Shown: one piece after another, positions 1 to 64,000 of the stretch
Numbering within the stretch: the stretch's first letter is position 1
Layout of the letters: the number at the start of each line of letters is the position of its first letter
DNA from: Alphaproteobacteria bacterium
GTDB lineage: Bacteria > Pseudomonadota > Alphaproteobacteria > SHVV01
Reading direction: 5' to 3'
DNA length: 64,000 nt
Assembly (NCBI GenBank): GCA_965261735.1
Contig: OZ253470.1
Location: 2,848,001 to 2,912,000, forward strand
Made by a program: the position numbers and the translations under genes
Notes under the pieces: model-generated
The model's input: the letters and a program-made list of their open reading frames with translations, nothing else
The model's database searches: none
Told to the model about the DNA's origin: nothing

Positions 1-2
1 TT

Positions 3-1520
3 GAGCTAGGGCGCGAACTAGCGGCCCGCGGCGTCGAGATTCTGTCGACCGGCGGCTCGGCCAAGGCGCTTGCCGAGGCCGGCATCGAGGCCCGCGAGGT
101 CGCCGACTACACGGGCTTTCCCGAGATGATGGACGGCCGCGTCAAGACCCTGCACCCGAAGGTGCACGGCGGCATCCTGGCCTTGCGCGACTCCGAGGCG
201 CACGGCGCGGCCATGGCACGCCACGACATCGGCGCCATCGATCTGGTGGTGGTCAACCTCTACCCGTTCGAGGACACGGTCGCGCGCGGGGCCGGGTTCG
301 CCGAGTGCGTCGAGAACATCGACATCGGCGGGCCGGCGATGATCCGCTCGGCGGCCAAGAACCACGCCTTCGTCACGGTGGTCGTGGAACCCGCCGACTA
401 CGACGAGGTAATCGCCGAGATGGCGGCGCACGAGGGCGCCGTGAGCGAGGCACTGCGCCGGCGCTTGGCGGCCAAGGCCTTCGCGCGCACTGCCGCCTAC
501 GACGCCGCGATCGCGGCGTGGTTCGCGCGCGAACAGGGCGAGGCCTTCCCGGAGCGGCTGGTCGTCGCCGCGCGCCGCCGAGAGGTCCTGCGCTACGGCG
601 AGAACCCGCACCAGCAGGCCGCGTTCTACGTGAGTGGCGCCGCTGCCTCGGGGGTGGCGACCGCGCATCAGCATCAGGGCAAGGCGCTGAGCTACAACAA
701 CCTCAATGACACCGACGCCGCCTACGAGCTCGTGGCCGAGTTCGACCGTCCGGCGGTCGCCATCATCAAGCACGCCAATCCGTGCGGCGTCGCCGAGGGC
801 GAGAGCCTCGTCGAGGCCTACCGCAAGGCGCTGGCCTGCGATCCGGTCAGCGCTTTCGGCGGTATCGTCGCCCTCAACCGGACGCTCGACGAGGCGACGG
901 CGGGCGAAATCGTCAAACTCTTCACCGAGGTCGTCATCGCGCCCGACCTCGATACGGCGGCCGAAAAGGTGCTCCAGGCCAAGAAGAACCTGCGGCTGCT
1001 GACGGCGGGCGGCCTCGCCGATCCGGGCGCGCCAGGCTTCCTGCTACGGGCGGTCGGCGGCGGCTACCTGGTGCAGAGCCGCGACGCGGGCCGCACGACG
1101 GCGGCCGATCTCAAGGTGGTGAGCAAGCGCGCGCCGACGCCGCGCGAGCATACCGACCTGGTGTTCGCCTTCACCGTCGCCAAGCACGTCAAGTCCAACG
1201 CCATCGTCTACGCGCGCGACGGCGCCACGGTGGGCATCGGCGCGGGCCAGATGAGCCGCGTCGACTCGGCCCGGATCGCCGCCCAAAAGGCGCGCGATAC
1301 CGCGACCGCGGCCGGCCTCGAAGAGCCCGCGACGAAGGGCTCGGCGGCGGCGTCCGACGCCTTCTTCCCGTTCGCCGACGGCCTGGTGGCGACGGCCGAG
1401 GCCGGCGCCACGGCGGTCATTCAGCCGGGCGGCTCGATGCGCGACGACGAGGTCATCGCCGCGGCCGACGAGGCCGGCCTCGCGATGGTGTTCACCGGCA
1501 TGCGCCACTTCCGGCACTAG
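3..1520 (+). CDS. purH: Bifunctional AICAR transformylase/IMP cyclohydrolase (5' end outside window)
   Basis: Frame open from position 3; motifs [48 protein letters not shown]-terminal RHFRH. Confidence 0.98.
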
Positions 1521-1534
1521 TCGAGGAGGAGGAC

Positions 1535-1702
1535 ATGATCGTCACGACGACACCCAGCGTCGAAGGAAAGAAGATCGCCGAATACCTCGGTCTGGTTACC
1601 GGTGAAGCGATCATGGGCGCCAATCTGGATTATGAGACCGTCGGCAGCAAGGGCAGCATGTTGATGGTGACCGCGACGGGCACGGCAGTAAGAACGTCGT
1701 AG
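1535..1702 (+). pseudogene. YbjQ (UPF0145) family protein with internal deletion, 55 aa
   Basis: RBS GGAGGAGG; the N-terminus [30 protein letters not shown] is joined directly to the C-terminus [18 protein letters not shown], and the usual central helical part is absent. Confidence 0.8.
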
Positions 1703-1712
1703 GTCGGCGCGC

Positions 1713-2996
1713 TCACGCTCGCGCGGGTTCGCGCACCAACATCAGCAGCACCAGGCCGGTAAGGAAGAAGATAAGGACCGTGGCCAGGCCCCAGCGCTGG
1801 CTTGCGGTGGCCGCGGTGACCGTGCTCGCGAGCGTCGGACCGATGAACGCGGTCGCCTTGCCGGAAAACGCGTAGAGGCCGAAGAACTCGGTCCTGAGCT
1901 CGGCTGGTGCGAGGCGCGCCAGCATCGAGCGGCTTGCGGCCTGGGCCGGGCCGACGAAGACACCGAGTGCCGAGCCGAAGATCCAGAACCAGGTCACGTC
2001 CGTTACCGCTACCGCGCCGGCGGCGGTCACCAGCAGGCCGACGAGCGAGAACGCGATGGTGCGCTTCGAGCCGAGCCAGTCGTCGAGCCAGGCGAAGCTG
2101 ACGGCGCCGAGGCCGGCGGTGAGGTTGAGCAGAATGCCGAAGATGAGAACCTGCTCGAAGGACATGCCGAAGACGCCGGCGGCGAAGATGCCGCCGAGCG
2201 AGAACACCGTCACCAGACCGTCGGCGTAGATCAGGCGGGCGACGAGGAAGAGCGCCACGTTGCGGTGGGCGCGGATGTTTCTCAGCGTGGCGCCGAGCGT
2301 CGCCAAGCCCGCGCGGGCGGTCTGCGCCAAGGGTTCCTGGCTCGACTTCCTGTCGGGGGTGAAGACGAAGAGCGGCCAGGAGAAGAGAACGAACCATACG
2401 GCCACCAACGGGCCGACGATGCGCACGTGCTCGGCCGCCTCCTTATCCAAGCCGAACCACGGGCTCTGCGCTTGGACGAAAGCGAACAGCGCCAGCGCCA
2501 GCGCCGCGAGGCCGCCGAAATAGCCGAGCCCCCAAGCCCACCCCGACCAACGGCCGAGCCGGGCCAGCGGCACCAGATCGGGCAGCATCGCATTGTTGAA
2601 GACGATACCGAACTCGAAGGCCACGTTAGCGACGACGATCCACACCATGACCCACAGGATGAAGCGGGAGTCGGGCTCGGCCCACCACAGCATCGCCGAG
2701 CCAACGACGCAGAACGCGGTGAAGACCAGCAGGCCCGGCTTGCGCGGACCGCCGGCATCGGCGATGGCGCCTAACACCGGGCTCAGCAGCGCGACGATAA
2801 TGCCGCTCACGCCGATCGCGTACCCCCACAGGACCTGGCCCTGCACCTCGTCGCCGACGACGGCGCGGCCGAAATAGATGCTGAACACGAACGTGATGAT
2901 GAGCGTGGTGAAGGGCGAGTTGGCCCAATCGTAGAGCGCCCACGCGACGACGCCCCTGGTCGGCGCGGGCGGCGGCTCGGGCGTGGCGGCGGCCAT
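1713..2996 (-). CDS. MFS transporter, UMF1/Atg22-like
   Basis: WALYDWANS, FNNAMLPDL, QAASRSMLARL, EFFGLY motifs; about 12 hydrophobic segments. Confidence 0.9.
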   Translation of the reverse strand: MAAATPEPPPAPTRGVVAWALYDWANSPFTTLIITFVFSIYFGRAVVGDEVQGQVLWGYAIGVSGIIVALLSPVLGAIADAGGPRKPGLLVFTAFCVVGSAMLWWAEPDSRFILWVMVWIVVANVAFEFGIVFNNAMLPDLVPLARLGRWSGWAWGLGYFGGLAALALALFAFVQAQSPWFGLDKEAAEHVRIVGPLVAVWFVLFSWPLFVFTPDRKSSQEPLAQTARAGLATLGATLRNIRAHRNVALFLVARLIYADGLVTVFSLGGIFAAGVFGMSFEQVLIFGILLNLTAGLGAVSFAWLDDWLGSKRTIAFSLVGLLVTAAGAVAVTDVTWFWIFGSALGVFVGPAQAASRSMLARLAPAELRTEFFGLYAFSGKATAFIGPTLASTVTAATASQRWGLATVLIFFLTGLVLLMLVREPARA

Positions 2997-2999
2997 GGC

Positions 3000-5900
3000 T
3001 CAGCCGACGATCAGGCCGCGAACGTGACGGTTGGCGATGGCGAGGCGCGCAACGTCGATGCCGCCGGCGCTGCGAAAGGACGCCATCAAGTCGGCGCTGC
3101 GGGCCACCACGGCGGCATTGTCGGCCTCCCACTTGGCCAGCGCCGCGTCGCCTGCCGCGCAGTCGGCGCCATCGAAAACGCGGCTCGTGAGCGCGCGCTG
3201 CTGGCCGTAGAAGTCCTCCAGGATGGCGCTGATGGCGCGCCGTTCCCAGGGTGAATCGGGCGCCAGCTGCTCGGCTTCCGCGCGCAGCCAGTCGAGCCCG
3301 AGGCGCGCGCCGAGCGCGAAGTAGACGCGCGCCACCTCGGCGACCGAGCGGCCGCCGAGCCGCGCCACCTCGACCACGTGGCAGGCCGCCGCCAGGGTAT
3401 CGAGCCGCGCCACGCGGCGCGCGAGGTCGGCCGGCACACCCTCGCCGCGTAGCCCGGCACTGCGCTGCTCGAGACCGACCGCCTCGAATTCGCTGATGAC
3501 GCCATCGAGCACCGCGTCCACGGCCGCGATGCCGGGCGCCAGCTGCGCGATCGTGCCCGCGATGTCGAGCGGCGCGCGGCGGTTGCGCAGGTACCACTCT
3601 GTCGAGCGGTGGATGAGCTGCATGACCTCGCCGAACATGCGCACCTGCAGCGCCGCCGGGACCTTGTTGTCGAGCGCCTCGATCGCGAGCCACAGCGGGC
3701 GCAGGGCGAAGGCATCGCGCGTGAGGGTGTAGGCGCGGGCGATGTCGGCGGCCGCCGCACCGGTTTCCTCAACGAGGTCGCTGACGAATGTCGGCCCGGC
3801 ACGGTTGACGATGCTGTTGGCGACGACCGTGGCGACGATTTCGCGGCGCAGGCGATGGCCCGCCAGCGCCGGCGCGAAGCGCTTGCGCAGCGCGCGCGGA
3901 AAATACAGGGCGAGGTCGTTGGCGAAGTACGGGTCTTCGGGAACGTCGCTGGCCGTGAGCGCGTCGAACAAGGTGATCTTGCTATAGGACACGAGGACGG
4001 AGATTTCCGGGCGCGTAAGGCCGCGGCCGGCCGCCTGACGCTCGGCGACCGCCTCCTCGTCGGGTAGGAACTCTATGGCCCGGTCGAGCGCTCCGGCGCG
4101 CTCCAGGGTATGCATCAGGCGCGCCTGGGCATCGAGGCCGGCGACATCTTCGGCCTCGCACACCGAGATCGCCTGCGCCTGCAGGTAGTTGTCGCGCAGC
4201 ACCAGATCGCCGACCTCGTCGGTCATGCGCGCGAGCAGCCGGTTGCGCTGACCCGCCACCAGCGAGCGGTCGGCGATGGCGCCGTTGAGCAGGATCTTGA
4301 TGTTGACCTCGTGATCGGAGCAATCGACGCCCGCGGAGTTGTCGACGAAGTCGGTGTTGACCCGGCCCCCGCCGAGCGCGAATTCGATGCGGCCGCGCTG
4401 GGTGATGCCTAGGTTGGCGCCCTCGCCTATCACCCGGCAGCGCAACGCCCGGGCGTCGATGCGCAATCCGTCGGTGGCGCGGTCGCCGGCGTCGGCGTCG
4501 CTCTCGGCCACGGCCTTGACATAGGTCCCGATGCCGCCGAACCACAGCAAATCGACGGACGCCTTGAGGAGGGCCCGGATCAGGTCGGCCGGCGTCAGGC
4601 TGTCGGCCTCGAGATCGAAAGTGCGCTTGATCTCGGGCGAGAGCTTGATCGACGTCGCCGCTCGGTCGAACACGCCACCGCCCTTGGAGATCAGCGCGGG
4701 CTTGTAGTTGCTCCACGATGACCGCGGCAGCGCGAACAGCCGCTTGCGCTCGGCGTAGCTCTTTTTCGCATCCGGATCGGGATCGACGAAGATGTGCTGG
4801 TGGTTGAAGGCGGCGACGAGCCTGATGTGCGGCGACAGCAACATGCCGTTGCCGAACACGTCGCCCCCCATATCGCCGATGCCGACCACGCTGAACGGCG
4901 TGGTTTAGGTATCGAGCCCAAGCTCGCGGAAGTGGCGCTTGACCGATTCCCAGGCGCCGCGCGCGGTGATTCCCATCCGTTTGTGGTCGTAGCCGGCCGA
5001 CCCGCCCGAGGCGAACGCATCGCCGAGCCAGAACCCGTACGCCTGCGACACGTCGTTGGCGATGTCGGAGAACGTCGCCGTGCCCTTGTCGGCGGCGACG
5101 ACGAGGTAGGGGTCATCCTCGTCGTGGCGGACGACATCGCGGGGCGGCGCGATCGCGCCCTCGACGAGGTTGTCGGTCAGGTCGAGGAGCCCGCTCATGA
5201 ACGTGACGTAGGAGGCGATGACTTCGTTCTGGATCGCTTGCCGGTCATCGGTCGCGGGCAGGCGCTTGGTCACGAACCCGCCCTTCGAGCCGACCGGCAC
5301 GATGACCGAGTTCTTGACCATCTGCGCCTTCATCAGGCCGAGCACCTCGGTGCGGAAGTCCTCGCGCCGGTCGGACCAGCGGATGCCGCCGCGCGCGATC
5401 CTGCCAGCGAAGGATACGGTCCTCGTCGAGGTTCGCGACGGCCTCGAGTTGGGCGTCGATAGCGACGAGCAATCGGCTCGCGCGGCGCCCCGAGGTTTGG
5501 GCCTGGGCCGGATCGAAGCGGGCGTGGAACAGCTTGACCAGATTCCGCGAGATGGCGGGATGGCCGCACAGGGTGTCCTCGAGGTAGCGCGGACTGAAGG
5601 GAATGTTGGCTTGATGCAAATACTTGGCGTAGGCCCTGAGCACGACGACGTCGCGCCACTCGAGGCCGGCCCGGAACACGAGTCCGTTGAAGCGATCGTC
5701 CTCAACCTCGCCGCGCCATATCCGCAATACCGCGTCCTCGAACTTCGCGGCGGTGGCGGCCAGGTCGGGCATCTCGCCATCCGGAGCGGCGACCTCGAAA
5801 TCATGAATCCATATTGGCGGCCGAGCGTTGCCGCGGTTAACGCGGTAGGGCCACTCGTAGAGGACCCGGAGCCCCATGTGCTCGAGCACCGGTAGCGAAT

Positions 5901-7667
5901 CCGATAGCGCCACCGGCTTCTCCGGATGGTAGATCTTGAAGCGCACCGCCCTTTCTTCGGGGTGCCGCGCCGCGTACAGGTGAACGCCGACCTCATCGAT
6001 ACCACCGAGACCTTCGATCTTGTCGATGTCGAGCACCGCGTTAGCGGCGTCGAAGACCTCGCGGTAGGCCGTGGGAAAGGCCTCGCCATAGAGCGCGGTA
6101 AGCCTCCTACCCTCGACCGCGCCGTGGCGGTCGATGAGCGCGTCTTCCAGATCCTCGCGCCATGTGCGGGCCGCGGCGACGAGTTTGGCCTCGAGCGCGG
6201 CGACATTGGGCTCGGCTGTATCGCTCGGGGTGCGCCCGATGATGAAGTGCAGGCGGGCCAAGGCGTCGTCGCCGATCTGTGTCGAGAAGGCCGAGTTGCG
6301 GCCGCGAAACGCCTCCGCCAGGATCGCCTCGAAGCGCCTGCGGAGCGCGGTCGTATGCTGCTCGCGGGGCACGAAAACGAGGCAGGAGGCAAAGCGCTTG
6401 AAGCGGTCCGAGCGGACGAACAGCCGGATGCGCGGCCGTTCGCTGAGGTGCAGGATGCCGGTCGCCGCCTCGTACAGCTCGTCCTCGGAGATCTGCAGAA
6501 GCTCGTCGCGGGGAAACGTCTCCAGGATGTGGAGCAGCGCCTTACCGGCATGGCTCGTGGCGCCGAGACGCGAGCGTTCGACCACGTGCCGCACCTTACG
6601 CCGCAAGACCGGAATACTGGACGGGCTCATGCTGTACGCGGTCGAGGTGAACAGGCCGATGAAGCGGTGCTCGCCTATCGCGCGGCCCTGGGCGTCGAGG
6701 CTCTTCACGCCGACGTAATCCATGTGGACCGCCCGGTGTACCGTGCTGCGCACGCTCGTCTTGGTGATGTGAAGCAGCGCCGGCTGCTTTAGGAAGTGGC
6801 GAATCTCCGGCGGCAGGTCGGTAAGACGGCGGGGGGGGGGTCCGAGGACGTGCACCCGGGGATCACGTAGCAGGCCCTTGCCGGAGTCCTTGACCGGCGC
6901 GAACAGGGCCTCGCGCCCGTGGTCGCGCAGATCGAATTCGCGATAGCCGAGAAGCGTGAAGTTGTCGTCCTTCATCCACGCGAGGAAGGCCTTGGCCTCG
7001 GCCATCTCGGCGGCGTCGATCATGGGGGGGGGCCAGACTCGAGGGTCGCGATGGCGTCGTCGAGCTCGCCCAGCATGGGCCGCCAATCCGCGACCACCGC
7101 GCGTACATTGGCGAGCGACTTGTCGAGGTCCGCAACCAGAGACTCGCGCGCCTCGGGCGCCGCCTGATGGTCGATGCCGATATGCATCCATGACTCTTGT
7201 ATCGACGAATCGCTGCCGGCCGAGGGCGCCGGTGCGGCACGCAGGAGCTTGATCTTGCCCTGAGCGGCCCTCTCGACTAGCAGGACCGGATGAACGACAA
7301 AATGCGTGGCGACGCCGGCCCGCGCCACGGCCATGGTCACCGAGTCGACGAGGAACGGCATGTCGTCGTGGATGATCTCGACGATCGTGTGCGATGAGGA
7401 CCACCCGTCGATCCGTGGGTCCGGATCGTAGGCCCTGATCTTTGCCCGGCCGGGCATCCGCTTCTGGCCGAACCGCCACAGCGAACGGGCGGCGCCGTAC
7501 AGGGTTTCGCTCGACTGGCTGGCAATGTCCTCGGGTGCCACGTGCTGGCAGTACTGGCGCGCGAAGGCCTCGAACTCGCCCCCGCGGCCCTTGCCGGCCT
7601 CGCGCCGAAGGCGTCGGATAACCTCGGCGATGCGGCGCTGCTTAAGCGCTTCGGGCCTGACTACCAT
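3000..7667 (-). pseudogene. Large NAD-specific glutamate dehydrogenase (GdhB/GdhZ type), disrupted
   Basis: Motifs [74 protein letters not shown] are split over several ORFs. Frameshift at the G-run near 7024-7032, internal deletion with frameshift near 5405, in-frame TAA at 4905-4907. Confidence 0.92.
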
Positions 7668-7857
7668 GTCGATGGTTCCCGCCGCGCCGTCTCGCCGGCC
7701 CTAGCGATCCCGCCGGGAACGGGCGGGCTCCGGCACAGGGCGCTGCGTGTCGACACCGCCCGAAGGCGCGCAGCGCGATGTTGGGCGGTCCGTCAACCCC
7801 GTTCGCGCGGAAGGGCTGCGGCGGGCGCCAAGCGCCCTAGCCACTCACGCCGAGGGC

Positions 7858-9210
7858 TCACACCACGCCATACGCGATCATGGCATCGGCAACCTTGATG
7901 AAACCGGCGACATTGGCGCCCTTGAGGTAGTTGATATAGCCGTCCGGCTCCTTGCCGTACTCGAGGCAGCTCCCGTGGATGCCGCTCATGATGTCGCGCA
8001 GCAGCTTTTGCAGCTCTTCCTCCTTCCACGAGATGCGGGCGCTGTTCTGGCTCATCTCCAGACCCGACACGGCGACGCCGCCGGCGTTGGCCGCCTTGCT
8101 CGGGGCGAACAGGATCTTGGCATCGATGAAGGCATGGATGCCGTCCTGCTCCGTCGGCATGTTGGCGCCCTCGGAGATCCCCTTGCACCCGTTGGCGAGC
8201 AGAACCTTGGCGTCATCGGCGCTGATTTCGTTCTGGGTGGCGCACGGAAAGGCGAGGTCGCAGGCGACGTGCCACGGGCGCAGGCCCTCGTGGAACTCGA
8301 CGCCGAACTCCTCGGCATATTCCTGGATGCGGCCGCGGCGCTTGGTCTTCAGGTCTATGATCCAGGCCACCTTTTCGTCAGTGATTCCGTCGGGGTCATG
8401 GATGAAGCCGGACGAGTCGGACATGGTCAGCACCTTGCCGCCGAGTTGGTTGATCTTCTGCGCCGCGTAGGTGGCGACGTTGCCCGACCCCGAGACGAGG
8501 CACTTCTTGCCCTCGAAGCCATCGCCCGCGGTCTTCAGCATGTCTTCCATGAAGTAGACGGCGCCGTAGCCGGTGGCCTCGGTGCGGATCAGGCTGCCGC
8601 CGAACTCCAGCCCCTTGCCGGTAAGGACGCCGGTGAAGCGGTTGGTCAGGCGCTTGTATTGGCCGAACATGTAACCGATCTCGCGCGCGCCGACGCCGAT
8701 GTCGCCGGCCGGGACGTCGGTGTCCTCGCCGACGTGGCGATACAGCTCGGTCATGAAGGATTGACAGAACCGCATGACCTCGTTGTTCGACTTACCCCTC
8801 GGGTTGAAATCCGAACCGCCCTTGCCGCCGCCCATCGGCAGCCCGGTCAGGCTGTTCTTGAAGGTCTGCTCGAAGGCGAGAAACTTGAGGATGCTGAGCG
8901 TGACGCTGGGGTGGAAGCGGATGCCGCCCTTATAGGGGCCGATCGAGTTGTTGTTCTGGATGCGATAGCCGCGGTTGACGCGGATATTGCCGTTGTCATC
9001 CTCCCAGCAGACGCGAAAGATCACGATCCGGTCGGGCTCGGCGATGCGCCGCACGATCTGCATTTCATGGTAGATCGGCTTGTCGGCAATGTAGGGGAAG
9101 ATGTTCGATGCAACCTCGTACACCGCCTGGTGAAACTCGGTTTCTCCCGGGTTGCGCCTCTTGAGTCCGGCCATGAATTGATCGATGTCCACATGATCGG
9201 AAACAGCCAT
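7858..9210 (-). CDS. gdhA: NADP-specific (hexameric, small-type) glutamate dehydrogenase
   Basis: GPYKGGIRFHPSV, GGGKGGSDF, DVPAGDIGVG, RTEATGYG, SGSGNVA, KAANAGGVAVSGLEM. Confidence 0.96.
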   Translation of the reverse strand: MAVSDHVDIDQFMAGLKRRNPGETEFHQAVYEVASNIFPYIADKPIYHEMQIVRRIAEPDRIVIFRVCWEDDNGNIRVNRGYRIQNNNSIGPYKGGIRFHPSVTLSILKFLAFEQTFKNSLTGLPMGGGKGGSDFNPRGKSNNEVMRFCQSFMTELYRHVGEDTDVPAGDIGVGAREIGYMFGQYKRLTNRFTGVLTGKGLEFGGSLIRTEATGYGAVYFMEDMLKTAGDGFEGKKCLVSGSGNVATYAAQKINQLGGKVLTMSDSSGFIHDPDGITDEKVAWIIDLKTKRRGRIQEYAEEFGVEFHEGLRPWHVACDLAFPCATQNEISADDAKVLLANGCKGISEGANMPTEQDGIHAFIDAKILFAPSKAANAGGVAVSGLEMSQNSARISWKEEELQKLLRDIMSGIHGSCLEYGKEPDGYINYLKGANVAGFIKVADAMIAYGVV

Positions 9211-9412
9211 AATGAGTTCTCCCTTGCTCAGTTGATAATGGGGCGCCGCCGGGTGCGAGGCCGCTCGCCGTCATACCCCCCGTGGGTCAACGGCTTATTG
9301 GTGAAGCGAACGTTTGCCGCGGGCCAGGTCGCCACGGCGGCGCCGAGTGTAACAGGATTGCGAGGCCGAACGCGGCGGGATTACAACCGTGCTTTGGGGG
9401 TGAAAACGAGCC

Positions 9413-10651
9413 ATGCCCAGCGAGAGACTCACCTTTACCGGCGCCGCCGGGGCGGCGCTCGATGCCCGGCTCGACCTACCCGAAGGCGCGCCCCGGGCGT
9501 TCGCGCTGTTCGCGCATTGCTTCACGTGCTCGAAGGACAGGCTGGCCGCTGCGCGCATCGCCCGCGGGCTAGCCGGCGTGGGCGTGGCGACCCTACGCTT
9601 CGACTTCACCGGGCTTGGCGGTAGCGAGGGCGACTTCGCCAACACTGGATTCTCCTCCAACATCGACGACCTGGTCGCGGCCGCCGACCACCTGCGCCGC
9701 CACTACCGGGCGCCGGCACTCCTGGTCGGGCACAGCCTCGGCGGTACGGCGGTGCTCGCCGCCGCCCAACGCATACCCGAGGCGCGCTGCATCGCAACCA
9801 TCGCCGCGCCGGCCGAGCCTGCGCACGTGCGCCACTTGCTCGCACCCGCGGTGCCGGCGATCACGGCCCAGGGCGCGGCCGAGGTCGAGATCGGCGGGCG
9901 CCATTTCACCATCGCCCAGAGTTTCCTTGACGACATCGCGGCGCACGACGTGACGGCGGAACTCGCCACCCTCGAGAAAGCCCTCCTCGTCTTCCATGCC
10001 CCCGGCGACGATACGGTCGGCATCGACAACGCGACCCGTATCTTCGTCGCCGCGCGCCACCCCAAGAGCTTCGTCTCGCTCGACGATGCCGATCACCTGT
10101 TGACGCGGCGCGAGGATGGTGCCTACGTCGCCTCGGTGTTGGCGGCCTGGGCCGCGCGCTATGTCGGTGAGCCGGAGCCCGAACTCGCGCCCGCGCCCGA
10201 GCGGCTTGACCCGGGCACGGTGTTGGTCGAGGAGGCGGGCGGCGCGAAGCTCGTTCAGCGTGTTCGTGCCGGGCCCCACCTGCTTGCCGCCGACGAGCCG
10301 CGCGAGCACGGCGGCACCGATGCCGGCCCCTCGCCCTACGATCTGCTGCTCGCGGCCCTCGGCACTTGCACCACGATGACGCTGCGCCTCTACGCCGAAC
10401 GCAAGGGGTGGCCGCTCGAGAGGGCGGGCGTGGCGCTGCGCCACAACAAGGTCCACGCCACCGACTGCGCCGAGTGCGAGACGAGGGAGGGCCGGATCGA
10501 TCGCATCGAGCGCGATGTCACGCTCGACGGGCCGCTAAGCGCCGAGCAGCGCGCGCGCATGCTCGAAATAGCCGACAAATGCCCGGTCCATCGTACGCTC
10601 AAATCGGAGATCGACATCCGCACCCGGCTGGCCGAGGGGACCGTGGGCTAG
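9413..10651 (+). CDS. Bifunctional alpha/beta hydrolase-OsmC family protein
   Basis: FAHCFTCSKD, GHSLGG nucleophile elbow, ADHLL; OsmC half with LGTCTTMT and CPVHRTL. Confidence 0.93.
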   Translation: MPSERLTFTGAAGAALDARLDLPEGAPRAFALFAHCFTCSKDRLAAARIARGLAGVGVATLRFDFTGLGGSEGDFANTGFSSNIDDLVAAADHLRRHYRAPALLVGHSLGGTAVLAAAQRIPEARCIATIAAPAEPAHVRHLLAPAVPAITAQGAAEVEIGGRHFTIAQSFLDDIAAHDVTAELATLEKALLVFHAPGDDTVGIDNATRIFVAARHPKSFVSLDDADHLLTRREDGAYVASVLAAWAARYVGEPEPELAPAPERLDPGTVLVEEAGGAKLVQRVRAGPHLLAADEPREHGGTDAGPSPYDLLLAALGTCTTMTLRLYAERKGWPLERAGVALRHNKVHATDCAECETREGRIDRIERDVTLDGPLSAEQRARMLEIADKCPVHRTLKSEIDIRTRLAEGTVG

Positions 10652-10675
10652 GCCGGCCACTCGAGAGGTGATGCC

Positions 10676-11380
10676 ATGGACTTCAGGGACCGGCAGGTCG
10701 TCGTCACCGGTGGCACCGGCGCGCTGGGGACCGCCGTCGTCGGCGCCCTGATCGATGCCGGCGCGACCTGTCACGTTCCGAACTTCGATACCCGCGAGCT
10801 CGCGGGTTTCGCGCACGCGGGAAAGCCGGGCGTCAGCCTGACCACCGGCGTCGACCTCACCGACCAGGACGAGGTCGACTCCTACTACGCCGCGCTGCCC
10901 CGGTTGTGGGCGTCGCTCCACCTCGCCGGGGGCTTCGCGATGGCGCCCCTCGCCGAGGCCGGAGCGAGCGAGTTCCACGACCAGATGAACATGAACGTGC
11001 TCACCGCCTACCTGTGCTGCCGCGGCGCGGTCGCCAACATGCGCGGCGAGCCTGCCGGCGGCGGGCGCCTCGTCAACGTGGCCGCGCGGCCGGCGCTGGA
11101 GCCACGCCAGGGCGCCGGCATGGCGCTCTACGCCGCGGCCAAGGCAGCCGTCGCCACCCTCACGCTCGCGCTCGCCGAGGAGGTGGCGCCCGAGGGCATC
11201 TGGGTCAATGCAGTGGCACCCTCGATCCTCGATACGCCGCAGAACAGAGCCGCCATGCCGGGCGCCGACTTCACCGCCTGGCCCAAGGTCGAGGAGGTCG
11301 CGAGCACCATTGCCTTCCTCGCGGCGCCGGAAAACCTCGCCACGCGCGGCGCCGCCGTCGCCGTCTATGGCCGTAGCTGA
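10676..11380 (+). CDS. SDR family oxidoreductase
   Basis: VTGGTGALG, YAAAK catalytic motif, VNAVAPSILDTP. Confidence 0.92.
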   Translation: MDFRDRQVVVTGGTGALGTAVVGALIDAGATCHVPNFDTRELAGFAHAGKPGVSLTTGVDLTDQDEVDSYYAALPRLWASLHLAGGFAMAPLAEAGASEFHDQMNMNVLTAYLCCRGAVANMRGEPAGGGRLVNVAARPALEPRQGAGMALYAAAKAAVATLTLALAEEVAPEGIWVNAVAPSILDTPQNRAAMPGADFTAWPKVEEVASTIAFLAAPENLATRGAAVAVYGRS

Positions 11381-12584
11381 GCCCGCGGCGATTGCGGCTT
11401 CGGGCGACGAGTCTCTGTCTGAGAGGCCGCCGCGCCTGTTGTTCCTGATGAACGAGGCGCTGTTCTTCACCACCCACCGCATGCCGGTGGCGCTGGCCGC
11501 GCGCGAGGCCGGATTCGACATCCACGTCGCGGCGCCCTACGAGCGCGACTACGTCGCCGCCATCGAGCGCGCGGGCTTTCCCTACCACCCGATTCCGCTG
11601 CGCCGGGGCGGGCGCGGGCTCATCGGTGAGGCGCGCCTCGCTCTCTCGTTCTGGCGGCTGGTGGGCCGGCTCGCGCCCGACCTCGTCCACCACGTGGCGA
11701 TGAAGCCGGTGCTCTATGGCGGCGCGGTCGCGCGGCTGCGGCGGGTGCCGGCGGCGGTCCACGCGATCACCGGGCTCGGCCACCTGTTCATCCGCGAGGA
11801 CGCGGCCGCGCGCCTCCAGCAGAGGCTCGTCATGGTGCTCTTCCGCTTTGCGCTCGGCCACCGCCACGCCCGCGCCATCTTCCAAAACGGCCACGACCTC
11901 GACCTGTTCGTTCGCGAAGGCCTCGTAGACCCCGCACGCGCGGTGATGATCCGGGGCTCGGGAGTCGACATGGAGGCGTTCGCGGCGACGCCGGAGCCCG
12001 ACGGCGAGGCGGTCGTCATGTTCCCCGCGCGGCTGCTCGGCGACAAGGGCGTGCGCGAGTTCGTGGCCGCCGCTCGGGCCCTGAAGGAGCAGGGCGTGCG
12101 AGCGCGCTTCGTCCTCGTCGGGCGCACCGATCCCGCCAATCCGACAGATGTCGGCGAGCCGGTGGTGCGCGCCTGGGAGGCCGAAGGGGCGATCGAGTGG
12201 TGGGGCTATCGCACCGACATGGCCGCGGTGCTCGCGATGGCGCATGTCGTGTGCATGCCGTCCTACCGCGAGGGGCTGCCGCGGGTCCTGATCGAGGCCG
12301 CCGCGTGCGCACGCCCGATCGTGACCGCCGACGTGCCCGGCTGCCGCGAGATCGTTCGCCACGAGGTCAACGGTCTGCTGGTGCCGCCGCGTGATGCACC
12401 GGCCACGGCCGCTGCGATCCGCCGCTTGCTCGAGGACGAGGGCCTGCGCCGCGAGATGGGACGGCGCGCCCGCGACATGGCCGTCGCCGAATTCGCGGTC
12501 GATGCGTTCGTCGCCAAGACGCTCGCCGTCTACCGTTCGCTCCTGCCCGCCGCGGCCCTTGCCTTGCCCGCGAACCCGGATTGA
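11367..12584 (+). CDS. Glycosyltransferase family 4 (GT-B, CapM-like)
   Basis: HAITGLG, IFQN, GSGVD, ARLLGDKGVREF, PSYREGLPRVLIEAAA, DVPGCRE. Start chosen at the ATG overlapping the SDR end. Confidence 0.92.
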   Translation: MAVAEPAAIAASGDESLSERPPRLLFLMNEALFFTTHRMPVALAAREAGFDIHVAAPYERDYVAAIERAGFPYHPIPLRRGGRGLIGEARLALSFWRLVGRLAPDLVHHVAMKPVLYGGAVARLRRVPAAVHAITGLGHLFIREDAAARLQQRLVMVLFRFALGHRHARAIFQNGHDLDLFVREGLVDPARAVMIRGSGVDMEAFAATPEPDGEAVVMFPARLLGDKGVREFVAAARALKEQGVRARFVLVGRTDPANPTDVGEPVVRAWEAEGAIEWWGYRTDMAAVLAMAHVVCMPSYREGLPRVLIEAAACARPIVTADVPGCREIVRHEVNGLLVPPRDAPATAAAIRRLLEDEGLRREMGRRARDMAVAEFAVDAFVAKTLAVYRSLLPAAALALPANPD

Positions 12585-12740
12585 ACGCGTCCTCAATCAG
12601 TCCGACGATATGGTTCAACGTGGCCCTTAGGTTTCGGGGCAGAGCGCCGATTTCCCTTCCGACGCGCTCGTTTAGTGGCTATCGCAGTCAACTGTCCCCT
12701 CTACCGCCCCGCGGGTCGGCGCCCAGAACCCGAGCCCGGC

Positions 12741-13112
12741 TCACGCGTCCGCCTTCATTGCGCACCATGCGCGTATCACCGCTTCGATCGCCGAGCGCTT
12801 CGCCTCGACGTCCGGCAAGTCTGCAAAGTACATGTACTTAACGGTGCCGCCGCCACCGACCAGGCTCGGATGGTCGCCCGGAATCTCGGCGCCGCGATGG
12901 AACATCAGGCTCACCTTTTTCTTGGTATTAGGATTGATGCTCGCGATGTTTCCTCGGAACGTGAAGGTAGGACTCTTCCATTTGATGCATTCTTCTACGC
13001 GCGTGTCCGATTGGAGGATGACCTCGGGGAGCCGCGTGATCGCATCTTTCAGCGGATGATCGAAATCATTCAGCCATCGCTGAACCTCGGTGCTCTTTCC
13101 CATGCCCGCCAT
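12741..13112 (-). CDS. DUF1801 (YdhG-like) protein
   Basis: EECIKWKSPTF, LMFHRGAEI motifs; start at 13112 or 13103. Confidence 0.8.
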   Translation of the reverse strand: MAGMGKSTEVQRWLNDFDHPLKDAITRLPEVILQSDTRVEECIKWKSPTFTFRGNIASINPNTKKKVSLMFHRGAEIPGDHPSLVGGGGTVKYMYFADLPDVEAKRSAIEAVIRAWCAMKADA

Positions 13113-13466
13113 GCTCCTAAGCGTTCGCCCCTTACGGGCGCCTCGAATAACGCTCGAGATGAGTGGCGGAGCCAGACGTCCGCCAACCATAATGGCTCGA
13201 GACTTCTGTCGGCAGAGCCCACCATCGCGTGGGGCAAGGCACTCAGGGCCGGGCCACCATTCAGCATTTCATACGCCATCCAACCATCGCGAATATTGCG
13301 ATTATGTTGTCGCGTTCAAGAACCAGATGAGTGCTGACGATCTCTCTCAAGCATGCGGCCGTTGTCGCTGAGGCGGTAAAGAGTTGTTTGTCACCTAGCA
13401 ACCCTGACGGGCGGAGGCGCGCTTTCGCGCTTACGCGCTCGCCGGCATTGCGCTAAGAAGGCCGCC

Positions 13467-14495
13467 ATGGGCTGGCTCGCGCTGATTGCCGCCGCCGCGG
13501 GCGCGTTCGTGCTCTCCTGGCTCGGGACCGCAGGGGCGTTCAAGATGCTGCGCCGGCGCGCCGTGCTCGACCACCCGAATGTGCGCAGCAGCCATGCGAG
13601 CCCGACACCGCGCGGGGCGGGTCTCGCCGTGCTCGGCGCCATCGCCGTAGTGTGGGTCGCGATCGCCGCGGTGGGCACCGCGCCGACCGCGCTCCCGGTG
13701 ATACTGCTCGCCGCCTGCGCCCTAGCCGTGGTGTCCTGGCGCGACGATTTGCGCGGGCTATCGGTGGCCGTCCGGCTCGCCGCCCACACGCTCGCGGTGA
13801 TCGCAGGTCTTTCCGTCCTACCGGCCGAGGCCCTCGTCTTCCAGGGCGTGCTGCCGCCGCTCGCCGACCGCGCCGCCACCGGGTTGCTGTGGCTGTGGTT
13901 CGTCAATCTGTACAATTTCATGGACGGCATCGACGGCATCGTTGGCGTGGAAACCGCGGCGATCGCGCTCGGCGTCTGCGTGATCGCCGCTGGCGCGCCC
14001 CAGGCCGTTGGGATGGCGTCGCTGTCGGCCGCCCTCGGCGCGGCCGCGCTCGGCTTTTTATGGTGGAACTGGCACCCGGCCAGAATCTTCCTCGGCGACG
14101 TCGGCAGCATACCGCTCGGCTACCTCGCCGCCTGGCTGCTCATCGAGCTCGCCGCGGCCGGGCACTGGCCGGCGGCTCTCGTGCTGCCGCTCTACTTTCT
14201 CGCCGACGCCACGCTCACCCTGGCTCGGAGGCTCGCGCGCGGCGAACGCGTGTGGCACGCCCACGCCAGCCACTTCTACCAGCGCGCGGCGCGGCGCCTC
14301 GGCAACCACGCGCGCGTCGTGCGCGCGGTTGCGCTGGCCAACGCCGGCCTCGTCGCGGTCGCGCTGACGATCGCGCCGGGCGGGCCGCTCGCGCCGGCAC
14401 CGGGACTGTTTTTGGCGGCCGCCCTGTGCGCCGTTCTGCTATGGTACCTGGGACGTGGCTCCCCCGGCCTGCCGGCGCCGCCGCCCCGCCGTTGA
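13467..14495 (+). CDS. MraY/WecA-family undecaprenyl-phosphate sugar-1-phosphate transferase
   Basis: RSSH..PTPRGAG, WRDD, NLYNFMDGIDG, IFLGDVGS, HFYQR; polytopic membrane protein. Confidence 0.92.
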   Translation: MGWLALIAAAAGAFVLSWLGTAGAFKMLRRRAVLDHPNVRSSHASPTPRGAGLAVLGAIAVVWVAIAAVGTAPTALPVILLAACALAVVSWRDDLRGLSVAVRLAAHTLAVIAGLSVLPAEALVFQGVLPPLADRAATGLLWLWFVNLYNFMDGIDGIVGVETAAIALGVCVIAAGAPQAVGMASLSAALGAAALGFLWWNWHPARIFLGDVGSIPLGYLAAWLLIELAAAGHWPAALVLPLYFLADATLTLARRLARGERVWHAHASHFYQRAARRLGNHARVVRAVALANAGLVAVALTIAPGGPLAPAPGLFLAAALCAVLLWYLGRGSPGLPAPPPRR

Positions 14496-14508
14496 CCCGA
14501 CACCGCCG

Positions 14509-16434
14509 ATGAAACTACCGCGCATCACGCTCGTCGCCGCACACGATATTTTCATGGCGGTGGCCGCGTTCGAGATCGCCGTGTGGCTGCGCTACCTGAC
14601 CTACGGCGCACCCCAAAGCCTTGGCGTCGTGTGGGAGGGCACCGTCGTCTTCGCCGTGGTGTCGGCGATCGTTTTCTGGACCGTGGGCCTGTACCGCGGC
14701 ATCTGGTACTACGCCTCCCTCAACGACCTCCTCGCGATCGCCAAGGCGGTGACGCTGGCCGTCCTCGTCTTCCTGCCGGTCCTGTTCCTGCTGACCCGCC
14801 TCGAGAACGTGCCGCGTACCGCGCTCTTCCTGACCTGGCCGCTGCTCATCGTGCTGCTGGCCGCGCCGCGGCTGCTCTATCGCCTGATCAAGGACGGTAA
14901 TTTTCGCTTGGTCTTTGAGCGCGGCGACGAGCGTAGTGTTCCGGTGCTGCTCGCCGGTGCGGGCGATGCCGCCGAGACCTTCATCCGCCAGATGCACCGC
15001 GGGGCCGCGGCTTATCGGATCGTCGGTATCGTGGATTCGAATCCGGGGCGTGTCGGACGCGAGGTGCGCGGCGTGCGCGTGCTCGGGACCTTCGCCGAGA
15101 TTGACGCCGTGGTCGCGCGGCTGGAGACGCAGTACCGCCGGCCGCAGCGCCTGATCATCGCCGGCGAGCGCGCCGACGGCGCCGCGGTACGCGCGCTTCT
15201 CGATAGTGCCGACCGGCTCGGCATGACGCTCGCGCGCCTCCCACGCCTCACCGATTTCCGCCGCGATCCTCCAGCCTCGGGCGACGAAGGGGGCAACGGG
15301 GCGCGCCTCGACCTGCGGCCCGTGGATGTCGAGGACTTGCTCGACCGCCCGCAGCGGGTGCTCGACCGCACCGCGATGGCGCGCCTCGTCGCCGGTCGGC
15401 GCGTCCTCGTCACTGGCGCGGGTGGTACCATCGGCAGCGAGCTGGTGCGCCAGATCGCCGGTCTCGAGCCGGCCCGCCTCGCGCTCCTCGACAACGGCGA
15501 ATACAACCTCTACGCCATCGACCTCGAACTCGGCGAGAGCCATCCGGCGCTGCCGCGCGCGGCCGTCCTCGCCGACGTGCGCGAGGGCGCACGGCTGGCC
15601 GAGGTGTTCAGGACCGAGCGCCCCGAGCTCGTCTTCCACGCCGCGGCCTTCAAGCACGTGCCCCTGGCCGAGGCCAACCCGGCCGAGGCGGTGCTGACCA
15701 ACACCTTCGGCACCCGCGAGGTCGCCGAGGCAAGTCGCGCCCACGGGGTCGAGACGATGGTCATGATCTCGACCGACAAGGCCGTGCACCCCTCGAGCAT
15801 CATGGGCGCGAGCAAGCGCATCGCCGAGCTCATCTGTCAGGCGCTGAGCGCCGCCCCCGCGGGCCGCGGCACCCGCTTCATCACCGTGCGTTTCGGCAAC
15901 GTGCTCGGCTCGACCGGCTCGGTCGTTCCCCTGTTCGAGCGCCAGCTCGCGCGCGGCGGCCCGGTCACGCTCACCCATCCCGACGCCGCGCGCTACTTCA
16001 TGACCACGCGCGAGGCGGTGGAGCTGGTGCTGCACGCCTCGGCGATGCCCGAGCAGGCGCGCGAGCGCGGCAAGGTGTTCGTGCTCGACATGGGACAGCC
16101 CGTGAAGATCGGCGATCTCGCGCGCCAGATGATCAAGCTCGCCGGCCTCAATCCGGACGACATCGCCATCACCCATATCGGGCTCAGGCCCGGCGAGAAG
16201 CTCACCGAGGAGCTGTTCTACGCCGCAGAGGAACTCGTACCGACGCCGGTGGACGGCGTCCTCATGGCGGCGCCGCGGATGATCGACTACGAGCTCCTGG
16301 CGGCCGAGCTCGAACGGCTGAGGGCGGCGGCGCGCGCTGGGGATGCGGCCGAGACGCTGGAGCGCGTGGCCCTGCTCGTGCCCGAGTACCAAACAGCGGT
16401 CGCGCCCGAGCCGCGCCGCGCCGTCTCGGACTGA
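14509..16434 (+). CDS. Nucleoside-diphosphate sugar epimerase/dehydratase (CapD/WbpM/PglF type)
   Basis: N-terminal TM helices; VTGAGGTIGSEL, HAAAFKHVP, ISTDKAV, MGASKR, VRFGNVLGS, GLRPGEKL. Confidence 0.95.
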   Translation: MKLPRITLVAAHDIFMAVAAFEIAVWLRYLTYGAPQSLGVVWEGTVVFAVVSAIVFWTVGLYRGIWYYASLNDLLAIAKAVTLAVLVFLPVLFLLTRLENVPRTALFLTWPLLIVLLAAPRLLYRLIKDGNFRLVFERGDERSVPVLLAGAGDAAETFIRQMHRGAAAYRIVGIVDSNPGRVGREVRGVRVLGTFAEIDAVVARLETQYRRPQRLIIAGERADGAAVRALLDSADRLGMTLARLPRLTDFRRDPPASGDEGGNGARLDLRPVDVEDLLDRPQRVLDRTAMARLVAGRRVLVTGAGGTIGSELVRQIAGLEPARLALLDNGEYNLYAIDLELGESHPALPRAAVLADVREGARLAEVFRTERPELVFHAAAFKHVPLAEANPAEAVLTNTFGTREVAEASRAHGVETMVMISTDKAVHPSSIMGASKRIAELICQALSAAPAGRGTRFITVRFGNVLGSTGSVVPLFERQLARGGPVTLTHPDAARYFMTTREAVELVLHASAMPEQARERGKVFVLDMGQPVKIGDLARQMIKLAGLNPDDIAITHIGLRPGEKLTEELFYAAEELVPTPVDGVLMAAPRMIDYELLAAELERLRAAARAGDAAETLERVALLVPEYQTAVAPEPRRAVSD

Positions 16435-16463
16435 GGCGGCGGGGCGTCGCGAGGGATTCGCCC

Positions 16464-17591
16464 GTGAGCGCGCTGAAGGATGGCGGGTCGGCTTACGGGG
16501 CGGCGGGAGTCGACGAGGACGCAGCCCGCGCCGGCCTACGCCGCCTTACCGAACAGCTGCGCGGGACCTGGCCCGCGCCGGGCGAGCCCTACGGCGTGCA
16601 GCTCGACATGGGTATCGGCGGCAAGTACGCCAACGTGATCGACATCGGCGCCGGAGTGGGCGTCGCGCTATGCACCGACGGGGTCGGCTCCAAGACCCTG
16701 GTGGCGCGCATGATGGGCAAGTTCGACACCATCGGCATCGATTGCGTGGCAATGAACGTGAACGACATCGTGTGCGTCGGCGCGCGGCCCGTCTCGATGG
16801 TCGACTACATCGCCGGGCAGGACCTCGACGCGGGCTTTATCGAGGAGGTCTCCAAGGGCCTCTACGAGGGCGCGCGGCGCGCGAACGTCTCCATCTCGGG
16901 CGGCGAGATCGCGCAGCTCGGGGACACCTTCGCCTCACAGGAAGACGGCCACGCCTTCGACCTCGTCGGGACCGCAATCGGTGTCGTCGGGCTCGACCGG
17001 ATCATGGTCGGCCGCGAGGTCGTGGACGGCGACGCGGTCGTCGGCGTGGTCAGCAGCGGCATCCACAGCAACGGGCTCACGCTGGCGCGCTCGTCGCTCT
17101 TCGGCGCTGGGCTCGCGGTCGATGCCACCCTGCCGGGCCTCAGCCGTACCCTCGGCGAGGAACTGCTGGAGCCCACGCACATCTATGTCCGCGAGGCGCT
17201 CGAGGTGCTCGAGCGCATCGAGTCCACGCGGGCGCTCATCCATGTCACAAGCGACGGCTTTCTCAACCTGACCAGGATCGACGCTGAGGTCGGTTTCGTC
17301 CTCGATTCCTTGCCCGAGGTGCCGCCGATATTCAGGCTCATCGCGGAACATGGGAGTGTCGCGCCCAAGGAGATGTACAGCGTTTACAACATGGGCGTCG
17401 GCTTCTGCTTCGTGTGCGCGCACGCCGACGCGGCGCTGGCGATCGAGATCGCCGAAGCGCACGACCATTCCGCGCGCCTGATCGGCCGGGTGGAAGCCTC
17501 GATCCCGGGCCGCGTCGCCATCGCAGCCAACGATTTCACGACCCACGACCTCATCGGCGACGCCAAGAGCAAGAAGTTCCGCCGCGCCTGA
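16464..17591 (+). CDS. purM: Phosphoribosylformylglycinamidine cyclo-ligase (AIR synthetase), atypical
   Basis: YGAAGVD, TDGVGSK, IGIDCVAMNVND, GGEIAQL, SSGIHSNG, LLEPTHIY, YNMGVG. Confidence 0.9.
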   Translation: MSALKDGGSAYGAAGVDEDAARAGLRRLTEQLRGTWPAPGEPYGVQLDMGIGGKYANVIDIGAGVGVALCTDGVGSKTLVARMMGKFDTIGIDCVAMNVNDIVCVGARPVSMVDYIAGQDLDAGFIEEVSKGLYEGARRANVSISGGEIAQLGDTFASQEDGHAFDLVGTAIGVVGLDRIMVGREVVDGDAVVGVVSSGIHSNGLTLARSSLFGAGLAVDATLPGLSRTLGEELLEPTHIYVREALEVLERIESTRALIHVTSDGFLNLTRIDAEVGFVLDSLPEVPPIFRLIAEHGSVAPKEMYSVYNMGVGFCFVCAHADAALAIEIAEAHDHSARLIGRVEASIPGRVAIAANDFTTHDLIGDAKSKKFRRA

Positions 17592-17615
17592 AGCCAGCGA
17601 GGCCAGCGCCTCCGA

Positions 17616-17649
17616 CCCCCCTAACCCTCCCCCACAAGGGGGGAGGGGA
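17616..17649 (+). repeat. Alphaproteobacterial REP-like C/G-rich repeat
   Basis: CCCCCCTAACCCTCCCCCACAAGGGGGGAGGGGA; inverted partner at 18803-18840, similar pair at 42201-42298. Confidence 0.75.
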
Positions 17650-17655
17650 TGACTC

Positions 17656-18750
17656 CTTGCCTATCCGGTTAACGCCCATGACCGCTACATGTAGGGTGCC
17701 GCCACTCTCCCGAGTAAAGCTCGGCATAGGTTGGAGCAGAGGTGTCGCCCGCGATGCCGAGCAATGAGCGGAAGGCGTTGAACGGGTAGAACCGCCTGTT
17801 GAAGCGGAAGGTGAACTCGTTGAGGTAGGCTTGTAGGTGCTGGTGGCTAACGCCGTGGTGGATATCGATCAGCCACGTCTTCAGGTTGGCGAAAACCAGA
17901 TGGATGATCGGCAGGTATTGCTCGGCAACCTCTGGATCACCACACTCGGCAACAGCGAAGTGCTCATAGCCGCGCTTACCGAGGCCAGCATAGCCGCTCC
18001 AATCGTCAGTAACGATCAGCGATCCCGGCGCGACGGTGCTCTCGACGAACCCACAGAGCGACTCGGCGCTACGGTCGAGCACGACGGCGAGCCGAACGCG
18101 TCCGGCATAGCGTCCGTCTTTCCGGTTGTCGAGCTTGGTGCCCGGCTTTCGATGACGCACCTCGATGGCACAGGAGACGGGAACCTTGTGGTGAACACCA
18201 CGGCCTTCCCCACGCGTTCGCCCGCCAACCCAGGTTTCGTCCACCTCAACATGGTTCTTGGGCTGTCCACCGATCCTGTCTTGGTTGGGCCGCACCATGC
18301 CCGAGCGGAGCTTGTGGAGAATTTGAAAGGCCGTCTCGTAGCGCGAAAGACCAAGTTGCCGCTGAAACTGCACGGCGGACATGCCGGGCGTCTGACTGGC
18401 GACCAGATAAGCGGCCCAGAACCAGACGTTCAGCGGAGTGTGGCTACGCTCCATCACTGTTCCCACCGTCAGCCCGGTGTTCTGGCGGCACTTGCGGCAG
18501 CGCAGGACGCCAGGGCGGTTTTCAAAGTGGAACGGCTCTCCCGCCGTGCCGCAGTGCGGGCAGGCAAAGCCGTCTCCCCAGCGGGCTTTCTCCAGGTAGG
18601 CGGCGCAGGCCGCATCATCGGGGAAAAGTCGCTGGAACTCGGGTAGCGAATGCGGGAATGGGAGATCGGCGCGGTCGAGAACATCCATGGCGCGCTCCCC
18701 TATATCCGGGTTGCGCCCATTCTAGCCCTAGTGGGTGTGGGTGTAAACCG
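17656..18750 (-). mobile_element. IS1595-family insertion sequence, copy 1 (one end truncated by ~10 bp)
   Basis: Starts CTTGCCTATCCGGTT; the other end breaks off after TAAACCG. Near-identical to the copies at 31275 and 52693. Confidence 0.93.
17669..18688 (-). CDS. IS1595-family (ISXO2-like) transposase
   Basis: Zn ribbon CPHC..CRKC, VEVDETWVGG, IVTDDW, HLQAYLNEFTFRFNRR. Confidence 0.95.
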   Translation of the reverse strand: MDVLDRADLPFPHSLPEFQRLFPDDAACAAYLEKARWGDGFACPHCGTAGEPFHFENRPGVLRCRKCRQNTGLTVGTVMERSHTPLNVWFWAAYLVASQTPGMSAVQFQRQLGLSRYETAFQILHKLRSGMVRPNQDRIGGQPKNHVEVDETWVGGRTRGEGRGVHHKVPVSCAIEVRHRKPGTKLDNRKDGRYAGRVRLAVVLDRSAESLCGFVESTVAPGSLIVTDDWSGYAGLGKRGYEHFAVAECGDPEVAEQYLPIIHLVFANLKTWLIDIHHGVSHQHLQAYLNEFTFRFNRRFYPFNAFRSLLGIAGDTSAPTYAELYSGEWRHPTCSGHGR

Positions 18751-18802
18751 CGGCGGGTAGGACGGCCCTTTCACCCGCAGCTTACATAAGTGCGCACACC
18801 AA

Positions 18803-18840
18803 CTCCCCCTCCCCTTGTGGGAGGGGGTAGGGGGAGGGGG
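18803..18840 (-). repeat. REP-like C/G-rich repeat, inverted relative to the 17616 copy
   Basis: Reverse complement CCCCCTCCCCTACCCCCTCCCACAAGGGGAGGGGGAG. Confidence 0.75.
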
Positions 18841-18900
18841 TAACGTGGGCGAGTATCCGTGGCTCGCTCAGCCAGCGCGGCGCGACGCTAAACTCCCGCC

Positions 18901-19944
18901 TTACGCGAACTCGGGGACGATTTCCTTGGCGACCCTGTCGATCACCGTCATGCGGTCGAAGCCGGGGCCGCCGACGTAGAACACCCAGTTGTGGAGCCCT
19001 TGGCCCGCGAGCTCGGCGAGGCGCGCGTTGATGTCCGCCGCGGTCCCCCACAGGCGCGGCGAGCGCTCGATCAGCCAGTCGTGGAGGCCGAGCTTCTTGG
19101 CCCGCTCCACCAGCGCTCGCCCGCGCCCCGGCGTCTTGTAGCTGTTCGTCAGGTCGTGGGTATCGGCGTTGAGCTCGAGCAGCGCCTCCTTGTACTCGTC
19201 CGGGATTCCCTTGCCCTCGAGGCTGCCCATGGTGAGCCATTGGGCGCCCCAGCCGAAGGTCGACTCCATGGCCGCCGCGGGGCTCTCGGCAAAGGTCACG
19301 CTGGCGTTCCACCACACGTCGAGGTCGCTGGCTGCGCGCCCAGCGGCGGCCGCGCCCTCGGCGATGATGCGCTGGACGCCCTCGATATCGGCCGGCGCAA
19401 AGCCCATGGTGACAAGCATCCCATCGGCGACCTCGGCGGCCATGCGCAGCACCTTGGGGCCCGAGCAGGCGACGTAGATCGGCACTTCCACCGGTGGCGA
19501 CCACGCGCTCCACTCGGCCTTGAACGTCGTGCCGCGCCAGGTCGCGGCCTCGCCGCGTAGCAGAGCCTTCACCGCCAGGATGTAGTTGCGCAGGGTCTCC
19601 ACCCTGGCCGACTTCAAGCCGACGCCCCAGATGGCGCTGTCCCCGGTGGCGATGCCGCAGGCGATGCGACCCGGCGCGAGCTCGTTGAGCGACATCAGCG
19701 CCGCCGCGGTGACCGAGGGGTGCCGGGTGAGCGGATTGGTGACCGAGGTGAGGACTTGGATGCGCGAGGTGCTCAGCGCGCACAGCGTCGCCGAGACGTA
19801 GAGCTCGCGCAGCAGCGCCGGCGAATCGGGCACACCAACCATCTTGAGGCCGCCGGCATCGCACGCCTGCCACCACTTCGCGACCTCCATCAGCGGCTCC
19901 TGCTGTGTGAAGTTCAGGCAGAACTGGATCTTGGGATTGGCCAT
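18901..19944 (-). CDS. LLM-class (luciferase-like) flavin-dependent oxidoreductase, paralog 1
   Basis: VPDS, VTNPLTRHPSVTA, GIATGDSA, PIYVACSGPKVLRMAAEVADG; start MANPK. Confidence 0.92.
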   Translation of the reverse strand: MANPKIQFCLNFTQQEPLMEVAKWWQACDAGGLKMVGVPDSPALLRELYVSATLCALSTSRIQVLTSVTNPLTRHPSVTAAALMSLNELAPGRIACGIATGDSAIWGVGLKSARVETLRNYILAVKALLRGEAATWRGTTFKAEWSAWSPPVEVPIYVACSGPKVLRMAAEVADGMLVTMGFAPADIEGVQRIIAEGAAAAGRAASDLDVWWNASVTFAESPAAAMESTFGWGAQWLTMGSLEGKGIPDEYKEALLELNADTHDLTNSYKTPGRGRALVERAKKLGLHDWLIERSPRLWGTAADINARLAELAGQGLHNWVFYVGGPGFDRMTVIDRVAKEIVPEFA

Positions 19945-20188
19945 TCTCACCCCCGGGAGGACATTGGCGCCGCTCGCGCCAGCGCGTGCGACCATTATCA
20001 CACCCTGGCCGCGCTATGCGAAGGCGGGTGCGCGTCTCGTGGCGTTGTCCGTCGCTGGCGCTGCAAATCGGTTGCGTTTGGCGCTCCGAGACCGCAGGAT
20101 TAGTATGGGAGCGTTGGCGGCGCGGGCCACACGGGGCATCGCGGCGCGATCGGCGGCAAAGTACAAGAACCGAAGGGAGATTTAACCA

Positions 20189-21235
20189 ATGTCACTTTTT
20201 TCCACAATTCGCTGGCGCTGGCTTGGCGCCGCGGCTCTATTTGCGGCCGTCGGGGGCCTGCTCGCGGTGCCTACCGCGAATGCCCAGGCCACCTACGAGG
20301 CCGCCAAGAAGGAAGGCAAAGTCGTCTTCTATTCGGGCCAGCCGATCGAGCTACTCCAGAATCTGAAAGACGATTTCCAGAGCACGTATCCGGGCATCGA
20401 CGTCGACTTCTTCCGCGGCGACACTCGGCAGTACGCCCAGCGTTTCGAGACCGAATCGCAGACCGGGCGCCACAACGTCGACGTGATGCTGTCGACGTCG
20501 GTGACGACGCCGAAATGGGTGGCGAAGGACTTGCTGGCACCCTACGTTTCGCCGATGCAGGCGAACTATCCGGCCGAGCTCAGGGACGCCAACGGCTACA
20601 ACAATCCCTACGCGGTCAACATGACGAGCTTCGCCTGGAACACCGATCTCGTGAAGCCCGGCGAGGAGCCCAAGACCTGGGACGACCTGCTCGATCCCAA
20701 GTGGAAGGGCAAGATCGCCATTCAGGACCCGTTGGGGCGCGGCGGCGCCTTCACCTGGACGGTCACGATGCGCCGCGAACTCGGCGAAGCGAAGTGGCTC
20801 GACTACATGAAGAAGCTCGCCGCTCAGGAGCCCAAATATGGGCGCTACATGCAGGTGCGCGAGATGGTCATGTCGGGCGAGGTCGCGATTCACGTCGCCG
20901 CCTATCCCGATTTCACCGAGCCCGTGAAGGTCAAGGGTGCTCCCGTCGACTGGGGCGTGCCGGAGTGGCTCGTGTTCGTGGGTCTGACGGTTAGCCTGTC
21001 GGCCAACGCGCCGCACCCCGAAGCGGGCAAGCTGTTCATCGACTACATGATGTCGGATTCGGCGCAGACGATCCTCGGCGAGTCGGGGCGCATCCCCGCC
21101 AAGCCAGGGCTGCGCGGCGGTGCCTACGCCAAGCTCAAGAACGCCAAGATCGTGACCTCGGGTATACCCTCCCAGGTCGTGTCCGACGAGTACTTCAAAG
21201 AAAACTTGCGGATGATTTTCGGCAAGAAACAGTAA
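20189..21235 (+). CDS. ABC transporter substrate-binding protein (Fe3+/thiamine-like family), orphan
   Basis: Signal peptide ending ANA-Q; AAKKEGKVVFYS, PKTWDDLLDPKWKGKI, APHPEAGKLFIDY. Confidence 0.9.
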   Translation: MSLFSTIRWRWLGAAALFAAVGGLLAVPTANAQATYEAAKKEGKVVFYSGQPIELLQNLKDDFQSTYPGIDVDFFRGDTRQYAQRFETESQTGRHNVDVMLSTSVTTPKWVAKDLLAPYVSPMQANYPAELRDANGYNNPYAVNMTSFAWNTDLVKPGEEPKTWDDLLDPKWKGKIAIQDPLGRGGAFTWTVTMRRELGEAKWLDYMKKLAAQEPKYGRYMQVREMVMSGEVAIHVAAYPDFTEPVKVKGAPVDWGVPEWLVFVGLTVSLSANAPHPEAGKLFIDYMMSDSAQTILGESGRIPAKPGLRGGAYAKLKNAKIVTSGIPSQVVSDEYFKENLRMIFGKKQ

Positions 21236-21296
21236 GTATCGTGTCGGGATCGGCGGCCGGGGTACCGGCCGCCGATTCGACTCCAAGGGGCTAGCA

Positions 21297-22148
21297 ATGT
21301 CGGACGCGGCACCCTCCGCGGCGCGCAAGAACACGCCACCCCAGATATCCGTGCGCCGACTGAACCGGGCGCTCGGCGCCGAGATCCGCGGCCTCGACCT
21401 GTCGCAACCGCTCGATGACGCGGTGTTTGTCGAGGTGCTGCAGGCCTTCCATGACAATTTGGTGCTGGTCTTTCCCGACCAGAACCTCTCGCCGAGCCAG
21501 CAGATCGCGTTCACCAACCGCTTCGGTTACTGCGGACCCAATCCCGACCTCACCCGCAAGACCCTCGACACGTTCCCCGAGGTGCGCACCCTCGTCAACC
21601 GCCCCGGCGATCCCGGACCGGCCAACGATTTCTGGCATTCGGACGTGACCTATTTCGAGGAGCCGATCCTGGGTTCGGTGCTCCATGCCCTCGAGGTGCC
21701 CGACCCCGGCGGCGACACCTGCTTTTGCAACATGTACAACGGCTACGAGCAGCTCTCGCCAGGCCTCAGGCGCATGCTCGATGGCTTGCGCGCGGTCCAC
21801 AGCGCGCGCGCCAACTTCCTTAATTCGGGCCGCCCGCTCGAGGAGATGCCACCGCCCGTCGAACATCCGGTGATCCGGACCCACCCGGCGACGGGCCGCA
21901 AATCGCTGTACGTCGAGTGGCACTTCACCGAACACTTCGCCGGCATGACCAGGGAAGAGAGCAAGCCCATCATCGACCATGTGGTCGCGCGCGCGGTCGA
22001 GCCCGAGAATGTCTATCGCCATCGCTGGAGCGTCGGCGACGTCGTCATCTGGGACAATCGCTGCACCTTGCACCGTAGCGTCTACGACTACGGCGACCGG
22101 CCCCGCGTCATCCACCGCACCACCGCCGCCGGCGACAAGCCCTACTAG
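21297..22148 (+). CDS. TauD/TfdA family 2-oxoglutarate/Fe(II) dioxygenase
   Basis: LGAEIRGLDL, WHSD (HxD), GGDT, HPVIRTHP, IWDNRCTLHR. Confidence 0.95.
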   Translation: MSDAAPSAARKNTPPQISVRRLNRALGAEIRGLDLSQPLDDAVFVEVLQAFHDNLVLVFPDQNLSPSQQIAFTNRFGYCGPNPDLTRKTLDTFPEVRTLVNRPGDPGPANDFWHSDVTYFEEPILGSVLHALEVPDPGGDTCFCNMYNGYEQLSPGLRRMLDGLRAVHSARANFLNSGRPLEEMPPPVEHPVIRTHPATGRKSLYVEWHFTEHFAGMTREESKPIIDHVVARAVEPENVYRHRWSVGDVVIWDNRCTLHRSVYDYGDRPRVIHRTTAAGDKPY

Positions 22149-22175
22149 CCCGCCAAGCCAGCCCAAGGCCCTGGT

Positions 22176-23348
22176 CTAGGCCTCGCCGAACAGGCGCGCG
22201 AGGTAGTCGTTGACGTAGTTGTAGACGAGCAGCTCGTTCGACGACATGCGACCCGGGGCGAAGCCCTGCGACGTCATGGCCCGCTGCAGGGACGTGATCA
22301 TCGGCCGGTCCTGCTCCAGGATCTTGACGATCCGGTCCATGAAGGGCTCGGTCCGCTCCCAAAAGCCGGGCCACTCGAAGAATTCCGCCGGGAAGGTCAT
22401 GTACTGGACGATCTCGGTCCTGTTGGGCGCGACCGGCCACACCAGGATCTGAGAGATGCGGTCGCTGGCGATGAAGATCGACATGTTGGGCGAGAGGAAC
22501 CCAGCGCCGTAGAAGCCCGGGCCGCGCTCGCGCAGCCAGTCCTCGAGCCACGGTAGCGCCCCGAAAGGGGGATCGGTGTCGGCACTGCCGAGATTGGCAT
22601 CGAAGAAGGCGCTGTAGCCGCCGTTTCGTGCCCGCTTGTACGGATAGTCCCGGGCGTCCGGCCAGTCGGGCAGGGTGTCGGCGTGGAGCGTCTGGATATG
22701 GTAGAGGTCGACGAAGTTCTCGTTGACGAGCTTCCAGTTGCACTCCAGCACGCACGACGCCTTGCGGGCGAGGCGGCAGCGACCCTGCCGGAAGAAACCG
22801 AAATCGGCGTCGAACTCGGCGACGAAATCGGCGAGCGGTGCCGCGTGCTCATCGAAGTTCACGAACACCCAGCCCTCCCAGACGCCGAGCCGGAGCGGGC
22901 GCAGGCGGCAGTCGCCCGCGTCGAAGCCCTTGACGTCGTCCATGTAGGCCGCGCCCAGGAGCTTGCCCGATAAGTCGTAGGTCCAGGCGTGGTAGGGGCA
23001 CTGGAAGTGCTTGAGGTTGCCCTCGCCGGCGGCGACCTCGACGCCGCGGTGGGCGCACACGTTGTAGAAGGCGTTGAGCTCGCCGTCGTGGTTCCGCGCA
23101 ACGACGATAGGCTCGCCCATGATGTTGAAGGTCATGTAGTCGCCGGGCTTCTCGACCTCCTCGGCGCGGGCCACGGCGAGCCAGTCCTTCATAAAGATCT
23201 TCTGCTTCTCGAGCGCGAGGACCTCGGGCGAGGTGTAGATGTAGGCTGGCAGGTGGTGCGCCTCGTCGAGCGGCCGCCGCGTCTCCTCGAGCCCGAGTGC
23301 CGAAGCGCCGACAGCCTGGTGCCGCGCCCGTGCGTCCGCAACAGTCAT
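22176..23348 (-). CDS. Rieske non-heme iron oxygenase alpha subunit (choline monooxygenase-like group)
   Basis: CAHRG..CPYHAW Rieske motif; NWKLVNENFVDLYHIQTLH mononuclear iron site. Confidence 0.93.
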   Translation of the reverse strand: MTVADARARHQAVGASALGLEETRRPLDEAHHLPAYIYTSPEVLALEKQKIFMKDWLAVARAEEVEKPGDYMTFNIMGEPIVVARNHDGELNAFYNVCAHRGVEVAAGEGNLKHFQCPYHAWTYDLSGKLLGAAYMDDVKGFDAGDCRLRPLRLGVWEGWVFVNFDEHAAPLADFVAEFDADFGFFRQGRCRLARKASCVLECNWKLVNENFVDLYHIQTLHADTLPDWPDARDYPYKRARNGGYSAFFDANLGSADTDPPFGALPWLEDWLRERGPGFYGAGFLSPNMSIFIASDRISQILVWPVAPNRTEIVQYMTFPAEFFEWPGFWERTEPFMDRIVKILEQDRPMITSLQRAMTSQGFAPGRMSSNELLVYNYVNDYLARLFGEA

Positions 23349-23509
23349 GATCGCTCGCTCCTCCGCCGGGTGACGCCGCACCATAGCGGCTCCCGCTGCC
23401 GCCGTTCAACGACCGGCGCGCCTTGACCCGGCGAAGAGGCCGGGGCTAGGGTTTTCGCCCAGCCTTGTGTGAAGTCGAGGCGGGCGGTGGCGACGGGAAG
23501 GGGACGACC

Positions 23510-24871
23510 ATGCGGGTACGCTGCGGCAAGCTGTTCACCGGCCTCGAGGACGAGGCCAGGTCCGATCAGACGCTCCTCATCGACGACGGCCGTATCACCT
23601 TCGTGGGGCCGAGCGCGGACGCGCCGGCCAATGGCGAGGAGGCTCTCGATCTCTCGAACGCCTTCGTGATTCCGGGACTGATCGATGCCCACACCCACTT
23701 GGCCTTCGGCAACGCCCAGGGCCTCGAGGACGTCGACCTCTATTCGGCGCTCGAATTCCGCGCGCTCCGCGGGCTCATCAACGCGCAGCGCGTACTGACG
23801 ACGGGGCATACGGCTTTCATCGATCCCGGCTCCTCGGGCCGCGTCTCGCTGTCGGTGCGCGATGCCATCGATGCGGGCCTGTTTACGGGGCCGCGCATCG
23901 CCTGCTCGGGGCCGTTCATCGGCAACCGGCAGGGCTTCACCTCCTTCTACCCGACCTGGTTCACCAACCCGACGGCGGTGTGCGATCTGGTTAAAAGCAC
24001 CGACGAGGCAGTCGAGACGATCCGCCGCCAGGTCAAGGACGGGGTCGACTTCATCAAGATAGCGCTCGACGGCCGGGTCATGAACGGCGACGGCGAGCTC
24101 TCGGCCGCCTTCGACGAGGCCACCATTAAGCGGCTGATCGACGAGTGCCACCGCTTGGGGCGCAAGGTCATTGGGCACGCACGCGGCCGCGAAGCCGCGC
24201 TCTTTGGTGCGCGCTCGGGCACCGACGTCCTCTATCACGTCTCGTGGATCGGCGACGACGTGATAGAGGCGGCGCTCAAGAGCGGCTCCTATTTCTGTCC
24301 CTCGATGACGATCACCCACAACCGCTTCAGCTTCGCGCAGTCGAGCGATCCGGCCACGCGCAAGGGCGACTTCGGCGCCTCCGAATGGGCGGCCTCGACG
24401 ATGTGGGCGCGGCGCGCCTATGAAGCCGGGGTACCCCTCATGGCCGGCACCGATTCGGGCTTCGCCTCGGACCCGTGCGGCGAGTGGCACGCGCGCGAGA
24501 TGGAGATCCTGGTCAAGTACATCGGCCTCACCCCGGCGCAGGCGCTACGAGCCGCGACCTCGGTCAACGCCACCTTCTTCGGTGACGCGGACGGCGCGGG
24601 CGCCGATTTCGGGGCGCTCGAGGCGGGCCGCCTCGCCGACTTCGTGGTCGTCGACGGCGATCCGCTCGAGGACATCTCGATCTTGCTCGACAAGTCGGCA
24701 ATCCGCGCGGTTTACCTCGCGGGCGAGCGCGTGGAGGTATCGCCGCCGCCGATCCACGCCGAGGCCGAGACCGCCTTCTCCTACCGCTTCTGGCAGGACA
24801 CCTACGACCAGAAACGCGTCGCCGAGCTGCGCGGCGACGGCGGAGCGGAGTCCCACATCCGGGCGATCTGA
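23510..24871 (+). CDS. Metal-dependent amidohydrolase (Xaa-Pro dipeptidase-like)
   Basis: PGLIDAHTH, GVDFIKI, GHARG, AGTDSG, GRLADFVVVDGDPLEDI. Confidence 0.92.
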   Translation: MRVRCGKLFTGLEDEARSDQTLLIDDGRITFVGPSADAPANGEEALDLSNAFVIPGLIDAHTHLAFGNAQGLEDVDLYSALEFRALRGLINAQRVLTTGHTAFIDPGSSGRVSLSVRDAIDAGLFTGPRIACSGPFIGNRQGFTSFYPTWFTNPTAVCDLVKSTDEAVETIRRQVKDGVDFIKIALDGRVMNGDGELSAAFDEATIKRLIDECHRLGRKVIGHARGREAALFGARSGTDVLYHVSWIGDDVIEAALKSGSYFCPSMTITHNRFSFAQSSDPATRKGDFGASEWAASTMWARRAYEAGVPLMAGTDSGFASDPCGEWHAREMEILVKYIGLTPAQALRAATSVNATFFGDADGAGADFGALEAGRLADFVVVDGDPLEDISILLDKSAIRAVYLAGERVEVSPPPIHAEAETAFSYRFWQDTYDQKRVAELRGDGGAESHIRAI

Positions 24872-24877
24872 GAGGGC

Positions 24878-25330
24878 CTAGCCGAGGCTCCTCAGGTCGG
24901 CGAGCACCTCGTCGGGGTGGTCGGCGGGTTTGACGGTTGCGTAGGCCTTGGCGATCTTGCCGTCGGGGGCGATGAGTACGGAGACGCGGGTCGGGACCCG
25001 CGAGTCGGCCTCGGCGGCGCCGTAGGCGATCGAGGTCGCCTTCGTCTCGTCGCTCAGCAGATCGAAGGGGAAGCTGGACTTCTCGCGGAACGCCTTGTTG
25101 GCCCCGGTCGTATCGAAGCTGATCCCGAGTACGGCGGTATTGAGTCCTTCGAAGTCCTGGATTCGATCACGGAATCCCTTGCCCTCGATGGTTCACCCAG
25201 GTGTGTCGGCCTTGGGGTACCACCACAGGAGCACGTAGCGGCCGGAGAAGTCGTCCGACTTCACCGCTGCCCCATCCTGATTGCTGAGCTCGAAGCTCGG
25301 CGCTCGTTGGCCCACGTCGATCAGCGCCAT
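24878..25330 (-). CDS. bcp: BCP/PrxQ peroxiredoxin with in-frame UGA at the peroxidatic position (probable selenoprotein), 150 aa
   Basis: Hand translation: MALIDVGQRAPSFELSNQDG...WWYPKADTPG-TGA(25195-25193)-TIEGKGFRD...VLGISFD...FPFDLLSD...PTRVSVLIAPDGKI...HPDEVL. Absent from the ORF track. Confidence 0.9.
25159..25177 (-). promoter_or_regulatory. Candidate bacterial SECIS hairpin
   Basis: GGATTC-CGTGATC-GAATCC begins 15 nt after the UGA and has G near the start of the apical loop. Confidence 0.7.
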
Positions 25331-25468
25331 GCCATCCCCCTTTTGCGCCCCTTATGTGACCCTCGACTATAGCACATAGCGGCGAGGTGTCCGATGGAAC
25401 GCGGCTCGCCGGCCACGCTATGATGCCTCCCCGGACCAGCGCCCAGGCGTTCGAGCCAGGAGGCGAAC

Positions 25469-26263
25469 ATGGCCAAGAACATACTGCTTCATTTTAGCGG
25501 CGAGGATCGCCACGAAATCAAAACGGACATGGCGATCCGGATGGCGAACATCTTCGACGCCGGCATCACCGGCCTCTACGCTAGCGAGGTCTGGCACCGC
25601 GGCGGGGCGCGCCCTCGCGAAGGCGATATCGGGGGCGACGAGGCCAAGGCCGGGCGCGTCAAGGCTGCTTTCCTCGGCGCGACCGAGGCGCGCGGCGTGG
25701 CGGCGGAGTGGCTGATGCGCGGCGGCGATGCCCGCGCCTCCATACTCTTCCTGTCGTGCTTCGCCGACCTGATCGTCATGGGCCAGTCCGGGCCCGAGGA
25801 ATCCGATCAGGCACCGGACCTGCCCAACGACGTCGCAATGGCCGCCGGGCGCCCCGTGCTCGTCGTTCCGCACTCGGGCACGTTCGAGCAGGTCGGTACG
25901 CGTGTCATGGTCGCCTGGAACAACAGCCGCGTCGCGAGCCGCGCCATGCATGACGCCATGCCGATCCTCGAGCAGGCGGCCGAGGTCGTGGTGCTCAGCG
26001 TCAACGCCAAGCAGACGGATCAGCCGACGAGCGAGGATGTGCGCGAGCACCTGGCCGGGCGCGGCATCAACGCCGAGGCCGTGAGCACCGCCGTCCAAGA
26101 GGTCAGCACCGGCAACGCCCTACTGTCGCGGGCCCACGATCTCGGCGTCGATCTCGTCGTCATGGGCGCGTATGGCGGCTCGCGAATTCGCGAGACCCTG
26201 GTCGGCGGCACCACGCGCCACGTGCTCGAGACCATGACGCGCCCGGTCCTGCTGTCGCACTGA
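25469..26263 (+). CDS. Universal stress protein (tandem USP domains)
   Basis: ADLIVMGQ, GRPVLVVP, VAWNNSR, DLVVMGAYGGSRIRE..VGGTTR, PVLLSH. Confidence 0.93.
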   Translation: MAKNILLHFSGEDRHEIKTDMAIRMANIFDAGITGLYASEVWHRGGARPREGDIGGDEAKAGRVKAAFLGATEARGVAAEWLMRGGDARASILFLSCFADLIVMGQSGPEESDQAPDLPNDVAMAAGRPVLVVPHSGTFEQVGTRVMVAWNNSRVASRAMHDAMPILEQAAEVVVLSVNAKQTDQPTSEDVREHLAGRGINAEAVSTAVQEVSTGNALLSRAHDLGVDLVVMGAYGGSRIRETLVGGTTRHVLETMTRPVLLSH

Positions 26264-26433
26264 GGCGGGACCGCGCGGGGGCGGTGCCGAGGCGAGCTGC
26301 CGCTTGTTAGGCCCCGCGCTCCCCTCCGGGCCGCCGCACATAACCAACTTCACACCGATTGAGAGGCACGGCATCGTCGGCCCCGCCGGCGGGGCCCGGC
26401 GGGGTTCTCACATCCGGACCTCGAGCGGGCGCG

Positions 26434-27549
26434 TCATGAAGCCGCGCGCAACGGCTCCGCCGCGGCAACGACGCCCTGGAGATGGAGCTGCCCGCGCTCG
26501 GCGGAGGCGCGCCACTCGGCGCTGTCGTAAGCTTGAACGGGGTTGCGCAGCAGCGGATAGCCGCTGTCGCGCTCGAACGCATCCAGGTCCGGCGCCGGCG
26601 TCATCAGAATGCGCAGGGCCAGGGAGAGCGCGCCAAGGCTGCTTCCGGCTCTGGCGCTGGAATCGATGAGGGTCGGATCGGCGATGTACCGCCGGGCGAT
26701 GCTCTCGAACGTTTCGGGGGCGGCACCGGTCACCTCCTGAACGTGTTCGCTCGGCGCGCCAAGGGCAAAGGCCCCGCCCTTCAGCGCCTCGGCGTAGTGT
26801 CGCATCTGCGATACCTGCGAGAGCGGGATTCCCTGTGCGCGCGCCGCCTTAGCGAACATTTTGAAGGGCAAATCGCGATAGGTGACGCGTCGGCCGACCA
26901 CGCGCGACAGGATGCCCGCGATGTCGGTTGGCGAGAGAAGCTCAGGACCCGTAGGCCGGTAGCTCTTGCCGATATGGGACGCCGGATTCATCAGCACGGC
27001 CGCCGCGACACGCCCGATGTCCTCGTTTGATGGCGGCGCGTTCATGCCATCGCCGAAGGGGGCGGCCAGCATCCCCATATGAAGGATCGCCGGAAGCCCG
27101 AGCAGGTAGAAAAAGGCGAACAACCCCGGATTGACGTGGACGACGTCGACCGACGGCATCCAGCGCAAGACATGGTTGGCGAGCCAGTGCTCGCGGGTCA
27201 CGAAGGAGGGGTCGGATGGATGGGGGAGCCATTGGCTCATGAGGGCGACGACCTCGAGCTTCGCGTCCTCCGCCGCGAGAGCGAACACCGCTGCCGTATG
27301 AAGGAGGTTGGGCCCAAAGGGCAGGCATAAATAGGCGCGCTGCACGCCATCGAGTGCCCCGCGCACGTCCCGATAGTCGAGGAGATCGCCGAGTACGACC
27401 TCGGCACCGGCGGCCGCGAGCGCTTCGGTGCGGGCATTCCGGCGCCGCACGAGGGTACGCACGGGGAAGCCATTGGCGAGGAGTTCCATAGTCGCGGGCG
27501 CGCCCGTCCGCCCGGCCGCGCCCGTCACCAGCACGCGTGGTTTCGACAT
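26434..27549 (-). CDS. NmrA-family NAD(P)-binding protein
   Basis: MSKPRVLVTGAAGRTG Rossmann motif; EDIGRVAAAVL, YRPTGPELLS. Confidence 0.88.
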   Translation of the reverse strand: MSKPRVLVTGAAGRTGAPATMELLANGFPVRTLVRRRNARTEALAAAGAEVVLGDLLDYRDVRGALDGVQRAYLCLPFGPNLLHTAAVFALAAEDAKLEVVALMSQWLPHPSDPSFVTREHWLANHVLRWMPSVDVVHVNPGLFAFFYLLGLPAILHMGMLAAPFGDGMNAPPSNEDIGRVAAAVLMNPASHIGKSYRPTGPELLSPTDIAGILSRVVGRRVTYRDLPFKMFAKAARAQGIPLSQVSQMRHYAEALKGGAFALGAPSEHVQEVTGAAPETFESIARRYIADPTLIDSSARAGSSLGALSLALRILMTPAPDLDAFERDSGYPLLRNPVQAYDSAEWRASAERGQLHLQGVVAAAEPLRAAS

Positions 27550-27792
27550 CGGTGATCCTTTCTCGTTTTGTGGCTCGCTTGCCGCCCGTTGACTAGGAGT
27601 GTATATACATCTAATATTCCCGCCTTCAAGTCGCGACGAGAAGTATTGCGGCGACGCGCGGCAGGGGCGCCGGCGCTTTTCGGCCGGGTGCCTATCGATC
27701 CGACCGACGAGCGTGGCGCCTCCTCGGTTGAAGGGCGGTGCGGCGGCAACTATGCTCGACCACGGGCATGACGTTGGCTTCCAAGGGGGGTC

Positions 27793-28836
27793 GTGATGGC
27801 GGGTCCGAAGATGCGCTTCTGCATGAACGGCGGCACGCTCAGGCAGCCCGTACCGGCGGAGGTTCCGCTGTGGCAGGCCTATGATGCCGCCGGAATCGAC
27901 ATCGGCATGCCCGATTCCTCGCGCCAGTACCGCGAGCTTTACGTCGCCACCACGGTGTGCGTGCTCAACACAGAGCGGGTGCGCGTTTTCCCGAGCGTTA
28001 CCAACCCGGTCACCCGGCACCCCTCGGTAACCGCTGCCGCCATGCTCTCGCTCCACGAGCTCGCGCCGGGGCGCATCGGGCTCGGCATCGCGACGGGCGA
28101 TTCGGCGCTCTGGAGCGTGGGGCTGAAGCCGGCGCGGGTCGCTTACTTGCGCGACTACATCGTGGCCGTGAAGTCGTTGCTGCTCGGCGAGGAGGCCCAT
28201 TGGCAGGGCCAGACCTTCCGCGCCGAATGGAGCGCCTGGGCGCCGCCGGTGGACATCCCGGTGTTCGTCGCGTGCGCGGGGCCGAAGGTCCTGCGCATGG
28301 CGGCCGAGGTCGCCGACGGCGTGATCGCGGCCATCGGCTTCTCGCCCGAGGACATCGAGGACGTGCACACAATCGTGGGCGAGGGCCTCGCCGCCTCGGG
28401 CCGCAAGCCGGAGGACTTCGAGGTGTGGTGGACCGCGGACATCACCTTCGCGGGGAGTGTCGAGGAGGCCGCGGCGCAGAGCCTCGGCTGGGGCACGAGC
28501 TGGCTTACGATCAGCACCCTCGAGGGCAAGCGCATTCCCGCGGACTTGCGCGAGCGCGTCAAGGAGATGAATGCCGATGCCCATGTCCTGGCCAAGTCCT
28601 ATAAGACGCCGGGGCGCAACCGCCTGATCGTCGAGCGCGCCAAGGAGCTCGGGCTCTACGACTGGCTGATCTCGCGCTCGCCACGCCTATGGGGCACGCC
28701 AGCCGACGTGGTTGGGCGCTTCGAGGACCTCGCCGGCCAGGGCATCGCGAACTGGGTCATCCACGGCGGCCGCATCGAGGACAAGGCCGCCCACCTCGAC
28801 CTCCTGACGCGCGAAGTCATGCCCCGTTTCGCCTAG
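27793..28836 (+). CDS. LLM-class flavin-dependent oxidoreductase, paralog 2
   Basis: VTNPVTRHPSVTAAA, GIATGDSA, GPKVLRMAAEVADG. Confidence 0.92.
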   Translation: MMAGPKMRFCMNGGTLRQPVPAEVPLWQAYDAAGIDIGMPDSSRQYRELYVATTVCVLNTERVRVFPSVTNPVTRHPSVTAAAMLSLHELAPGRIGLGIATGDSALWSVGLKPARVAYLRDYIVAVKSLLLGEEAHWQGQTFRAEWSAWAPPVDIPVFVACAGPKVLRMAAEVADGVIAAIGFSPEDIEDVHTIVGEGLAASGRKPEDFEVWWTADITFAGSVEEAAAQSLGWGTSWLTISTLEGKRIPADLRERVKEMNADAHVLAKSYKTPGRNRLIVERAKELGLYDWLISRSPRLWGTPADVVGRFEDLAGQGIANWVIHGGRIEDKAAHLDLLTREVMPRFA

Positions 28837-28870
28837 CACGCTCGCCACACACATATCCCGGGGGCTCGAA

Positions 28871-31291
28871 ATGTCGGACGCGAGGTCGCCATTCCACCGC
28901 GGCGAGAAGGAGATCCAGTCCCGATTAGGCGTTCGCGACAAGATCGAGGAGAAGGGACGGCGCATCATCCGCGATCGCATCCCGGAAAAGAATCTCGGAT
29001 TCTTCGCCCAGCTGCCGCTGCTGGCGATCGGCACGGTCGATGAGTGCGGCCGCCCCTGGGCGTCAACCCTCGCCGGGGCGCCCGGCTTCGCCCGGGCCAC
29101 CGATCCCCTCAAGCTCGAAATCAGGGCCCGGCCCGTCTACGGCGATCCGCTGAACAGGGCGCTGATCGAGGGCACGGACATCGGGGCGCTCGGGCTCGAC
29201 TTCGAGACCCGCGGCCGATTTCGGGTAAACGGGAGAATTGGCCACCCGAGCGAGGGGGCGTTCGACATTCGCGTGAGGCAGGCGTTTCCCAACTGCCCGC
29301 AATACATCCAGGCCCGGGATCACGACCTCGGCGACGATATCGAGACCATCGGGGAGAAGAGGTCGGTCCACCGTGGAGACAAGCTGAACCGGGCCGAGGC
29401 GGCCCTGATTGCCGGGGCCGATACCCTCTTCATCGCGAGCCGGTTCGCCGAGGGCGAGGACGACTGGAGCCGCGGGGTCGATGTGTCGCACCGGGGCGGC
29501 AAGCCGGGGTTCGTTATCGTCGCCCACGAGAGCCTCCTGCTGTTCCCGGATTACGCCGGCAACTGCATGTTCTCCACCCTGGGCAACATCCAGGTGGACC
29601 CGCGCTGCGGCCTTTTGTTCATCGACTTCGACATCGGGGATGTCCTTCAGCTCACCAGCGAGGCCGAGATCCTGTGGGAGCCGGAGCACGTCTGCCGGTT
29701 TCCCGGCGCCGAACGGGTCGTGTCCTTCCAGGTCGAGGAAAAGATCCACATCGAGCAGGCGCTACCCCTGACCTGGCAGTTCCGCGGATTCCATCCCATT
29801 CTCGACAAGCTGGCGACCGGCGGGACCGAGGAAACGGTCCCACAGGCGCGCCCGATGAGCCTCGAATCGGTCAACGTCTCGATGCCCAAGGAGGTCGCGC
29901 ATGACGGCAAGACCGTGACCACCGGCATTTTCAAGGAGCGGGTCGAGGGCCGCGTGGCACTGCGCCGGCTCAACCTCGAGGGAGACGGGCAGGCCGACCT
30001 ATGGGGTCACGGCGGCACCTTCCGCGCCGTCTACGCCTATTCGCGCGAGAACTACGACCACTGGGCGCGCGAGCTCGGGCGCGACGACTTCGCGATCGGC
30101 CAGTTCGGCGAGAACTTCACCGTCGCGGGCATGCTCGACGACGAGGTCTGCGTCGGCGATGTGTTCCGCATCGGCGGCGCCCTCGTCGAGGTCAGCCAAC
30201 CGCGCATCCCCTGCTACAAGCTCGCGCTCAAGATGGGCATCGAGGGCTTCCAGAACCGGTTTCTCGAAAGCGGCCGGGTGGGGTTCTACTTCCGTGTCCT
30301 AGAGGAGGGCGAGGTTGGCGCGGGCGATGAGGTGGTGCTCGTCAAGCGGGACCCACGCGGCATGTCCGTTCGCCGGGTCAGCGATGTCCTGTATTTCGAC
30401 AAGGAAAACCTGGACGCGACCAGGCAGGCCCTCCATATCCCGGCGCTGGCGCATGGCTGGAAGGGCTCGTTCGCGAAGCGGTTGGCGAAGGCGGAGACAT
30501 CGACGAAAGCCCGCAAGGGCTTGCGCAGCTTCGTCGTCGAGCGCAAGGAGCCCGAAAGCGAAACCATTACGTCCTTCTATCTGGCGCCCGAGGACGGTGC
30601 ACCGCTGTCCGCTTTCCTGCCGGGCCAGTTCCTAACGCTGGAGCTCGATATTCCGGGCGAGCCGAGGCCGGTGATCCGCACTTATTCGCTCTCCGACGGC
30701 CCCCATCGCGAGCGCTATCGCCTGAGTATCAAGCGCGAGCCGGCCCCGGCCGATACGCCCGAGGCGCCGGCCGGGCTGTCCTCGACCTATTTCCATGACC
30801 AGGTCGAGGCCGGGACCACCCTGCGCGTCGGCGCCCCGCGCGGCAAGTTCACCCTCGATCCCGACGGCGAGCGGGCGGTCGTGCTGCTGAGCGCGGGCGT
30901 CGGCTTGACGCCGATGATCAGCATGCTCAACGCCATCGTCCAAGGCGGCGCCCCGCGGCCGGTGTGGTTCATTCACGGTACCCGCAGCAGCCGTGAGCAC
31001 GCCATGGGCGCCCACGTGCGCCGCCTCGCCGAGGAGCACGACAACGTTCACGTCCATATCCGCTACAGCGAGCCCGACCCGGAGGACGTCGAGGGCCGCG
31101 GGGGCCGCGACTACGACAGCCGGGGCTGGGTCGACATGGCCCTGCTGAAGCAGGTGCTACCCTTCGACGACTACGATTTCTTCCTGTGCGGGTCGCAGCC
31201 GTTCATGCGGACCCTCTATTGCGGCCTGCTCTCGCTGGGGATGTCGGAGTCCCGCATCCACTACGAGTTCTTCGCTTGCCTATCCGGTTAA
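28871..31291 (+). CDS. PNPOx-like + MOSC + FAD/NAD-binding oxidoreductase fusion, C-terminally truncated by IS1595
   Basis: SPFHRGE, NCPQYIQ, DVSHRGGKPGFV (PNPOx); GDGQAD, FGENFT, QPRIPCYK (MOSC); RTYSLS, AGVGLTP (FNR-like). The IS begins at 31275 within HYEFF|G. Confidence 0.88.
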   Translation: MSDARSPFHRGEKEIQSRLGVRDKIEEKGRRIIRDRIPEKNLGFFAQLPLLAIGTVDECGRPWASTLAGAPGFARATDPLKLEIRARPVYGDPLNRALIEGTDIGALGLDFETRGRFRVNGRIGHPSEGAFDIRVRQAFPNCPQYIQARDHDLGDDIETIGEKRSVHRGDKLNRAEAALIAGADTLFIASRFAEGEDDWSRGVDVSHRGGKPGFVIVAHESLLLFPDYAGNCMFSTLGNIQVDPRCGLLFIDFDIGDVLQLTSEAEILWEPEHVCRFPGAERVVSFQVEEKIHIEQALPLTWQFRGFHPILDKLATGGTEETVPQARPMSLESVNVSMPKEVAHDGKTVTTGIFKERVEGRVALRRLNLEGDGQADLWGHGGTFRAVYAYSRENYDHWARELGRDDFAIGQFGENFTVAGMLDDEVCVGDVFRIGGALVEVSQPRIPCYKLALKMGIEGFQNRFLESGRVGFYFRVLEEGEVGAGDEVVLVKRDPRGMSVRRVSDVLYFDKENLDATRQALHIPALAHGWKGSFAKRLAKAETSTKARKGLRSFVVERKEPESETITSFYLAPEDGAPLSAFLPGQFLTLELDIPGEPRPVIRTYSLSDGPHRERYRLSIKREPAPADTPEAPAGLSSTYFHDQVEAGTTLRVGAPRGKFTLDPDGERAVVLLSAGVGLTPMISMLNAIVQGGAPRPVWFIHGTRSSREHAMGAHVRRLAEEHDNVHVHIRYSEPDPEDVEGRGGRDYDSRGWVDMALLKQVLPFDDYDFFLCGSQPFMRTLYCGLLSLGMSESRIHYEFFACLSG

Positions 31292-32379
31292 CACCCATGA
31301 CCGCTACATGTAGGGTGCCGCCACTCTCCCGAGTAAAGCTCGGCATAGGTTGGAGCAGAGGTGTCGCCCGCGATGCCGAGCAATGAGCGGAAGGCGTTGA
31401 ACGGGTAGAACCGCCTGTTGAAGCGGAAGGTGAACTCGTTGAGGTAGGCTTGTAGGTGCTGGTGGCTGACGCCGTGGTGGATACCGATCAGCCACGTCTT
31501 CAGGTTGACGAAAACCAGATGGATGATCGGCAGGTATTGCTCGGCAACCTCTGGATCACCACACTCGGCAACAGCGAAGTGCTCATAGCCGCGCTTCCCG
31601 AGGCCAGCATAGCCGCTCCAATCGTCAGTAACGATCAGCGATCGCGGCGCGACGGTGCTCTCGACGAACCCACAGAGCGACTCGGCGCTACGGTCGAGCA
31701 CGACGGCGAGCCGAACGCGTCCGGCATAGCGTCCGTCTTTCCGGTTGTCGAGCTTGGTGCCCGGCTTTCGATGACGCACCTCGATGGCACAGGAGACGGG
31801 AACCTTGTGGTGAACACCACGGCCTTCCCCACGCGTTCGCCCGCCAACCCAGGTTTCGTCCACCTCAACATGGTTCTTGGGCTGTCCACCGATCCTGTCT
31901 TGGTTGGGCCGCACCATGCCCGAGCGGAGCTTGTGGAGAATTTGAAAGGCCGTCTCGTAGCGCGAAAGACCAAGTTGCCGCTGAAACTGCACGGCGGACA
32001 TGCCGGGCGTCTGACTGGCGACCAGATAAGCGGCCCAGAACCAGACGTTCAGCGGAGTGTGGCTACGCTCCATCACTGTTCCCACCGTCAGCCCGGTGTT
32101 CTGGCGGCACTTGCGGCAGCGCAGGACGCCAGGGCGGTTTTCAAAGTGGAACGGCTCTCCCGCCGTGCCGCAGTGCGGGCAGGCAAAGCCGTCTCCCCAG
32201 CGGGCTTTCTCCAGGTAGGCGGCGCAGGCCGCATCATCGGGGAAAAGTCGCTGGAACTCGGGTAGCGAATGCGGGAATGGGAGATCGGCGCGGTCGAGAA
32301 CATCCATGGCGCGCTCCCCTATATCCGGGTTGCACCCATTCTAGCCCTAGTGGGTGTGGGTGTAAACCGGATAGGAAAG
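31275..32379 (-). mobile_element. IS1595-family insertion sequence, copy 2 (1105 bp)
   Basis: Terminal inverted repeats CTTGCCTATCCGGTT / AACCGGATAGGAAAG; its own flanks do not match each other. Confidence 0.95.
31288..32307 (-). CDS. IS1595-family transposase
   Basis: Near-identical to 17669-18688. Confidence 0.95.
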   Translation of the reverse strand: MDVLDRADLPFPHSLPEFQRLFPDDAACAAYLEKARWGDGFACPHCGTAGEPFHFENRPGVLRCRKCRQNTGLTVGTVMERSHTPLNVWFWAAYLVASQTPGMSAVQFQRQLGLSRYETAFQILHKLRSGMVRPNQDRIGGQPKNHVEVDETWVGGRTRGEGRGVHHKVPVSCAIEVRHRKPGTKLDNRKDGRYAGRVRLAVVLDRSAESLCGFVESTVAPRSLIVTDDWSGYAGLGKRGYEHFAVAECGDPEVAEQYLPIIHLVFVNLKTWLIGIHHGVSHQHLQAYLNEFTFRFNRRFYPFNAFRSLLGIAGDTSAPTYAELYSGEWRHPTCSGHGC

Positions 32380-32384
32380 GATGA

Positions 32385-33226
32385 ATCATCGACGGCCTCA
32401 TGCGCGGCTCCTCCGATAATGGGGACATAACCGAGAAGACCCACATCCTTGTCGCCGATTTCGAAACCACGCCCGACAGCGAAGTCCTGGGGTCGGGGAT
32501 CGATTTCTTCGGCGGCACTTCGCCCGACTACTTCGTGCTCGAATCGGACATCCACGTCTTCGACCGGTTCGCCGCCACCGCGGTGCTGTTGCAGCCCAAC
32601 GCCATCGCGCTCGCGACCACCGACACGCTGGAAGCCCGCACGACCCAAGTGTCGTCGGGCGCGCTGCACGGCTATTCCGGGGGCTCCGTTCAATCGATCA
32701 GCAGCAGCGGTTTGCTGAATTCTGAGAAGCCCTTTGCCAACAACACCAACGACCCGATCGACATCACGGTGCAGACCAGCGCCGAGGCGAACAAGGTGCT
32801 GGCCACCATCGCCGTCAACCAGATCGTCTCGCCCTTCACGCCGATCATCGCGCAGTTCGGCGACGACGACGTAACCGCCTTCGGTACCTCGGGCAACGGC
32901 AGCGGCCACAGCGCCTTTTTCGATGACTTCAGCTTCGGCGCTGCCGAGAACGGCACCAGTCTTTCCACCTTTAACGCATCACCGACTTCGACAGCGGCAC
33001 CTTCTCCGGCACCGGCATCTCGATCGTCTCGGCGAGCGCCGGCCACAAGTTCTCGGGCTCCGTCACAGGCGCCGGCGTACACTCGGGCCGCAGCGGCTCC
33101 TACCTCGGCTCGTTCATACAAACCGCCACCGCCACCGACAAGGTCGTCGAAATGGGCGGCCACATCAGCCTGACCGGACCCAACTACGACGCCTCCGGCA
33201 CGTTCGCCGGCGCCAAGGTGCCTTAG
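32385..33226 (+). pseudogene. Remnant of a large Gly/Ser/Thr-rich secreted beta protein (C-terminus resembles TbpB-like barrels of FecR-domain proteins)
   Basis: 5' end abuts IS1595; frame switch near 32980; second frame reads FSGSVTG...YLGSF...EMGGHISLTGPNYDASGTFAGAK*. Confidence 0.5.
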
Positions 33227-33407
33227 CCAGGCCGAAGAGACGCGAACCCCGGCAGTGCCGGGTAGCTGTCGTGCGGACCCGCGGGGGGGTTGAAACCCGC
33301 CCCAACCTCATCGCCACGAACTACGGCCTAACCCACGGCCCTGTGCCAGGCTCTGGGCGCGGTTCTCGTCCTTCGACGAGTTCGGCATCGGGGGTCGGGG
33401 TTGTCGC

Positions 33408-34448
33408 TCAGGCGAAGTGCGGCATCACCTCGCGCGACAAGGTGTTGAGATGGCCGACCTTGTCCTCGAGCCGGCCGCCATAGAAAACCCAGTTCCGTAG
33501 GCCGAGCTCGGCGAGTTTTTCGAGTCGATCGATCACGTTTCCGGGCGGGCCCCAGAGCTGCGGCGAGCGCTCGATCAGCCAATCGTGGAGGCCGAGCTTC
33601 TTGGCGCGCTCGACGAGGAGCCGATTGCGCCCCGCCGTCTTGTAAGCGGTGGCCAAGTTGTGCGAATCGGCGTTCAGCTCCTTGAGCAGCGGCTTGTAGT
33701 CCTCGGGAATGCGCTTGCCCTCGAGGCTACCCATGGTCAGCCAATTCGTCCCCCAGCCGATGCTTTCCGCCATCGCCTCCTCGACGGTCGCGGCGAAAGT
33801 CACGTCGGCGTTCCACCACACGGCGAAGTCGCCCGCCTCGCGCGCGGCCGCAGCCGAACCGGCCGCGACGATGGCGTGAACGTCGGCGATGTCCTCAGGC
33901 GCAAAGCCCATGGTGACCACGGCGCCGTCGGCGACTTCGGCCGCCATCCTCAGTACCTTGGGGCCCGAACAGGCGACGTACACCGGTATCTCCAATGGCG
34001 GCGACCAGGCGCTCCACTCGGCGCGGAAGGTGTGCCCCTGCCACTCGGCCTCCTCACCGCGCAGCAGCGCCTTCACGGCCAGGATGTAGGCACGCAAGTG
34101 TGCCACCGTCGCGGTCTTCAGGCCGACGCTCCACAGCGCCGAATCACCGGTGGCGATGCCGAGCCCGATGCGCCCCGGCGCAAGCTCGTGGAGCGAGAGC
34201 ATGGCGGCCGCGGTCACCGAGGGGTGACGGGTGACGGGGTTGGTGACGCACGGGAAGACGCGCACGCGCGAGGTGTTGAGCGCGCATACCGTGAGCGCGA
34301 CGTAGAGCTCACGGAATTGGCGCGGCGAATCCGACATGCCGATATCGATCCCGGCCGCGTCGTACCCGCGCCACAGCGGCACGACCTCCGCGAGCGGCTG
34401 CTTGAGCGTGCCGCCGTTCATGCAGAAGCGCATTCGTGGTACAGCCAT
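33408..34448 (-). CDS. LLM-class flavin-dependent oxidoreductase, paralog 3
   Basis: Same motifs as paralogs 1 and 2; start overlaps the DUF427 stop (TAATG). Confidence 0.92.
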   Translation of the reverse strand: MAVPRMRFCMNGGTLKQPLAEVVPLWRGYDAAGIDIGMSDSPRQFRELYVALTVCALNTSRVRVFPCVTNPVTRHPSVTAAAMLSLHELAPGRIGLGIATGDSALWSVGLKTATVAHLRAYILAVKALLRGEEAEWQGHTFRAEWSAWSPPLEIPVYVACSGPKVLRMAAEVADGAVVTMGFAPEDIADVHAIVAAGSAAAAREAGDFAVWWNADVTFAATVEEAMAESIGWGTNWLTMGSLEGKRIPEDYKPLLKELNADSHNLATAYKTAGRNRLLVERAKKLGLHDWLIERSPQLWGPPGNVIDRLEKLAELGLRNWVFYGGRLEDKVGHLNTLSREVMPHFA

Positions 34449-34999
34449 TAGGGCGCCTTTTCGAGCCGGACGGGCGCCCCCGCGTCATCGCGGACGAGCT
34501 GCCAGCGATAGTGGGTCGCATAGCGCTGGACGTCGTAGACCTGCCACGCTTGCTCCAACTCGGATTCGGGAATTTCGCTGTTCTCGGTCACGTCGGCGGG
34601 CGTGAGCACCGTTTTCGGGGTCTTCGACAGGAGCCAGCACAACGCCTCCCATCCGGTCAGTCCGTCGCGCACGCTCGGGCTCTTTTCCACGAGCCCCGCA
34701 CCCTCGGCCGCATCGACGATCTCGACGCCGGACCAGAACGCAACGCGGTCCTTGATGATCGCGGCCTGGGCGTAAGGGTCCGGATAGAACCAGGCCGCGC
34801 CGCCGTTTTCCGCGCCATCGACGAGGACGTCGTAGTACTCGGAATAGCCCTTCCAGTGGCAGTAGGTTGGCTTCACCGACTCGCTCTTGCGGAAATGCTC
34901 CCAGCGCACGCCGTCGGCCGGAAAATAGGCGTTGCCCTCGACGAGCGCGATGTCGTCGCTCTCGGCGATGGTGGCACCGTTCCAGATGGCTTTGGTCAT
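34448..34999 (-). CDS. DUF427 (NTP_transf_9) protein with C-terminal extension
   Basis: KAIWNGATIAESDD, VEGNAYFP, CHWKG, AAWFYPDP, IKDRVAFW, then about 85 extra residues. Confidence 0.88.
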   Translation of the reverse strand: MTKAIWNGATIAESDDIALVEGNAYFPADGVRWEHFRKSESVKPTYCHWKGYSEYYDVLVDGAENGGAAWFYPDPYAQAAIIKDRVAFWSGVEIVDAAEGAGLVEKSPSVRDGLTGWEALCWLLSKTPKTVLTPADVTENSEIPESELEQAWQVYDVQRYATHYRWQLVRDDAGAPVRLEKAP

Positions 35000-35047
35000 G
35001 GGATCCTCCCTAGTCATTCGATACGCCTATTTAAAACGCGTCTGGCC

Positions 35048-36022
35048 TCAGTAGCGGATACGCACAAGCCGGTCGAGGCCTGATTCAGGCAGCCACACCT
35101 CGCCCGCACGCCCCAGGATCTGACGCACACGGGCGCCGCGGCCGCTCCCCGGATAGGCGGTAAAGGCCTCGGTCTCGGGATCGAAGCTGAGGACGGCGTT
35201 GGCACCGAAATCGCTGACCCAGACCACGTCGCGCTCGTCGACATAGACGGCATAGGCCCGCGGCCCCTCACCCGGGAGCTTCCAGCTGCGCCAGGCGCCC
35301 GAGCCGGGCGTGAAGCGGCTGAGCTGGCCCGCGTTCCACTCGGCGACCCAGACGTTGCCCGAGCTGTCCGCCCATACGCGGCGCGCGCCCTGACGGGGCG
35401 TCGGCGGCTCGATCACGCTCACGGCGCCGCTGCGGCCATCGATGCGGCCGACATAGCTGCCGCGAGCGAAGCGTAGTACACCGGTGCCGTCCGGCGTGGC
35501 GGCGATGCCGTAGGGGCCGCGGCCACGCGGGGCGGGAAACACCTCGATGGCGCCGGTCGCCGGATCGAGGCGGCCATAGATGCCGCTCTCGCCGGTGAAC
35601 CACAGCACCCCGCCGGCATCCAAGGCCGCGGTGTTGAGGTTGGCGTAGCCCGCGTCGGCGGGCAGCCGCCACACCGTGACCGCGTCCGCGAGGGGATCGT
35701 AGCGGACGATGGCGTTCTGGCCGCCGTCGGTGATCCAGGCGTTGCCAGCGGGACCTTGAATGACGCCATGGGGCCGCGAGCCCGAGCCGAGCGCCACCTC
35801 GCGTACGGCGCCGGTGGCCGGATCGAGAATGCCGAGCGCGCCGTGGTGTTGGGCGGTGTACCAGACGGCGCCGTCGGGCGCCGGCGCAACGTCATGGGGA
35901 TGGGCACCCGCCGGTACCTCGTAGACCCGCACCTCCGCCGCAGCCGCCGCGGCGACCGTCGCGACACAGCCGACGAACAGACCGAGCGCGGCGCTCCTGG
36001 GGTCGGAGAGACGGATCATCAT
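35048..36022 (-). CDS. Vgb-family (virginiamycin B lyase-like) beta-propeller, signal peptide
   Basis: HPHDVAPAPDGAVWYT, RPHGV, GPYGI, GARRVW, YAVYVD repeats. Confidence 0.88.
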   Translation of the reverse strand: MMIRLSDPRSAALGLFVGCVATVAAAAAAEVRVYEVPAGAHPHDVAPAPDGAVWYTAQHHGALGILDPATGAVREVALGSGSRPHGVIQGPAGNAWITDGGQNAIVRYDPLADAVTVWRLPADAGYANLNTAALDAGGVLWFTGESGIYGRLDPATGAIEVFPAPRGRGPYGIAATPDGTGVLRFARGSYVGRIDGRSGAVSVIEPPTPRQGARRVWADSSGNVWVAEWNAGQLSRFTPGSGAWRSWKLPGEGPRAYAVYVDERDVVWVSDFGANAVLSFDPETEAFTAYPGSGRGARVRQILGRAGEVWLPESGLDRLVRIRY

Positions 36023-36161
36023 GCCCTTTGCGCGTCGTTTCGAAAACCGAACACGTCAGTGCGGAGCTACCTTAGCGCGGCCTCGGGGCCCTGTTAACCG
36101 GGCTTGCGCGACTGACTACGCGGCGCGCGCCATGACGGCGTGGTCAAGGTAGTATGGGCCG

Positions 36162-37427
36162 ATGATTGCATTGCTGCGCGCGGGCGACTGGCGCCGGCCC
36201 GAGGTTTTGGTGCTGGTCAGTTCCGCGATCCCCTCGCTCGCGCTGGCGACGTGGTTGGTGCTCCTCAACAACTTCGCGGTCGAGGAGGCCGGCTTTACGG
36301 CCGTCGAGATCGGTATTCTGCAGAGCCTGCGGGAGGTGCCGGGGCTGCTCGGATTCGCGGCGATCTTCCTGCTCGCGCTCGCGCGCGAGCAGCGCCTCCT
36401 CTACGTCACCCTCATCGTGCTCGGCGTGGGCGTCGCCGTCACCGGCCTGTTTCCGAGCGAGATGGGCCTCTACGTGATCACGATGCTGATGTCGCTGGGC
36501 TACCATTACGCCGCCGTCGTGCGCAACTCGCTGACCCTGCAGTGGGTCGCGAAGGAGCGCACGCCGGAGATCATGGGCCGCGCGCTTGCCGCCGGCTCGG
36601 CAGCGTCGATCGTAGCCTTCGGGCTCGTGTGGCTCGCGTTCGATGTCTTTGGGCTGTCTTTCGCGTGGCTGTACGCGCTCGGCGGCGGGTTGACGGTCCT
36701 CCTCACCCTCTTCGTGTGGGTCAGCTTCCCTCGCTTCCCGGCGCCGGTGCCGCAACGGACCACCGTCGTTCTGCGCTCGCGCTATTGGTTGTTTTACGCT
36801 CTGCAGCTGCTGGGCGGCGCGCGGCGGCAGATCTTCATCGTCTTCGCGACCTTCCTGATGGTCGAAAAGTTCGGCTTCACGGTCTCCGGCATGGCGGCGC
36901 TGTTCCTGGTGACGGCGGCCCTCAACGTGTGGGTCGCGCCACGGGTCGGGCGCTTTATCGGCGCGGTCGGCGAGCGCCGCGCGCTCAATATCGAATACAG
37001 TGGGCTGGTCGTGATCTTCGCGGCCTACGCGCTGGTCAACTCCGCGCCCCTGGCCACGGCCCTCTACCTGCTCGACCACCTGTTTTTCGCGCTCGCCATC
37101 GCGATGAACACCTACTTCCAGAAGATCGCCGACCCGCGCGACATCGCGGCGACCAGCGGCGTGACCGAAACCATGAACCACATCGCGGCGGTGATCGTTC
37201 CCGCCGCATTCGGCGTCCTGTGGGTCGTCGTCGCGCCGGCGGCGGTGTTCCTCGCCGGCGCGGCGCTCGCCGGCGCCTCGCTGGTCCTGTCCCTCTTCGT
37301 GCCACGGGCGCCGCGACCCGGCCACGAGGTGGAATGGAGCCGGGCGGCGGCCACTACCGCGGAGGTGCCGGTCACCAGCGCGCGAACAGGTGGAGCAACG
37401 GGCGGCAGCGGCACGCCCGCGGAGTGA
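36162..37427 (+). CDS. MFS transporter
   Basis: [34 protein letters not shown]; about 12 TM segments. Confidence 0.88.
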
Positions 37428-37429
37428 GG

Positions 37430-39613
<2,184 letters not shown>

Positions 39614-39633
39614 GGTGCGAGGGGCCAGCTAAC

Positions 39634-39879
39634 TTAGCCGGCCACTCCGAACCTCGCGCGTGCCCGCTCTCGCGCCTTGGCCGCTTCTATCTCGCGGTCG
39701 TGCGGTGGCGCGTTCGTCGACAGCGAATCGAGCAACCGGCGGGCGACGTCCGCGAATTCGTCCACGGCCCGGTCGAAAACCGCTTCGTTGACCTTTGACG
39801 GCCGGGTGAAGCCGCTGAGCTTGCGCGCGAACTGCAGCGATGCGGCGCGGACTTCGTCCTCGGTTGCGGGCGGGTCGAA
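39634..39879 (-). pseudogene. DUF2277-like protein lacking its N-terminus
   Basis: Hand translation FDPPATEDEVRAASLQFARKLSGFTRPSKVNEAVFDRAV...DREIEAAKAR; no start, directly abuts AT-richer DNA. Confidence 0.7.
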
Positions 39880-40208
39880 ATAAGCCCCATTTTTTTCTGT
39901 GTCGCAAGCAAGGCAGACATCCAGTAGTTGAACCTTTCCCCGGTCACCCTTTCGCCCTCAACCATACTAGCAAGCCGTCCGTTGCAGAACAGGTAATCAC
40001 GCTGAGGCGTTTTGATTTTTGACGTGTATTTGATTCCCCCTCGCAAAACCGTGGGGCGGATTCCTCTCTCCTCGAGATGCAATTTGACGGCTTCCTGCAA
40101 TGCTCCTTGCTGGAGATATCCTGACCACTCAAGCAACAGATCGTCGCCATTGGACGAAGCTGGAAATAGCATTAAGGCTAGCGCGGCCAAGATTGCCACG
40201 CGTTTCAT
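39880..40208 (-). pseudogene. Hypothetical exported protein, probably 3'-truncated
   Basis: Signal-peptide-like MKRVAILAALALMLFPASS; AT-richer; runs out of frame into the DUF2277 remnant. Confidence 0.45.
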
Positions 40209-40358
40209 TGTGGCCTCAGAGGCTCCCGTAACTAGAAATTTCCGAAAAGACTAACGCAACCTGCCGGGCTGTAACGCGTGTGCCACGGTATGGTCGGGCG
40301 TCATCGAATTCCAGATTGCGCGTCTCCAAGTCAGTGTCCGTTTGCCAAGTTTGAGATT

Positions 40359-40434
40359 TGGTGCGGGTGGTGAGATTCGAACTCACACCTCCTTGCGGAG
40401 AACGGCTTTTGAAACCGTCACGTCTACCGTTCCC
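40359..40434 (-). tRNA. tRNA-Leu(CAA), 5'-truncated (pseudo or att remnant)
   Basis: GGAACGGTAGAC D loop, ACGGT-TTCAAAA-GCCGT anticodon arm, CTCC-GCAA-GGAG variable arm, GTGAG-TTCGAAT-CTCAC T arm, CACCCGC-A-CCA. The expected 5' GCGGGTG strand is missing. Confidence 0.8.
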
Positions 40435-40471
40435 GTTGCAGAGGGAGCCCGTTGATCGCATTTCGTTGGCA

Positions 40472-41905
40472 GGTCGTGTCCCAGGACGTGGTGTAGGAGT
40501 TGTTGGAGCCTCTGTTAGCTGTGGGTAGGCGGCTTGCCGTAGCGACCGCCGAGAGTCTGGCGTAGGCAAGCCGGCTATCCACAGCGGAGGCCATCGCGGT
40601 TCCGGTTTAGGGTTGGGCTAGTGCAAACCAACCTGACCCGAAGGAGAACCACGATGACCCAGGACATGATGACCCTACGCGCGCTTTTGGAGAAGAGCTC
40701 CGATGCCGATCTGCTTTGCGAGATGATCGGCTTCACGGCCGAGCGGCTGATGGCACTGGAGGTTGAGGGCCTGACCGGCGCCGGGCACGGCGAGCGCTCG
40801 GCGGATCGTATCACCCATCGCAACGGCTACCGCGACCGGTCCTGGGAGACGCGGGCCGGCACGGTCGAGCTGAAGATCCCGAAGCTGAGGAAGGGAAGCT
40901 ACTTCCCGGGCTTCCTGGAGCCGCGGCGGATGGCCGAGAAGGCGCTGGCTGCGGTGATCCAGGAGGCCTACATCCAGGGGGTGTCGACCCGCTCGGTCGA
41001 CGATCTGGTTCAGGCGATGGGGATGTCGGGCGCCTCCAAGAGCCAGGTCTCCAGGCTGTGCGGCGAGATCGACGATAAGGTCAACGGCTTCCTCGATCGA
41101 CCGCTGGAGGGCGACTGGCCCTATCTGTGGCTCGACGCCACCTACGTGAAGGTGCGCCAGACCGGACGCATCGTCTCGGTCGCGGTGACCGTGGCTGTGG
41201 CCGTCAACGACCAAGGCCGCCGCGAGGTCCTGGGCGTGGCGATCGGCGCGTCGGAGGCCGAGACCTTCTGGACCGAGTTCCTGCGCTCGCTGGCCCGGCG
41301 CGGGCTGCGCGGCGTGAAGCTGGTGATCTCCGACGACCACAAGGGCCTGAAGGCCGCCGCGACCCGGATCCTCGGCGCCACATGGCAGCGCTGCCGCGTG
41401 CACTTCGCCCGCAACCTGCTGGCCCATGCCGGCCGCCAGGGCCGGCGCGTCGTCTCCGCCTTCGCCCAGGAGGACGCCGACAGCGCGAAGGTCCAGTGGC
41501 GCCAGGTCGCCGACCAGCTCAGGCCCAAGGTGCCCAAGCTGGCAGTTCTCATGGACGAAGCCGAGCACGACGTCCTCGCCTACATGAGCTTCCCCAGGGA
41601 GCACCGCCAGAAATTGCACTCCACAAACCCGATCGAACGGCTCCATGCCGAGGTCAAGCGTCGCACCAACGTCGTCGGTATCTTTCCCAACGAAGCCGCC
41701 ATCACACGGCTCGTCGGCGCCATCCTTCTCGAGCAGAACGACGAGTGGGCCGTCTCAAGGAGATACATGACGCTGGAATCCATCGCTCCGCTGAGCGATG
41801 GTGTCCCCATCACGCTGCCCACCGTGGCAGCCTGAACGTCCCGGCCCTACCCGCCGGGAGCCGCGTAGAGCGCAACGCTCTTACACCACTCCGCGGGACA
41901 CGATC
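40472..41905 (+). mobile_element. IS256-family insertion sequence
   Basis: Imperfect terminal IRs GGTCGTGTCCCAGGACGTGGTGTA / TACACCACTCCGCGGGACACGATC; no matching target duplication seen. Confidence 0.9.
40654..41835 (+). CDS. IS256-family transposase
   Basis: [54 protein letters not shown]. Confidence 0.95.
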
Positions 41906-42200
41906 CCGGTGTCAGCACGCGTTTCGCGTTCAAGGTGCTATCGGAGAGACGCTCAAAGAAGCGGCCTCTACGGGTTTCCAGCGTTTGCTTCTGCCACGTT
42001 CTACCCATTCAAGCGTAGCGCCAACGGGCCAGAGATCTAGGGATGTAGACGTGCTGTAGCCGCACCGCTTCAAGATGCCGCCAACGAAGCCATCGAATCT
42101 CACGCGATAAGCATCACGCTCACCGAGCCTCTTTTGCAAAAGGGTAGGCACTCCTTTCCTTCAAGTGAAGCTCGAAGATATCGTCTCCTCCCCTTGTCCG

Positions 42201-42298
42201 TCCCCCTCCCCCTACCCCCTCCCACCAGGGGAGGGGATTATGGCGCGATGTCCAGTTCTTGGCCCTCACCCTTGATGGGGGAGGGTTGGGCGGGGTGA
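42201..42298. repeat. Inverted pair of REP-like C/G-rich repeats
   Basis: CCCCCTCCCCCTACCCCCTCCCACCAGGGGAGGGGA followed by CCCTCACCCTTGATGGGGGAGGGTTGGGCGGGGTG. Confidence 0.7.
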
Positions 42299-42372
42299 CA
42301 CGCGGACTTGCGCAAGCAAGTACTAGCGGAAACGAACGTGGACGCAGCAGCTAACGATTTTGTCCATACGCC

Positions 42373-44052
<1,680 letters not shown>

Positions 44053-44341
44053 GGCAACCGGGCGAGCGAGGCGGCCGAGGTACCGGCCGCGCTGTCGCGG
44101 CGTTGTAGACCAGCGCGGCGCGCGCGGCAAACGCGCGGGCCGCGGCACGCTCGCGCGTTTGCCCCTCGCGTGCGCGCTATTCGGCCGGCGGAAGTTGGGC
44201 TAAGGTGGCCGGCGCCCACCTCCGTCCGAGAAACCCGCCCGAGCCTTGGCCCGCGGTCCCGGCGTATCGTTTTCATGATTCGCCGCTGCCGGAGGGGTGG
44301 GCTGGCGATGATCCGCGGGTCCACGGGGGATACACGAAACC

Positions 44342-45280
44342 ATGCCTCACCTCGCCATGTTCGTTGCGATGGTGCTGGGGGCGTCGTCGTTCCCCGCCGG
44401 AAAGGCGGCCGTAGCGGCGATGCCGGCGTCGGAAATCCTGTTCATCCGATTCGCCCTCGCGGCGCTCATCCTGTGGTGCGTCTTTGTGGCGTTGCGGCGC
44501 GCCGCGGGGACGCGCAGGTTCGTGGCGCCGGCCTTTCTCATCGGGCTGGTCGAGCCGGGCCTTGCGACCAACGTCGTCTATTGGGGACTGCTCTTCACCA
44601 CCGCGGTCCACGCGACCGTCATCTTCGCGCTGACACCTCTGGTGACCTCGGTGATGGGGCGCCTCCTGCTCAAGGAGGCGATCTCGCCGGCGGTGATCGT
44701 CGGCGCCCTCGTCGCGCTGGCCGGCACCGTGCTGCTGGTCTCGGACGATCCGGGGCGGGTGGGATCGTTGATCGGCGACCTGTTGTGCGGGTTCGGCCTC
44801 GTCCTCATCTCGTCGACCCAAGTCGCGATCCGGCACATCGTCCGCACGCACGCGGACCCACTCACCGTGACCACGAACCAGCTGACGGGGGCCACCGTCG
44901 CCAGCCTCGTCATCATGGTCGCCTTCGAGAGCTGGATCGGCGGCGTCGGCTGGGTCGCGGTGCCCTCGGGGGAAATTTGGCTGCTTATCGGCTATCTCAG
45001 CGTCATCGTCAGCGCCGCCCTGTTCTTCCTCAACGCCTACGCCTTGAGCCACATCCCGGTGGGACAAGTTGGCCTGTACTTCGTCCTGCTGGCGCCACTC
45101 GGGGTGCCGATGGCCGTCGTCCTCCTTGGTGAGACCGTGACGCGCGCCGATATCACCGCGATCGCTCTTGTCGCCGTCGGTGTCGCCCTGCCCCAGATCC
45201 TGGCGATGCCGCGCTTCAGGGCCCTGCGCGTGTCGCGCCTGCTGGCCGGCGAGGGCCGACAAGTCCCGCCGGCGCCGTGA
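44342..45280 (+). CDS. DMT/EamA transporter 1
   Basis: About 10 TM segments; RFALA, VEPGL, LLKE, LLGE. Confidence 0.9.
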   Translation: MPHLAMFVAMVLGASSFPAGKAAVAAMPASEILFIRFALAALILWCVFVALRRAAGTRRFVAPAFLIGLVEPGLATNVVYWGLLFTTAVHATVIFALTPLVTSVMGRLLLKEAISPAVIVGALVALAGTVLLVSDDPGRVGSLIGDLLCGFGLVLISSTQVAIRHIVRTHADPLTVTTNQLTGATVASLVIMVAFESWIGGVGWVAVPSGEIWLLIGYLSVIVSAALFFLNAYALSHIPVGQVGLYFVLLAPLGVPMAVVLLGETVTRADITAIALVAVGVALPQILAMPRFRALRVSRLLAGEGRQVPPAP

Positions 45281-45317
45281 GCGCGCCGAGACCCACGCCC
45301 AGCGCACGCCGGCGCCG

Positions 45318-46223
45318 ATGATTCCTCACCTCGCCGTCCTGCTCGCGACCTTCACCTGGGCCACCACGTTCGTGCCCGGTAAGATCATCGTCGCGGCCGT
45401 GCCAGTCTCCGAGGCCGTCGCCGTGCGCACGGCCGTGGGCGCGCTCATCTTGTGGGCGGCGGCGATCGTGAGCCGCCGCACCCTGGGTCTCGGCGGCATG
45501 GGCTGGCGCGTGTTCCTCACCGGCATGATCGAGCCCGGCCTCATCGGCATCATCGTCTACACGGCGCTCAAGATGACGAGCGCCGTCCACACGACGACCC
45601 TGTTCGCGCTCCTGCCGCTACTGAATTCGGTCCTCGGCCGGCTCGCCCTGCGCGAGCCGATCTCGCCGACAGTCCTGGCCGGGGCCCTGGTCGCCTTGGC
45701 CGGAACGGTAGTCCTCATGAGCGGCTCCGCACAATCGGCGACGGCCACGCTCGAGGGCGACCTCGTCATGGCCGTGGCGATCGTACTGATCGGCCTGGCC
45801 CAGGTGGTGCTGCGGCGAATCGCCCAGGTTCACGGCAACCCGGTCGTGGTCGGCGCGCTGCTCCTCTCCGGGGCCTCCGTCGCCGCCCTGCTCTACACCG
45901 CCGTCGTCTCCGGCCCCGACCGCTTCACCTGGACCGCCGACATCGGCGTCGAGGTCTGGGTCGCGCTCGCCTACGTCGCCATCTTCGTGAGCGCCGCCAA
46001 CCATTTCCTCTACAACTACGCCCTGCGCCACATCCCGATGGGGCGCATCAGCCTCTATTTCGTGCTCGTCGCGCCGCTCGGGGTGCCGCCGGCGGCTCTG
46101 CTGCTGGGCGAGCCCGTCACGTCACGGGACATCATCGCCATCGCCTTGATCGTGAGCGGCGTCGCGGTGCCTTCGCTCGCCAGTCTGCGGCGCCGCGCGG
46201 CGCCGACCGATTCCGAACGGTAG
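45318..46223 (+). CDS. DMT/EamA transporter 2
   Basis: MIPHLAV start; IEPGL, YALRHIP, LLGEP. Confidence 0.9.
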   Translation: MIPHLAVLLATFTWATTFVPGKIIVAAVPVSEAVAVRTAVGALILWAAAIVSRRTLGLGGMGWRVFLTGMIEPGLIGIIVYTALKMTSAVHTTTLFALLPLLNSVLGRLALREPISPTVLAGALVALAGTVVLMSGSAQSATATLEGDLVMAVAIVLIGLAQVVLRRIAQVHGNPVVVGALLLSGASVAALLYTAVVSGPDRFTWTADIGVEVWVALAYVAIFVSAANHFLYNYALRHIPMGRISLYFVLVAPLGVPPAALLLGEPVTSRDIIAIALIVSGVAVPSLASLRRRAAPTDSER

Positions 46224-46231
46224 ACGCGCGC

Positions 46232-47155
46232 GTGCCCCACCTCGCTGTCCTTCTCGCCGTCCTGTTCATGGCCTCGGCCTCGACCGCCGGCAAGACGGCG
46301 GTCTCCGTCGTACCGGTGCCGGAGGTGATCGTCTTCCGTTTCGCGCTGGCGGCGCTGGCGTTGTGGACGGTCGTACTGATCCAGGGCGGGCCCTTGCGCC
46401 TGCGGCAGTTGGCACGGCGCTCGTTTCCGATCGGGCTGATCGAGCCCGGCCTCATCACCTCGATCATCTATTTCGGCCTGTTCTTGACGACGGCGGTGCA
46501 CGCGACCGTGTTCTATGCGCTGATGCCGCTGATCACGTCGCTCCTGGGCCGCGTCTTCCTCAAGGAGGCGATCGCCTGGCCGGTGATCGTCGGATCCGTC
46601 ATCGCGTTTGGCGGCACGCTGTTGCTCATTTCCGCCGCGACCTCACATGGACAGGCATCGTTGGCGGGCGACCTGATGGTCGCGGGCGGGATCGTCCTCG
46701 CCTGTATCGTCCAGCTGTCACTGCGCCGCACCGCGCAGGCGCACGGCCAACCTGCCGTCATCAGCGCCTTCCTCGTAACCGGTGGATTCGTGAGCGGGAT
46801 GGTGATCCTGGCGGTGGCGGCGGCCCTCGGGAGCCGTGCCGGCTCGTTCGCGTGGCCTAGCGTGGTCGGGGCCGACATCTGGGTCTCGCTCTTCTACCTC
46901 GCCTTCGTCAGTGCCTCGGGCTTCTTCCTCTACGCCTACGCCCTGCGCCATATTCCCATTGGCCGATTGAGCCTCTACTTCGTGATGGTGACGCCTCTCG
47001 GGGTTCCCATCGCCGCTACGGTGCTGGGCGAAAGCGTAAACGGCCGCGAACTCACGGCCATCTTCATGGTCATCGCCGGGGTGGCGCTGCCGCCGCTGGT
47101 GGGCGTCACGCGATCGCTGTCGGGCCGCATCCGCCGCGCGGCGGGCACCCCGTGA
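46232..47155 (+). CDS. DMT/EamA transporter 3
   Basis: GTG start (PHLAV); IEPGL, TTAVHAT, YALRHIP. Confidence 0.88.
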   Translation: MPHLAVLLAVLFMASASTAGKTAVSVVPVPEVIVFRFALAALALWTVVLIQGGPLRLRQLARRSFPIGLIEPGLITSIIYFGLFLTTAVHATVFYALMPLITSLLGRVFLKEAIAWPVIVGSVIAFGGTLLLISAATSHGQASLAGDLMVAGGIVLACIVQLSLRRTAQAHGQPAVISAFLVTGGFVSGMVILAVAAALGSRAGSFAWPSVVGADIWVSLFYLAFVSASGFFLYAYALRHIPIGRLSLYFVMVTPLGVPIAATVLGESVNGRELTAIFMVIAGVALPPLVGVTRSLSGRIRRAAGTP

Positions 47156-48060
47156 CCGTTACCCTCTCGCACCTGGCGATGGTGCTCGGCGCCTTTTTCT
47201 GGGCCGCCTCGATGGTATCGGCCAAGCTCCTCATCGATCTCGTGCCGGCCTCCGAGATCGCGGTCGTGCGCTTCCTCATCGGCGCCACGATCCTGTGGCT
47301 CGTCGTCATCGCATCGCGAGTGCCCATGAGAGTGCATCGGGTGGGCTCGCGCTTCCTCATTCTCGGCATGGCCCAACCCGGGCTGGTAACGATGCTGACC
47401 TACTGGGGTCTGCAATATACGAGCGCCATCCACGGCACCGTGATCTTCTCGCTGTTCCCGCTAATCGCCCTGTTGCTCGGCCGCGCCATCCTCAAGGAGC
47501 CGATCACCAGGCCTGTGGTCGCCGGGGCTGCCATCGCGCTCACGGGCACCGTGCTGCTGGTTGCCGATTCCGGCGGCGGTCCGGCATCGCTGCTGGGAGA
47601 CTCCCTCATCGCATTCAGCATCCTGCTTATGGGCTTCGGTCAGCTGCTGCTGCGCCGCGTGGCGCAGCGCCACGACGTGCCGGTCGTGATATCGGCCTAC
47701 CAGCTCGCCGGCGGCGCACTCGGCGGCTTTGCCGCCATGGCCTTCGAGAGTGGCCCGCGGTCGTTCGACTGGATCGCCATCGCGGCCGTCGATACCTGGG
47801 CCTTGCTCGTCTTCCTCGGCGTCTTCGTCAGCGCCGGCGGCTTTTTCCTCTACAACGCCGCACTGCGCCACATTCCCGTCGGCCACATCAGCCTCTATCT
47901 CGTGCTCATGACACCGATCGGCGTACCGCTGGCGGCGCTGGTACTGGGCGAGTCGATCGGCTGGGGCGACGGCTTCGCCATCGCGCTCGTCGTCATCGGC
48001 GTCGCGCTGCCCTCGCTCGCGGGCCTGTCGCGCAGCCGCCGCGCCCGGCTCGAGGCCTAG
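47152..48060 (+). CDS. DMT/EamA transporter 4
   Basis: Overlaps the previous stop; AQPGL, ALRHIPVG, VLGE. Confidence 0.9.
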   Translation: MTVTLSHLAMVLGAFFWAASMVSAKLLIDLVPASEIAVVRFLIGATILWLVVIASRVPMRVHRVGSRFLILGMAQPGLVTMLTYWGLQYTSAIHGTVIFSLFPLIALLLGRAILKEPITRPVVAGAAIALTGTVLLVADSGGGPASLLGDSLIAFSILLMGFGQLLLRRVAQRHDVPVVISAYQLAGGALGGFAAMAFESGPRSFDWIAIAAVDTWALLVFLGVFVSAGGFFLYNAALRHIPVGHISLYLVLMTPIGVPLAALVLGESIGWGDGFAIALVVIGVALPSLAGLSRSRRARLEA

Positions 48061-49202
48061 GCGTCGCCGAACATCCGGTCGATGTAGGCGCCGATGGCGT
48101 TGTGCACCGCCGCCTCGATGTGCGACATCGGGCCCGGGCGGTAGCGCCGCGAGGCCATCGCCGCCTGGAGTGAGCGCACCATGTCGAGGTCCTCCTCGAG
48201 GACGAGCTCGTGGAACTCGCGGTACTGGCGCGCCTTCTCCGCGAAGTCGGCGCGCTCGAAGTAGGACTTGGGGAACAGCGGGTAGGCGATCAGCCGCGTC
48301 CGGGTCGGCGACAGCGGCCACATGACGAAGGGCCGCGCGTAGTCGGCGCGGAAGATGATGTTGAAGTTGGGGGCAAGGTACGACACGCAATTGAAGCTCT
48401 CGCCCGCGCTCTCGAGCCAGGGCATCGTACCGAACAGCGTGCGCCCTCCGGGCACCGCCGGCGCGCGGTCGTAGAAGGAGCAGAAGGCGCCCTGGCCCTT
48501 GAGCCGCAGCGGCAGGGTGGTGATGTCGAAGCCGCGCCCCAGCGTCGTCTTGTGCAGCGTCGCGACGTGATAGAAGTCGAGCAGATTCTCGACCACCAGC
48601 TTCCAGTTGCAATCGAACTCCATGCTGTGCTTCTCGGCTAGCCGGCATTCCTCCTGGTGAAGGAAGGCGAGGTCGGCATCGAGCTCGGCCACGAACTCGG
48701 ACAACGGCCCAGCCTGGCCATCGAAGGTGACGAAAATCCAGCCCGCCCAGACGCCGATCTGGAGTGGCGCGAGCCGGCATGCGGCGGGATCGAAACCGTG
48801 CGCGCCTTCCATATGCGCGGCACCCACGAGCCGGCCCTGAAGGTCGTAGCGCCAGCCATGGTAAGGGCAGCTGAAACCGGTAGCGTTGCCGGCACCGGCC
48901 GCGACCTCGACGCCGCGATGGGCGCACACGTTGGCGAACGCGTGGAGGTTTGCATCACCGTCTCGGGTCACGACGATGGGCTCGCCGAGGACGTCGAACG
49001 TCATGTAGTCGCCCGGGTTCTCGACCTCCTCGACTCGGCCCACGCACAGCCAGTCCTTGAGGAAGATGCGCTCCTTCTCGAGCTGGTAGATGTCGGGGTC
49101 GCTGTAGATGTTGCCCGGCAGGTGGCGCGCCCGGCGCACGGGGGCGCGGGTGGGCCCGAAGGCCTGGGCCGTCAACGCGAGCGGCGCTTTGAGCGTTGCC
49201 AT
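48057..49202 (-). CDS. Rieske oxygenase alpha subunit (paralog of 22176-23348)
   Basis: CAHRG..CPYHGW; NWKLVVENLLDFYHVATLH. Confidence 0.93.
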   Translation of the reverse strand: MATLKAPLALTAQAFGPTRAPVRRARHLPGNIYSDPDIYQLEKERIFLKDWLCVGRVEEVENPGDYMTFDVLGEPIVVTRDGDANLHAFANVCAHRGVEVAAGAGNATGFSCPYHGWRYDLQGRLVGAAHMEGAHGFDPAACRLAPLQIGVWAGWIFVTFDGQAGPLSEFVAELDADLAFLHQEECRLAEKHSMEFDCNWKLVVENLLDFYHVATLHKTTLGRGFDITTLPLRLKGQGAFCSFYDRAPAVPGGRTLFGTMPWLESAGESFNCVSYLAPNFNIIFRADYARPFVMWPLSPTRTRLIAYPLFPKSYFERADFAEKARQYREFHELVLEEDLDMVRSLQAAMASRRYRPGPMSHIEAAVHNAIGAYIDRMFGDA

Positions 49203-49342
49203 GTCTATCGCTCCGGGTTACGCCCGCTAGTATATATCGGCCGCGTCGTGGTGTGGCGCGGGTCGACCGCGGTTGACCGGGCGCGCGTGCCCGGGCAACA
49301 ATTCGAGCGCATCTGCGACTTGCAAGGAAGAAGGGAGACGAG

Positions 49343-49633
49343 ATGTCGGTATTCGTCATTGCACACGTCACCGTGAGCGATCCGTCGTGGATCGAGGACT
49401 ACACTCCCGCGGTACAGGCCCAGGTCGAATCCCACGGCGGCCGCTATTTGGCGCGCGCCACCGAGATCGAGCATATCGAAGGCTCCGGGGCGGTGCCGAG
49501 CGCTGCGGTCATCATGGAGTTTCCCGACGCCGAGCGTGCCAAGGCTTGGTACGCCTCGCCCGAGTACCAACCCTATCTCAAAGCGCGACAGGCCGGCGCC
49601 ACGGCGGACTTCCTCCTGGTCGACGCCCTCTAG
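49343..49633 (+). CDS. DUF1330 family protein
   Basis: HGGRYLAR, IMEFPD, AWYASPEYQ. Confidence 0.92.
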   Translation: MSVFVIAHVTVSDPSWIEDYTPAVQAQVESHGGRYLARATEIEHIEGSGAVPSAAVIMEFPDAERAKAWYASPEYQPYLKARQAGATADFLLVDAL

Positions 49634-49665
49634 CGCGGGGCGGGCGCAAATATCAGGAGCGAACA

Positions 49666-50814
49666 ATGGCTTCCACCCCCATCGGCGCACGCACGAGACC
49701 TATCCACGACGACCCCGAGCAGTCCTACACGCTGCCCAGCACCTACTACACCGACCCGGCGATCTACGAGCAGGAGAAGGAGGAGATCTTCTTCAAGACC
49801 TGGCAGCTCGTGGGCTATGGCCCGGACCTGCGCGAGGCCGGGGATTACGTGGCCGCGACGATCCTCGATCAGCCGGTGTTCGTCGTGCGCGCCAAGGACG
49901 GGGATCTGCGCGCCTACTACAACGTGTGCATGCACCGCGGTCATATCCTGCTCGAGGGCACGGGCAACGTGCGGATGATCACCTGCCCGTTCCACGCCTG
50001 GACCTACGACCTCGACGGTAACCTCAAGGCGGCCGACAATTCGGAAAACGTCGCCGGCTTCGAGCATGCCGACTTCTGTCTCCCGGAAATCCAGGTCGAG
50101 GAATTCGCCAACATGGCGTTCGTCAACCTCGATCCGACGGCACCGTCGCTCGCCAGCCAGGCCGCGGGTCTCGAACAGGACATGCGCGACGCGATCCCGC
50201 GCTTCGACGAGCTCAAGTTCGGCCGCCGCGACCGCTTCGAAATCCGTAGCAACTGGAAGGCGATCCAGGATCAGAACAACGAGTGCTACCACTGCCCGCA
50301 CATCCACAAGGGTGTCGGCATCGGCAGTCGCGGCCAGGCCTTCTGGGAATCGACGGAAGGCGAGATTTGGGCGCGCCATCTCGTCCGCCCGGTCGAGGCC
50401 GACCCGCAAGATGCGCACGCCGACCTCCCCTTCGAGATGCGCTCCGGCGATATCGAGCAGATCTACCTGTGGTTCCTGTGGCCCAACATGTTCTTCGTCG
50501 CCCACCGCGGCCCGAGCAACCTCAAGATCATGCACTTCCGGGCCGAGGCGGCGGACTTCACCATCGAAACCATCGACGCCCTGTGCGTCAACGACCCGCC
50601 CGACGAGACCGACATCGCGGCCATGGACTACTTCACCAAGGTCGCCGTGCCGCAGGACAACGCGGCAATGGAGAAGGTGCAGCAGGGCCTGTATGCGCGC
50701 GGCTACACGCAGGGCCGCCTGATCGTCGATGCCGAGCGCTCGATCCGTAGCGAGCATGGCACGCATCAGTTCGACAAGCTGGTGTGGGACGCGCTGCACC
50801 GCGGGCAGGACTAG
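49666..50814 (+). CDS. Rieske oxygenase alpha subunit, CntA/YeaW-like
   Basis: CMHRGH..CPFHAW, ENVAGF, ECYHC..H, WLWP-like motif, C-terminal QGRL..SEHG. Confidence 0.9.
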   Translation: MASTPIGARTRPIHDDPEQSYTLPSTYYTDPAIYEQEKEEIFFKTWQLVGYGPDLREAGDYVAATILDQPVFVVRAKDGDLRAYYNVCMHRGHILLEGTGNVRMITCPFHAWTYDLDGNLKAADNSENVAGFEHADFCLPEIQVEEFANMAFVNLDPTAPSLASQAAGLEQDMRDAIPRFDELKFGRRDRFEIRSNWKAIQDQNNECYHCPHIHKGVGIGSRGQAFWESTEGEIWARHLVRPVEADPQDAHADLPFEMRSGDIEQIYLWFLWPNMFFVAHRGPSNLKIMHFRAEAADFTIETIDALCVNDPPDETDIAAMDYFTKVAVPQDNAAMEKVQQGLYARGYTQGRLIVDAERSIRSEHGTHQFDKLVWDALHRGQD

Positions 50815-50902
50815 CGCTCGTCGCCGCGGCGGCGTAAGGCTGGTATAGTGATGACGGCGGGCGGTGCGCGGCGCTGCCTTGCACGAATCCCGGAGGCAGG
50901 CG

Positions 50903-52069
50903 ATGTCAGTTAGCGCGACCGCACTAAAGCGCAGGGCGAAGTTCCATCCCGAGGCCGACCACTCCGCAACGCTGCCGGGGCGCTACTACCACGACCCCAA
51001 GATCTTCGCCCGCGAGCGGGACGAGATTTTCTTCAAGACCTGGCAGCTCGCCGGTTACCTCGCCGACCTGTGCGAGCCCGGTGACTACATCACGACCCAA
51101 CTGTTCGACCAGAACATCCTTACTGTACGCGGCAAGGACCGCCGCTTGCGCGCCTTCTACAACGTCTGCCAGCACCGCGGCCACGAGCTACTCGTCGGGC
51201 AGGGGAGGCAGAGCATCATCACCTGCCCCTATCACGCGTGGAGCTACGACCTGGAAGGCAAGCTCAAGGCGGCCGGCAACGCCGAGAACGTCGCCGGCTT
51301 CGAGATGGACGACTTCTGCCTCACCGAGGTCCAGGTCGAGGAGTTCGCCCATATGGCGTTCATCAACCTCGACGCGGACGCCCCCTCGCTCGCCAGCCAG
51401 GCCGGCGAAATGGTCGAGCAGTTCCACGCCGCCATCCCCGAGTTCGACCAGCTCAAGTTCGCGCGCCGCGACCCGTTCGAGATCAGGTGCAACTGGAAGT
51501 TCATTTTCGATGCCATGGAGTGTTACCACTGCCCGCACATCCACTCCTCGAAGATGGGGGCCAAGGACTCCTACCTGGAGCCGAGCTTCGAGATCACGAA
51601 CTACGGCATCTGGGCGCGCCACATCGTCCGCGGCAACCGCGACATCACGTCCGACAACAAGCGCAACTTAGCGTTCATCACCGGCGCCAACGACGCCCAG
51701 CAGGACGTGCACATCTGGTGGCTGTGGCCCAACCTGTTCTTCGTCAGCCACCTCGGGCCGGCCAACCTCAAGATCATGCACGGCGTGCCCGTAGAACCCG
51801 AATTCTCGTTCGAGCACGTCGATAATTTCTGTATCAACGACCCCCCGAGCGAGGTCGAGATCGCCGGCATGAACCGCTTCCGCGACATCACCCAGCCCGA
51901 GGACATCTACCCGATGGAGAGCCAGCAGCGCGGCGTCCACTCGGTCGGCTACAGCGAGGGCCGCCTCATGGTCGATCAGGACCGTTCATGGCGCAGCGAG
52001 CACGGCGTGCACCACTTCAACAAGCTGGTGTGGCAGGCGCTCAACGGTGATCGCTACGAAGGGGCGTAG
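50903..52069 (+). CDS. Rieske oxygenase alpha subunit, CntA/YeaW-like (tandem paralog)
   Basis: CQHRGH..CPYHAW, ECYHCPHIH, EGRLMV..SEHGVHHF. Confidence 0.9.
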   Translation: MSVSATALKRRAKFHPEADHSATLPGRYYHDPKIFARERDEIFFKTWQLAGYLADLCEPGDYITTQLFDQNILTVRGKDRRLRAFYNVCQHRGHELLVGQGRQSIITCPYHAWSYDLEGKLKAAGNAENVAGFEMDDFCLTEVQVEEFAHMAFINLDADAPSLASQAGEMVEQFHAAIPEFDQLKFARRDPFEIRCNWKFIFDAMECYHCPHIHSSKMGAKDSYLEPSFEITNYGIWARHIVRGNRDITSDNKRNLAFITGANDAQQDVHIWWLWPNLFFVSHLGPANLKIMHGVPVEPEFSFEHVDNFCINDPPSEVEIAGMNRFRDITQPEDIYPMESQQRGVHSVGYSEGRLMVDQDRSWRSEHGVHHFNKLVWQALNGDRYEGA

Positions 52070-52499
52070 CGCGCGGCGGGATTTTCTCGTCGGGCACAAG
52101 CAACATCAGAGTCCCGATAGCGGGCCCGAGCCGCAAATACGCGACCGCGAGCGCTAGGACGAGGAGCGCGAGCGCTGCGATCCCGTTCTGCAGCGGGGGA
52201 TTGACGGCGTGCGTGACGATCGCCCCGGTGGCGATGATTGCGAGGCCGAGCGCGGCGAAGGTCGCCAAGCCGTTGATGAGAAGCCCGACCACGCCCAATA
52301 TCTCGCCAACGCCGACCAACGTCATGAACCACAGCGGCAACCCGTAGCTCACGAACTGCTCGGCCATCGGTTCGGCACCCATCACCTTGGCGATGCCGGC
52401 CGCGCCGTAAGCAATGACGCAGACGATGATCAGGATCCACACCAGAATGTGGGATCGGCGCGGCTCACTGCCGGTCGAATCGTGAATGATTTGGGACAT
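52041..52499 (-). CDS. DoxX-family membrane protein
   Basis: AAGIAKV, F..YGLPLWF, GVGEILGVVGLL, GAIVTH; 4 TM segments. Confidence 0.85.
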   Translation of the reverse strand: MSQIIHDSTGSEPRRSHILVWILIIVCVIAYGAAGIAKVMGAEPMAEQFVSYGLPLWFMTLVGVGEILGVVGLLINGLATFAALGLAIIATGAIVTHAVNPPLQNGIAALALLVLALAVAYLRLGPAIGTLMLLVPDEKIPPRATPLRSDHR

Positions 52500-52692
52500 G
52501 GTCCAGACTCTCCGTCGCCCAGCGCCGGCGCGGCGCCGGCTGCGAGTGTGCCAAGGAAGCGCTAGGGGGCGCAAGCGCGGCGGGGCGTGCGGCTAGGCCG
52601 GCGCGGTCTCCCGCGAGAACACTATCTTCAGGTACACGGTGAGCAGGCCCGATCAACACGTTTGTTTCTTGGCACTGATTTGTGAAACGAAT

Positions 52693-53797
52693 CTTGCCTA
52701 TCCGGTTAACGCCCATGACCGCTACATGTAGGGTGCCGCCACTCTCCCGAGTAAAGCTCGGCATAGGTTGGAGCAGAGGTGTCGCCCGCGATGCCGAGCA
52801 ATGAGCGGAAGGCGTTGAACGGGTAGAACCGCCTGTTGAAGCGGAAGGTGAACTCGTTGAGGTAGGCTTGTAGGTGCTGGTGGCTAACGCCGTGGTGGAT
52901 ACCGATCAGCCACGTCTTCAGGTTGGCGAAAACCAGATGGATGATCGGCAGGTATTGCTCGGCAACCTCTGGATCACCACACTCGGCAACAGCGAAGTGC
53001 TCATAGCCGCGCTTACCGAGGCCAGCATAGCCGCTCCAATCGTCAGTAACGATCAGCGATCGCGGCGCGACGGTGCTCTCGACGAACCCACAGAGCGACT
53101 CGGCGCTACGGTCGAGCACGACGGCGAGCCGAACGCGTCCGGCATAGCGTCCGTCTTTCCGGTTGTCGAGCTTGGTGCCCGGCTTTCGATGACGCACCTC
53201 GATGGCACAGGAGACGGGAACCTTGTGGTGAACACCACGGCCTTCCCCACGCGTTCGCCCGCCAACCCAGGTTTCGTCCACCTCAACATGGTTCTTGGGC
53301 TGTCCACCGATCCTGTCTTGGTTGGGCCGCACCATGCCCGAGCGGAGCTTGTGGAGAATTTGAAAGGCCGTCTCGTAGCGCGAAAGACCAAGTTGCCGCT
53401 GAAACTGCACGGCGGACATGCCGGGCGTCTGACTGGCGACCAGATAAGCGGCCCAGAACCAGACGTTCAGCGGAGTGTGGCTACGCTCCATCACTGTTCC
53501 CACCGTCAGCCCGGTGTTCTGGCGGCACTTGCGGCAGCGCAGGACGCCAGGGCGGTTTTCAAAGTGGAACGGCTCTCCCGCCGTGCCGCAGTGCGGGCAG
53601 GCAAAGCCGTCTCCCCAGCGGGCTTTCTCCAGGTAGGCGGCGCAGGCCGCATCATCGGGGAAAAGTCGCTGGAACTCGGGTAGCGAATGCGGGAATGGGA
53701 GATCGGCGCGGTCGAGAACATCCATGGCGCGCTCCCCTATATCCGGGTTGCGCCCATTCTAGCCCTAGTGGGTGTGGGTGTAAACCGGACAGGCAAG
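52693..53797 (-). mobile_element. IS1595-family insertion sequence, copy 3 (1105 bp) with 8-bp target duplication
   Basis: IRs CTTGCCTATCCGGTT / AACCGGACAGGCAAG; AAACGAAT at 52685-52692 and 53798-53805. Confidence 0.97.
52706..53725 (-). CDS. IS1595-family transposase
   Basis: Near-identical to the other two copies. Confidence 0.95.
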   Translation of the reverse strand: MDVLDRADLPFPHSLPEFQRLFPDDAACAAYLEKARWGDGFACPHCGTAGEPFHFENRPGVLRCRKCRQNTGLTVGTVMERSHTPLNVWFWAAYLVASQTPGMSAVQFQRQLGLSRYETAFQILHKLRSGMVRPNQDRIGGQPKNHVEVDETWVGGRTRGEGRGVHHKVPVSCAIEVRHRKPGTKLDNRKDGRYAGRVRLAVVLDRSAESLCGFVESTVAPRSLIVTDDWSGYAGLGKRGYEHFAVAECGDPEVAEQYLPIIHLVFANLKTWLIGIHHGVSHQHLQAYLNEFTFRFNRRFYPFNAFRSLLGIAGDTSAPTYAELYSGEWRHPTCSGHGR

Positions 53798-53831
53798 AAA
53801 CGAATATGATGGTTTCACCTAGGAGCGGACG

Positions 53832-55125
53832 ATGGACGCGACGATACACCAGCTACACCCAGTCTTGCCATTCGGGCACTACCTTCGTCTTGGTCACACT
53901 GGGCACAGGAAGCTCGAGGATCTCCATGCGTCGGGCCGATTCGGGATCGACCGCGTGGTGGTTGACGCGGCTCATATCGACGATCAGAGGGAACTTCTGG
54001 ATTCTTTACGAAGTTCAGGAACGGAGATCATCCTCGACCCGAAAGTAGCTGAATTGTCAACGCCTTTTGGTTGTCTCAGCCGAGCAAGTGTATTGCCTTG
54101 GGCGCACGGGGAGGCGCCCTAGTGGCCGAGCAATTCGATCAAGCTAGGATTTGTGACATGGCAGAACGTATTGCCGAGTTCGCGATCGAGCGCCGTGTCG
54201 ATGTGGTTTTAGCGCCGACCCGTCTTCTCGACGAGGGTCCGAAGGACAAGTGGCTGGCGATCGATATTGAGACTTGCCAGGCACTGAGGACATCGCTTGA
54301 TGAGCTGGGTGCGAAGGCTGTTTCGGTCGACTATCCGCTTCTCACACCTATCAGACATTGCTTGACGTTGCAGCCCGGAGGGCTTTGATCTCGCAAATCA
54401 AAGACTTGCCGTTTGACCACCTCTGGCTAAGGATAGCCAATTTTGGATCTGACAAGTCAGCTGCAGGCGTGCGCAAATATATTGACGCCGTGCGAGACCT
54501 TCATGAAATCGGTCGGGCGATTATTGCCGATGGCGTTGGTGGCTTGCCGGCGCTCGGAATAGTCGCTTTCGGCGCCGCGGGTGGTATTTGCCATGGCGTC
54601 GCCGAGAAGGAGCGATTTTATCCTAGCTATTGGCGGCGGCCGCGAGATTCTGGCGGCGGCGGACCAGCGACGCGCATCTATTTCGATCTGCTAGATGCCT
54701 ACCTAAACGTGGGCAACGCGAGAACTCTCCTCGCTACCCGCAGCGCAAAACCCTTGCTGGGATGTCGCGACACGGGGTGCTGCCCTGATGGCTGGGAGGA
54801 TACGATCTTAAACCCAAGGAGACACTATTTGATACGGACGACACGCAGGGTACAAGCGTTGGGTCGAGTTCCGGATTCGCGCCGCGAAGACCATTTCTTG
54901 TCAAAGCAGCTGGCCCCGGTCGACCGCGCCGCCAGAACAGCCACGCGGCTCAAGGTCCCCAACAAACAGATACTTGAAAGACTCTCGCGAATCAGCCGCA
55001 AGACAGACGAGATGCGCCGCGTGCTCGAGGAGCTACACGTGACCGATCACAACCGCCCACGCTCTCGCATCCCGGAGAAAAGAGCTGATCAGTGGCGTCT
55101 GGAAGCGTCGACGGGTGCGAGCTGA
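53832..55125 (+). pseudogene. Uncharacterised ~430-aa protein (possible TIM barrel with C-terminal Cys/His cluster), two frameshifts
   Basis: ORFs 53832-54122, 54071-54388 and 54358-55125 join after single-base shifts near 54110 and 54345; RBS present; ends 4 nt before the antitoxin start. Confidence 0.7.
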
Positions 55126-55129
55126 GCGC

Positions 55130-55468
55130 ATGAGCAACGCGATTTCGAAGACGATCGAGGACCTGAAAGATCGCGGCGGTCTCAAGAATGTAGACGTCGC
55201 GAATATCATGAATGTCTCGAAGGCGACCATCACGAGATGGTCTGCCGGATCACACTCGCCGCAACCGAAGGCGCAGCTCGTTTTGTCTGATCTGCGCTAC
55301 GTAGTCGATAAGCTCGGCGAATTCTACGCGGCCGACGAGATAAGATTCTGGCTCAACTCGCGCAACGAGCTGCTGGACGGCCAACGCGCAATCGATCTGA
55401 TTCATAGTGGCCACACCGAGGTCGTCCTGGAGGCGATCGAACGCTTTGGCGACACCGCATACATCTAG
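55130..55468 (+). CDS. Xre/MbcA/ParS-type antitoxin (HTH plus DUF2384-like domain)
   Basis: DVANIMNVSKATITRW helix-turn-helix; WLNSRNELLDGQRAIDLI C-terminal motif; precedes a RES gene. Confidence 0.9.
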   Translation: MSNAISKTIEDLKDRGGLKNVDVANIMNVSKATITRWSAGSHSPQPKAQLVLSDLRYVVDKLGEFYAADEIRFWLNSRNELLDGQRAIDLIHSGHTEVVLEAIERFGDTAYI

Positions 55469-55627
55469 CAACTCAGATCGTGTCCGACGCTCGCGTTCAC
55501 GACCCGGACCTGCTCGATGCCCTGGAGGCGCTGGAGCCTCAACCGATGGGATGGACGCCCCTCCCGACGGCATCGCGATGTGCCAGGTTGGCGGTGTTGT
55601 TAACGCCAAGCGAGGAAGGGGGCGTCC

Positions 55628-56650
55628 ATGGAACAGGTTCACATGATCGGGATCGATCTGGCGAAGAACAGCTTTCAGCTGCACGGTGCGCGGGCGGATG
55701 GGTCGGTTGCGTTCCGCAAGAAGCTGAGCCGGGCGAAGCTGTTGGACTTTGTGGCTGCGCAGCCACGCTGCACGGTGGCGATGGAGGCGTGCGGCGGCGC
55801 GCACCATTGGGGCCGGGAGATCGGCAGTCTCGGCCATGCGGTGCGACTGGTCCCACCGATCTACGTCAAAGCGTACGTCAAGCGGCAAAAGAACGACGCG
55901 TCGGATGCGGAGGCGATCTGCGAGGCGTCGTCGCGGCCGACCATGCGCTTTGTGGCTGTGAAGACGGAGGAACAGCAGGCTCGGGGCATGCTGTTCCGGA
56001 CGCGCGATCTTCTGGTGCGCCAGCGCACCCAGACGATTAATGCGCTGCGCGGCCATCTGGCGGAGTTCGGTGTCATTGCCCCGCAGGGGCCGGCTCATGT
56101 CGGCCGGCTGGCCTCGGCGCTTGAGGGACCGGCTTCGAGGTTGCCGGAAGCGGTCCGCGAGCTGGCCGGCCTTCTGCTTGAGCAGATCGCCGGCCTCGAT
56201 GCGAAGATTGCGGGCCTGGAGAGGGAGGTCCACGTGAGAGCACGGCAGGATGAGGAGGCGAGGCGCCTGATGAGCGTGCCGGGGATCGGGCCGATCAGCG
56301 CGATGGCAATCCAGGCCTTCGCACCGCCGATGGAGAGTTTCCGGCGCGGCCGCGACTTCTCCGCTTGGCTCGGCCTCGTGCCGCGCCAGCACACGACCGG
56401 CGGCAAGCCGAAGCTGGGCAAGATATCGAAGATGGGCCAGCGCGATCTGAGACGGCTGCTGATCACAGGCGCGATGACTGTGGTCCGCTGGGCGGTTCGG
56501 CGCGGCGTGACGACGGACCCCTGGCTGGCCGGGATGCTGGCGCGCAAGCCGAGGATGCTCGTCGCGGTGGCGCTGGCCAACAGGATGGCGCGCATCGTCT
56601 GGGCGCTACTGACGAAGAAGGAGAGCTACCGGGCTCCCGCCACCGCCTGA
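55628..56650 (+). CDS. IS110-family DEDD recombinase/transposase
   Basis: IGIDLAK, MEACG, KNDASDAEAI, VPGIG, AWLGLVPRQHTTGGK, VALANRMARI. Confidence 0.96.
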   Translation: MEQVHMIGIDLAKNSFQLHGARADGSVAFRKKLSRAKLLDFVAAQPRCTVAMEACGGAHHWGREIGSLGHAVRLVPPIYVKAYVKRQKNDASDAEAICEASSRPTMRFVAVKTEEQQARGMLFRTRDLLVRQRTQTINALRGHLAEFGVIAPQGPAHVGRLASALEGPASRLPEAVRELAGLLLEQIAGLDAKIAGLEREVHVRARQDEEARRLMSVPGIGPISAMAIQAFAPPMESFRRGRDFSAWLGLVPRQHTTGGKPKLGKISKMGQRDLRRLLITGAMTVVRWAVRRGVTTDPWLAGMLARKPRMLVAVALANRMARIVWALLTKKESYRAPATA

Positions 56651-56689
56651 GAGAACGGCGAAGTGCGGGAAGCCGTCGGGGATGTGGGC

Positions 56690-56870
56690 ACGACGGAGGA
56701 CAGGTAAGGGCAAAGGTCAACGAGACCGGGTTGGGAAAACCAGCATCCGAACGGAGAGCTTTCAAGCTCGCGTAACCGATTTGGACCCAATCCGCGTATC
56801 TCCATACGGGCCCGCGGCGTGTCATCTGCCGCATAGAGAGGCCGGACACACGACAGCACCTGACCGCATG
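56690..56870 (+). ncRNA. Candidate bridge RNA / seekRNA (boundaries approximate)
   Basis: Two stem-loop modules in the IS 3' end, with loop segments matching the target site (CGAACG, AACCG) and the donor end (ACACACG). Confidence 0.7.
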
Positions 56871-57541
56871 CACCGAGCCGACCAAAAACTGCTTGCATCA
56901 ACGGGGGCGTCCACACACGTTCGATGGCGTGGTGTGGCGGGTTAGTTGGACAAACCGGGATCCCTTGGCTGGTGGAACCGGCGGTGGTCGATGGCACCCC
57001 CCGAACGACTTCGAAGCGCTGTACACAAGCTTGGACGAAAACGGGGCGCTGGCCGAAATCTACTACCACCTCTCCAAGGCTCCGGTGTTCTCGTCATCGA
57101 ACGTCACCATAAACAAGCTGCACGTGCGCGCGGAGCGGACCCTGGTGTTCGACGATATCGAGGCCCTTACGCAGGTTGGCGTCGACGAAGAAGCGTTCCG
57201 CAGAGGCGACCACTCACGGACCCAAGCAGTTGGCGCCGCGGCTCGTTTCCTGGACATGGAGGGCCTGATCGTGCTGAGTGCCAGATGGTCATGTGCCAAT
57301 CTGATCCTTTTCCTGGACCGCATGCCTGATCTTGAAGCACTGGAGGTGTTGTCAACGAAGGACGTGAACTGGCCAGCATGGCGTGAGAATACGGCGACCG
57401 CCGATTGAAGACGACCAGCGACCAGAAACCGAATGAGACGGGGCGCGGACGGTTCTAACATTGGGACTTATACCTGCTACTTGACAAGATCGCTTTCCCT
57501 TGACCCACCACGCCCGGCGGGCGTCGGGTGCGGCGACGGTA

Positions 57542-57970
57542 TTACGTAATCCCCATCCCTATCGCCGTTTCGGGTTCGTTATCATCTTGGCGCTGCATGG
57601 GCACAAGCCGGTAACGGCCACGCGGCCCAGTCTGCTCAAAACGTCTAGAGCCGGACAAGGTTTGGTAGAGTTGGAGCGAAATATCTCTCGGCTCACCTCT
57701 CAGCAATCCGGCGTCGATAAGCACGGGCCTCACCTGATAGGTGCTTAACTCGCCATCGTTGCGCTCCGCAAACGCTACCAGCGCATCTTCCAAGGGCAAG
57801 CTGGACAGGTTGATTTCCGGTATCGCCGCATCATCACCGCATTCTGCAAGTACCAATCGGAAAGCAGCGATCCTTTCTTCGACGCTGGCGGCGCGTTCCA
57901 GAAGGTCTTCATGCTCTTGCGTCAATTCGTCGAGCCTGTGTTCCACATTCACTATAGTGATTGTCGTCAT
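57542..57970 (-). CDS. Hypothetical protein (N-terminal coiled coil, possible C-terminal winged helix)
   Basis: RBS GGAGGAG; heptad-like RLDELTQEHEDLLERAASVEERI; RFEQTGPRGRYRL hairpin. Confidence 0.6.
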   Translation of the reverse strand: MTTITIVNVEHRLDELTQEHEDLLERAASVEERIAAFRLVLAECGDDAAIPEINLSSLPLEDALVAFAERNDGELSTYQVRPVLIDAGLLRGEPRDISLQLYQTLSGSRRFEQTGPRGRYRLVPMQRQDDNEPETAIGMGIT

Positions 57971-58035
57971 CTCTCCTCCGTGCGTTTAGGGGTTGACACC
58001 TGATACACGCACGGCAAGGTAACCATGCGGGTTGG

Positions 58036-58103
58036 TGGCGGAGGCAGTGGGATTCGAACCCACGGAACGCTGGTCCCCCCTCAAGGGTACAGCGTTCAAC
58101 GGC
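58036..58103 (-). tRNA. 3' part of a tRNA-Ser-like gene with extended variable arm
   Basis: AACGCTG..CAGCGTT hairpin, CC linker, GTGGG-TTCGAAT-CCCAC T arm, TGCCTCC-G-CCA; no canonical D arm or anticodon arm upstream. Confidence 0.7.
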
Positions 58104-58252
58104 CCCTATCATTGCATCAAAATCAGGTTGATAACGCGGGCAGAAGCCTATGCCTTCGCCGTGCTAGAGGCGGGGGTTGTCAAGTAGCAGGTATAAGTCC
58201 CCTAACATTCTGGGGCGCGTGAGAGAATCTACCCGGTTCCGGAACCCCCGCT

Positions 58253-58629
58253 ATGAAGGACAAGCGTCCCCCGCCCGAGCTTGTTGGCGCCGAAGCCGAG
58301 ATCAGAGACTTCGCGCTGCGCTTCCCCGAAGCGACCGAGGACACGCCGTGGGGTGAGCGCGCGATCAAGGTCAGAGGCAAGACATTCGTCTTCATGGGCG
58401 GCGGCGAGGGGAGCGCGTTCGTGATGAGCGTGAAGCTTCCGGCGTCGAAGGCGTTCGCGCTCGAGTATCCGTTTACATCACCGACCCACTACGGGATGGG
58501 CAAGCACGGCTGGGTCACGGCGCGCTTTGAGCCGGGCGAGGACCTGCCCGACGACCTCCTGTGCGTTTGGATCACGGAGAGCGATCGCGCGGTGGCCCCA
58601 AGCGGCTCGCCGCGGCCCTCACGCGATAA
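58253..58629 (+). CDS. MmcQ/YjbR family protein, probable frameshift near the C-terminus
   Basis: PEATEDTPWGE, KVRGKTF, YGMGKHGWV; the expected tail APKRLAA*(58629) lies in another frame. Confidence 0.82.
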
Positions 58630-58707
58630 GGGTCGATCAAGGAATCTCGAGGCGAAACACCTCGATCGGCTCTTGCCGGCCCCGTAGGGTGCGCTGACCT
58701 AGGGGGA

Positions 58708-58775
58708 CGAGCCTTACTCGGGAGAGTGGCGGCACCCTACATGTAGCGGTCATGGACGTTAACCGGATAGGCAAG
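58708..58775 (+). mobile_element. Solo terminal remnant of the IS1595 element, opposite orientation
   Basis: TTACTCGGGAGAGTGGCGGCACCCTACATGTAGCGGTCATGGACGTTAACCGGATAGGCAAG matches the transposase 3' end and IR. Confidence 0.92.
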
Positions 58776-58821
58776 GGCCCTACACCCTGGTAACCCCGCT
58801 GAAATCGGAGAGAAGGTGCAG

Positions 58822-59000
58822 TGTCTCCTTTTGGCTAGGAGGCGAAGTTGGGACCAAGTCGCCGGTACGGCTGCTCTATCCGCGAAAGCCGACCTTCGAG
58901 CGGCAACGCCCGCTTTGCCCCCATTTCGACTGTTTCACCTGAGGGAGCAGACGGTCCTGTCGATCCACCCGGTCGTCCGCCCCTGATTCTTTCCGGACTT
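58822..59000 (+). repeat. ~180-bp non-coding repeat, copy A
   Basis: Aligns colinearly with 63153-63333 (TGGCTA.GAGGCGAAGTT.GGACCA.GTCGCCG, CGAAAGC.GAC.TTCGAGCG.CAACG.CCGCTT.GCCCCC, TTCACCT.AGGGAGC.GAC). Confidence 0.85.
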
Positions 59001-59045
59001 CCCGGGCGCTGCGCGTACACGGTCACAGGGGCCGCGCGGGGCTGG

Positions 59046-59549
59046 CTACAGCGGGGTCGAGATCATGTTGGGGACGGCGTAGGTGTCGATGAGGACGGTC
59101 TTCTCCTTGAACTTCGGCGCCCCGTCCACGAACACCACCTTGTCTTCGTACTTACCAGCGCTGAACAGCTGGGTCTCGCCCTCGGCATCGGTCTGATAGA
59201 CGACGAAGCTCGACCACACGCGGTAGGCACCCTCCGCCTCACGGGCCAGCCGGATGTTGCTCACCAGGTGGCGGTCGAAATGCAGGTTGTAGACGAGGGC
59301 CTCGCGCAGCACGAGCACTCGATCGCGCAGCATGTCCTTGTTGTCGAAGTAGAGGATCGGGAGCGAGAGGCCCTGATCGGTATTCTCGCGCGGGACGATC
59401 TTGTAGCAGCAGTCCTCGACGAAGAAGTCGGGCCACTCCTCGAGCCGGTCGTCGTCTATACAGTGGGCGTAGTCGTAAAGAAGGCCCGTGATCTGCTGGA
59501 CGATGCGGCCGTCGATGATTTCCGCTTTTCGGCTCACGCCGGGCGCCAC
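59046..59549 (-). CDS. Aromatic ring-hydroxylating oxygenase beta subunit
   Basis: YAHCIDDDRLEEWPDFF, YKIVPREN, MLRDRV, GKYED. Confidence 0.93.
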   Translation of the reverse strand: MAPGVSRKAEIIDGRIVQQITGLLYDYAHCIDDDRLEEWPDFFVEDCCYKIVPRENTDQGLSLPILYFDNKDMLRDRVLVLREALVYNLHFDRHLVSNIRLAREAEGAYRVWSSFVVYQTDAEGETQLFSAGKYEDKVVFVDGAPKFKEKTVLIDTYAVPNMISTPL

Positions 59550-60808
59550 ACCGATCCGTCCTGCGCCGGAAACCCCATCAGGTGGCAGTAAAATCGCCAG
59601 AACCCGCGCACCGGCACCTCGGTCAAGGGCGTGTCCTGATTCTCGATCGCGCCCGTGCCGCCCATCTCGATGACCGAGTGGCGCTCCTTCTCGCGGCCGA
59701 GCACGCGCTGGATGAGCGCCCCTGCCTCACCATCCTCGATCGAGACATACCCCGCCGGACCGATCAGATTGACCTGCTTGAGGCGCAGGGCGCGCAACGC
59801 CGCATCGTCGTCGGCATAGCCGAAACAGGTCCAGTAGAGCTCGAACTCGTTGGGCCCGCGCGGCCGTATCTGGCGTGTCGCCAGCGTGTTCGACAGGCGC
59901 TGGAAGAGGACGCTCGGAAACAGGGCCATCATCATGATGGCTCGCCCGTCGCCGGTCTCGTCGCGGAATTCCAAGAGGCTCGGATCGGCGAGCGACATTG
60001 ACTCATGAAAGACGCCGAGGTCCTTCAGGTCCTGGTTGCCGTCCGAGGCCGCATCGTCGCTGCCGAACTGGGTGTAGACCACGCGGTGGCGGCGCCACTT
60101 GTCCATCAGCGACTCGCCCTTCTGCGTCGTGCGCATGATCCCAAAGGTGGTCTGGAACTGGTGCAGCAGCCCGGCATGGTAGGAGTCCATGAGGTTCTCG
60201 AAGTAGAACTTCCAGTTGCCGGGAATGCGCTGGCGCCAATAGCCGAGGATCTCGATCGGTTTGCCGAGCAAGAGGTCGAGATAGTCTCGGTTGGCCTCGT
60301 CGAGAAAGTCCTCGAGCGGCTCGACGTCGTCGCGAAAGGAGCCGAAGATCGCGCCCCGATAGCTCGCCACCTTGAGCGTCCGTAGGCCGTGATCCTCTTT
60401 CCTAAAGTTTTCCGGCATGCCGCCTTTACCGGCGACGCCGCGCTGGAAGGGCACGCCGATCAGCTTGCCCGTGAGATCGTAGCACCAATGGTGGTAGATG
60501 CAGGTGTGATCGGTCGCGTTGCCGCGCAGCTTGCGCACCACCATGGTGCCGCGATGGGCGCAGCGGTTGACGAAGGCATGGAGGGTGCCGTCAGTGGCGC
60601 GGCTGACGACCACGGGCGTCTCGCCCACGTAGGTCGACCGAAAGTCGCCGGGTTTGGGAAGCTCGGCCTCGAGGGCGAGATAGCACCACACGGGGCCCTG
60701 AAAGATCCGCTCCTGCTCGCGCGCGTACACGTCGGGGTCGTTGAAGACGAGGTAGGGAACGCGGCTGTAGTCCGACGCCGGCCACGTGAGGTCGTTCATG
60801 TCGCCCAT
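59534..60808 (-). CDS. Aromatic ring-hydroxylating oxygenase alpha subunit (salicylate 5-hydroxylase/AndAc/TphA group)
   Basis: SRVPY, EQERIFQGPVW, NRCAHRG..CIYHHW, DSYHAGLLH, NLIGPAGYVSIEDGE. Confidence 0.92.
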   Translation of the reverse strand: MGDMNDLTWPASDYSRVPYLVFNDPDVYAREQERIFQGPVWCYLALEAELPKPGDFRSTYVGETPVVVSRATDGTLHAFVNRCAHRGTMVVRKLRGNATDHTCIYHHWCYDLTGKLIGVPFQRGVAGKGGMPENFRKEDHGLRTLKVASYRGAIFGSFRDDVEPLEDFLDEANRDYLDLLLGKPIEILGYWRQRIPGNWKFYFENLMDSYHAGLLHQFQTTFGIMRTTQKGESLMDKWRRHRVVYTQFGSDDAASDGNQDLKDLGVFHESMSLADPSLLEFRDETGDGRAIMMMALFPSVLFQRLSNTLATRQIRPRGPNEFELYWTCFGYADDDAALRALRLKQVNLIGPAGYVSIEDGEAGALIQRVLGREKERHSVIEMGGTGAIENQDTPLTEVPVRGFWRFYCHLMGFPAQDGSVWRPA

Positions 60809-60872
60809 GGAGCTACGACAAAGAAGAAGGGTTCCTTCTCGGCCCGATACCCTATCACGCCACACCGTCGCG

Positions 60873-61718
60873 CTACGGCTTTTTGCTCCGGGCCAGGAAG
60901 TACCAGGGGATAACCAGCCGCTCCACGAGGCCGACGAGCAGGAACAGCGCGATCGCCATGGTCGCGAGATAGAAGATCGCGGCGAAGATGTCGCCCGTAA
61001 GAAACGCCGAATTGGCCGACATGATGACGGGCCCCAACCCCTTGTCGGCGCCGACCCACTCGCCGACGATGGCGCCGATCGCGCTTGCCGCCGCGGCCAG
61101 CCGCAGGCCCGAGAAAATGTGAGGCAACGCGGCCGGAAACTGCACCTTGAAGAAGACCTGCCGCCGCTTGGCACCGAGAGACTCCATCAGATTGAGCGCC
61201 TCGCTCTCGACCGAGGCGTAGCCCGCCATCGAGTTGACCACCAGCGGGAAGAAGCACAGGAGCGCGGTCACCAGGACCTTGGGCAGCATGCCGAAGCCGA
61301 ACCAGATGATGAGTATCGGCGCGATGGCAATGACTGGGACGGCCTGCGAGGCGACGACGAACGGCAGCAGCCCGCGGCGCAGAACGCTGGAAAAGAAGAT
61401 CGCCGTGCCCAAGGAGAAGCCCGTAGCGACGCCGAGCGCAAAGCCGGCGAGGATCTCCTGGAGCGTGACCCAGGCATTGGGGAGGAAGGTGTCGCCGGCT
61501 TTGACGATACCGATCTCGACGATCTTGCTGAGCGGCGGCAGGATGTAATCGGGCATGCCCGTGACGATCACGAACAGCTCCCAAAAGGCGATTCCGGTCG
61601 TGACCAGTAGCGCCGCCGGCCAGATCGCGTGAACCCGCGCGCGGAGCTTGGCTGCTCGAGCAGGCGTCGCACCGCCCGGGTGCGCGGCCATGCGCGCCGG
61701 GCGCCCGGCGGCGGTCAT
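60873..61718 (-). CDS. ABC transporter permease (SsuC/TauC type)
   Basis: QAVPVIAIAP, WFGFG, FFPLVVN, ALPHIFSGLR, GAIVGEW..GLG. Confidence 0.93.
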   Translation of the reverse strand: MTAAGRPARMAAHPGGATPARAAKLRARVHAIWPAALLVTTGIAFWELFVIVTGMPDYILPPLSKIVEIGIVKAGDTFLPNAWVTLQEILAGFALGVATGFSLGTAIFFSSVLRRGLLPFVVASQAVPVIAIAPILIIWFGFGMLPKVLVTALLCFFPLVVNSMAGYASVESEALNLMESLGAKRRQVFFKVQFPAALPHIFSGLRLAAAASAIGAIVGEWVGADKGLGPVIMSANSAFLTGDIFAAIFYLATMAIALFLLVGLVERLVIPWYFLARSKKP

Positions 61719-61795
61719 GTCGGCCTCATGGGTGTTCCCGGCGTCGCCGCGGGTGGACCACGATCAGGTTCCACCCGTGGCGATACCGGTTGCGC

Positions 61796-62827
61796 CTACT
61801 GTTTCGGCAGGTAGGCGTTCGTGAAGTAGTCCGACGCCGGCCCGACGGGCGCGTTGACGAGCTTGCGCTTGAGCGCCCAATCCTGGGCCGCTTGCCAAGT
61901 GTCCATGTCCTGGAGCAAATATTTCCCGCCCTTGCCCGGGTATAGATCCTTGTGGCCGTTCCACTTGGCCCAGTTCTCGTCCATCGTCAGCGCGCCCGGA
62001 CGCGCCTTGGTGATGAAATCGATGGTCTCGTCGGGCCTGGCCAACACCGACTTCATGCCCTTCAGGGTGGCCTTGAGGAACCGGCACGCCGTTTGCGAAT
62101 TGTCCTGCAGCCAGTCGCGGTTCGCCGCCAGCAGGGTGTAGTAGAACGGCGGCACGCCGTAATCCTTGTACAGGAGGATCTTAGCCGCCGGCTTGCCCTC
62201 TTTCTTGAGACGAGCCGAGAGCGTCAGCTGCTCGCTGAAGGTGAGCGCATGCGAGGCATCGATCTTGCGGGCCATGAGCAGGGCGAGGCCCGCGAAACCG
62301 GGATCCACGACCTTCACGTCTTTGCGCTTCAGCCCCCCGGCCTCGAGCACGGAGGAGAGATAGGCCTGGGCATCGCGTTTGGTCCCGACGCCGAGAATCT
62401 TGCCGCGCAGATCAGCGGCGGTCTTGATGTCCTGGTCGGGCATGAACAACAGGCCCGAGCTGAGCTCCTGCAGCATGATTGCCACTGAAACCACCGGGAT
62501 TGTCAGCTCCTGCGAGATCATGATCTCGGGCACGTAGGTGATGCTGAAGTTCACCCGCTTCATGGCCACGAGCTTGATCGGGTCGGCCGGGTTTGCCGGC
62601 GCGATCAGCTCGACCTCGAGACCCTCGTCTTTGTAGAAGCCCTTGTGCTTGGCCTCCCAGAGCGGGGCCTGCTGGGTCACCGGGAGCCAGTCGTTCATGA
62701 CGACAACTTTGGTGCTCTCGGGCGGGCCTCCGGTGCAGGCGGAACCGACGGTGTCCGCCGTGACCGGACCGGCCCATAGAGTCAGCGCCGTGGCTGCCGC
62801 AATGGCGTAAAGCTTGCGCAGAATCAT
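61796..62827 (-). CDS. ABC substrate-binding protein, NMT1/THI5-like
   Basis: Signal peptide; NDWLP, KGFYKDEGLEVEL, DLRGK, YGVPPFY, FTNAYLP. Confidence 0.9.
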   Translation of the reverse strand: MILRKLYAIAAATALTLWAGPVTADTVGSACTGGPPESTKVVVMNDWLPVTQQAPLWEAKHKGFYKDEGLEVELIAPANPADPIKLVAMKRVNFSITYVPEIMISQELTIPVVSVAIMLQELSSGLLFMPDQDIKTAADLRGKILGVGTKRDAQAYLSSVLEAGGLKRKDVKVVDPGFAGLALLMARKIDASHALTFSEQLTLSARLKKEGKPAAKILLYKDYGVPPFYYTLLAANRDWLQDNSQTACRFLKATLKGMKSVLARPDETIDFITKARPGALTMDENWAKWNGHKDLYPGKGGKYLLQDMDTWQAAQDWALKRKLVNAPVGPASDYFTNAYLPKQ

Positions 62828-63152
62828 TGGGTATCCTCCTCATCGAATGAGCCGCTGGTTTGCCGGACCGCCAGCGGGCGTGATCGACGCGCCCGCAAGC
62901 CTACCGGGTGTCTCGTCGCCCTGCGGCCTCGACTCCTGTGGCAGATCGGCTCGACGTCGACCCTTGCCGCCCAATACGACCGGGCCGCAGGAGCCTTGTC
63001 AACACTCGTACGGAAAGGAGTGCCGGCAACGCCGCGACCGGACCTGCCCTCGTGTTAGCTGCGCACACGCGGCCGGAAGCGCCTTCTGATCGACCAGCGG
63101 CCCCCGAAAGCGATACTCGCTATTGAAGTCGACCCGCGCCCGATGCCGGTTT

Positions 63153-63333
63153 TGTCTGCTTCTGGCTACGAGGCGAAGTTTGGACCAGGTCGCCGATACG
63201 ACCGATCTACCCCCGAAAGCAGACTTTCGAGCGACAACGTCCGCTTCGCCCCCCACTTCGTCTGCTTCACCTTAGGGAGCGGACCTGACCGGCGGTTCCG
63301 CCGTTCGTCTGATCCTGACCCAACTCGGACATT
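63153..63333 (+). repeat. ~180-bp non-coding repeat, copy B
   Basis: Direct repeat of 58822-59000; begins TGTCTGCTTCTGGC and ends TGACCCAACTCGGACAT. Confidence 0.85.
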
Positions 63334-63634
63334 GGTGCCTGACTTGACGCACGCGGCAGGCTTTAGGGACCCACAACTCGCCGTAGGTAGACGCGGTAGA
63401 GCACAGACGTAGTCAGCAGCACCGGTTTTCAAAGACGGCCTTTATTGCGGCGCTCAGAAACCCCCGCCAAAACCAACTGCGTTAAACCTACTGCGGACGA
63501 AGAGGGCCCCATTAGAAATTACAATTCTTTCGGATGGTCTCCTCGACCGGAACACCTCCAACTACGACTCCCTTCTCCAACGCGAAGCCACGGACGCCCG
63601 ACACGGTGCCGAACAGTTCGCGCGTCGCCCGCGA

Positions 63635-64000
63635 TCACCGGTCGCTCGTGAGGAGGTTCATTGCCCGCGCAAGCAGGCTCATGAGCCGTGCGCCTCGAGC
63701 CGGATCGTCGGCCGTCAGCGTGACGTGCTCGGCGCCGAATTCCTCCAAAGTGATGACCCCGTCCGCGACGGCCATCATCGGTTCATAGGCGGTTGTCAGT
63801 ACGACGTCGGGCGCATCGGGCGCACCGACATGGACGTGGACCGCGCCGTCGCGCACGCTGAGCGTAAAGGGCTCGCCGTCGACCACCAACCCGGCCGTCA
63901 CCTCGTCCTCCGGCGTCATCACGCGCTGGCAGGCCGTCTGTAGCGTCACGGCGATCGTGCGCAGATTGACCGGTGGGCGCGTTTCCTCATCCGGTGGAAA
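63635..64000 (-). CDS. C-terminal part of a protein with an SCP2-like domain (possibly HxlR-SCP2 regulator), 5' end outside window
   Basis: Frame open to the window end; VDGEPFTLSVRDGAVHVHVGAPDAPDVVLT pattern. Confidence 0.6.
   Translation of the reverse strand, partial: FPPDEETRPPVNLRTIAVTLQTACQRVMTPEDEVTAGLVVDGEPFTLSVRDGAVHVHVGAPDAPDVVLTTAYEPMMAVADGVITLEEFGAEHVTLTADDPARGARLMSLLARAMNLLTSDR

Follow-up and report, generated by a model that had tools for sequence, protein, structure and literature searches.

An in-frame UGA in a peroxiredoxin gene

The 64,000-nucleotide stretch of alphaproteobacterial DNA analysed here (the window) contains a minus-strand frame in which a TGA codon stands where a peroxiredoxin has its peroxidatic cysteine. 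This raises the question of whether the codon terminates a short peptide or is read as selenocysteine (Sec, U) in a full-length enzyme. As detailed below, comparison with related genes makes the second reading very probable, with a functional peroxiredoxin of the BCP/PrxQ subfamily as the product.

The coding sequence, as delineated by its frame, by Pfam and by solved structures, comprises 150 codons (24878..25330, minus strand) and extends from an ATG at 25330-25328 to a TAG at 24880-24878. Codon 46 (25193..25195, minus strand) is its sole in-frame TGA; it occupies the peroxidatic position of a P39-x-x-x-T43-x-x-U46 motif, in the context WWYPKADTPG-U-TIEGKGF. The table-11 listing of open reading frames holds only the N-terminal piece of 45 residues (25193..25330), without a long ORF call for the C-terminal part, and the gene is thus hidden from ordinary ORF finding. 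The original prediction, made from the sequence alone, was that a minus-strand frame of 150 codons had been missed by the ORF track and that its UGA falls exactly on the catalytic Cys of the PxxxTxxC motif. The frame is indeed present, and codon 46 aligns with the peroxidatic Cys of BCP/PrxQ structures. GC3 amounts to 0.83 on both sides of the TGA, and the window copy contains no further stop or frameshift and has kept all its catalytic residues.

The gene is flanked by a convergent amidohydrolase gene (23465..24871, plus strand) and a divergent universal-stress-protein gene (25469..26263, plus strand). A putative Shine-Dalgarno-like GGGGGA, read from the sequence, lies 4 nt 5' of the ATG (25335..25340, minus strand). 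It is preceded by a match to the sigma-70 promoter consensus (CGGACA-16-TATAGT with a TG; 25366..25393, minus strand), 35 nt upstream of the ATG; one such site was found, against 0.1 expected in shuffled sequences, and it is a match to the consensus only. About 40 nt past the stop codon we noted a weak, GC-rich, terminator-like hairpin (24817..24839, minus strand), which falls within the convergent amidohydrolase gene, at its 3' end; the region contains two terminator-like sites against 0.5 expected. With a promoter-like site and a ribosome-binding site to itself, the peroxiredoxin gene looks monocistronic.

Wider content of the window

Elsewhere in the window, a gene for NAD-specific glutamate dehydrogenase (about 1,567 codons; 3000-7700, minus strand) is broken. 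ACT1 (7700-7020) lies in a first frame and HM1/ACT2/HM2/ACT3/HM3 in another (ORF 5248-7641), while the catalytic domain returns to the first frame and an in-frame TAA is found at 4907-4905. With its two frameshifts and one nonsense codon, this is either a pseudogene or the result of assembly errors, which indicates that decay or assembly error does occur in this sequence. The adjoining gene, for an ELFV-type glutamate dehydrogenase (7861-9270, minus strand), is intact.

The Mutator and IS110 families are each represented by one transposase gene, at 40543-41832 and 55604-56647, both on the plus strand. The window also encodes at least five paralogues of the alpha-subunit of Rieske ring-hydroxylating oxygenases (22179-23405, 48060-52066 and 59049-61186), three luciferase-like monooxygenases (18904-20013, 27772-28833 and 33411-34484) and a TauD-family dioxygenase (21216-22145); this apparent wealth of oxygenases would serve to scavenge organic compounds. 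Three ORFs for EamA-family transporters stand in tandem (44312-48057, plus strand), the stop-to-stop frames of the first two overlapping (44312-45277 and 45141-46220).

The UGA is conserved among relatives

A scan of genome contigs, with one genome per species, yielded 271 relatives of the gene, of which the best 80 were used; the 81-sequence set referred to below consists of the window gene and these best 80 of 271 relatives. The 80 share 61-81% identity, have a gene GC content of 0.41-0.69 and all come from metagenome-assembled genomes, whose labels are in most cases Alphaproteobacteria, Rhodospirillales or Rhodospirillaceae. The original prediction had called for a check of this codon in homologues, and held that TGC or TGT in all close homologues would point to a nonsense mutation or a base-call error. 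We found TGA at the equivalent codon in all of these best 80 loci, in the context WWYPKADT(P/R)G-U-T.EG.GF, and Cys in more distant forms. Furthermore, residues were conserved on both sides of the TGA while third positions were free to vary (mean entropy of 1.45 bits outside the hairpin described below). This indicates that the 45 codons upstream and the 104 codons downstream are translated as one protein under purifying selection.

Searching protein databases returned 120 matches, 115 of which contain the motif. At the Sec column, 78 of these 115 homologues have Trp and 37 have Cys. The Trp is accounted for by gene callers that read TGA as Trp on short contigs. As a result, 78 database proteins (among P0003-P0107) bear a wrong residue at their catalytic site. 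Three of the five matches lacking the motif (P0109, P0111 and P0114) are fragments that start just past the TGA. The 37 Cys forms are mostly more distant and contain two to five cysteines each. Three of them (P0002, P0077 and P0116) retain the hairpin-encoded residues R-D-R-I-Q (or R-D-R-I-R), and would fit recent Sec-to-Cys conversions as judged from these residues.

No neighbour family, be it a reductant partner or a SelW-like gene, was found in more than 20 loci of the 81-sequence set, and the peroxiredoxin gene therefore behaves as a free-standing gene; the ORF-based method used for neighbours would overlook small genes that contain Sec, SelW-like ones among them. The neighbour families that were annotated comprise MFS, HbpS-like, formyltransferase, ABC-F, RmuC, deformylase and TruA. 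In 13 of the best 80 loci (L030, L031, L043, L055, L064, L066, L067, L069, L072, L074, L078, L079 and L080), a tRNA-Ala gene (anticodon CGC) is present downstream of the peroxiredoxin orthologue on the opposite strand. It lies within about 100-500 nt of the orthologue in five of them (L066, L072, L074, L079 and L080) and marks a syntenic subgroup.

A BCP-like fold without a resolving cysteine

The protein obtained by reading through the UGA matched the Pfam family AhpC-TSA (PF00578) with an E-value of 5e-32, over profile positions 1-123 of 124. Its top NCBIfam matches were BCP thiol peroxidase (PRK09437; 108.7 bits for a cut-off of 140) and PrxQ (97.3 bits for a cut-off of 260). As both scores are below the equivalog cut-offs, the protein belongs to a BCP-like clade of its own and is an equivalog neither of E. 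coli Bcp nor of Deinococcus PrxQ. When solved structures were searched with phmmer, the best match was 3drn (E-value of 3e-21), followed by 5enu and 5iph, residues 4-148 being aligned. In these alignments U46 coincided with the peroxidatic Cys/Ser of the three structures and R115 with their conserved Arg. An AlphaFold model built from a 74-sequence alignment had a pLDDT of 97 and a pTM of 0.91, and its top structural matches were BCP/PrxQ structures, with TM scores of 0.89-0.92. In the 81-sequence set T43 is kept in 81/81 and R115 in 78/81 orthologues, and R115 is invariant in the alignment behind the model. The claim that homology continues to the C-terminus and includes the catalytic Arg was therefore substantiated by an end-to-end AhpC-TSA match and by the alignment of R115.

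We then considered how the oxidised enzyme might be resolved. In BCP-type enzymes, the resolving Cys is located at +5 or about +36 from the peroxidatic Cys, as the C84S label of 5iph also suggests. In the window protein these places are occupied by K51 (+5) and R82 (+36), and its 150-codon translation is, as had been noticed at the outset, devoid of any Cys. Among the orthologues (81-sequence set, window gene plus best 80 of 271), 44 of 81 are Cys-free and 37 of 81 have a single Cys, at scattered sites of which none is shared by more than 12 sequences. Because a second Cys is not conserved, the family would consist of 1-Sec peroxiredoxins lacking a resolving residue, a conclusion that had been part of the original prediction and that holds at the level of sequence.

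A SECIS-like hairpin follows the UGA

The prediction also placed a hairpin 15 nt downstream of the UGA. The hairpin GGAUUC-CGUGAUC-GAAUCC, with a stem of 6 bp, does begin exactly 15 nt past this codon; it is perfect in the window, where its third pair is A-U. Comparative alignment and the bSECIS model delineate a bacterial SECIS-like element within the coding sequence (25149..25188, minus strand). It comprises a lower helix (25188-25183 with 25154-25149), an upper helix (25177-25172 with 25164-25159) and an apical loop CGUGAUC (25171-25165), all on the minus strand.

Folded by itself, the hairpin of the window did not exceed shuffles in stability (z = -0.27; 73 of 200 shuffles folded equally well). 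As the single-sequence fold is not significant, we relied on comparative evidence instead. The 81-sequence set (window gene plus best 80 of 271 relatives) could be aligned without gaps over 69 nt from the TGA, and columns 19-38 of this alignment are almost invariant. Pairing of the upper helix (columns 19-24 with 32-37) holds in 81/81 sequences, i.e. in 100% of the cells, and only one of its pairs varies, being either G.U or A-U. In the lower helix (columns 8-13 with 42-47), 89.9% of the cells are paired and two pairs show compensatory UA<->CG changes. RNAalifold recovered the same hairpin. The covariation score was 0.129 compared to 0.116 in shuffles, a value that 1 of 500 shuffles reached; pairs with double changes numbered two, a count attained by 301 of 500 shuffles. 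The near-invariance of the helix thus leaves little room for classical covariation, which is weak.

The constraint on this segment was more apparent at synonymous sites. Third-position entropy fell to 0.30 bits at codons +6 to +12 after the UGA, compared to 1.45 bits elsewhere, the lowest value of any 7-codon window in the gene. CGT, which is one of six Arg codons, TTC and ATC were each used in 81/81 sequences, despite a gene GC content ranging from 0.41 to 0.69. Moreover, the residues R-I-Q encoded by the 3' arm at +10 to +12 (R56-I57-Q58 in the window protein) are found in 78, 75 and 76, respectively, of the 78 TGA forms. By contrast, the same positions vary in the 37 Cys forms (R8/Q8/L7, Y8/I6/A6 and A10/E9/P4). 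Being invariant in the TGA forms and variable in the Cys forms, R-I-Q therefore reflects a constraint on the RNA and not on the protein.

We compared the element with the bSECIS model as summarized in PMC13188914. According to the legend of Fig. 2 in that review, the apical loop has 3-9 nt and the upper stem 4-16 bp; the model further has a G in the first two loop positions, a spacing of 16-37 nt from the UGA and a minimum free energy of -7.5 kcal/mol or lower. The element in the window has a loop of 7 nt, an upper stem of 6 bp, a G at loop position 2 followed by U, a spacing of 21 nt and a minimum free energy of -14.2 kcal/mol (45 nt after the UGA). In the 81-sequence set, the energy limit is satisfied by 76 sequences, and the upper helix forms in the minimum-free-energy fold of 79. 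The predicted SECIS-like nature of the hairpin is thus in keeping with the published constraints. An Rfam scan of the 64-kb window gave no match at gathering thresholds, and hence no catalogued RNA family covers the hairpin.

UGA as a stop codon and the Sec machinery

A global reassignment of TGA (code 4/25) is ruled out by its use as a stop. TGA ends 18 of the 33 confident ORFs of the window, where it is the commonest true stop, and 33 of the 81 peroxiredoxin orthologues (window gene plus best 80 of 271) use it as their genuine stop. A search of the window for genes with coding signal both before and after a TGA found none except the peroxiredoxin gene; the sole other candidate was a trivial junction between two adjacent genes in the same frame.

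Genes for Sec synthesis and insertion were sought in the window and in the related loci. The tRNA scan of the 64-kb window detected no tRNA gene, hence no tRNA-Sec, and a Pfam scan of 41 window ORFs gave no SelA, SelB or SelD domain. Similarly, when the window and the 80 loci, 1.32 Mb in all, were searched by tblastn with the SelD, SelB and SelA proteins of E. coli, nothing was returned at an E-value of 1e-3 or below, which indicates that the machinery is not linked to the peroxiredoxin gene. A tRNA-Sec gene was found in one of the best 80 loci (L018), 2.9 kb from the peroxiredoxin orthologue (6106-6200 of that locus, minus strand; anticodon UCA). It was detected by ARAGORN and scored 79.3 bits with Rfam model RF01852, for a cut-off of 47. 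This tRNA-Sec gene is solitary, between a GST-like and a flavin-reductase-like gene, and no SelB-like sequence was detectable around it. This arrangement is unlike the selB-nested selC that a passage of PMC13188914 reports for some Alphaproteobacteria. From the properties of the peroxiredoxin gene, we infer that the Sec machinery is probably present in the genome from which the window derives; the tRNA-Sec gene next to the L018 orthologue lends this indirect support.

Alternative explanations

Five independent comparative signals strongly support decoding of the UGA as Sec: the presence of TGA in 80 of the best 80 relatives, the occurrence of Cys in distant ones, the fit to the bSECIS model, the frozen synonymous sites, and 3'-arm residues that are peculiar to the TGA forms. 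We nevertheless considered the possibility that the gene is a relic, left in a genome that has lost its Sec machinery, and that the UGA now terminates translation to give a dead fragment of 45 residues. Neither a sel gene nor a tRNA-Sec lies within the 64-kb window, and the NAD-specific glutamate dehydrogenase gene shows that genes decay elsewhere in it. Yet, 64 kb is a small sample of a genome, and the window copy has acquired no other stop or frameshift, has kept its catalytic residues and a perfect hairpin, and displays the same GC3 (0.83) on either side of the TGA. We therefore regard a relic as improbable. An ordinary Cys-peroxiredoxin gene hit by a nonsense mutation or a base-call error is a hypothesis to which we attach a negligible probability. 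A broken gene does exist in the window and the hairpin of the single sequence is not significant, but such an accident would not recur as the same TGA in 80/80 orthologues from other species (the best 80 of 271), nor be accompanied by a synonymous freeze and a TGA-form-specific R-I-Q over the hairpin.

The UGA could also be read through without selenium, by near-cognate Trp or Cys or with the help of a local recoding signal, which would equally give a full-length protein. Consistent with this, 78 database entries show W at the Sec column, though this is the work of gene callers, and the sel machinery of the source genome is putative. By established peroxiredoxin chemistry, however, an enzyme with Trp in the peroxidatic position would be inactive. 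TGA is also the main true stop in the window and stops orthologues as well, so that there is no reassignment of the code-4 type. Against selenium-free decoding there are also a downstream element that fits the bSECIS model and the tRNA-Sec gene beside one orthologue (L018). Selenium-free read-through thus appears very unlikely, and decoding as Sec remains the reading that we adopt.

Proposed mechanism and significance

By analogy with the established bacterial Sec pathway, the hairpin would bind the SelB-GTP-Sec-tRNA(Sec) complex during translation, and this complex would compete with release factor 2 at the UGA and deliver Sec there. Which bSECIS elements are recognised often depends on the species. 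In the resulting protein, as expected from peroxiredoxin chemistry, T43 and R115 would activate the selenolate of U46 for attack on a hydroperoxide, and this attack would convert the selenolate into a selenenic acid. As the protein and its orthologues are without a conserved second Cys, an external thiol reductant (thioredoxin, glutaredoxin or glutathione) would probably reduce the oxidised enzyme directly, as happens in 1-Cys peroxiredoxins. Taken jointly, the propositions that there is an obligate 1-Sec BCP clade, that its SECIS is fixed at the nucleotide level across at least 81 species, that the RNA dictates R56-I57-Q58 and that the clade is spread through Alphaproteobacteria form a tentative picture, to which we would give slightly less than an even chance.

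Gene callers using table 11 split such a gene, call its C-terminal fragment only, or switch to a code in which TGA means Trp. With correct flagging, the proteome regains a predicted functional antioxidant enzyme. From the gene it follows that the organism would require selenium and possess the Sec machinery, a point that bears on the ecology of trace elements in the ocean. The family also illustrates neatly how, in nature, an RNA element can constrain the protein sequence overlapping it. If a 1-Sec clade is indeed spread among uncultured, mostly marine Rhodospirillales-like Alphaproteobacteria, Sec decoding would be common in this class and the peroxiredoxin gene would be a simple marker for it. 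Current understanding is unchanged, since the family has been catalogued since 2005.

Comparison with known systems

COG1225 is the COG of Bcp-type peroxiredoxins. That Sec-containing peroxiredoxins had already been reported, as stated in the original prediction, agrees with the catalogued TxxU/COG1225 family. In the portions of these papers drawn on here, the analysis of the Sargasso Sea selenoproteome (Zhang, Fomenko & Gladyshev 2005, PMC1088965) lists 43 Sec-peroxiredoxin genes, the second most abundant family, and the analysis of the GOS data (Zhang & Gladyshev 2008, PMC2398784) counts 253 selenoproteins for Prx (pfam00578, TxxU) against 7,348 Cys homologues. Passages of a 2026 review (PMC13188914) include Prx (PF00578, TxxU) among known selenoproteins and name the PxxxTxxU motif. 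According to part of a 2006 survey (PMC1794560), FdhA was the sole selenoprotein family in the Alphaproteobacteria sequenced by then. As described in those portions of PMC1088965 and PMC2398784, the marine Sec-peroxiredoxin family (COG1225/PF00578) has in common with the window gene its Pfam and COG families, the TxxU motif, a peroxidatic Sec and a bSECIS immediately downstream. On the basis of the motif, the domain and the habitat labels of the relatives, we infer that the window gene belongs to the same clade. The same portions of these two papers contain no discussion of a missing resolving Cys or of SECIS invariance at the nucleotide level, and our search of the literature for Sec enzymes of the BCP/PrxQ type gave nothing specific among the titles listed.

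The experimentally supported precedent for a Sec-peroxiredoxin, as given in a table of PMC13188914, is PrxU of Eubacterium acidaminophilum (Sohling et al. 2001). Like the window protein, PrxU (NF040737) has Sec in place of the peroxidatic Cys, but it is of another subfamily. The window protein scores 52.3 bits with the NF040737 model, for a cut-off of 270, and is thus not a PrxU orthologue; this model has 233 positions, compared to the 150 residues of the window protein.

The Cys-type BCP/PrxQ enzymes (S. solfataricus Bcp1, 3drn; X. campestris PrxQ, 5iiz and others; E. coli BCP, 9a4d_B) share with the window protein a common fold (TM scores of 0.89-0.92), the PxxxTxxC active-site motif and the conserved Arg. 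Many enzymes of this type carry a resolving Cys. They differ from the window protein in using Cys, whereas the latter would use Sec and is free of Cys. The 1-Cys peroxiredoxins, exemplified by M. tuberculosis AhpE (1xxu and 4x0x; TM score of 0.89), similarly have a single redox-active residue and no resolving Cys; in AhpE, however, this residue is Cys and not Sec, and by its sequence AhpE forms a separate subfamily.

What the first reader, a model, noticed from the sequence alone, without database searches (positions are those of the whole stretch)
56651..56919. Bridge/seekRNA guides readable in the IS1111 3' end and matching this very insertion site
Seen: the empty target is CCTCAAC-CG-TTCGATG. 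Within stem CGGGTTGGG/CCCAATCCG, loop segment CGAACG (56748-56753) matches the bottom strand and AACCG (56774-56778) the top strand, either side of hairpin GAGCTT/AAGCTC. A second module has ACACACG (56846-56852) identical to the IS right end plus core, and TCCATACG (56801-56808), one base out of register with the left end, around GGCC/GCGGC stems. Known: IS110/IS1111 recombinases are guided by such RNAs. Inference: a complete programmable recombinase with a CG core and predicted target about AAC-CG-TTCG.
Basis: partly seen in the sequence, partly recalled or inferred. Interest (0 to 1): 0.7.

Follow-up and report, generated by a model that had tools for sequence, protein, structure and literature searches.

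The report
IS1111 insertion sequence with guide RNA
The stretch after the transposase gene of this jumping gene encodes the folded guide RNA that tells the enzyme where to insert, a mechanism described in 2024, so this is a clear natural example of a known system.

Summary
Window 55544-56919 is an intact IS1111-group insertion sequence with a CG core at both ends. It sits in codon 22/23 of a RES toxin gene. Its 269-nt 3' non-coding region holds a two-module seekRNA/bridge RNA.

In this one copy they are not beyond chance (P about 0.06-0.2). The proof comes from comparison.
- 14 near-identical copies in the same genome share AAC-CG (11 of 14) on the left and TTCG (7 of 14) on the right.
- Two resident sister elements, about 80% identical, have other targets, and both target-loop guides and the donor guide are changed to match.
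- Across 41 related guide families, cognate guide/target matches of 6 nt or more occur in 27 (right) and 34 (left). In non-cognate pairs the figures are 3.2% and 0.8%.
- The donor guide equals right end plus core in 62 of 67 loci.

Refinements: the left guide is longer (GCGUAAC-CG). Right-side pairing is often absent. The proposed left-end guide is supported only as CCAU; its "ACG" does not follow the core. Expression was not shown. The scan has noted such RNAs before on other DNA.

The parts
55115..55468 (+). Xre/ParS-type antitoxin gene upstream of the interrupted toxin gene (context, not part of the IS)
   Evidence: PF09722 E = 1.8e-4, 21.9 bits, below the curated cut-off of 24.5. The ORF is listed.
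55480..55545 (+). First 22 codons of the interrupted RES toxin gene. They end in the left target AAC (55541-55543) and the core CG.
   Evidence: ORF. The frame continues at 56920 once the IS is removed.
55544..55545 (+). Left copy of the CG core dinucleotide
   Evidence: CG stands at both junctions in all 14 copies. In relatives the same position holds CG or TG at both ends.
55546..55561 (+). Left end: 6-nt extension ATGGGA, then subterminal inverted repeat TGGACGCCCC (55552-55561)
   Evidence: Read. The other 13 copies have ATGGGG, which makes the repeat 11 bp.
55628..56650 (+). Transposase/recombinase gene, 340 aa, with motif GLVPRQHTTG
   Evidence: PF01548 (1.7e-15) and PF02371 (3.8e-22). 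NF033542, 321 bits. Translation.
56698..56877 (+). Conserved seekRNA/bridge-RNA region: two modules closed by a basal stem (56708-56711 with 56856-56860). The RNA ends are not known.
   Evidence: Alignment A1 of 44 distinct relatives. Consensus structure of 30 pairs, 98.8% of cells paired against 26-41% when slid.
56728..56793 (+). Target-binding module. Stem 56728-56735 with 56786-56793, plus CC 56740-56741 with GG 56783-84, enclosing an internal loop with the central hairpin 56756-56759/56766-56769.
   Evidence: 4 of the 8 stem pairs and 2 of the 4 hairpin pairs show changes on both sides.
56744..56754 (+). Right-target guide CAUCCGAACGG. It is complementary to the top strand C-CG-TTCGG(ATG).
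   Evidence: It changes with the target in sister elements: CGTGGTACA for TG-TACCACG, GGGTCA for TG-ACCC. Cognate matches of 6 nt or more in 27 of 41 families against 38 of 1182 non-cognate pairs.
56770..56780 (+). Left-target guide GCGUAAC plus core CG (56770-56778), same sense as the top strand, followed by AU (= the first two bases of the left end)
   Evidence: Left flanks of 12 distinct sites: -1 C 12/12, -2 A 11/12, -3 A 12/12, -4 T or C 10/12, -5 G 10/12. Cognate matches of 6 nt or more in 34 of 41 families against 9 of 1182.
56802..56805 (+). CCAU in the 5' strand of the second module, complementary to the invariant left-end ATGG. Candidate guide for the left end.
   Evidence: CCAT is invariant in A1. 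Of the 23 left-end types listed, 22 start with ATGG and one with AGGG. Covariation is therefore not testable, and the flanking bases do not covary with the left end or the core.
56809..56843 (+). Stems of the donor module: GGCC 56809-56812 with 56840-56843, GCGGC 56814-56818 with GCCGC 56828-56832
   Evidence: 99.4-99.5% of cells paired. Mostly invariant; one pair has compensatory changes.
56846..56853 (+). Donor guide ACACACGA = last 5 bases of the right end + core CG + first base of the left end (circle junction)
   Evidence: Exact 7-nt match of right end plus core in 62 of 67 loci with 12 end types. Non-cognate match in 1 of 119. The sister element has ACAGATGA with end CCACAGA-TG.
56893..56898 (+). 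TTGCAT, a -35-like hexamer. After a 17-nt spacer it would meet CACGAT, which forms only at the circle junction (inferred junction promoter).
   Evidence: GCTTGCAT is conserved in most relatives. No complete sigma-70-like promoter in the linear element. Inference only.
56904..56919 (+). Right end: subterminal inverted repeat GGGGCGTCCA (56904-56913), extension CACA, core CG (56918-56919)
56920..57408 (+). Remainder of the RES toxin gene. It begins with the right target TTCG.
   Evidence: PF08808 E = 4.8e-19, profile 2-148 of 157.

Best explanation
Window 55544-56919 is an intact member of the IS1111 group of the IS110 family. Its 340-aa DEDD recombinase is guided by an RNA encoded in the 3' non-coding region, about 56698-56877. 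The RNA has two internal-loop modules inside a common basal stem.

In the first module, CAUCCGAACGG (56744-56754) pairs with the top strand of core plus right target (C-CG-TTCGG). GCGUAAC-CG (56770-56778) pairs with the bottom strand of left target plus core. The two lie either side of a small hairpin. The top-strand-complementary segment comes first, as described for IS1111 seekRNAs.

In the second module, ACACACGA (56846-56853) pairs with the bottom strand of right end plus core at the circle junction. CCAU (56802-56805) probably pairs with the left end ATGG.

Recombination at the shared CG core inserts the circularised element between AAC-CG and TTCG without duplication beyond the core. Here it split a RES toxin gene.

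Shown here: the anatomy, the conserved structure, and the guide/target and guide/end covariation. Inferred: transcription, binding to the enzyme, the circular intermediate and the chemistry. These are taken from ISEc11/ISKpn4/ISPa11 and IS621.
For: Protein: PF01548 and PF02371; NF033542 'IS110 family RNA-guided transposase', 321 bits against a cut-off of 140.

Same-genome copies: there are 14 full copies at 99-100% identity, and their guide segments are identical. The left flank is AAC-CG in 11 of 14 copies and AGC-CG in 3 of 14. The right flank is TTCG in 7 of 14. Genome-wide, AAC precedes a CG with probability 0.0073 and TTCG follows one with probability 0.0037.

Natural retargeting in the same genome: element L015-L018 has target GCAAAAA-TG-TACCACG, guides CGTGGTACA and GCAAAAATG, and donor guide ACAGATGA for end CCACAGA-TG. 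L019 has target CAAAAT-TG-ACCC with guides GGGTCA and CAAAATTG.

Relatives: 67 loci in 41 guide families. A right-target match of 6 nt or more occurs in 43 of 67 loci (27 of 41 families). A left-target match of 6 nt or more occurs in 58 of 67 loci (34 of 41 families). Non-cognate pairs with the same core give 38 of 1182 and 9 of 1182.

Donor guide: it equals right end plus core in 62 of 67 loci with 12 end types; non-cognate 1 of 119.

Structure: 30 pairs, 98.8% of cells paired, 7 pairs with changes on both sides. 0 of 500 shuffles reach the covariation score. Slid controls pair in 26-41% of cells.

Literature: the order of the guides and the position of the non-coding region fit PMC11187229, sections 6 and 9. 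PMC11208160 predicts bridge RNAs in the right end of 93% of IS1111 elements (passages).

Other samples: contigs follow the element to 56923, that is through TTCG, and only then diverge. The next base is G in the three consensus ends listed.
Against: No direct evidence that the RNA is made. The runs laid are contigs, which show neither strand, ends nor level, and DNA may be present in RNA libraries.

No Rfam family matched. The single-sequence fold is not more stable than shuffles, and the matches in this copy alone are at chance level.

Right-target pairing is absent in register in 8 of 14 copies. At least one of these is a simple insertion: the two ThiF halves are contiguous. So the right guide is not strictly required, or it pairs differently.

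The left-end guide cannot be tested, because both partners are invariant.

The window copy carries a G-to-A change at the inner edge of its left inverted repeat, seen in no other copy. The effect of this change is unknown.
Confidence: 0.9

Rival explanations
1. Only the first module is a functional guide, a short seekRNA like the 82-nt form of ISEc11. The second module (56795-56860) would not be a donor-binding loop but a scaffold, a processing signal or a protein-binding element. The ends would be recognised by the protein through the subterminal inverted repeats.
For: In PMC11187229, section 10, the 82-nt seekRNA alone moved a mini-IS, and more efficiently than the long form. IS1111 elements have long subterminal repeats that a protein could read. 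CCAU/ATGG is invariant and the bases after it do not covary with the core.
Against: The 3' strand of the second module copies the last 5 bases of the right end plus the core in 62 of 67 loci across 12 end types. Non-cognate pairs match in 1 of 119. This includes the CG-to-TG core change in the sister element. Such coupling is hard to explain without pairing. PMC11208160 also colours donor loops in IS1111 bridge RNAs (legend of Fig. 6d).
Confidence: 0.08
2. The short matches are coincidence. The recombinase protein chooses the target, and the 3' region is an ordinary structured untranslated tail.
For: In the single copy the matches are at chance level and the fold is not unusually stable. The right half of the target is unmatched in 8 of 14 copies.
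Against: The guide segments change with the target in sister elements and in 41 families, while the surrounding scaffold stays conserved. The stems are kept by compensatory changes.
Confidence: 0.02

Closest known systems
seekRNAs of IS1111-family elements ISEc11, ISKpn4, ISPa11 and ISPst6 (Siddiquee et al. 2024, PMC11187229; sections 6, 8, 9, 10, 13 read)
   Same: Transposase of 330-350 aa with a GL-P----S/TG motif. Subterminal inverted repeats. Long non-coding region downstream of tnp. [quoted passage not shown] Natural retargeting between close relatives, as for ISEc11/ISXne4.
   Different: I could not align this element with those sequences, because none was at hand. Here the target is short and the left side dominates (AAC-CG nearly fixed, right side often unmatched). 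The element has spread into at least 12 unrelated sites, whereas ISPa11 and ISKpn4 each have one repeated target (a REP, an attC site). A second, donor-matching module is strongly supported by comparison. That paper showed the short target module alone to be sufficient.
IS621 bridge RNA (Durrant et al. 2024, PMC11208160, passages; Hiraizumi et al. 2024, PMC11208158, passages)
   Same: Two pseudo-symmetric internal loops, one for the target and one for the donor. Each has one guide for the bottom strand of the left side plus core and one for the top strand of the right side. A shared core dinucleotide occurs in target, donor and guides. The left target guide is 7 + 2 nt. The right donor guide of IS621 is discontinuous, with flipped-out bases, which recalls the out-of-register CCAU-A-CG here.
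   Different: In IS621 the RNA lies in the left end, upstream of the gene, with the left guide 5' of the right guide. Here it lies in the right end and the order is reversed. The core is CT in IS621 and CG (TG in sister elements) here. Handshake guides could not be identified here.

Membership tests
IS1111 group of the IS110 family | DEDD (RuvC-like) N-terminal domain plus PF02371 C-terminal domain | tested here: met
   PF01548 1.7e-15 and PF02371 3.8e-22. NF033542, 321 bits against a cut-off of 140.
IS1111 group of the IS110 family | Transposase of 330-350 aa with GL-P----S(T)G motif (criteria from PMC11187229, section 6) | tested here: met
   340 aa; GLVPRQHTTG read in the translation.
IS1111 group of the IS110 family | Subterminal inverted repeats with short terminal extensions | tested here: met
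   TGGACGCCCC at 55552-55561 and GGGGCGTCCA at 56904-56913, with 6-nt and 4-nt extensions before the core. The repeat is 11 bp in the other 13 copies. The same layout is seen in 70 of 78 related loci.
IS1111 group of the IS110 family | Longer non-coding region downstream of tnp | tested here: met
   269 nt downstream (56651-56919) against 82 nt upstream (55546-55627).
IS1111 group of the IS110 family | Sequence-specific insertion with no duplication beyond a shared core | tested here: met
   CG at both junctions of 14 copies; AAC-CG in 11 of 14. The RES frame is restored by removing the element and one CG.
IS1111 group of the IS110 family | Circular intermediate with a junction promoter | not testable with these tools
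   There is only a conserved -35-like TTGCAT at 56893-56898, and a weak -10-like CACGAT would form at the junction. No circle joint appears among the contigs laid (which cannot exclude one).
seekRNA / bridge RNA | Conserved secondary structure with guide-bearing internal loops | tested here: met
   30 pairs, 98.8% paired, 7 pairs with double changes; slid controls 26-41%.
seekRNA / bridge RNA | Two target guides matching opposite strands and overlapping at the core, which covary with the target among relatives | tested here: met
   27 of 41 and 34 of 41 families against 3.2% and 0.8% of non-cognate pairs.
seekRNA / bridge RNA | Donor guides matching the right end plus core and the left end | tested here: inconclusive
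Right-end guide met: 62 of 67. The left-end guide CCAU/ATGG is invariant on both sides, so it is untestable.
seekRNA / bridge RNA | The RNA is transcribed, processed and bound by the recombinase | not testable with these tools
   Contigs from three RNA libraries of two studies cover 56578-56865. Contigs show no strand, ends or level, and DNA carry-over cannot be excluded.
seekRNA / bridge RNA | Changing the guides changes the target | not testable with these tools
   Only natural retargeting was seen.
Any Rfam 15 family | Match at or above the gathering score | tested here: not met
   The only hit is naRNA4 inside the tnp gene, at 22.3 bits against a gathering score of 59.5, E = 0.3.

The most novel reading that the evidence does not exclude
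In this clade, targeting rests almost wholly on the left guide plus core (about 5-9 nt, with U.G wobble tolerated at -4) and a T at +2. Right-guide pairing would be dispensable. That makes this a naturally relaxed, left-side-driven bridge recombinase able to colonise many unrelated genes. It also keeps a true donor-binding loop, which published IS1111 experiments did not require.
Probability: 0.4. Interest if true: 0.45.

Novelty: new member of a known kind. Interest (0 to 1): 0.3.

Why it matters
It adds no new mechanism. It is, however, an unusually well-controlled natural example. One genome holds 14 identical guide RNAs with 12-13 independent sites, which amounts to a natural specificity profile. 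The same genome also holds two sister elements retargeted in all guide segments, core included. This supports a donor-binding loop in IS1111-type RNAs, for which published experiments are thin. It also suggests that the right target guide tolerates mismatch, which bears on off-target behaviour when such enzymes are used as tools. For annotation, it shows that the RES toxin gene here is inactivated by the element.

Tried and rejected
- Rfam scan of 55400-57100 at E up to 1: only a sub-threshold naRNA4 hit inside tnp.
- Single-sequence fold of 56651-56919: z = -1.54, not informative.
- Sigma-70 promoter scan of 55300-57100: 0 sites. The two terminator-like sites are unrelated to the RNA.
- A first parser that required a perfect hairpin failed for most loci. 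It was replaced by alignment columns.
- Empty sites for the copies with an unmatched right flank were sought in relatives with 400 nt of left flank (30 genomes besides the window's own) and with the N-terminal half-protein (20 genomes besides the window's own). Only the window's own genome matched, so no empty site was obtained.
- Search of solved-structure sequences with the N-terminal half at L003: no match. The C-terminal half matches S9 peptidases from about chain residue 374 of 604. That fits one gene across the junction but does not prove it.
- Pfam on the half-frames of nine copies: only L007 gave contiguous halves of one family (ThiF, profile 1-58 and 71-207). L003, L004 and L008 gave a domain on one side only. 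L006, L009, L011, L012 and L014 gave nothing.
- Public runs: all four runs laid are contigs, and none covers the flanks 55300-55485 or 56974-57150. This particular insertion, and possibly this organism, is therefore not shown in those runs. Cover of the element in RNA libraries is not proof of transcription.
- A single contig of run X1 skips 56744-56837; it was not interpreted.
- PMC13626964 was searched for IS1111 and seekRNA: reference-list entries only.
- The element was not compared with ISfinder, which is not at hand, so I cannot say whether it already has a name.

Full report
**What is in the sequence.** The element runs from the CG at 55544-55545 to the CG at 56918-56919. Its parts, in order:
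- a 6-nt extension ATGGGA;
- a subterminal inverted repeat TGGACGCCCC (55552-55561);
- a 340-aa ORF (55628-56650);
- a 269-nt non-coding region;
- the repeat partner GGGGCGTCCA (56904-56913);
- CACA and the core.

The ORF matches PF01548 and PF02371. It also matches NCBIfam NF033542, 'IS110 family RNA-guided transposase', at 321 bits against a cut-off of 140. It carries GLVPRQHTTG, the GL-P----S/TG motif named in PMC11187229 section 6.

The element splits a RES-domain toxin gene. The N-terminal 22 codons lie at 55480-55545. The remainder from 56920 matches PF08808 positions 2-148. Upstream lies an Xre/ParS-type antitoxin gene (PF09722, below the curated cut-off). Removing the element and one CG gives one open frame across the junction.

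**The observation.** On this copy alone they are not significant. Matches of 5, 6 and 7 nt to the 16-nt target are no more frequent than in shuffles (P = 0.11, 0.17, 0.22). The 8-nt donor match has P = 0.06. The single-sequence fold has z = -1.54, and no Rfam family matches. The case rests on comparison.

**Copies in the same genome.** The genome is one contig of 5.03 Mb. It holds 14 full copies at 99-100% identity, five copies of relatives at 80-82%, and truncated copies. The guide segments are identical in all 14; the few differences lie elsewhere.

The left flank is AAC-CG in 11 of 14 copies. It is AGC-CG in the other 3, which share one repeated flank. The right flank is TTCG in 7 of 14, GTTCG in 2, and unrelated in 5. 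Genome-wide, AAC precedes a CG with probability 0.0073 and TTCG follows one with probability 0.0037.

Over 12 distinct left flanks, agreement with the RNA segment GCGUAAC (56770-56776) is:

| Position | Guide base | Agreement |
|---|---|---|
| -1 | C | 12/12 |
| -2 | A | 11/12 |
| -3 | A | 12/12 |
| -4 | U | T 5, C 5 (a U could pair with A or wobble with G on the bottom strand) |
| -5 | G | 10/12 |
| -6 | C | 7/12 |
| -7 | G | 2/12 |

Over 13 distinct right flanks, +2 is T in 11, but +1 is T in only 5. Eight of the 14 copies have no contiguous right-target match in register.

At least one of these eight is a plain insertion. At L007 (CGCAAC-CG-GTTCGTC) the two half-frames match ThiF profile positions 1-58 and 71-207. 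At L003 a frame of 167 + 467 aa spans the junction. Its C-terminal half matches the S9 peptidase family and solved S9 peptidases, which suggests the same. The left guide plus core therefore dominates, and the right guide is often unmatched.

There are 32 unoccupied AACCGTTCG sites against 33 expected from base composition. There are no TAACCGTTCG sites against 5.7 expected, by a crude expectation.

| Element | Target | Target-loop guides | Right end and donor guide |
|---|---|---|---|
| L015-L018 | GCAAAAA-TG-TACCACG | CGTGGTACA and GCAAAAATG | end CCACAGA-TG, guide ACAGATGA |
| L019 | CAAAAT-TG-ACCC | GGGTCA and CAAAATTG | end CCACAGA-TG, guide ACAGATGA |

The change of core from CG to TG appears in both target guides and in the donor guide.

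**Relatives elsewhere.** A scan of genome contigs returned 78 loci. The records are mostly titled as MAGs of Alphaproteobacteria, Binatia and Longimicrobiales. In 70 of the 78, both inverted repeats were found with the same layout: core, 6 nt, repeat ... repeat, 4 nt, core. Eight lacked a recognisable right repeat within the locus.

With three own-genome elements added, this gave 73 loci and 51 distinct non-coding regions. I dropped six loci whose ends were mis-assigned or which lacked the scaffold: L048, L075, L076, L081, L092 and L098. That left 67 loci in 41 guide families.

| Longest exact match of at least 6 nt, covering... | Loci | Families | Non-cognate pairs, same core |
|---|---|---|---|
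| the first two right-target bases | 43 of 67 | 27 of 41 | 38 of 1182 |
| the core and left target | 58 of 67 | 34 of 41 | 9 of 1182 |
| both | 36 of 67 | not counted | 3 of 1182 |

The 3' strand of the second module contains the last five bases of the right end plus the core exactly in 62 of 67 loci, across 12 end types. Non-cognate guide/end types match in 1 of 119. The five misses are three loci whose right junction reads CA instead of CG, one similar case, and one single mismatch.

The 5' strand always contains CCAT, and the left end starts with ATGG in 22 of the 23 left-end types listed, so nothing can covary. Positions 5-6 of the left end vary without matching changes in the RNA. The bases after CCAT (ACGG, ACAG, GAGG, AGGG, ACCG) do not follow the core. 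In IS621 the right donor guide is also discontinuous, with two flipped-out bases (PMC11208158, passage), so a bulged pairing is not excluded.

**Structure.** Alignment A1 holds 44 distinct sequences of 56698-56877 and its homologues. It gives a consensus of 30 pairs in 7 helices:
- a basal stem (56708-56711 with 56856-56860);
- a small hairpin (56716-56718 with 56724-56726);
- the target-module stem (56728-56735 with 56786-56793, and 56740-56741 with 56783-56784);
- the central hairpin (56756-56759 with 56766-56769);
- the donor-module stems (56809-56812 with 56840-56843, and 56814-56818 with 56828-56832).

98.8% of cells pair, and 7 pairs have changes on both sides (41 cells). No shuffle of 500 reaches the covariation score. 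Sliding the partner by 1-3 columns drops pairing to 26-41%. The donor-module stems are nearly invariant, so they are supported by conservation more than by covariation.

**Mechanism.** The top-strand-complementary guide lies 5' of the bottom-strand one, which is the order reported for IS1111 seekRNAs and the reverse of IS110 (PMC11187229 abstract and section 9). As in IS621, the left guides read the bottom strand including the core and the right guides read the top strand (PMC11208158). I therefore read the RNA as a bridge/seek RNA. It holds the target (AAC-CG-TTCG) and the circle junction (CACACA-CG-ATGG) together for exchange at the core.

Three further points are inference only.
- The conserved AU after the core in 56779-56780 equals the first two bases of the left end. 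It may pair with the product junction.
- A -35-like TTGCAT (56893-56898) is conserved. With a 17-nt spacer it would face CACGAT, which exists only at the circle junction.
- The scan found no complete promoter in the linear element. In this copy, transcription could also come from the interrupted operon upstream.

**Expression.** 20 public runs hold the element or a part of it, six of them RNA libraries. I laid three RNA runs from two studies and one other run. All are contigs. They cover most of the element, including 56578-56865, but none covers its flanks here. That shows the element, not this insertion, in those samples. It does not show transcription.

One point is useful. Contigs in three of those runs follow the window through 56923 (TTCG) and then diverge, and the next base is G in each consensus listed. 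One contig enters at 55541 (AAC-CG) preceded by ...GT. These are further sites that fit the guides.

**Known or new.** The mechanism was published in 2024 (PMC11187229; PMC11208160, which predicts bridge RNAs in the right end of 93% of IS1111 elements). Earlier notes of this scan describe the same kind of RNA on other DNA. This is a new member of a known kind. Whether the element has an ISfinder name was not checked.

**Verdict.** Interest is modest. The value lies in the natural specificity profile and in the comparative support for a donor loop in IS1111-type RNAs.

Noticed in passing
L032:1-2420 and L059/L103 (related loci, not the window): Some relatives are inserted inside the guide-RNA gene of another family member, and their own guides spell that site. 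The flanks of L032 joined across the core equal 122 nt of the non-coding region of L060 (site GGGCAAA-CG-GTCAATCG, between the basal stem and the first hairpin). The flanks of L059 and L103 equal 41 nt of the donor module of L085 (GAGGC-CG-GACATACG).
   Followed up: partly
L092 and L098 (related loci): The donor module of one element is interrupted at GGC-CG by the left end (ATGGAGTGGACGCC...) of another copy. This is the same kind of nested insertion seen from the other side.
   Followed up: no
own genome, 37 places listed (only 56699-56874 lies in the window): A profile of the guide-RNA region finds 37 places in the 5.03-Mb genome. 16 are of this element's type, two of them in truncated copies that keep the RNA region (L020, L022). 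Five are of the sister types, four more are strong hits, and 12 are weaker hits of about 128 nt from a more distant lineage. Two of the weaker hits lie only 378 nt apart (genome 2943799 and 2944177).
   Followed up: partly
L015-L018 (own genome): The sister element sits in a repeat of about 40 nt on the left and at least 30 nt on the right. Its right-hand part occurs only four times in the genome, and all four are occupied. No empty AAAAATGTACC site remains.
   Followed up: partly
window 55115-57408: The element inactivates the RES toxin gene of an Xre/ParS-RES toxin-antitoxin pair after codon 22, leaving the antitoxin gene intact.
   Followed up: partly
window 55551: This copy alone has A instead of G at element position 8. 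That shortens its left subterminal inverted repeat from 11 to 10 bp. The effect on mobility is unknown.
   Followed up: no
L043-L045 and L105 (related loci): The right junction reads CA where the left junction and the donor guide read CG. In L043-L045 the right-target guide also carries the complement of CA. The meaning of this apparent split core was not worked out.
   Followed up: no
own genome 3.60-3.64 Mb (L006, L012, L013, L014): Four copies lie within 35 kb. Three share the same left flank and two share both flanks, so this region has been duplicated or rearranged after insertion.
   Followed up: no
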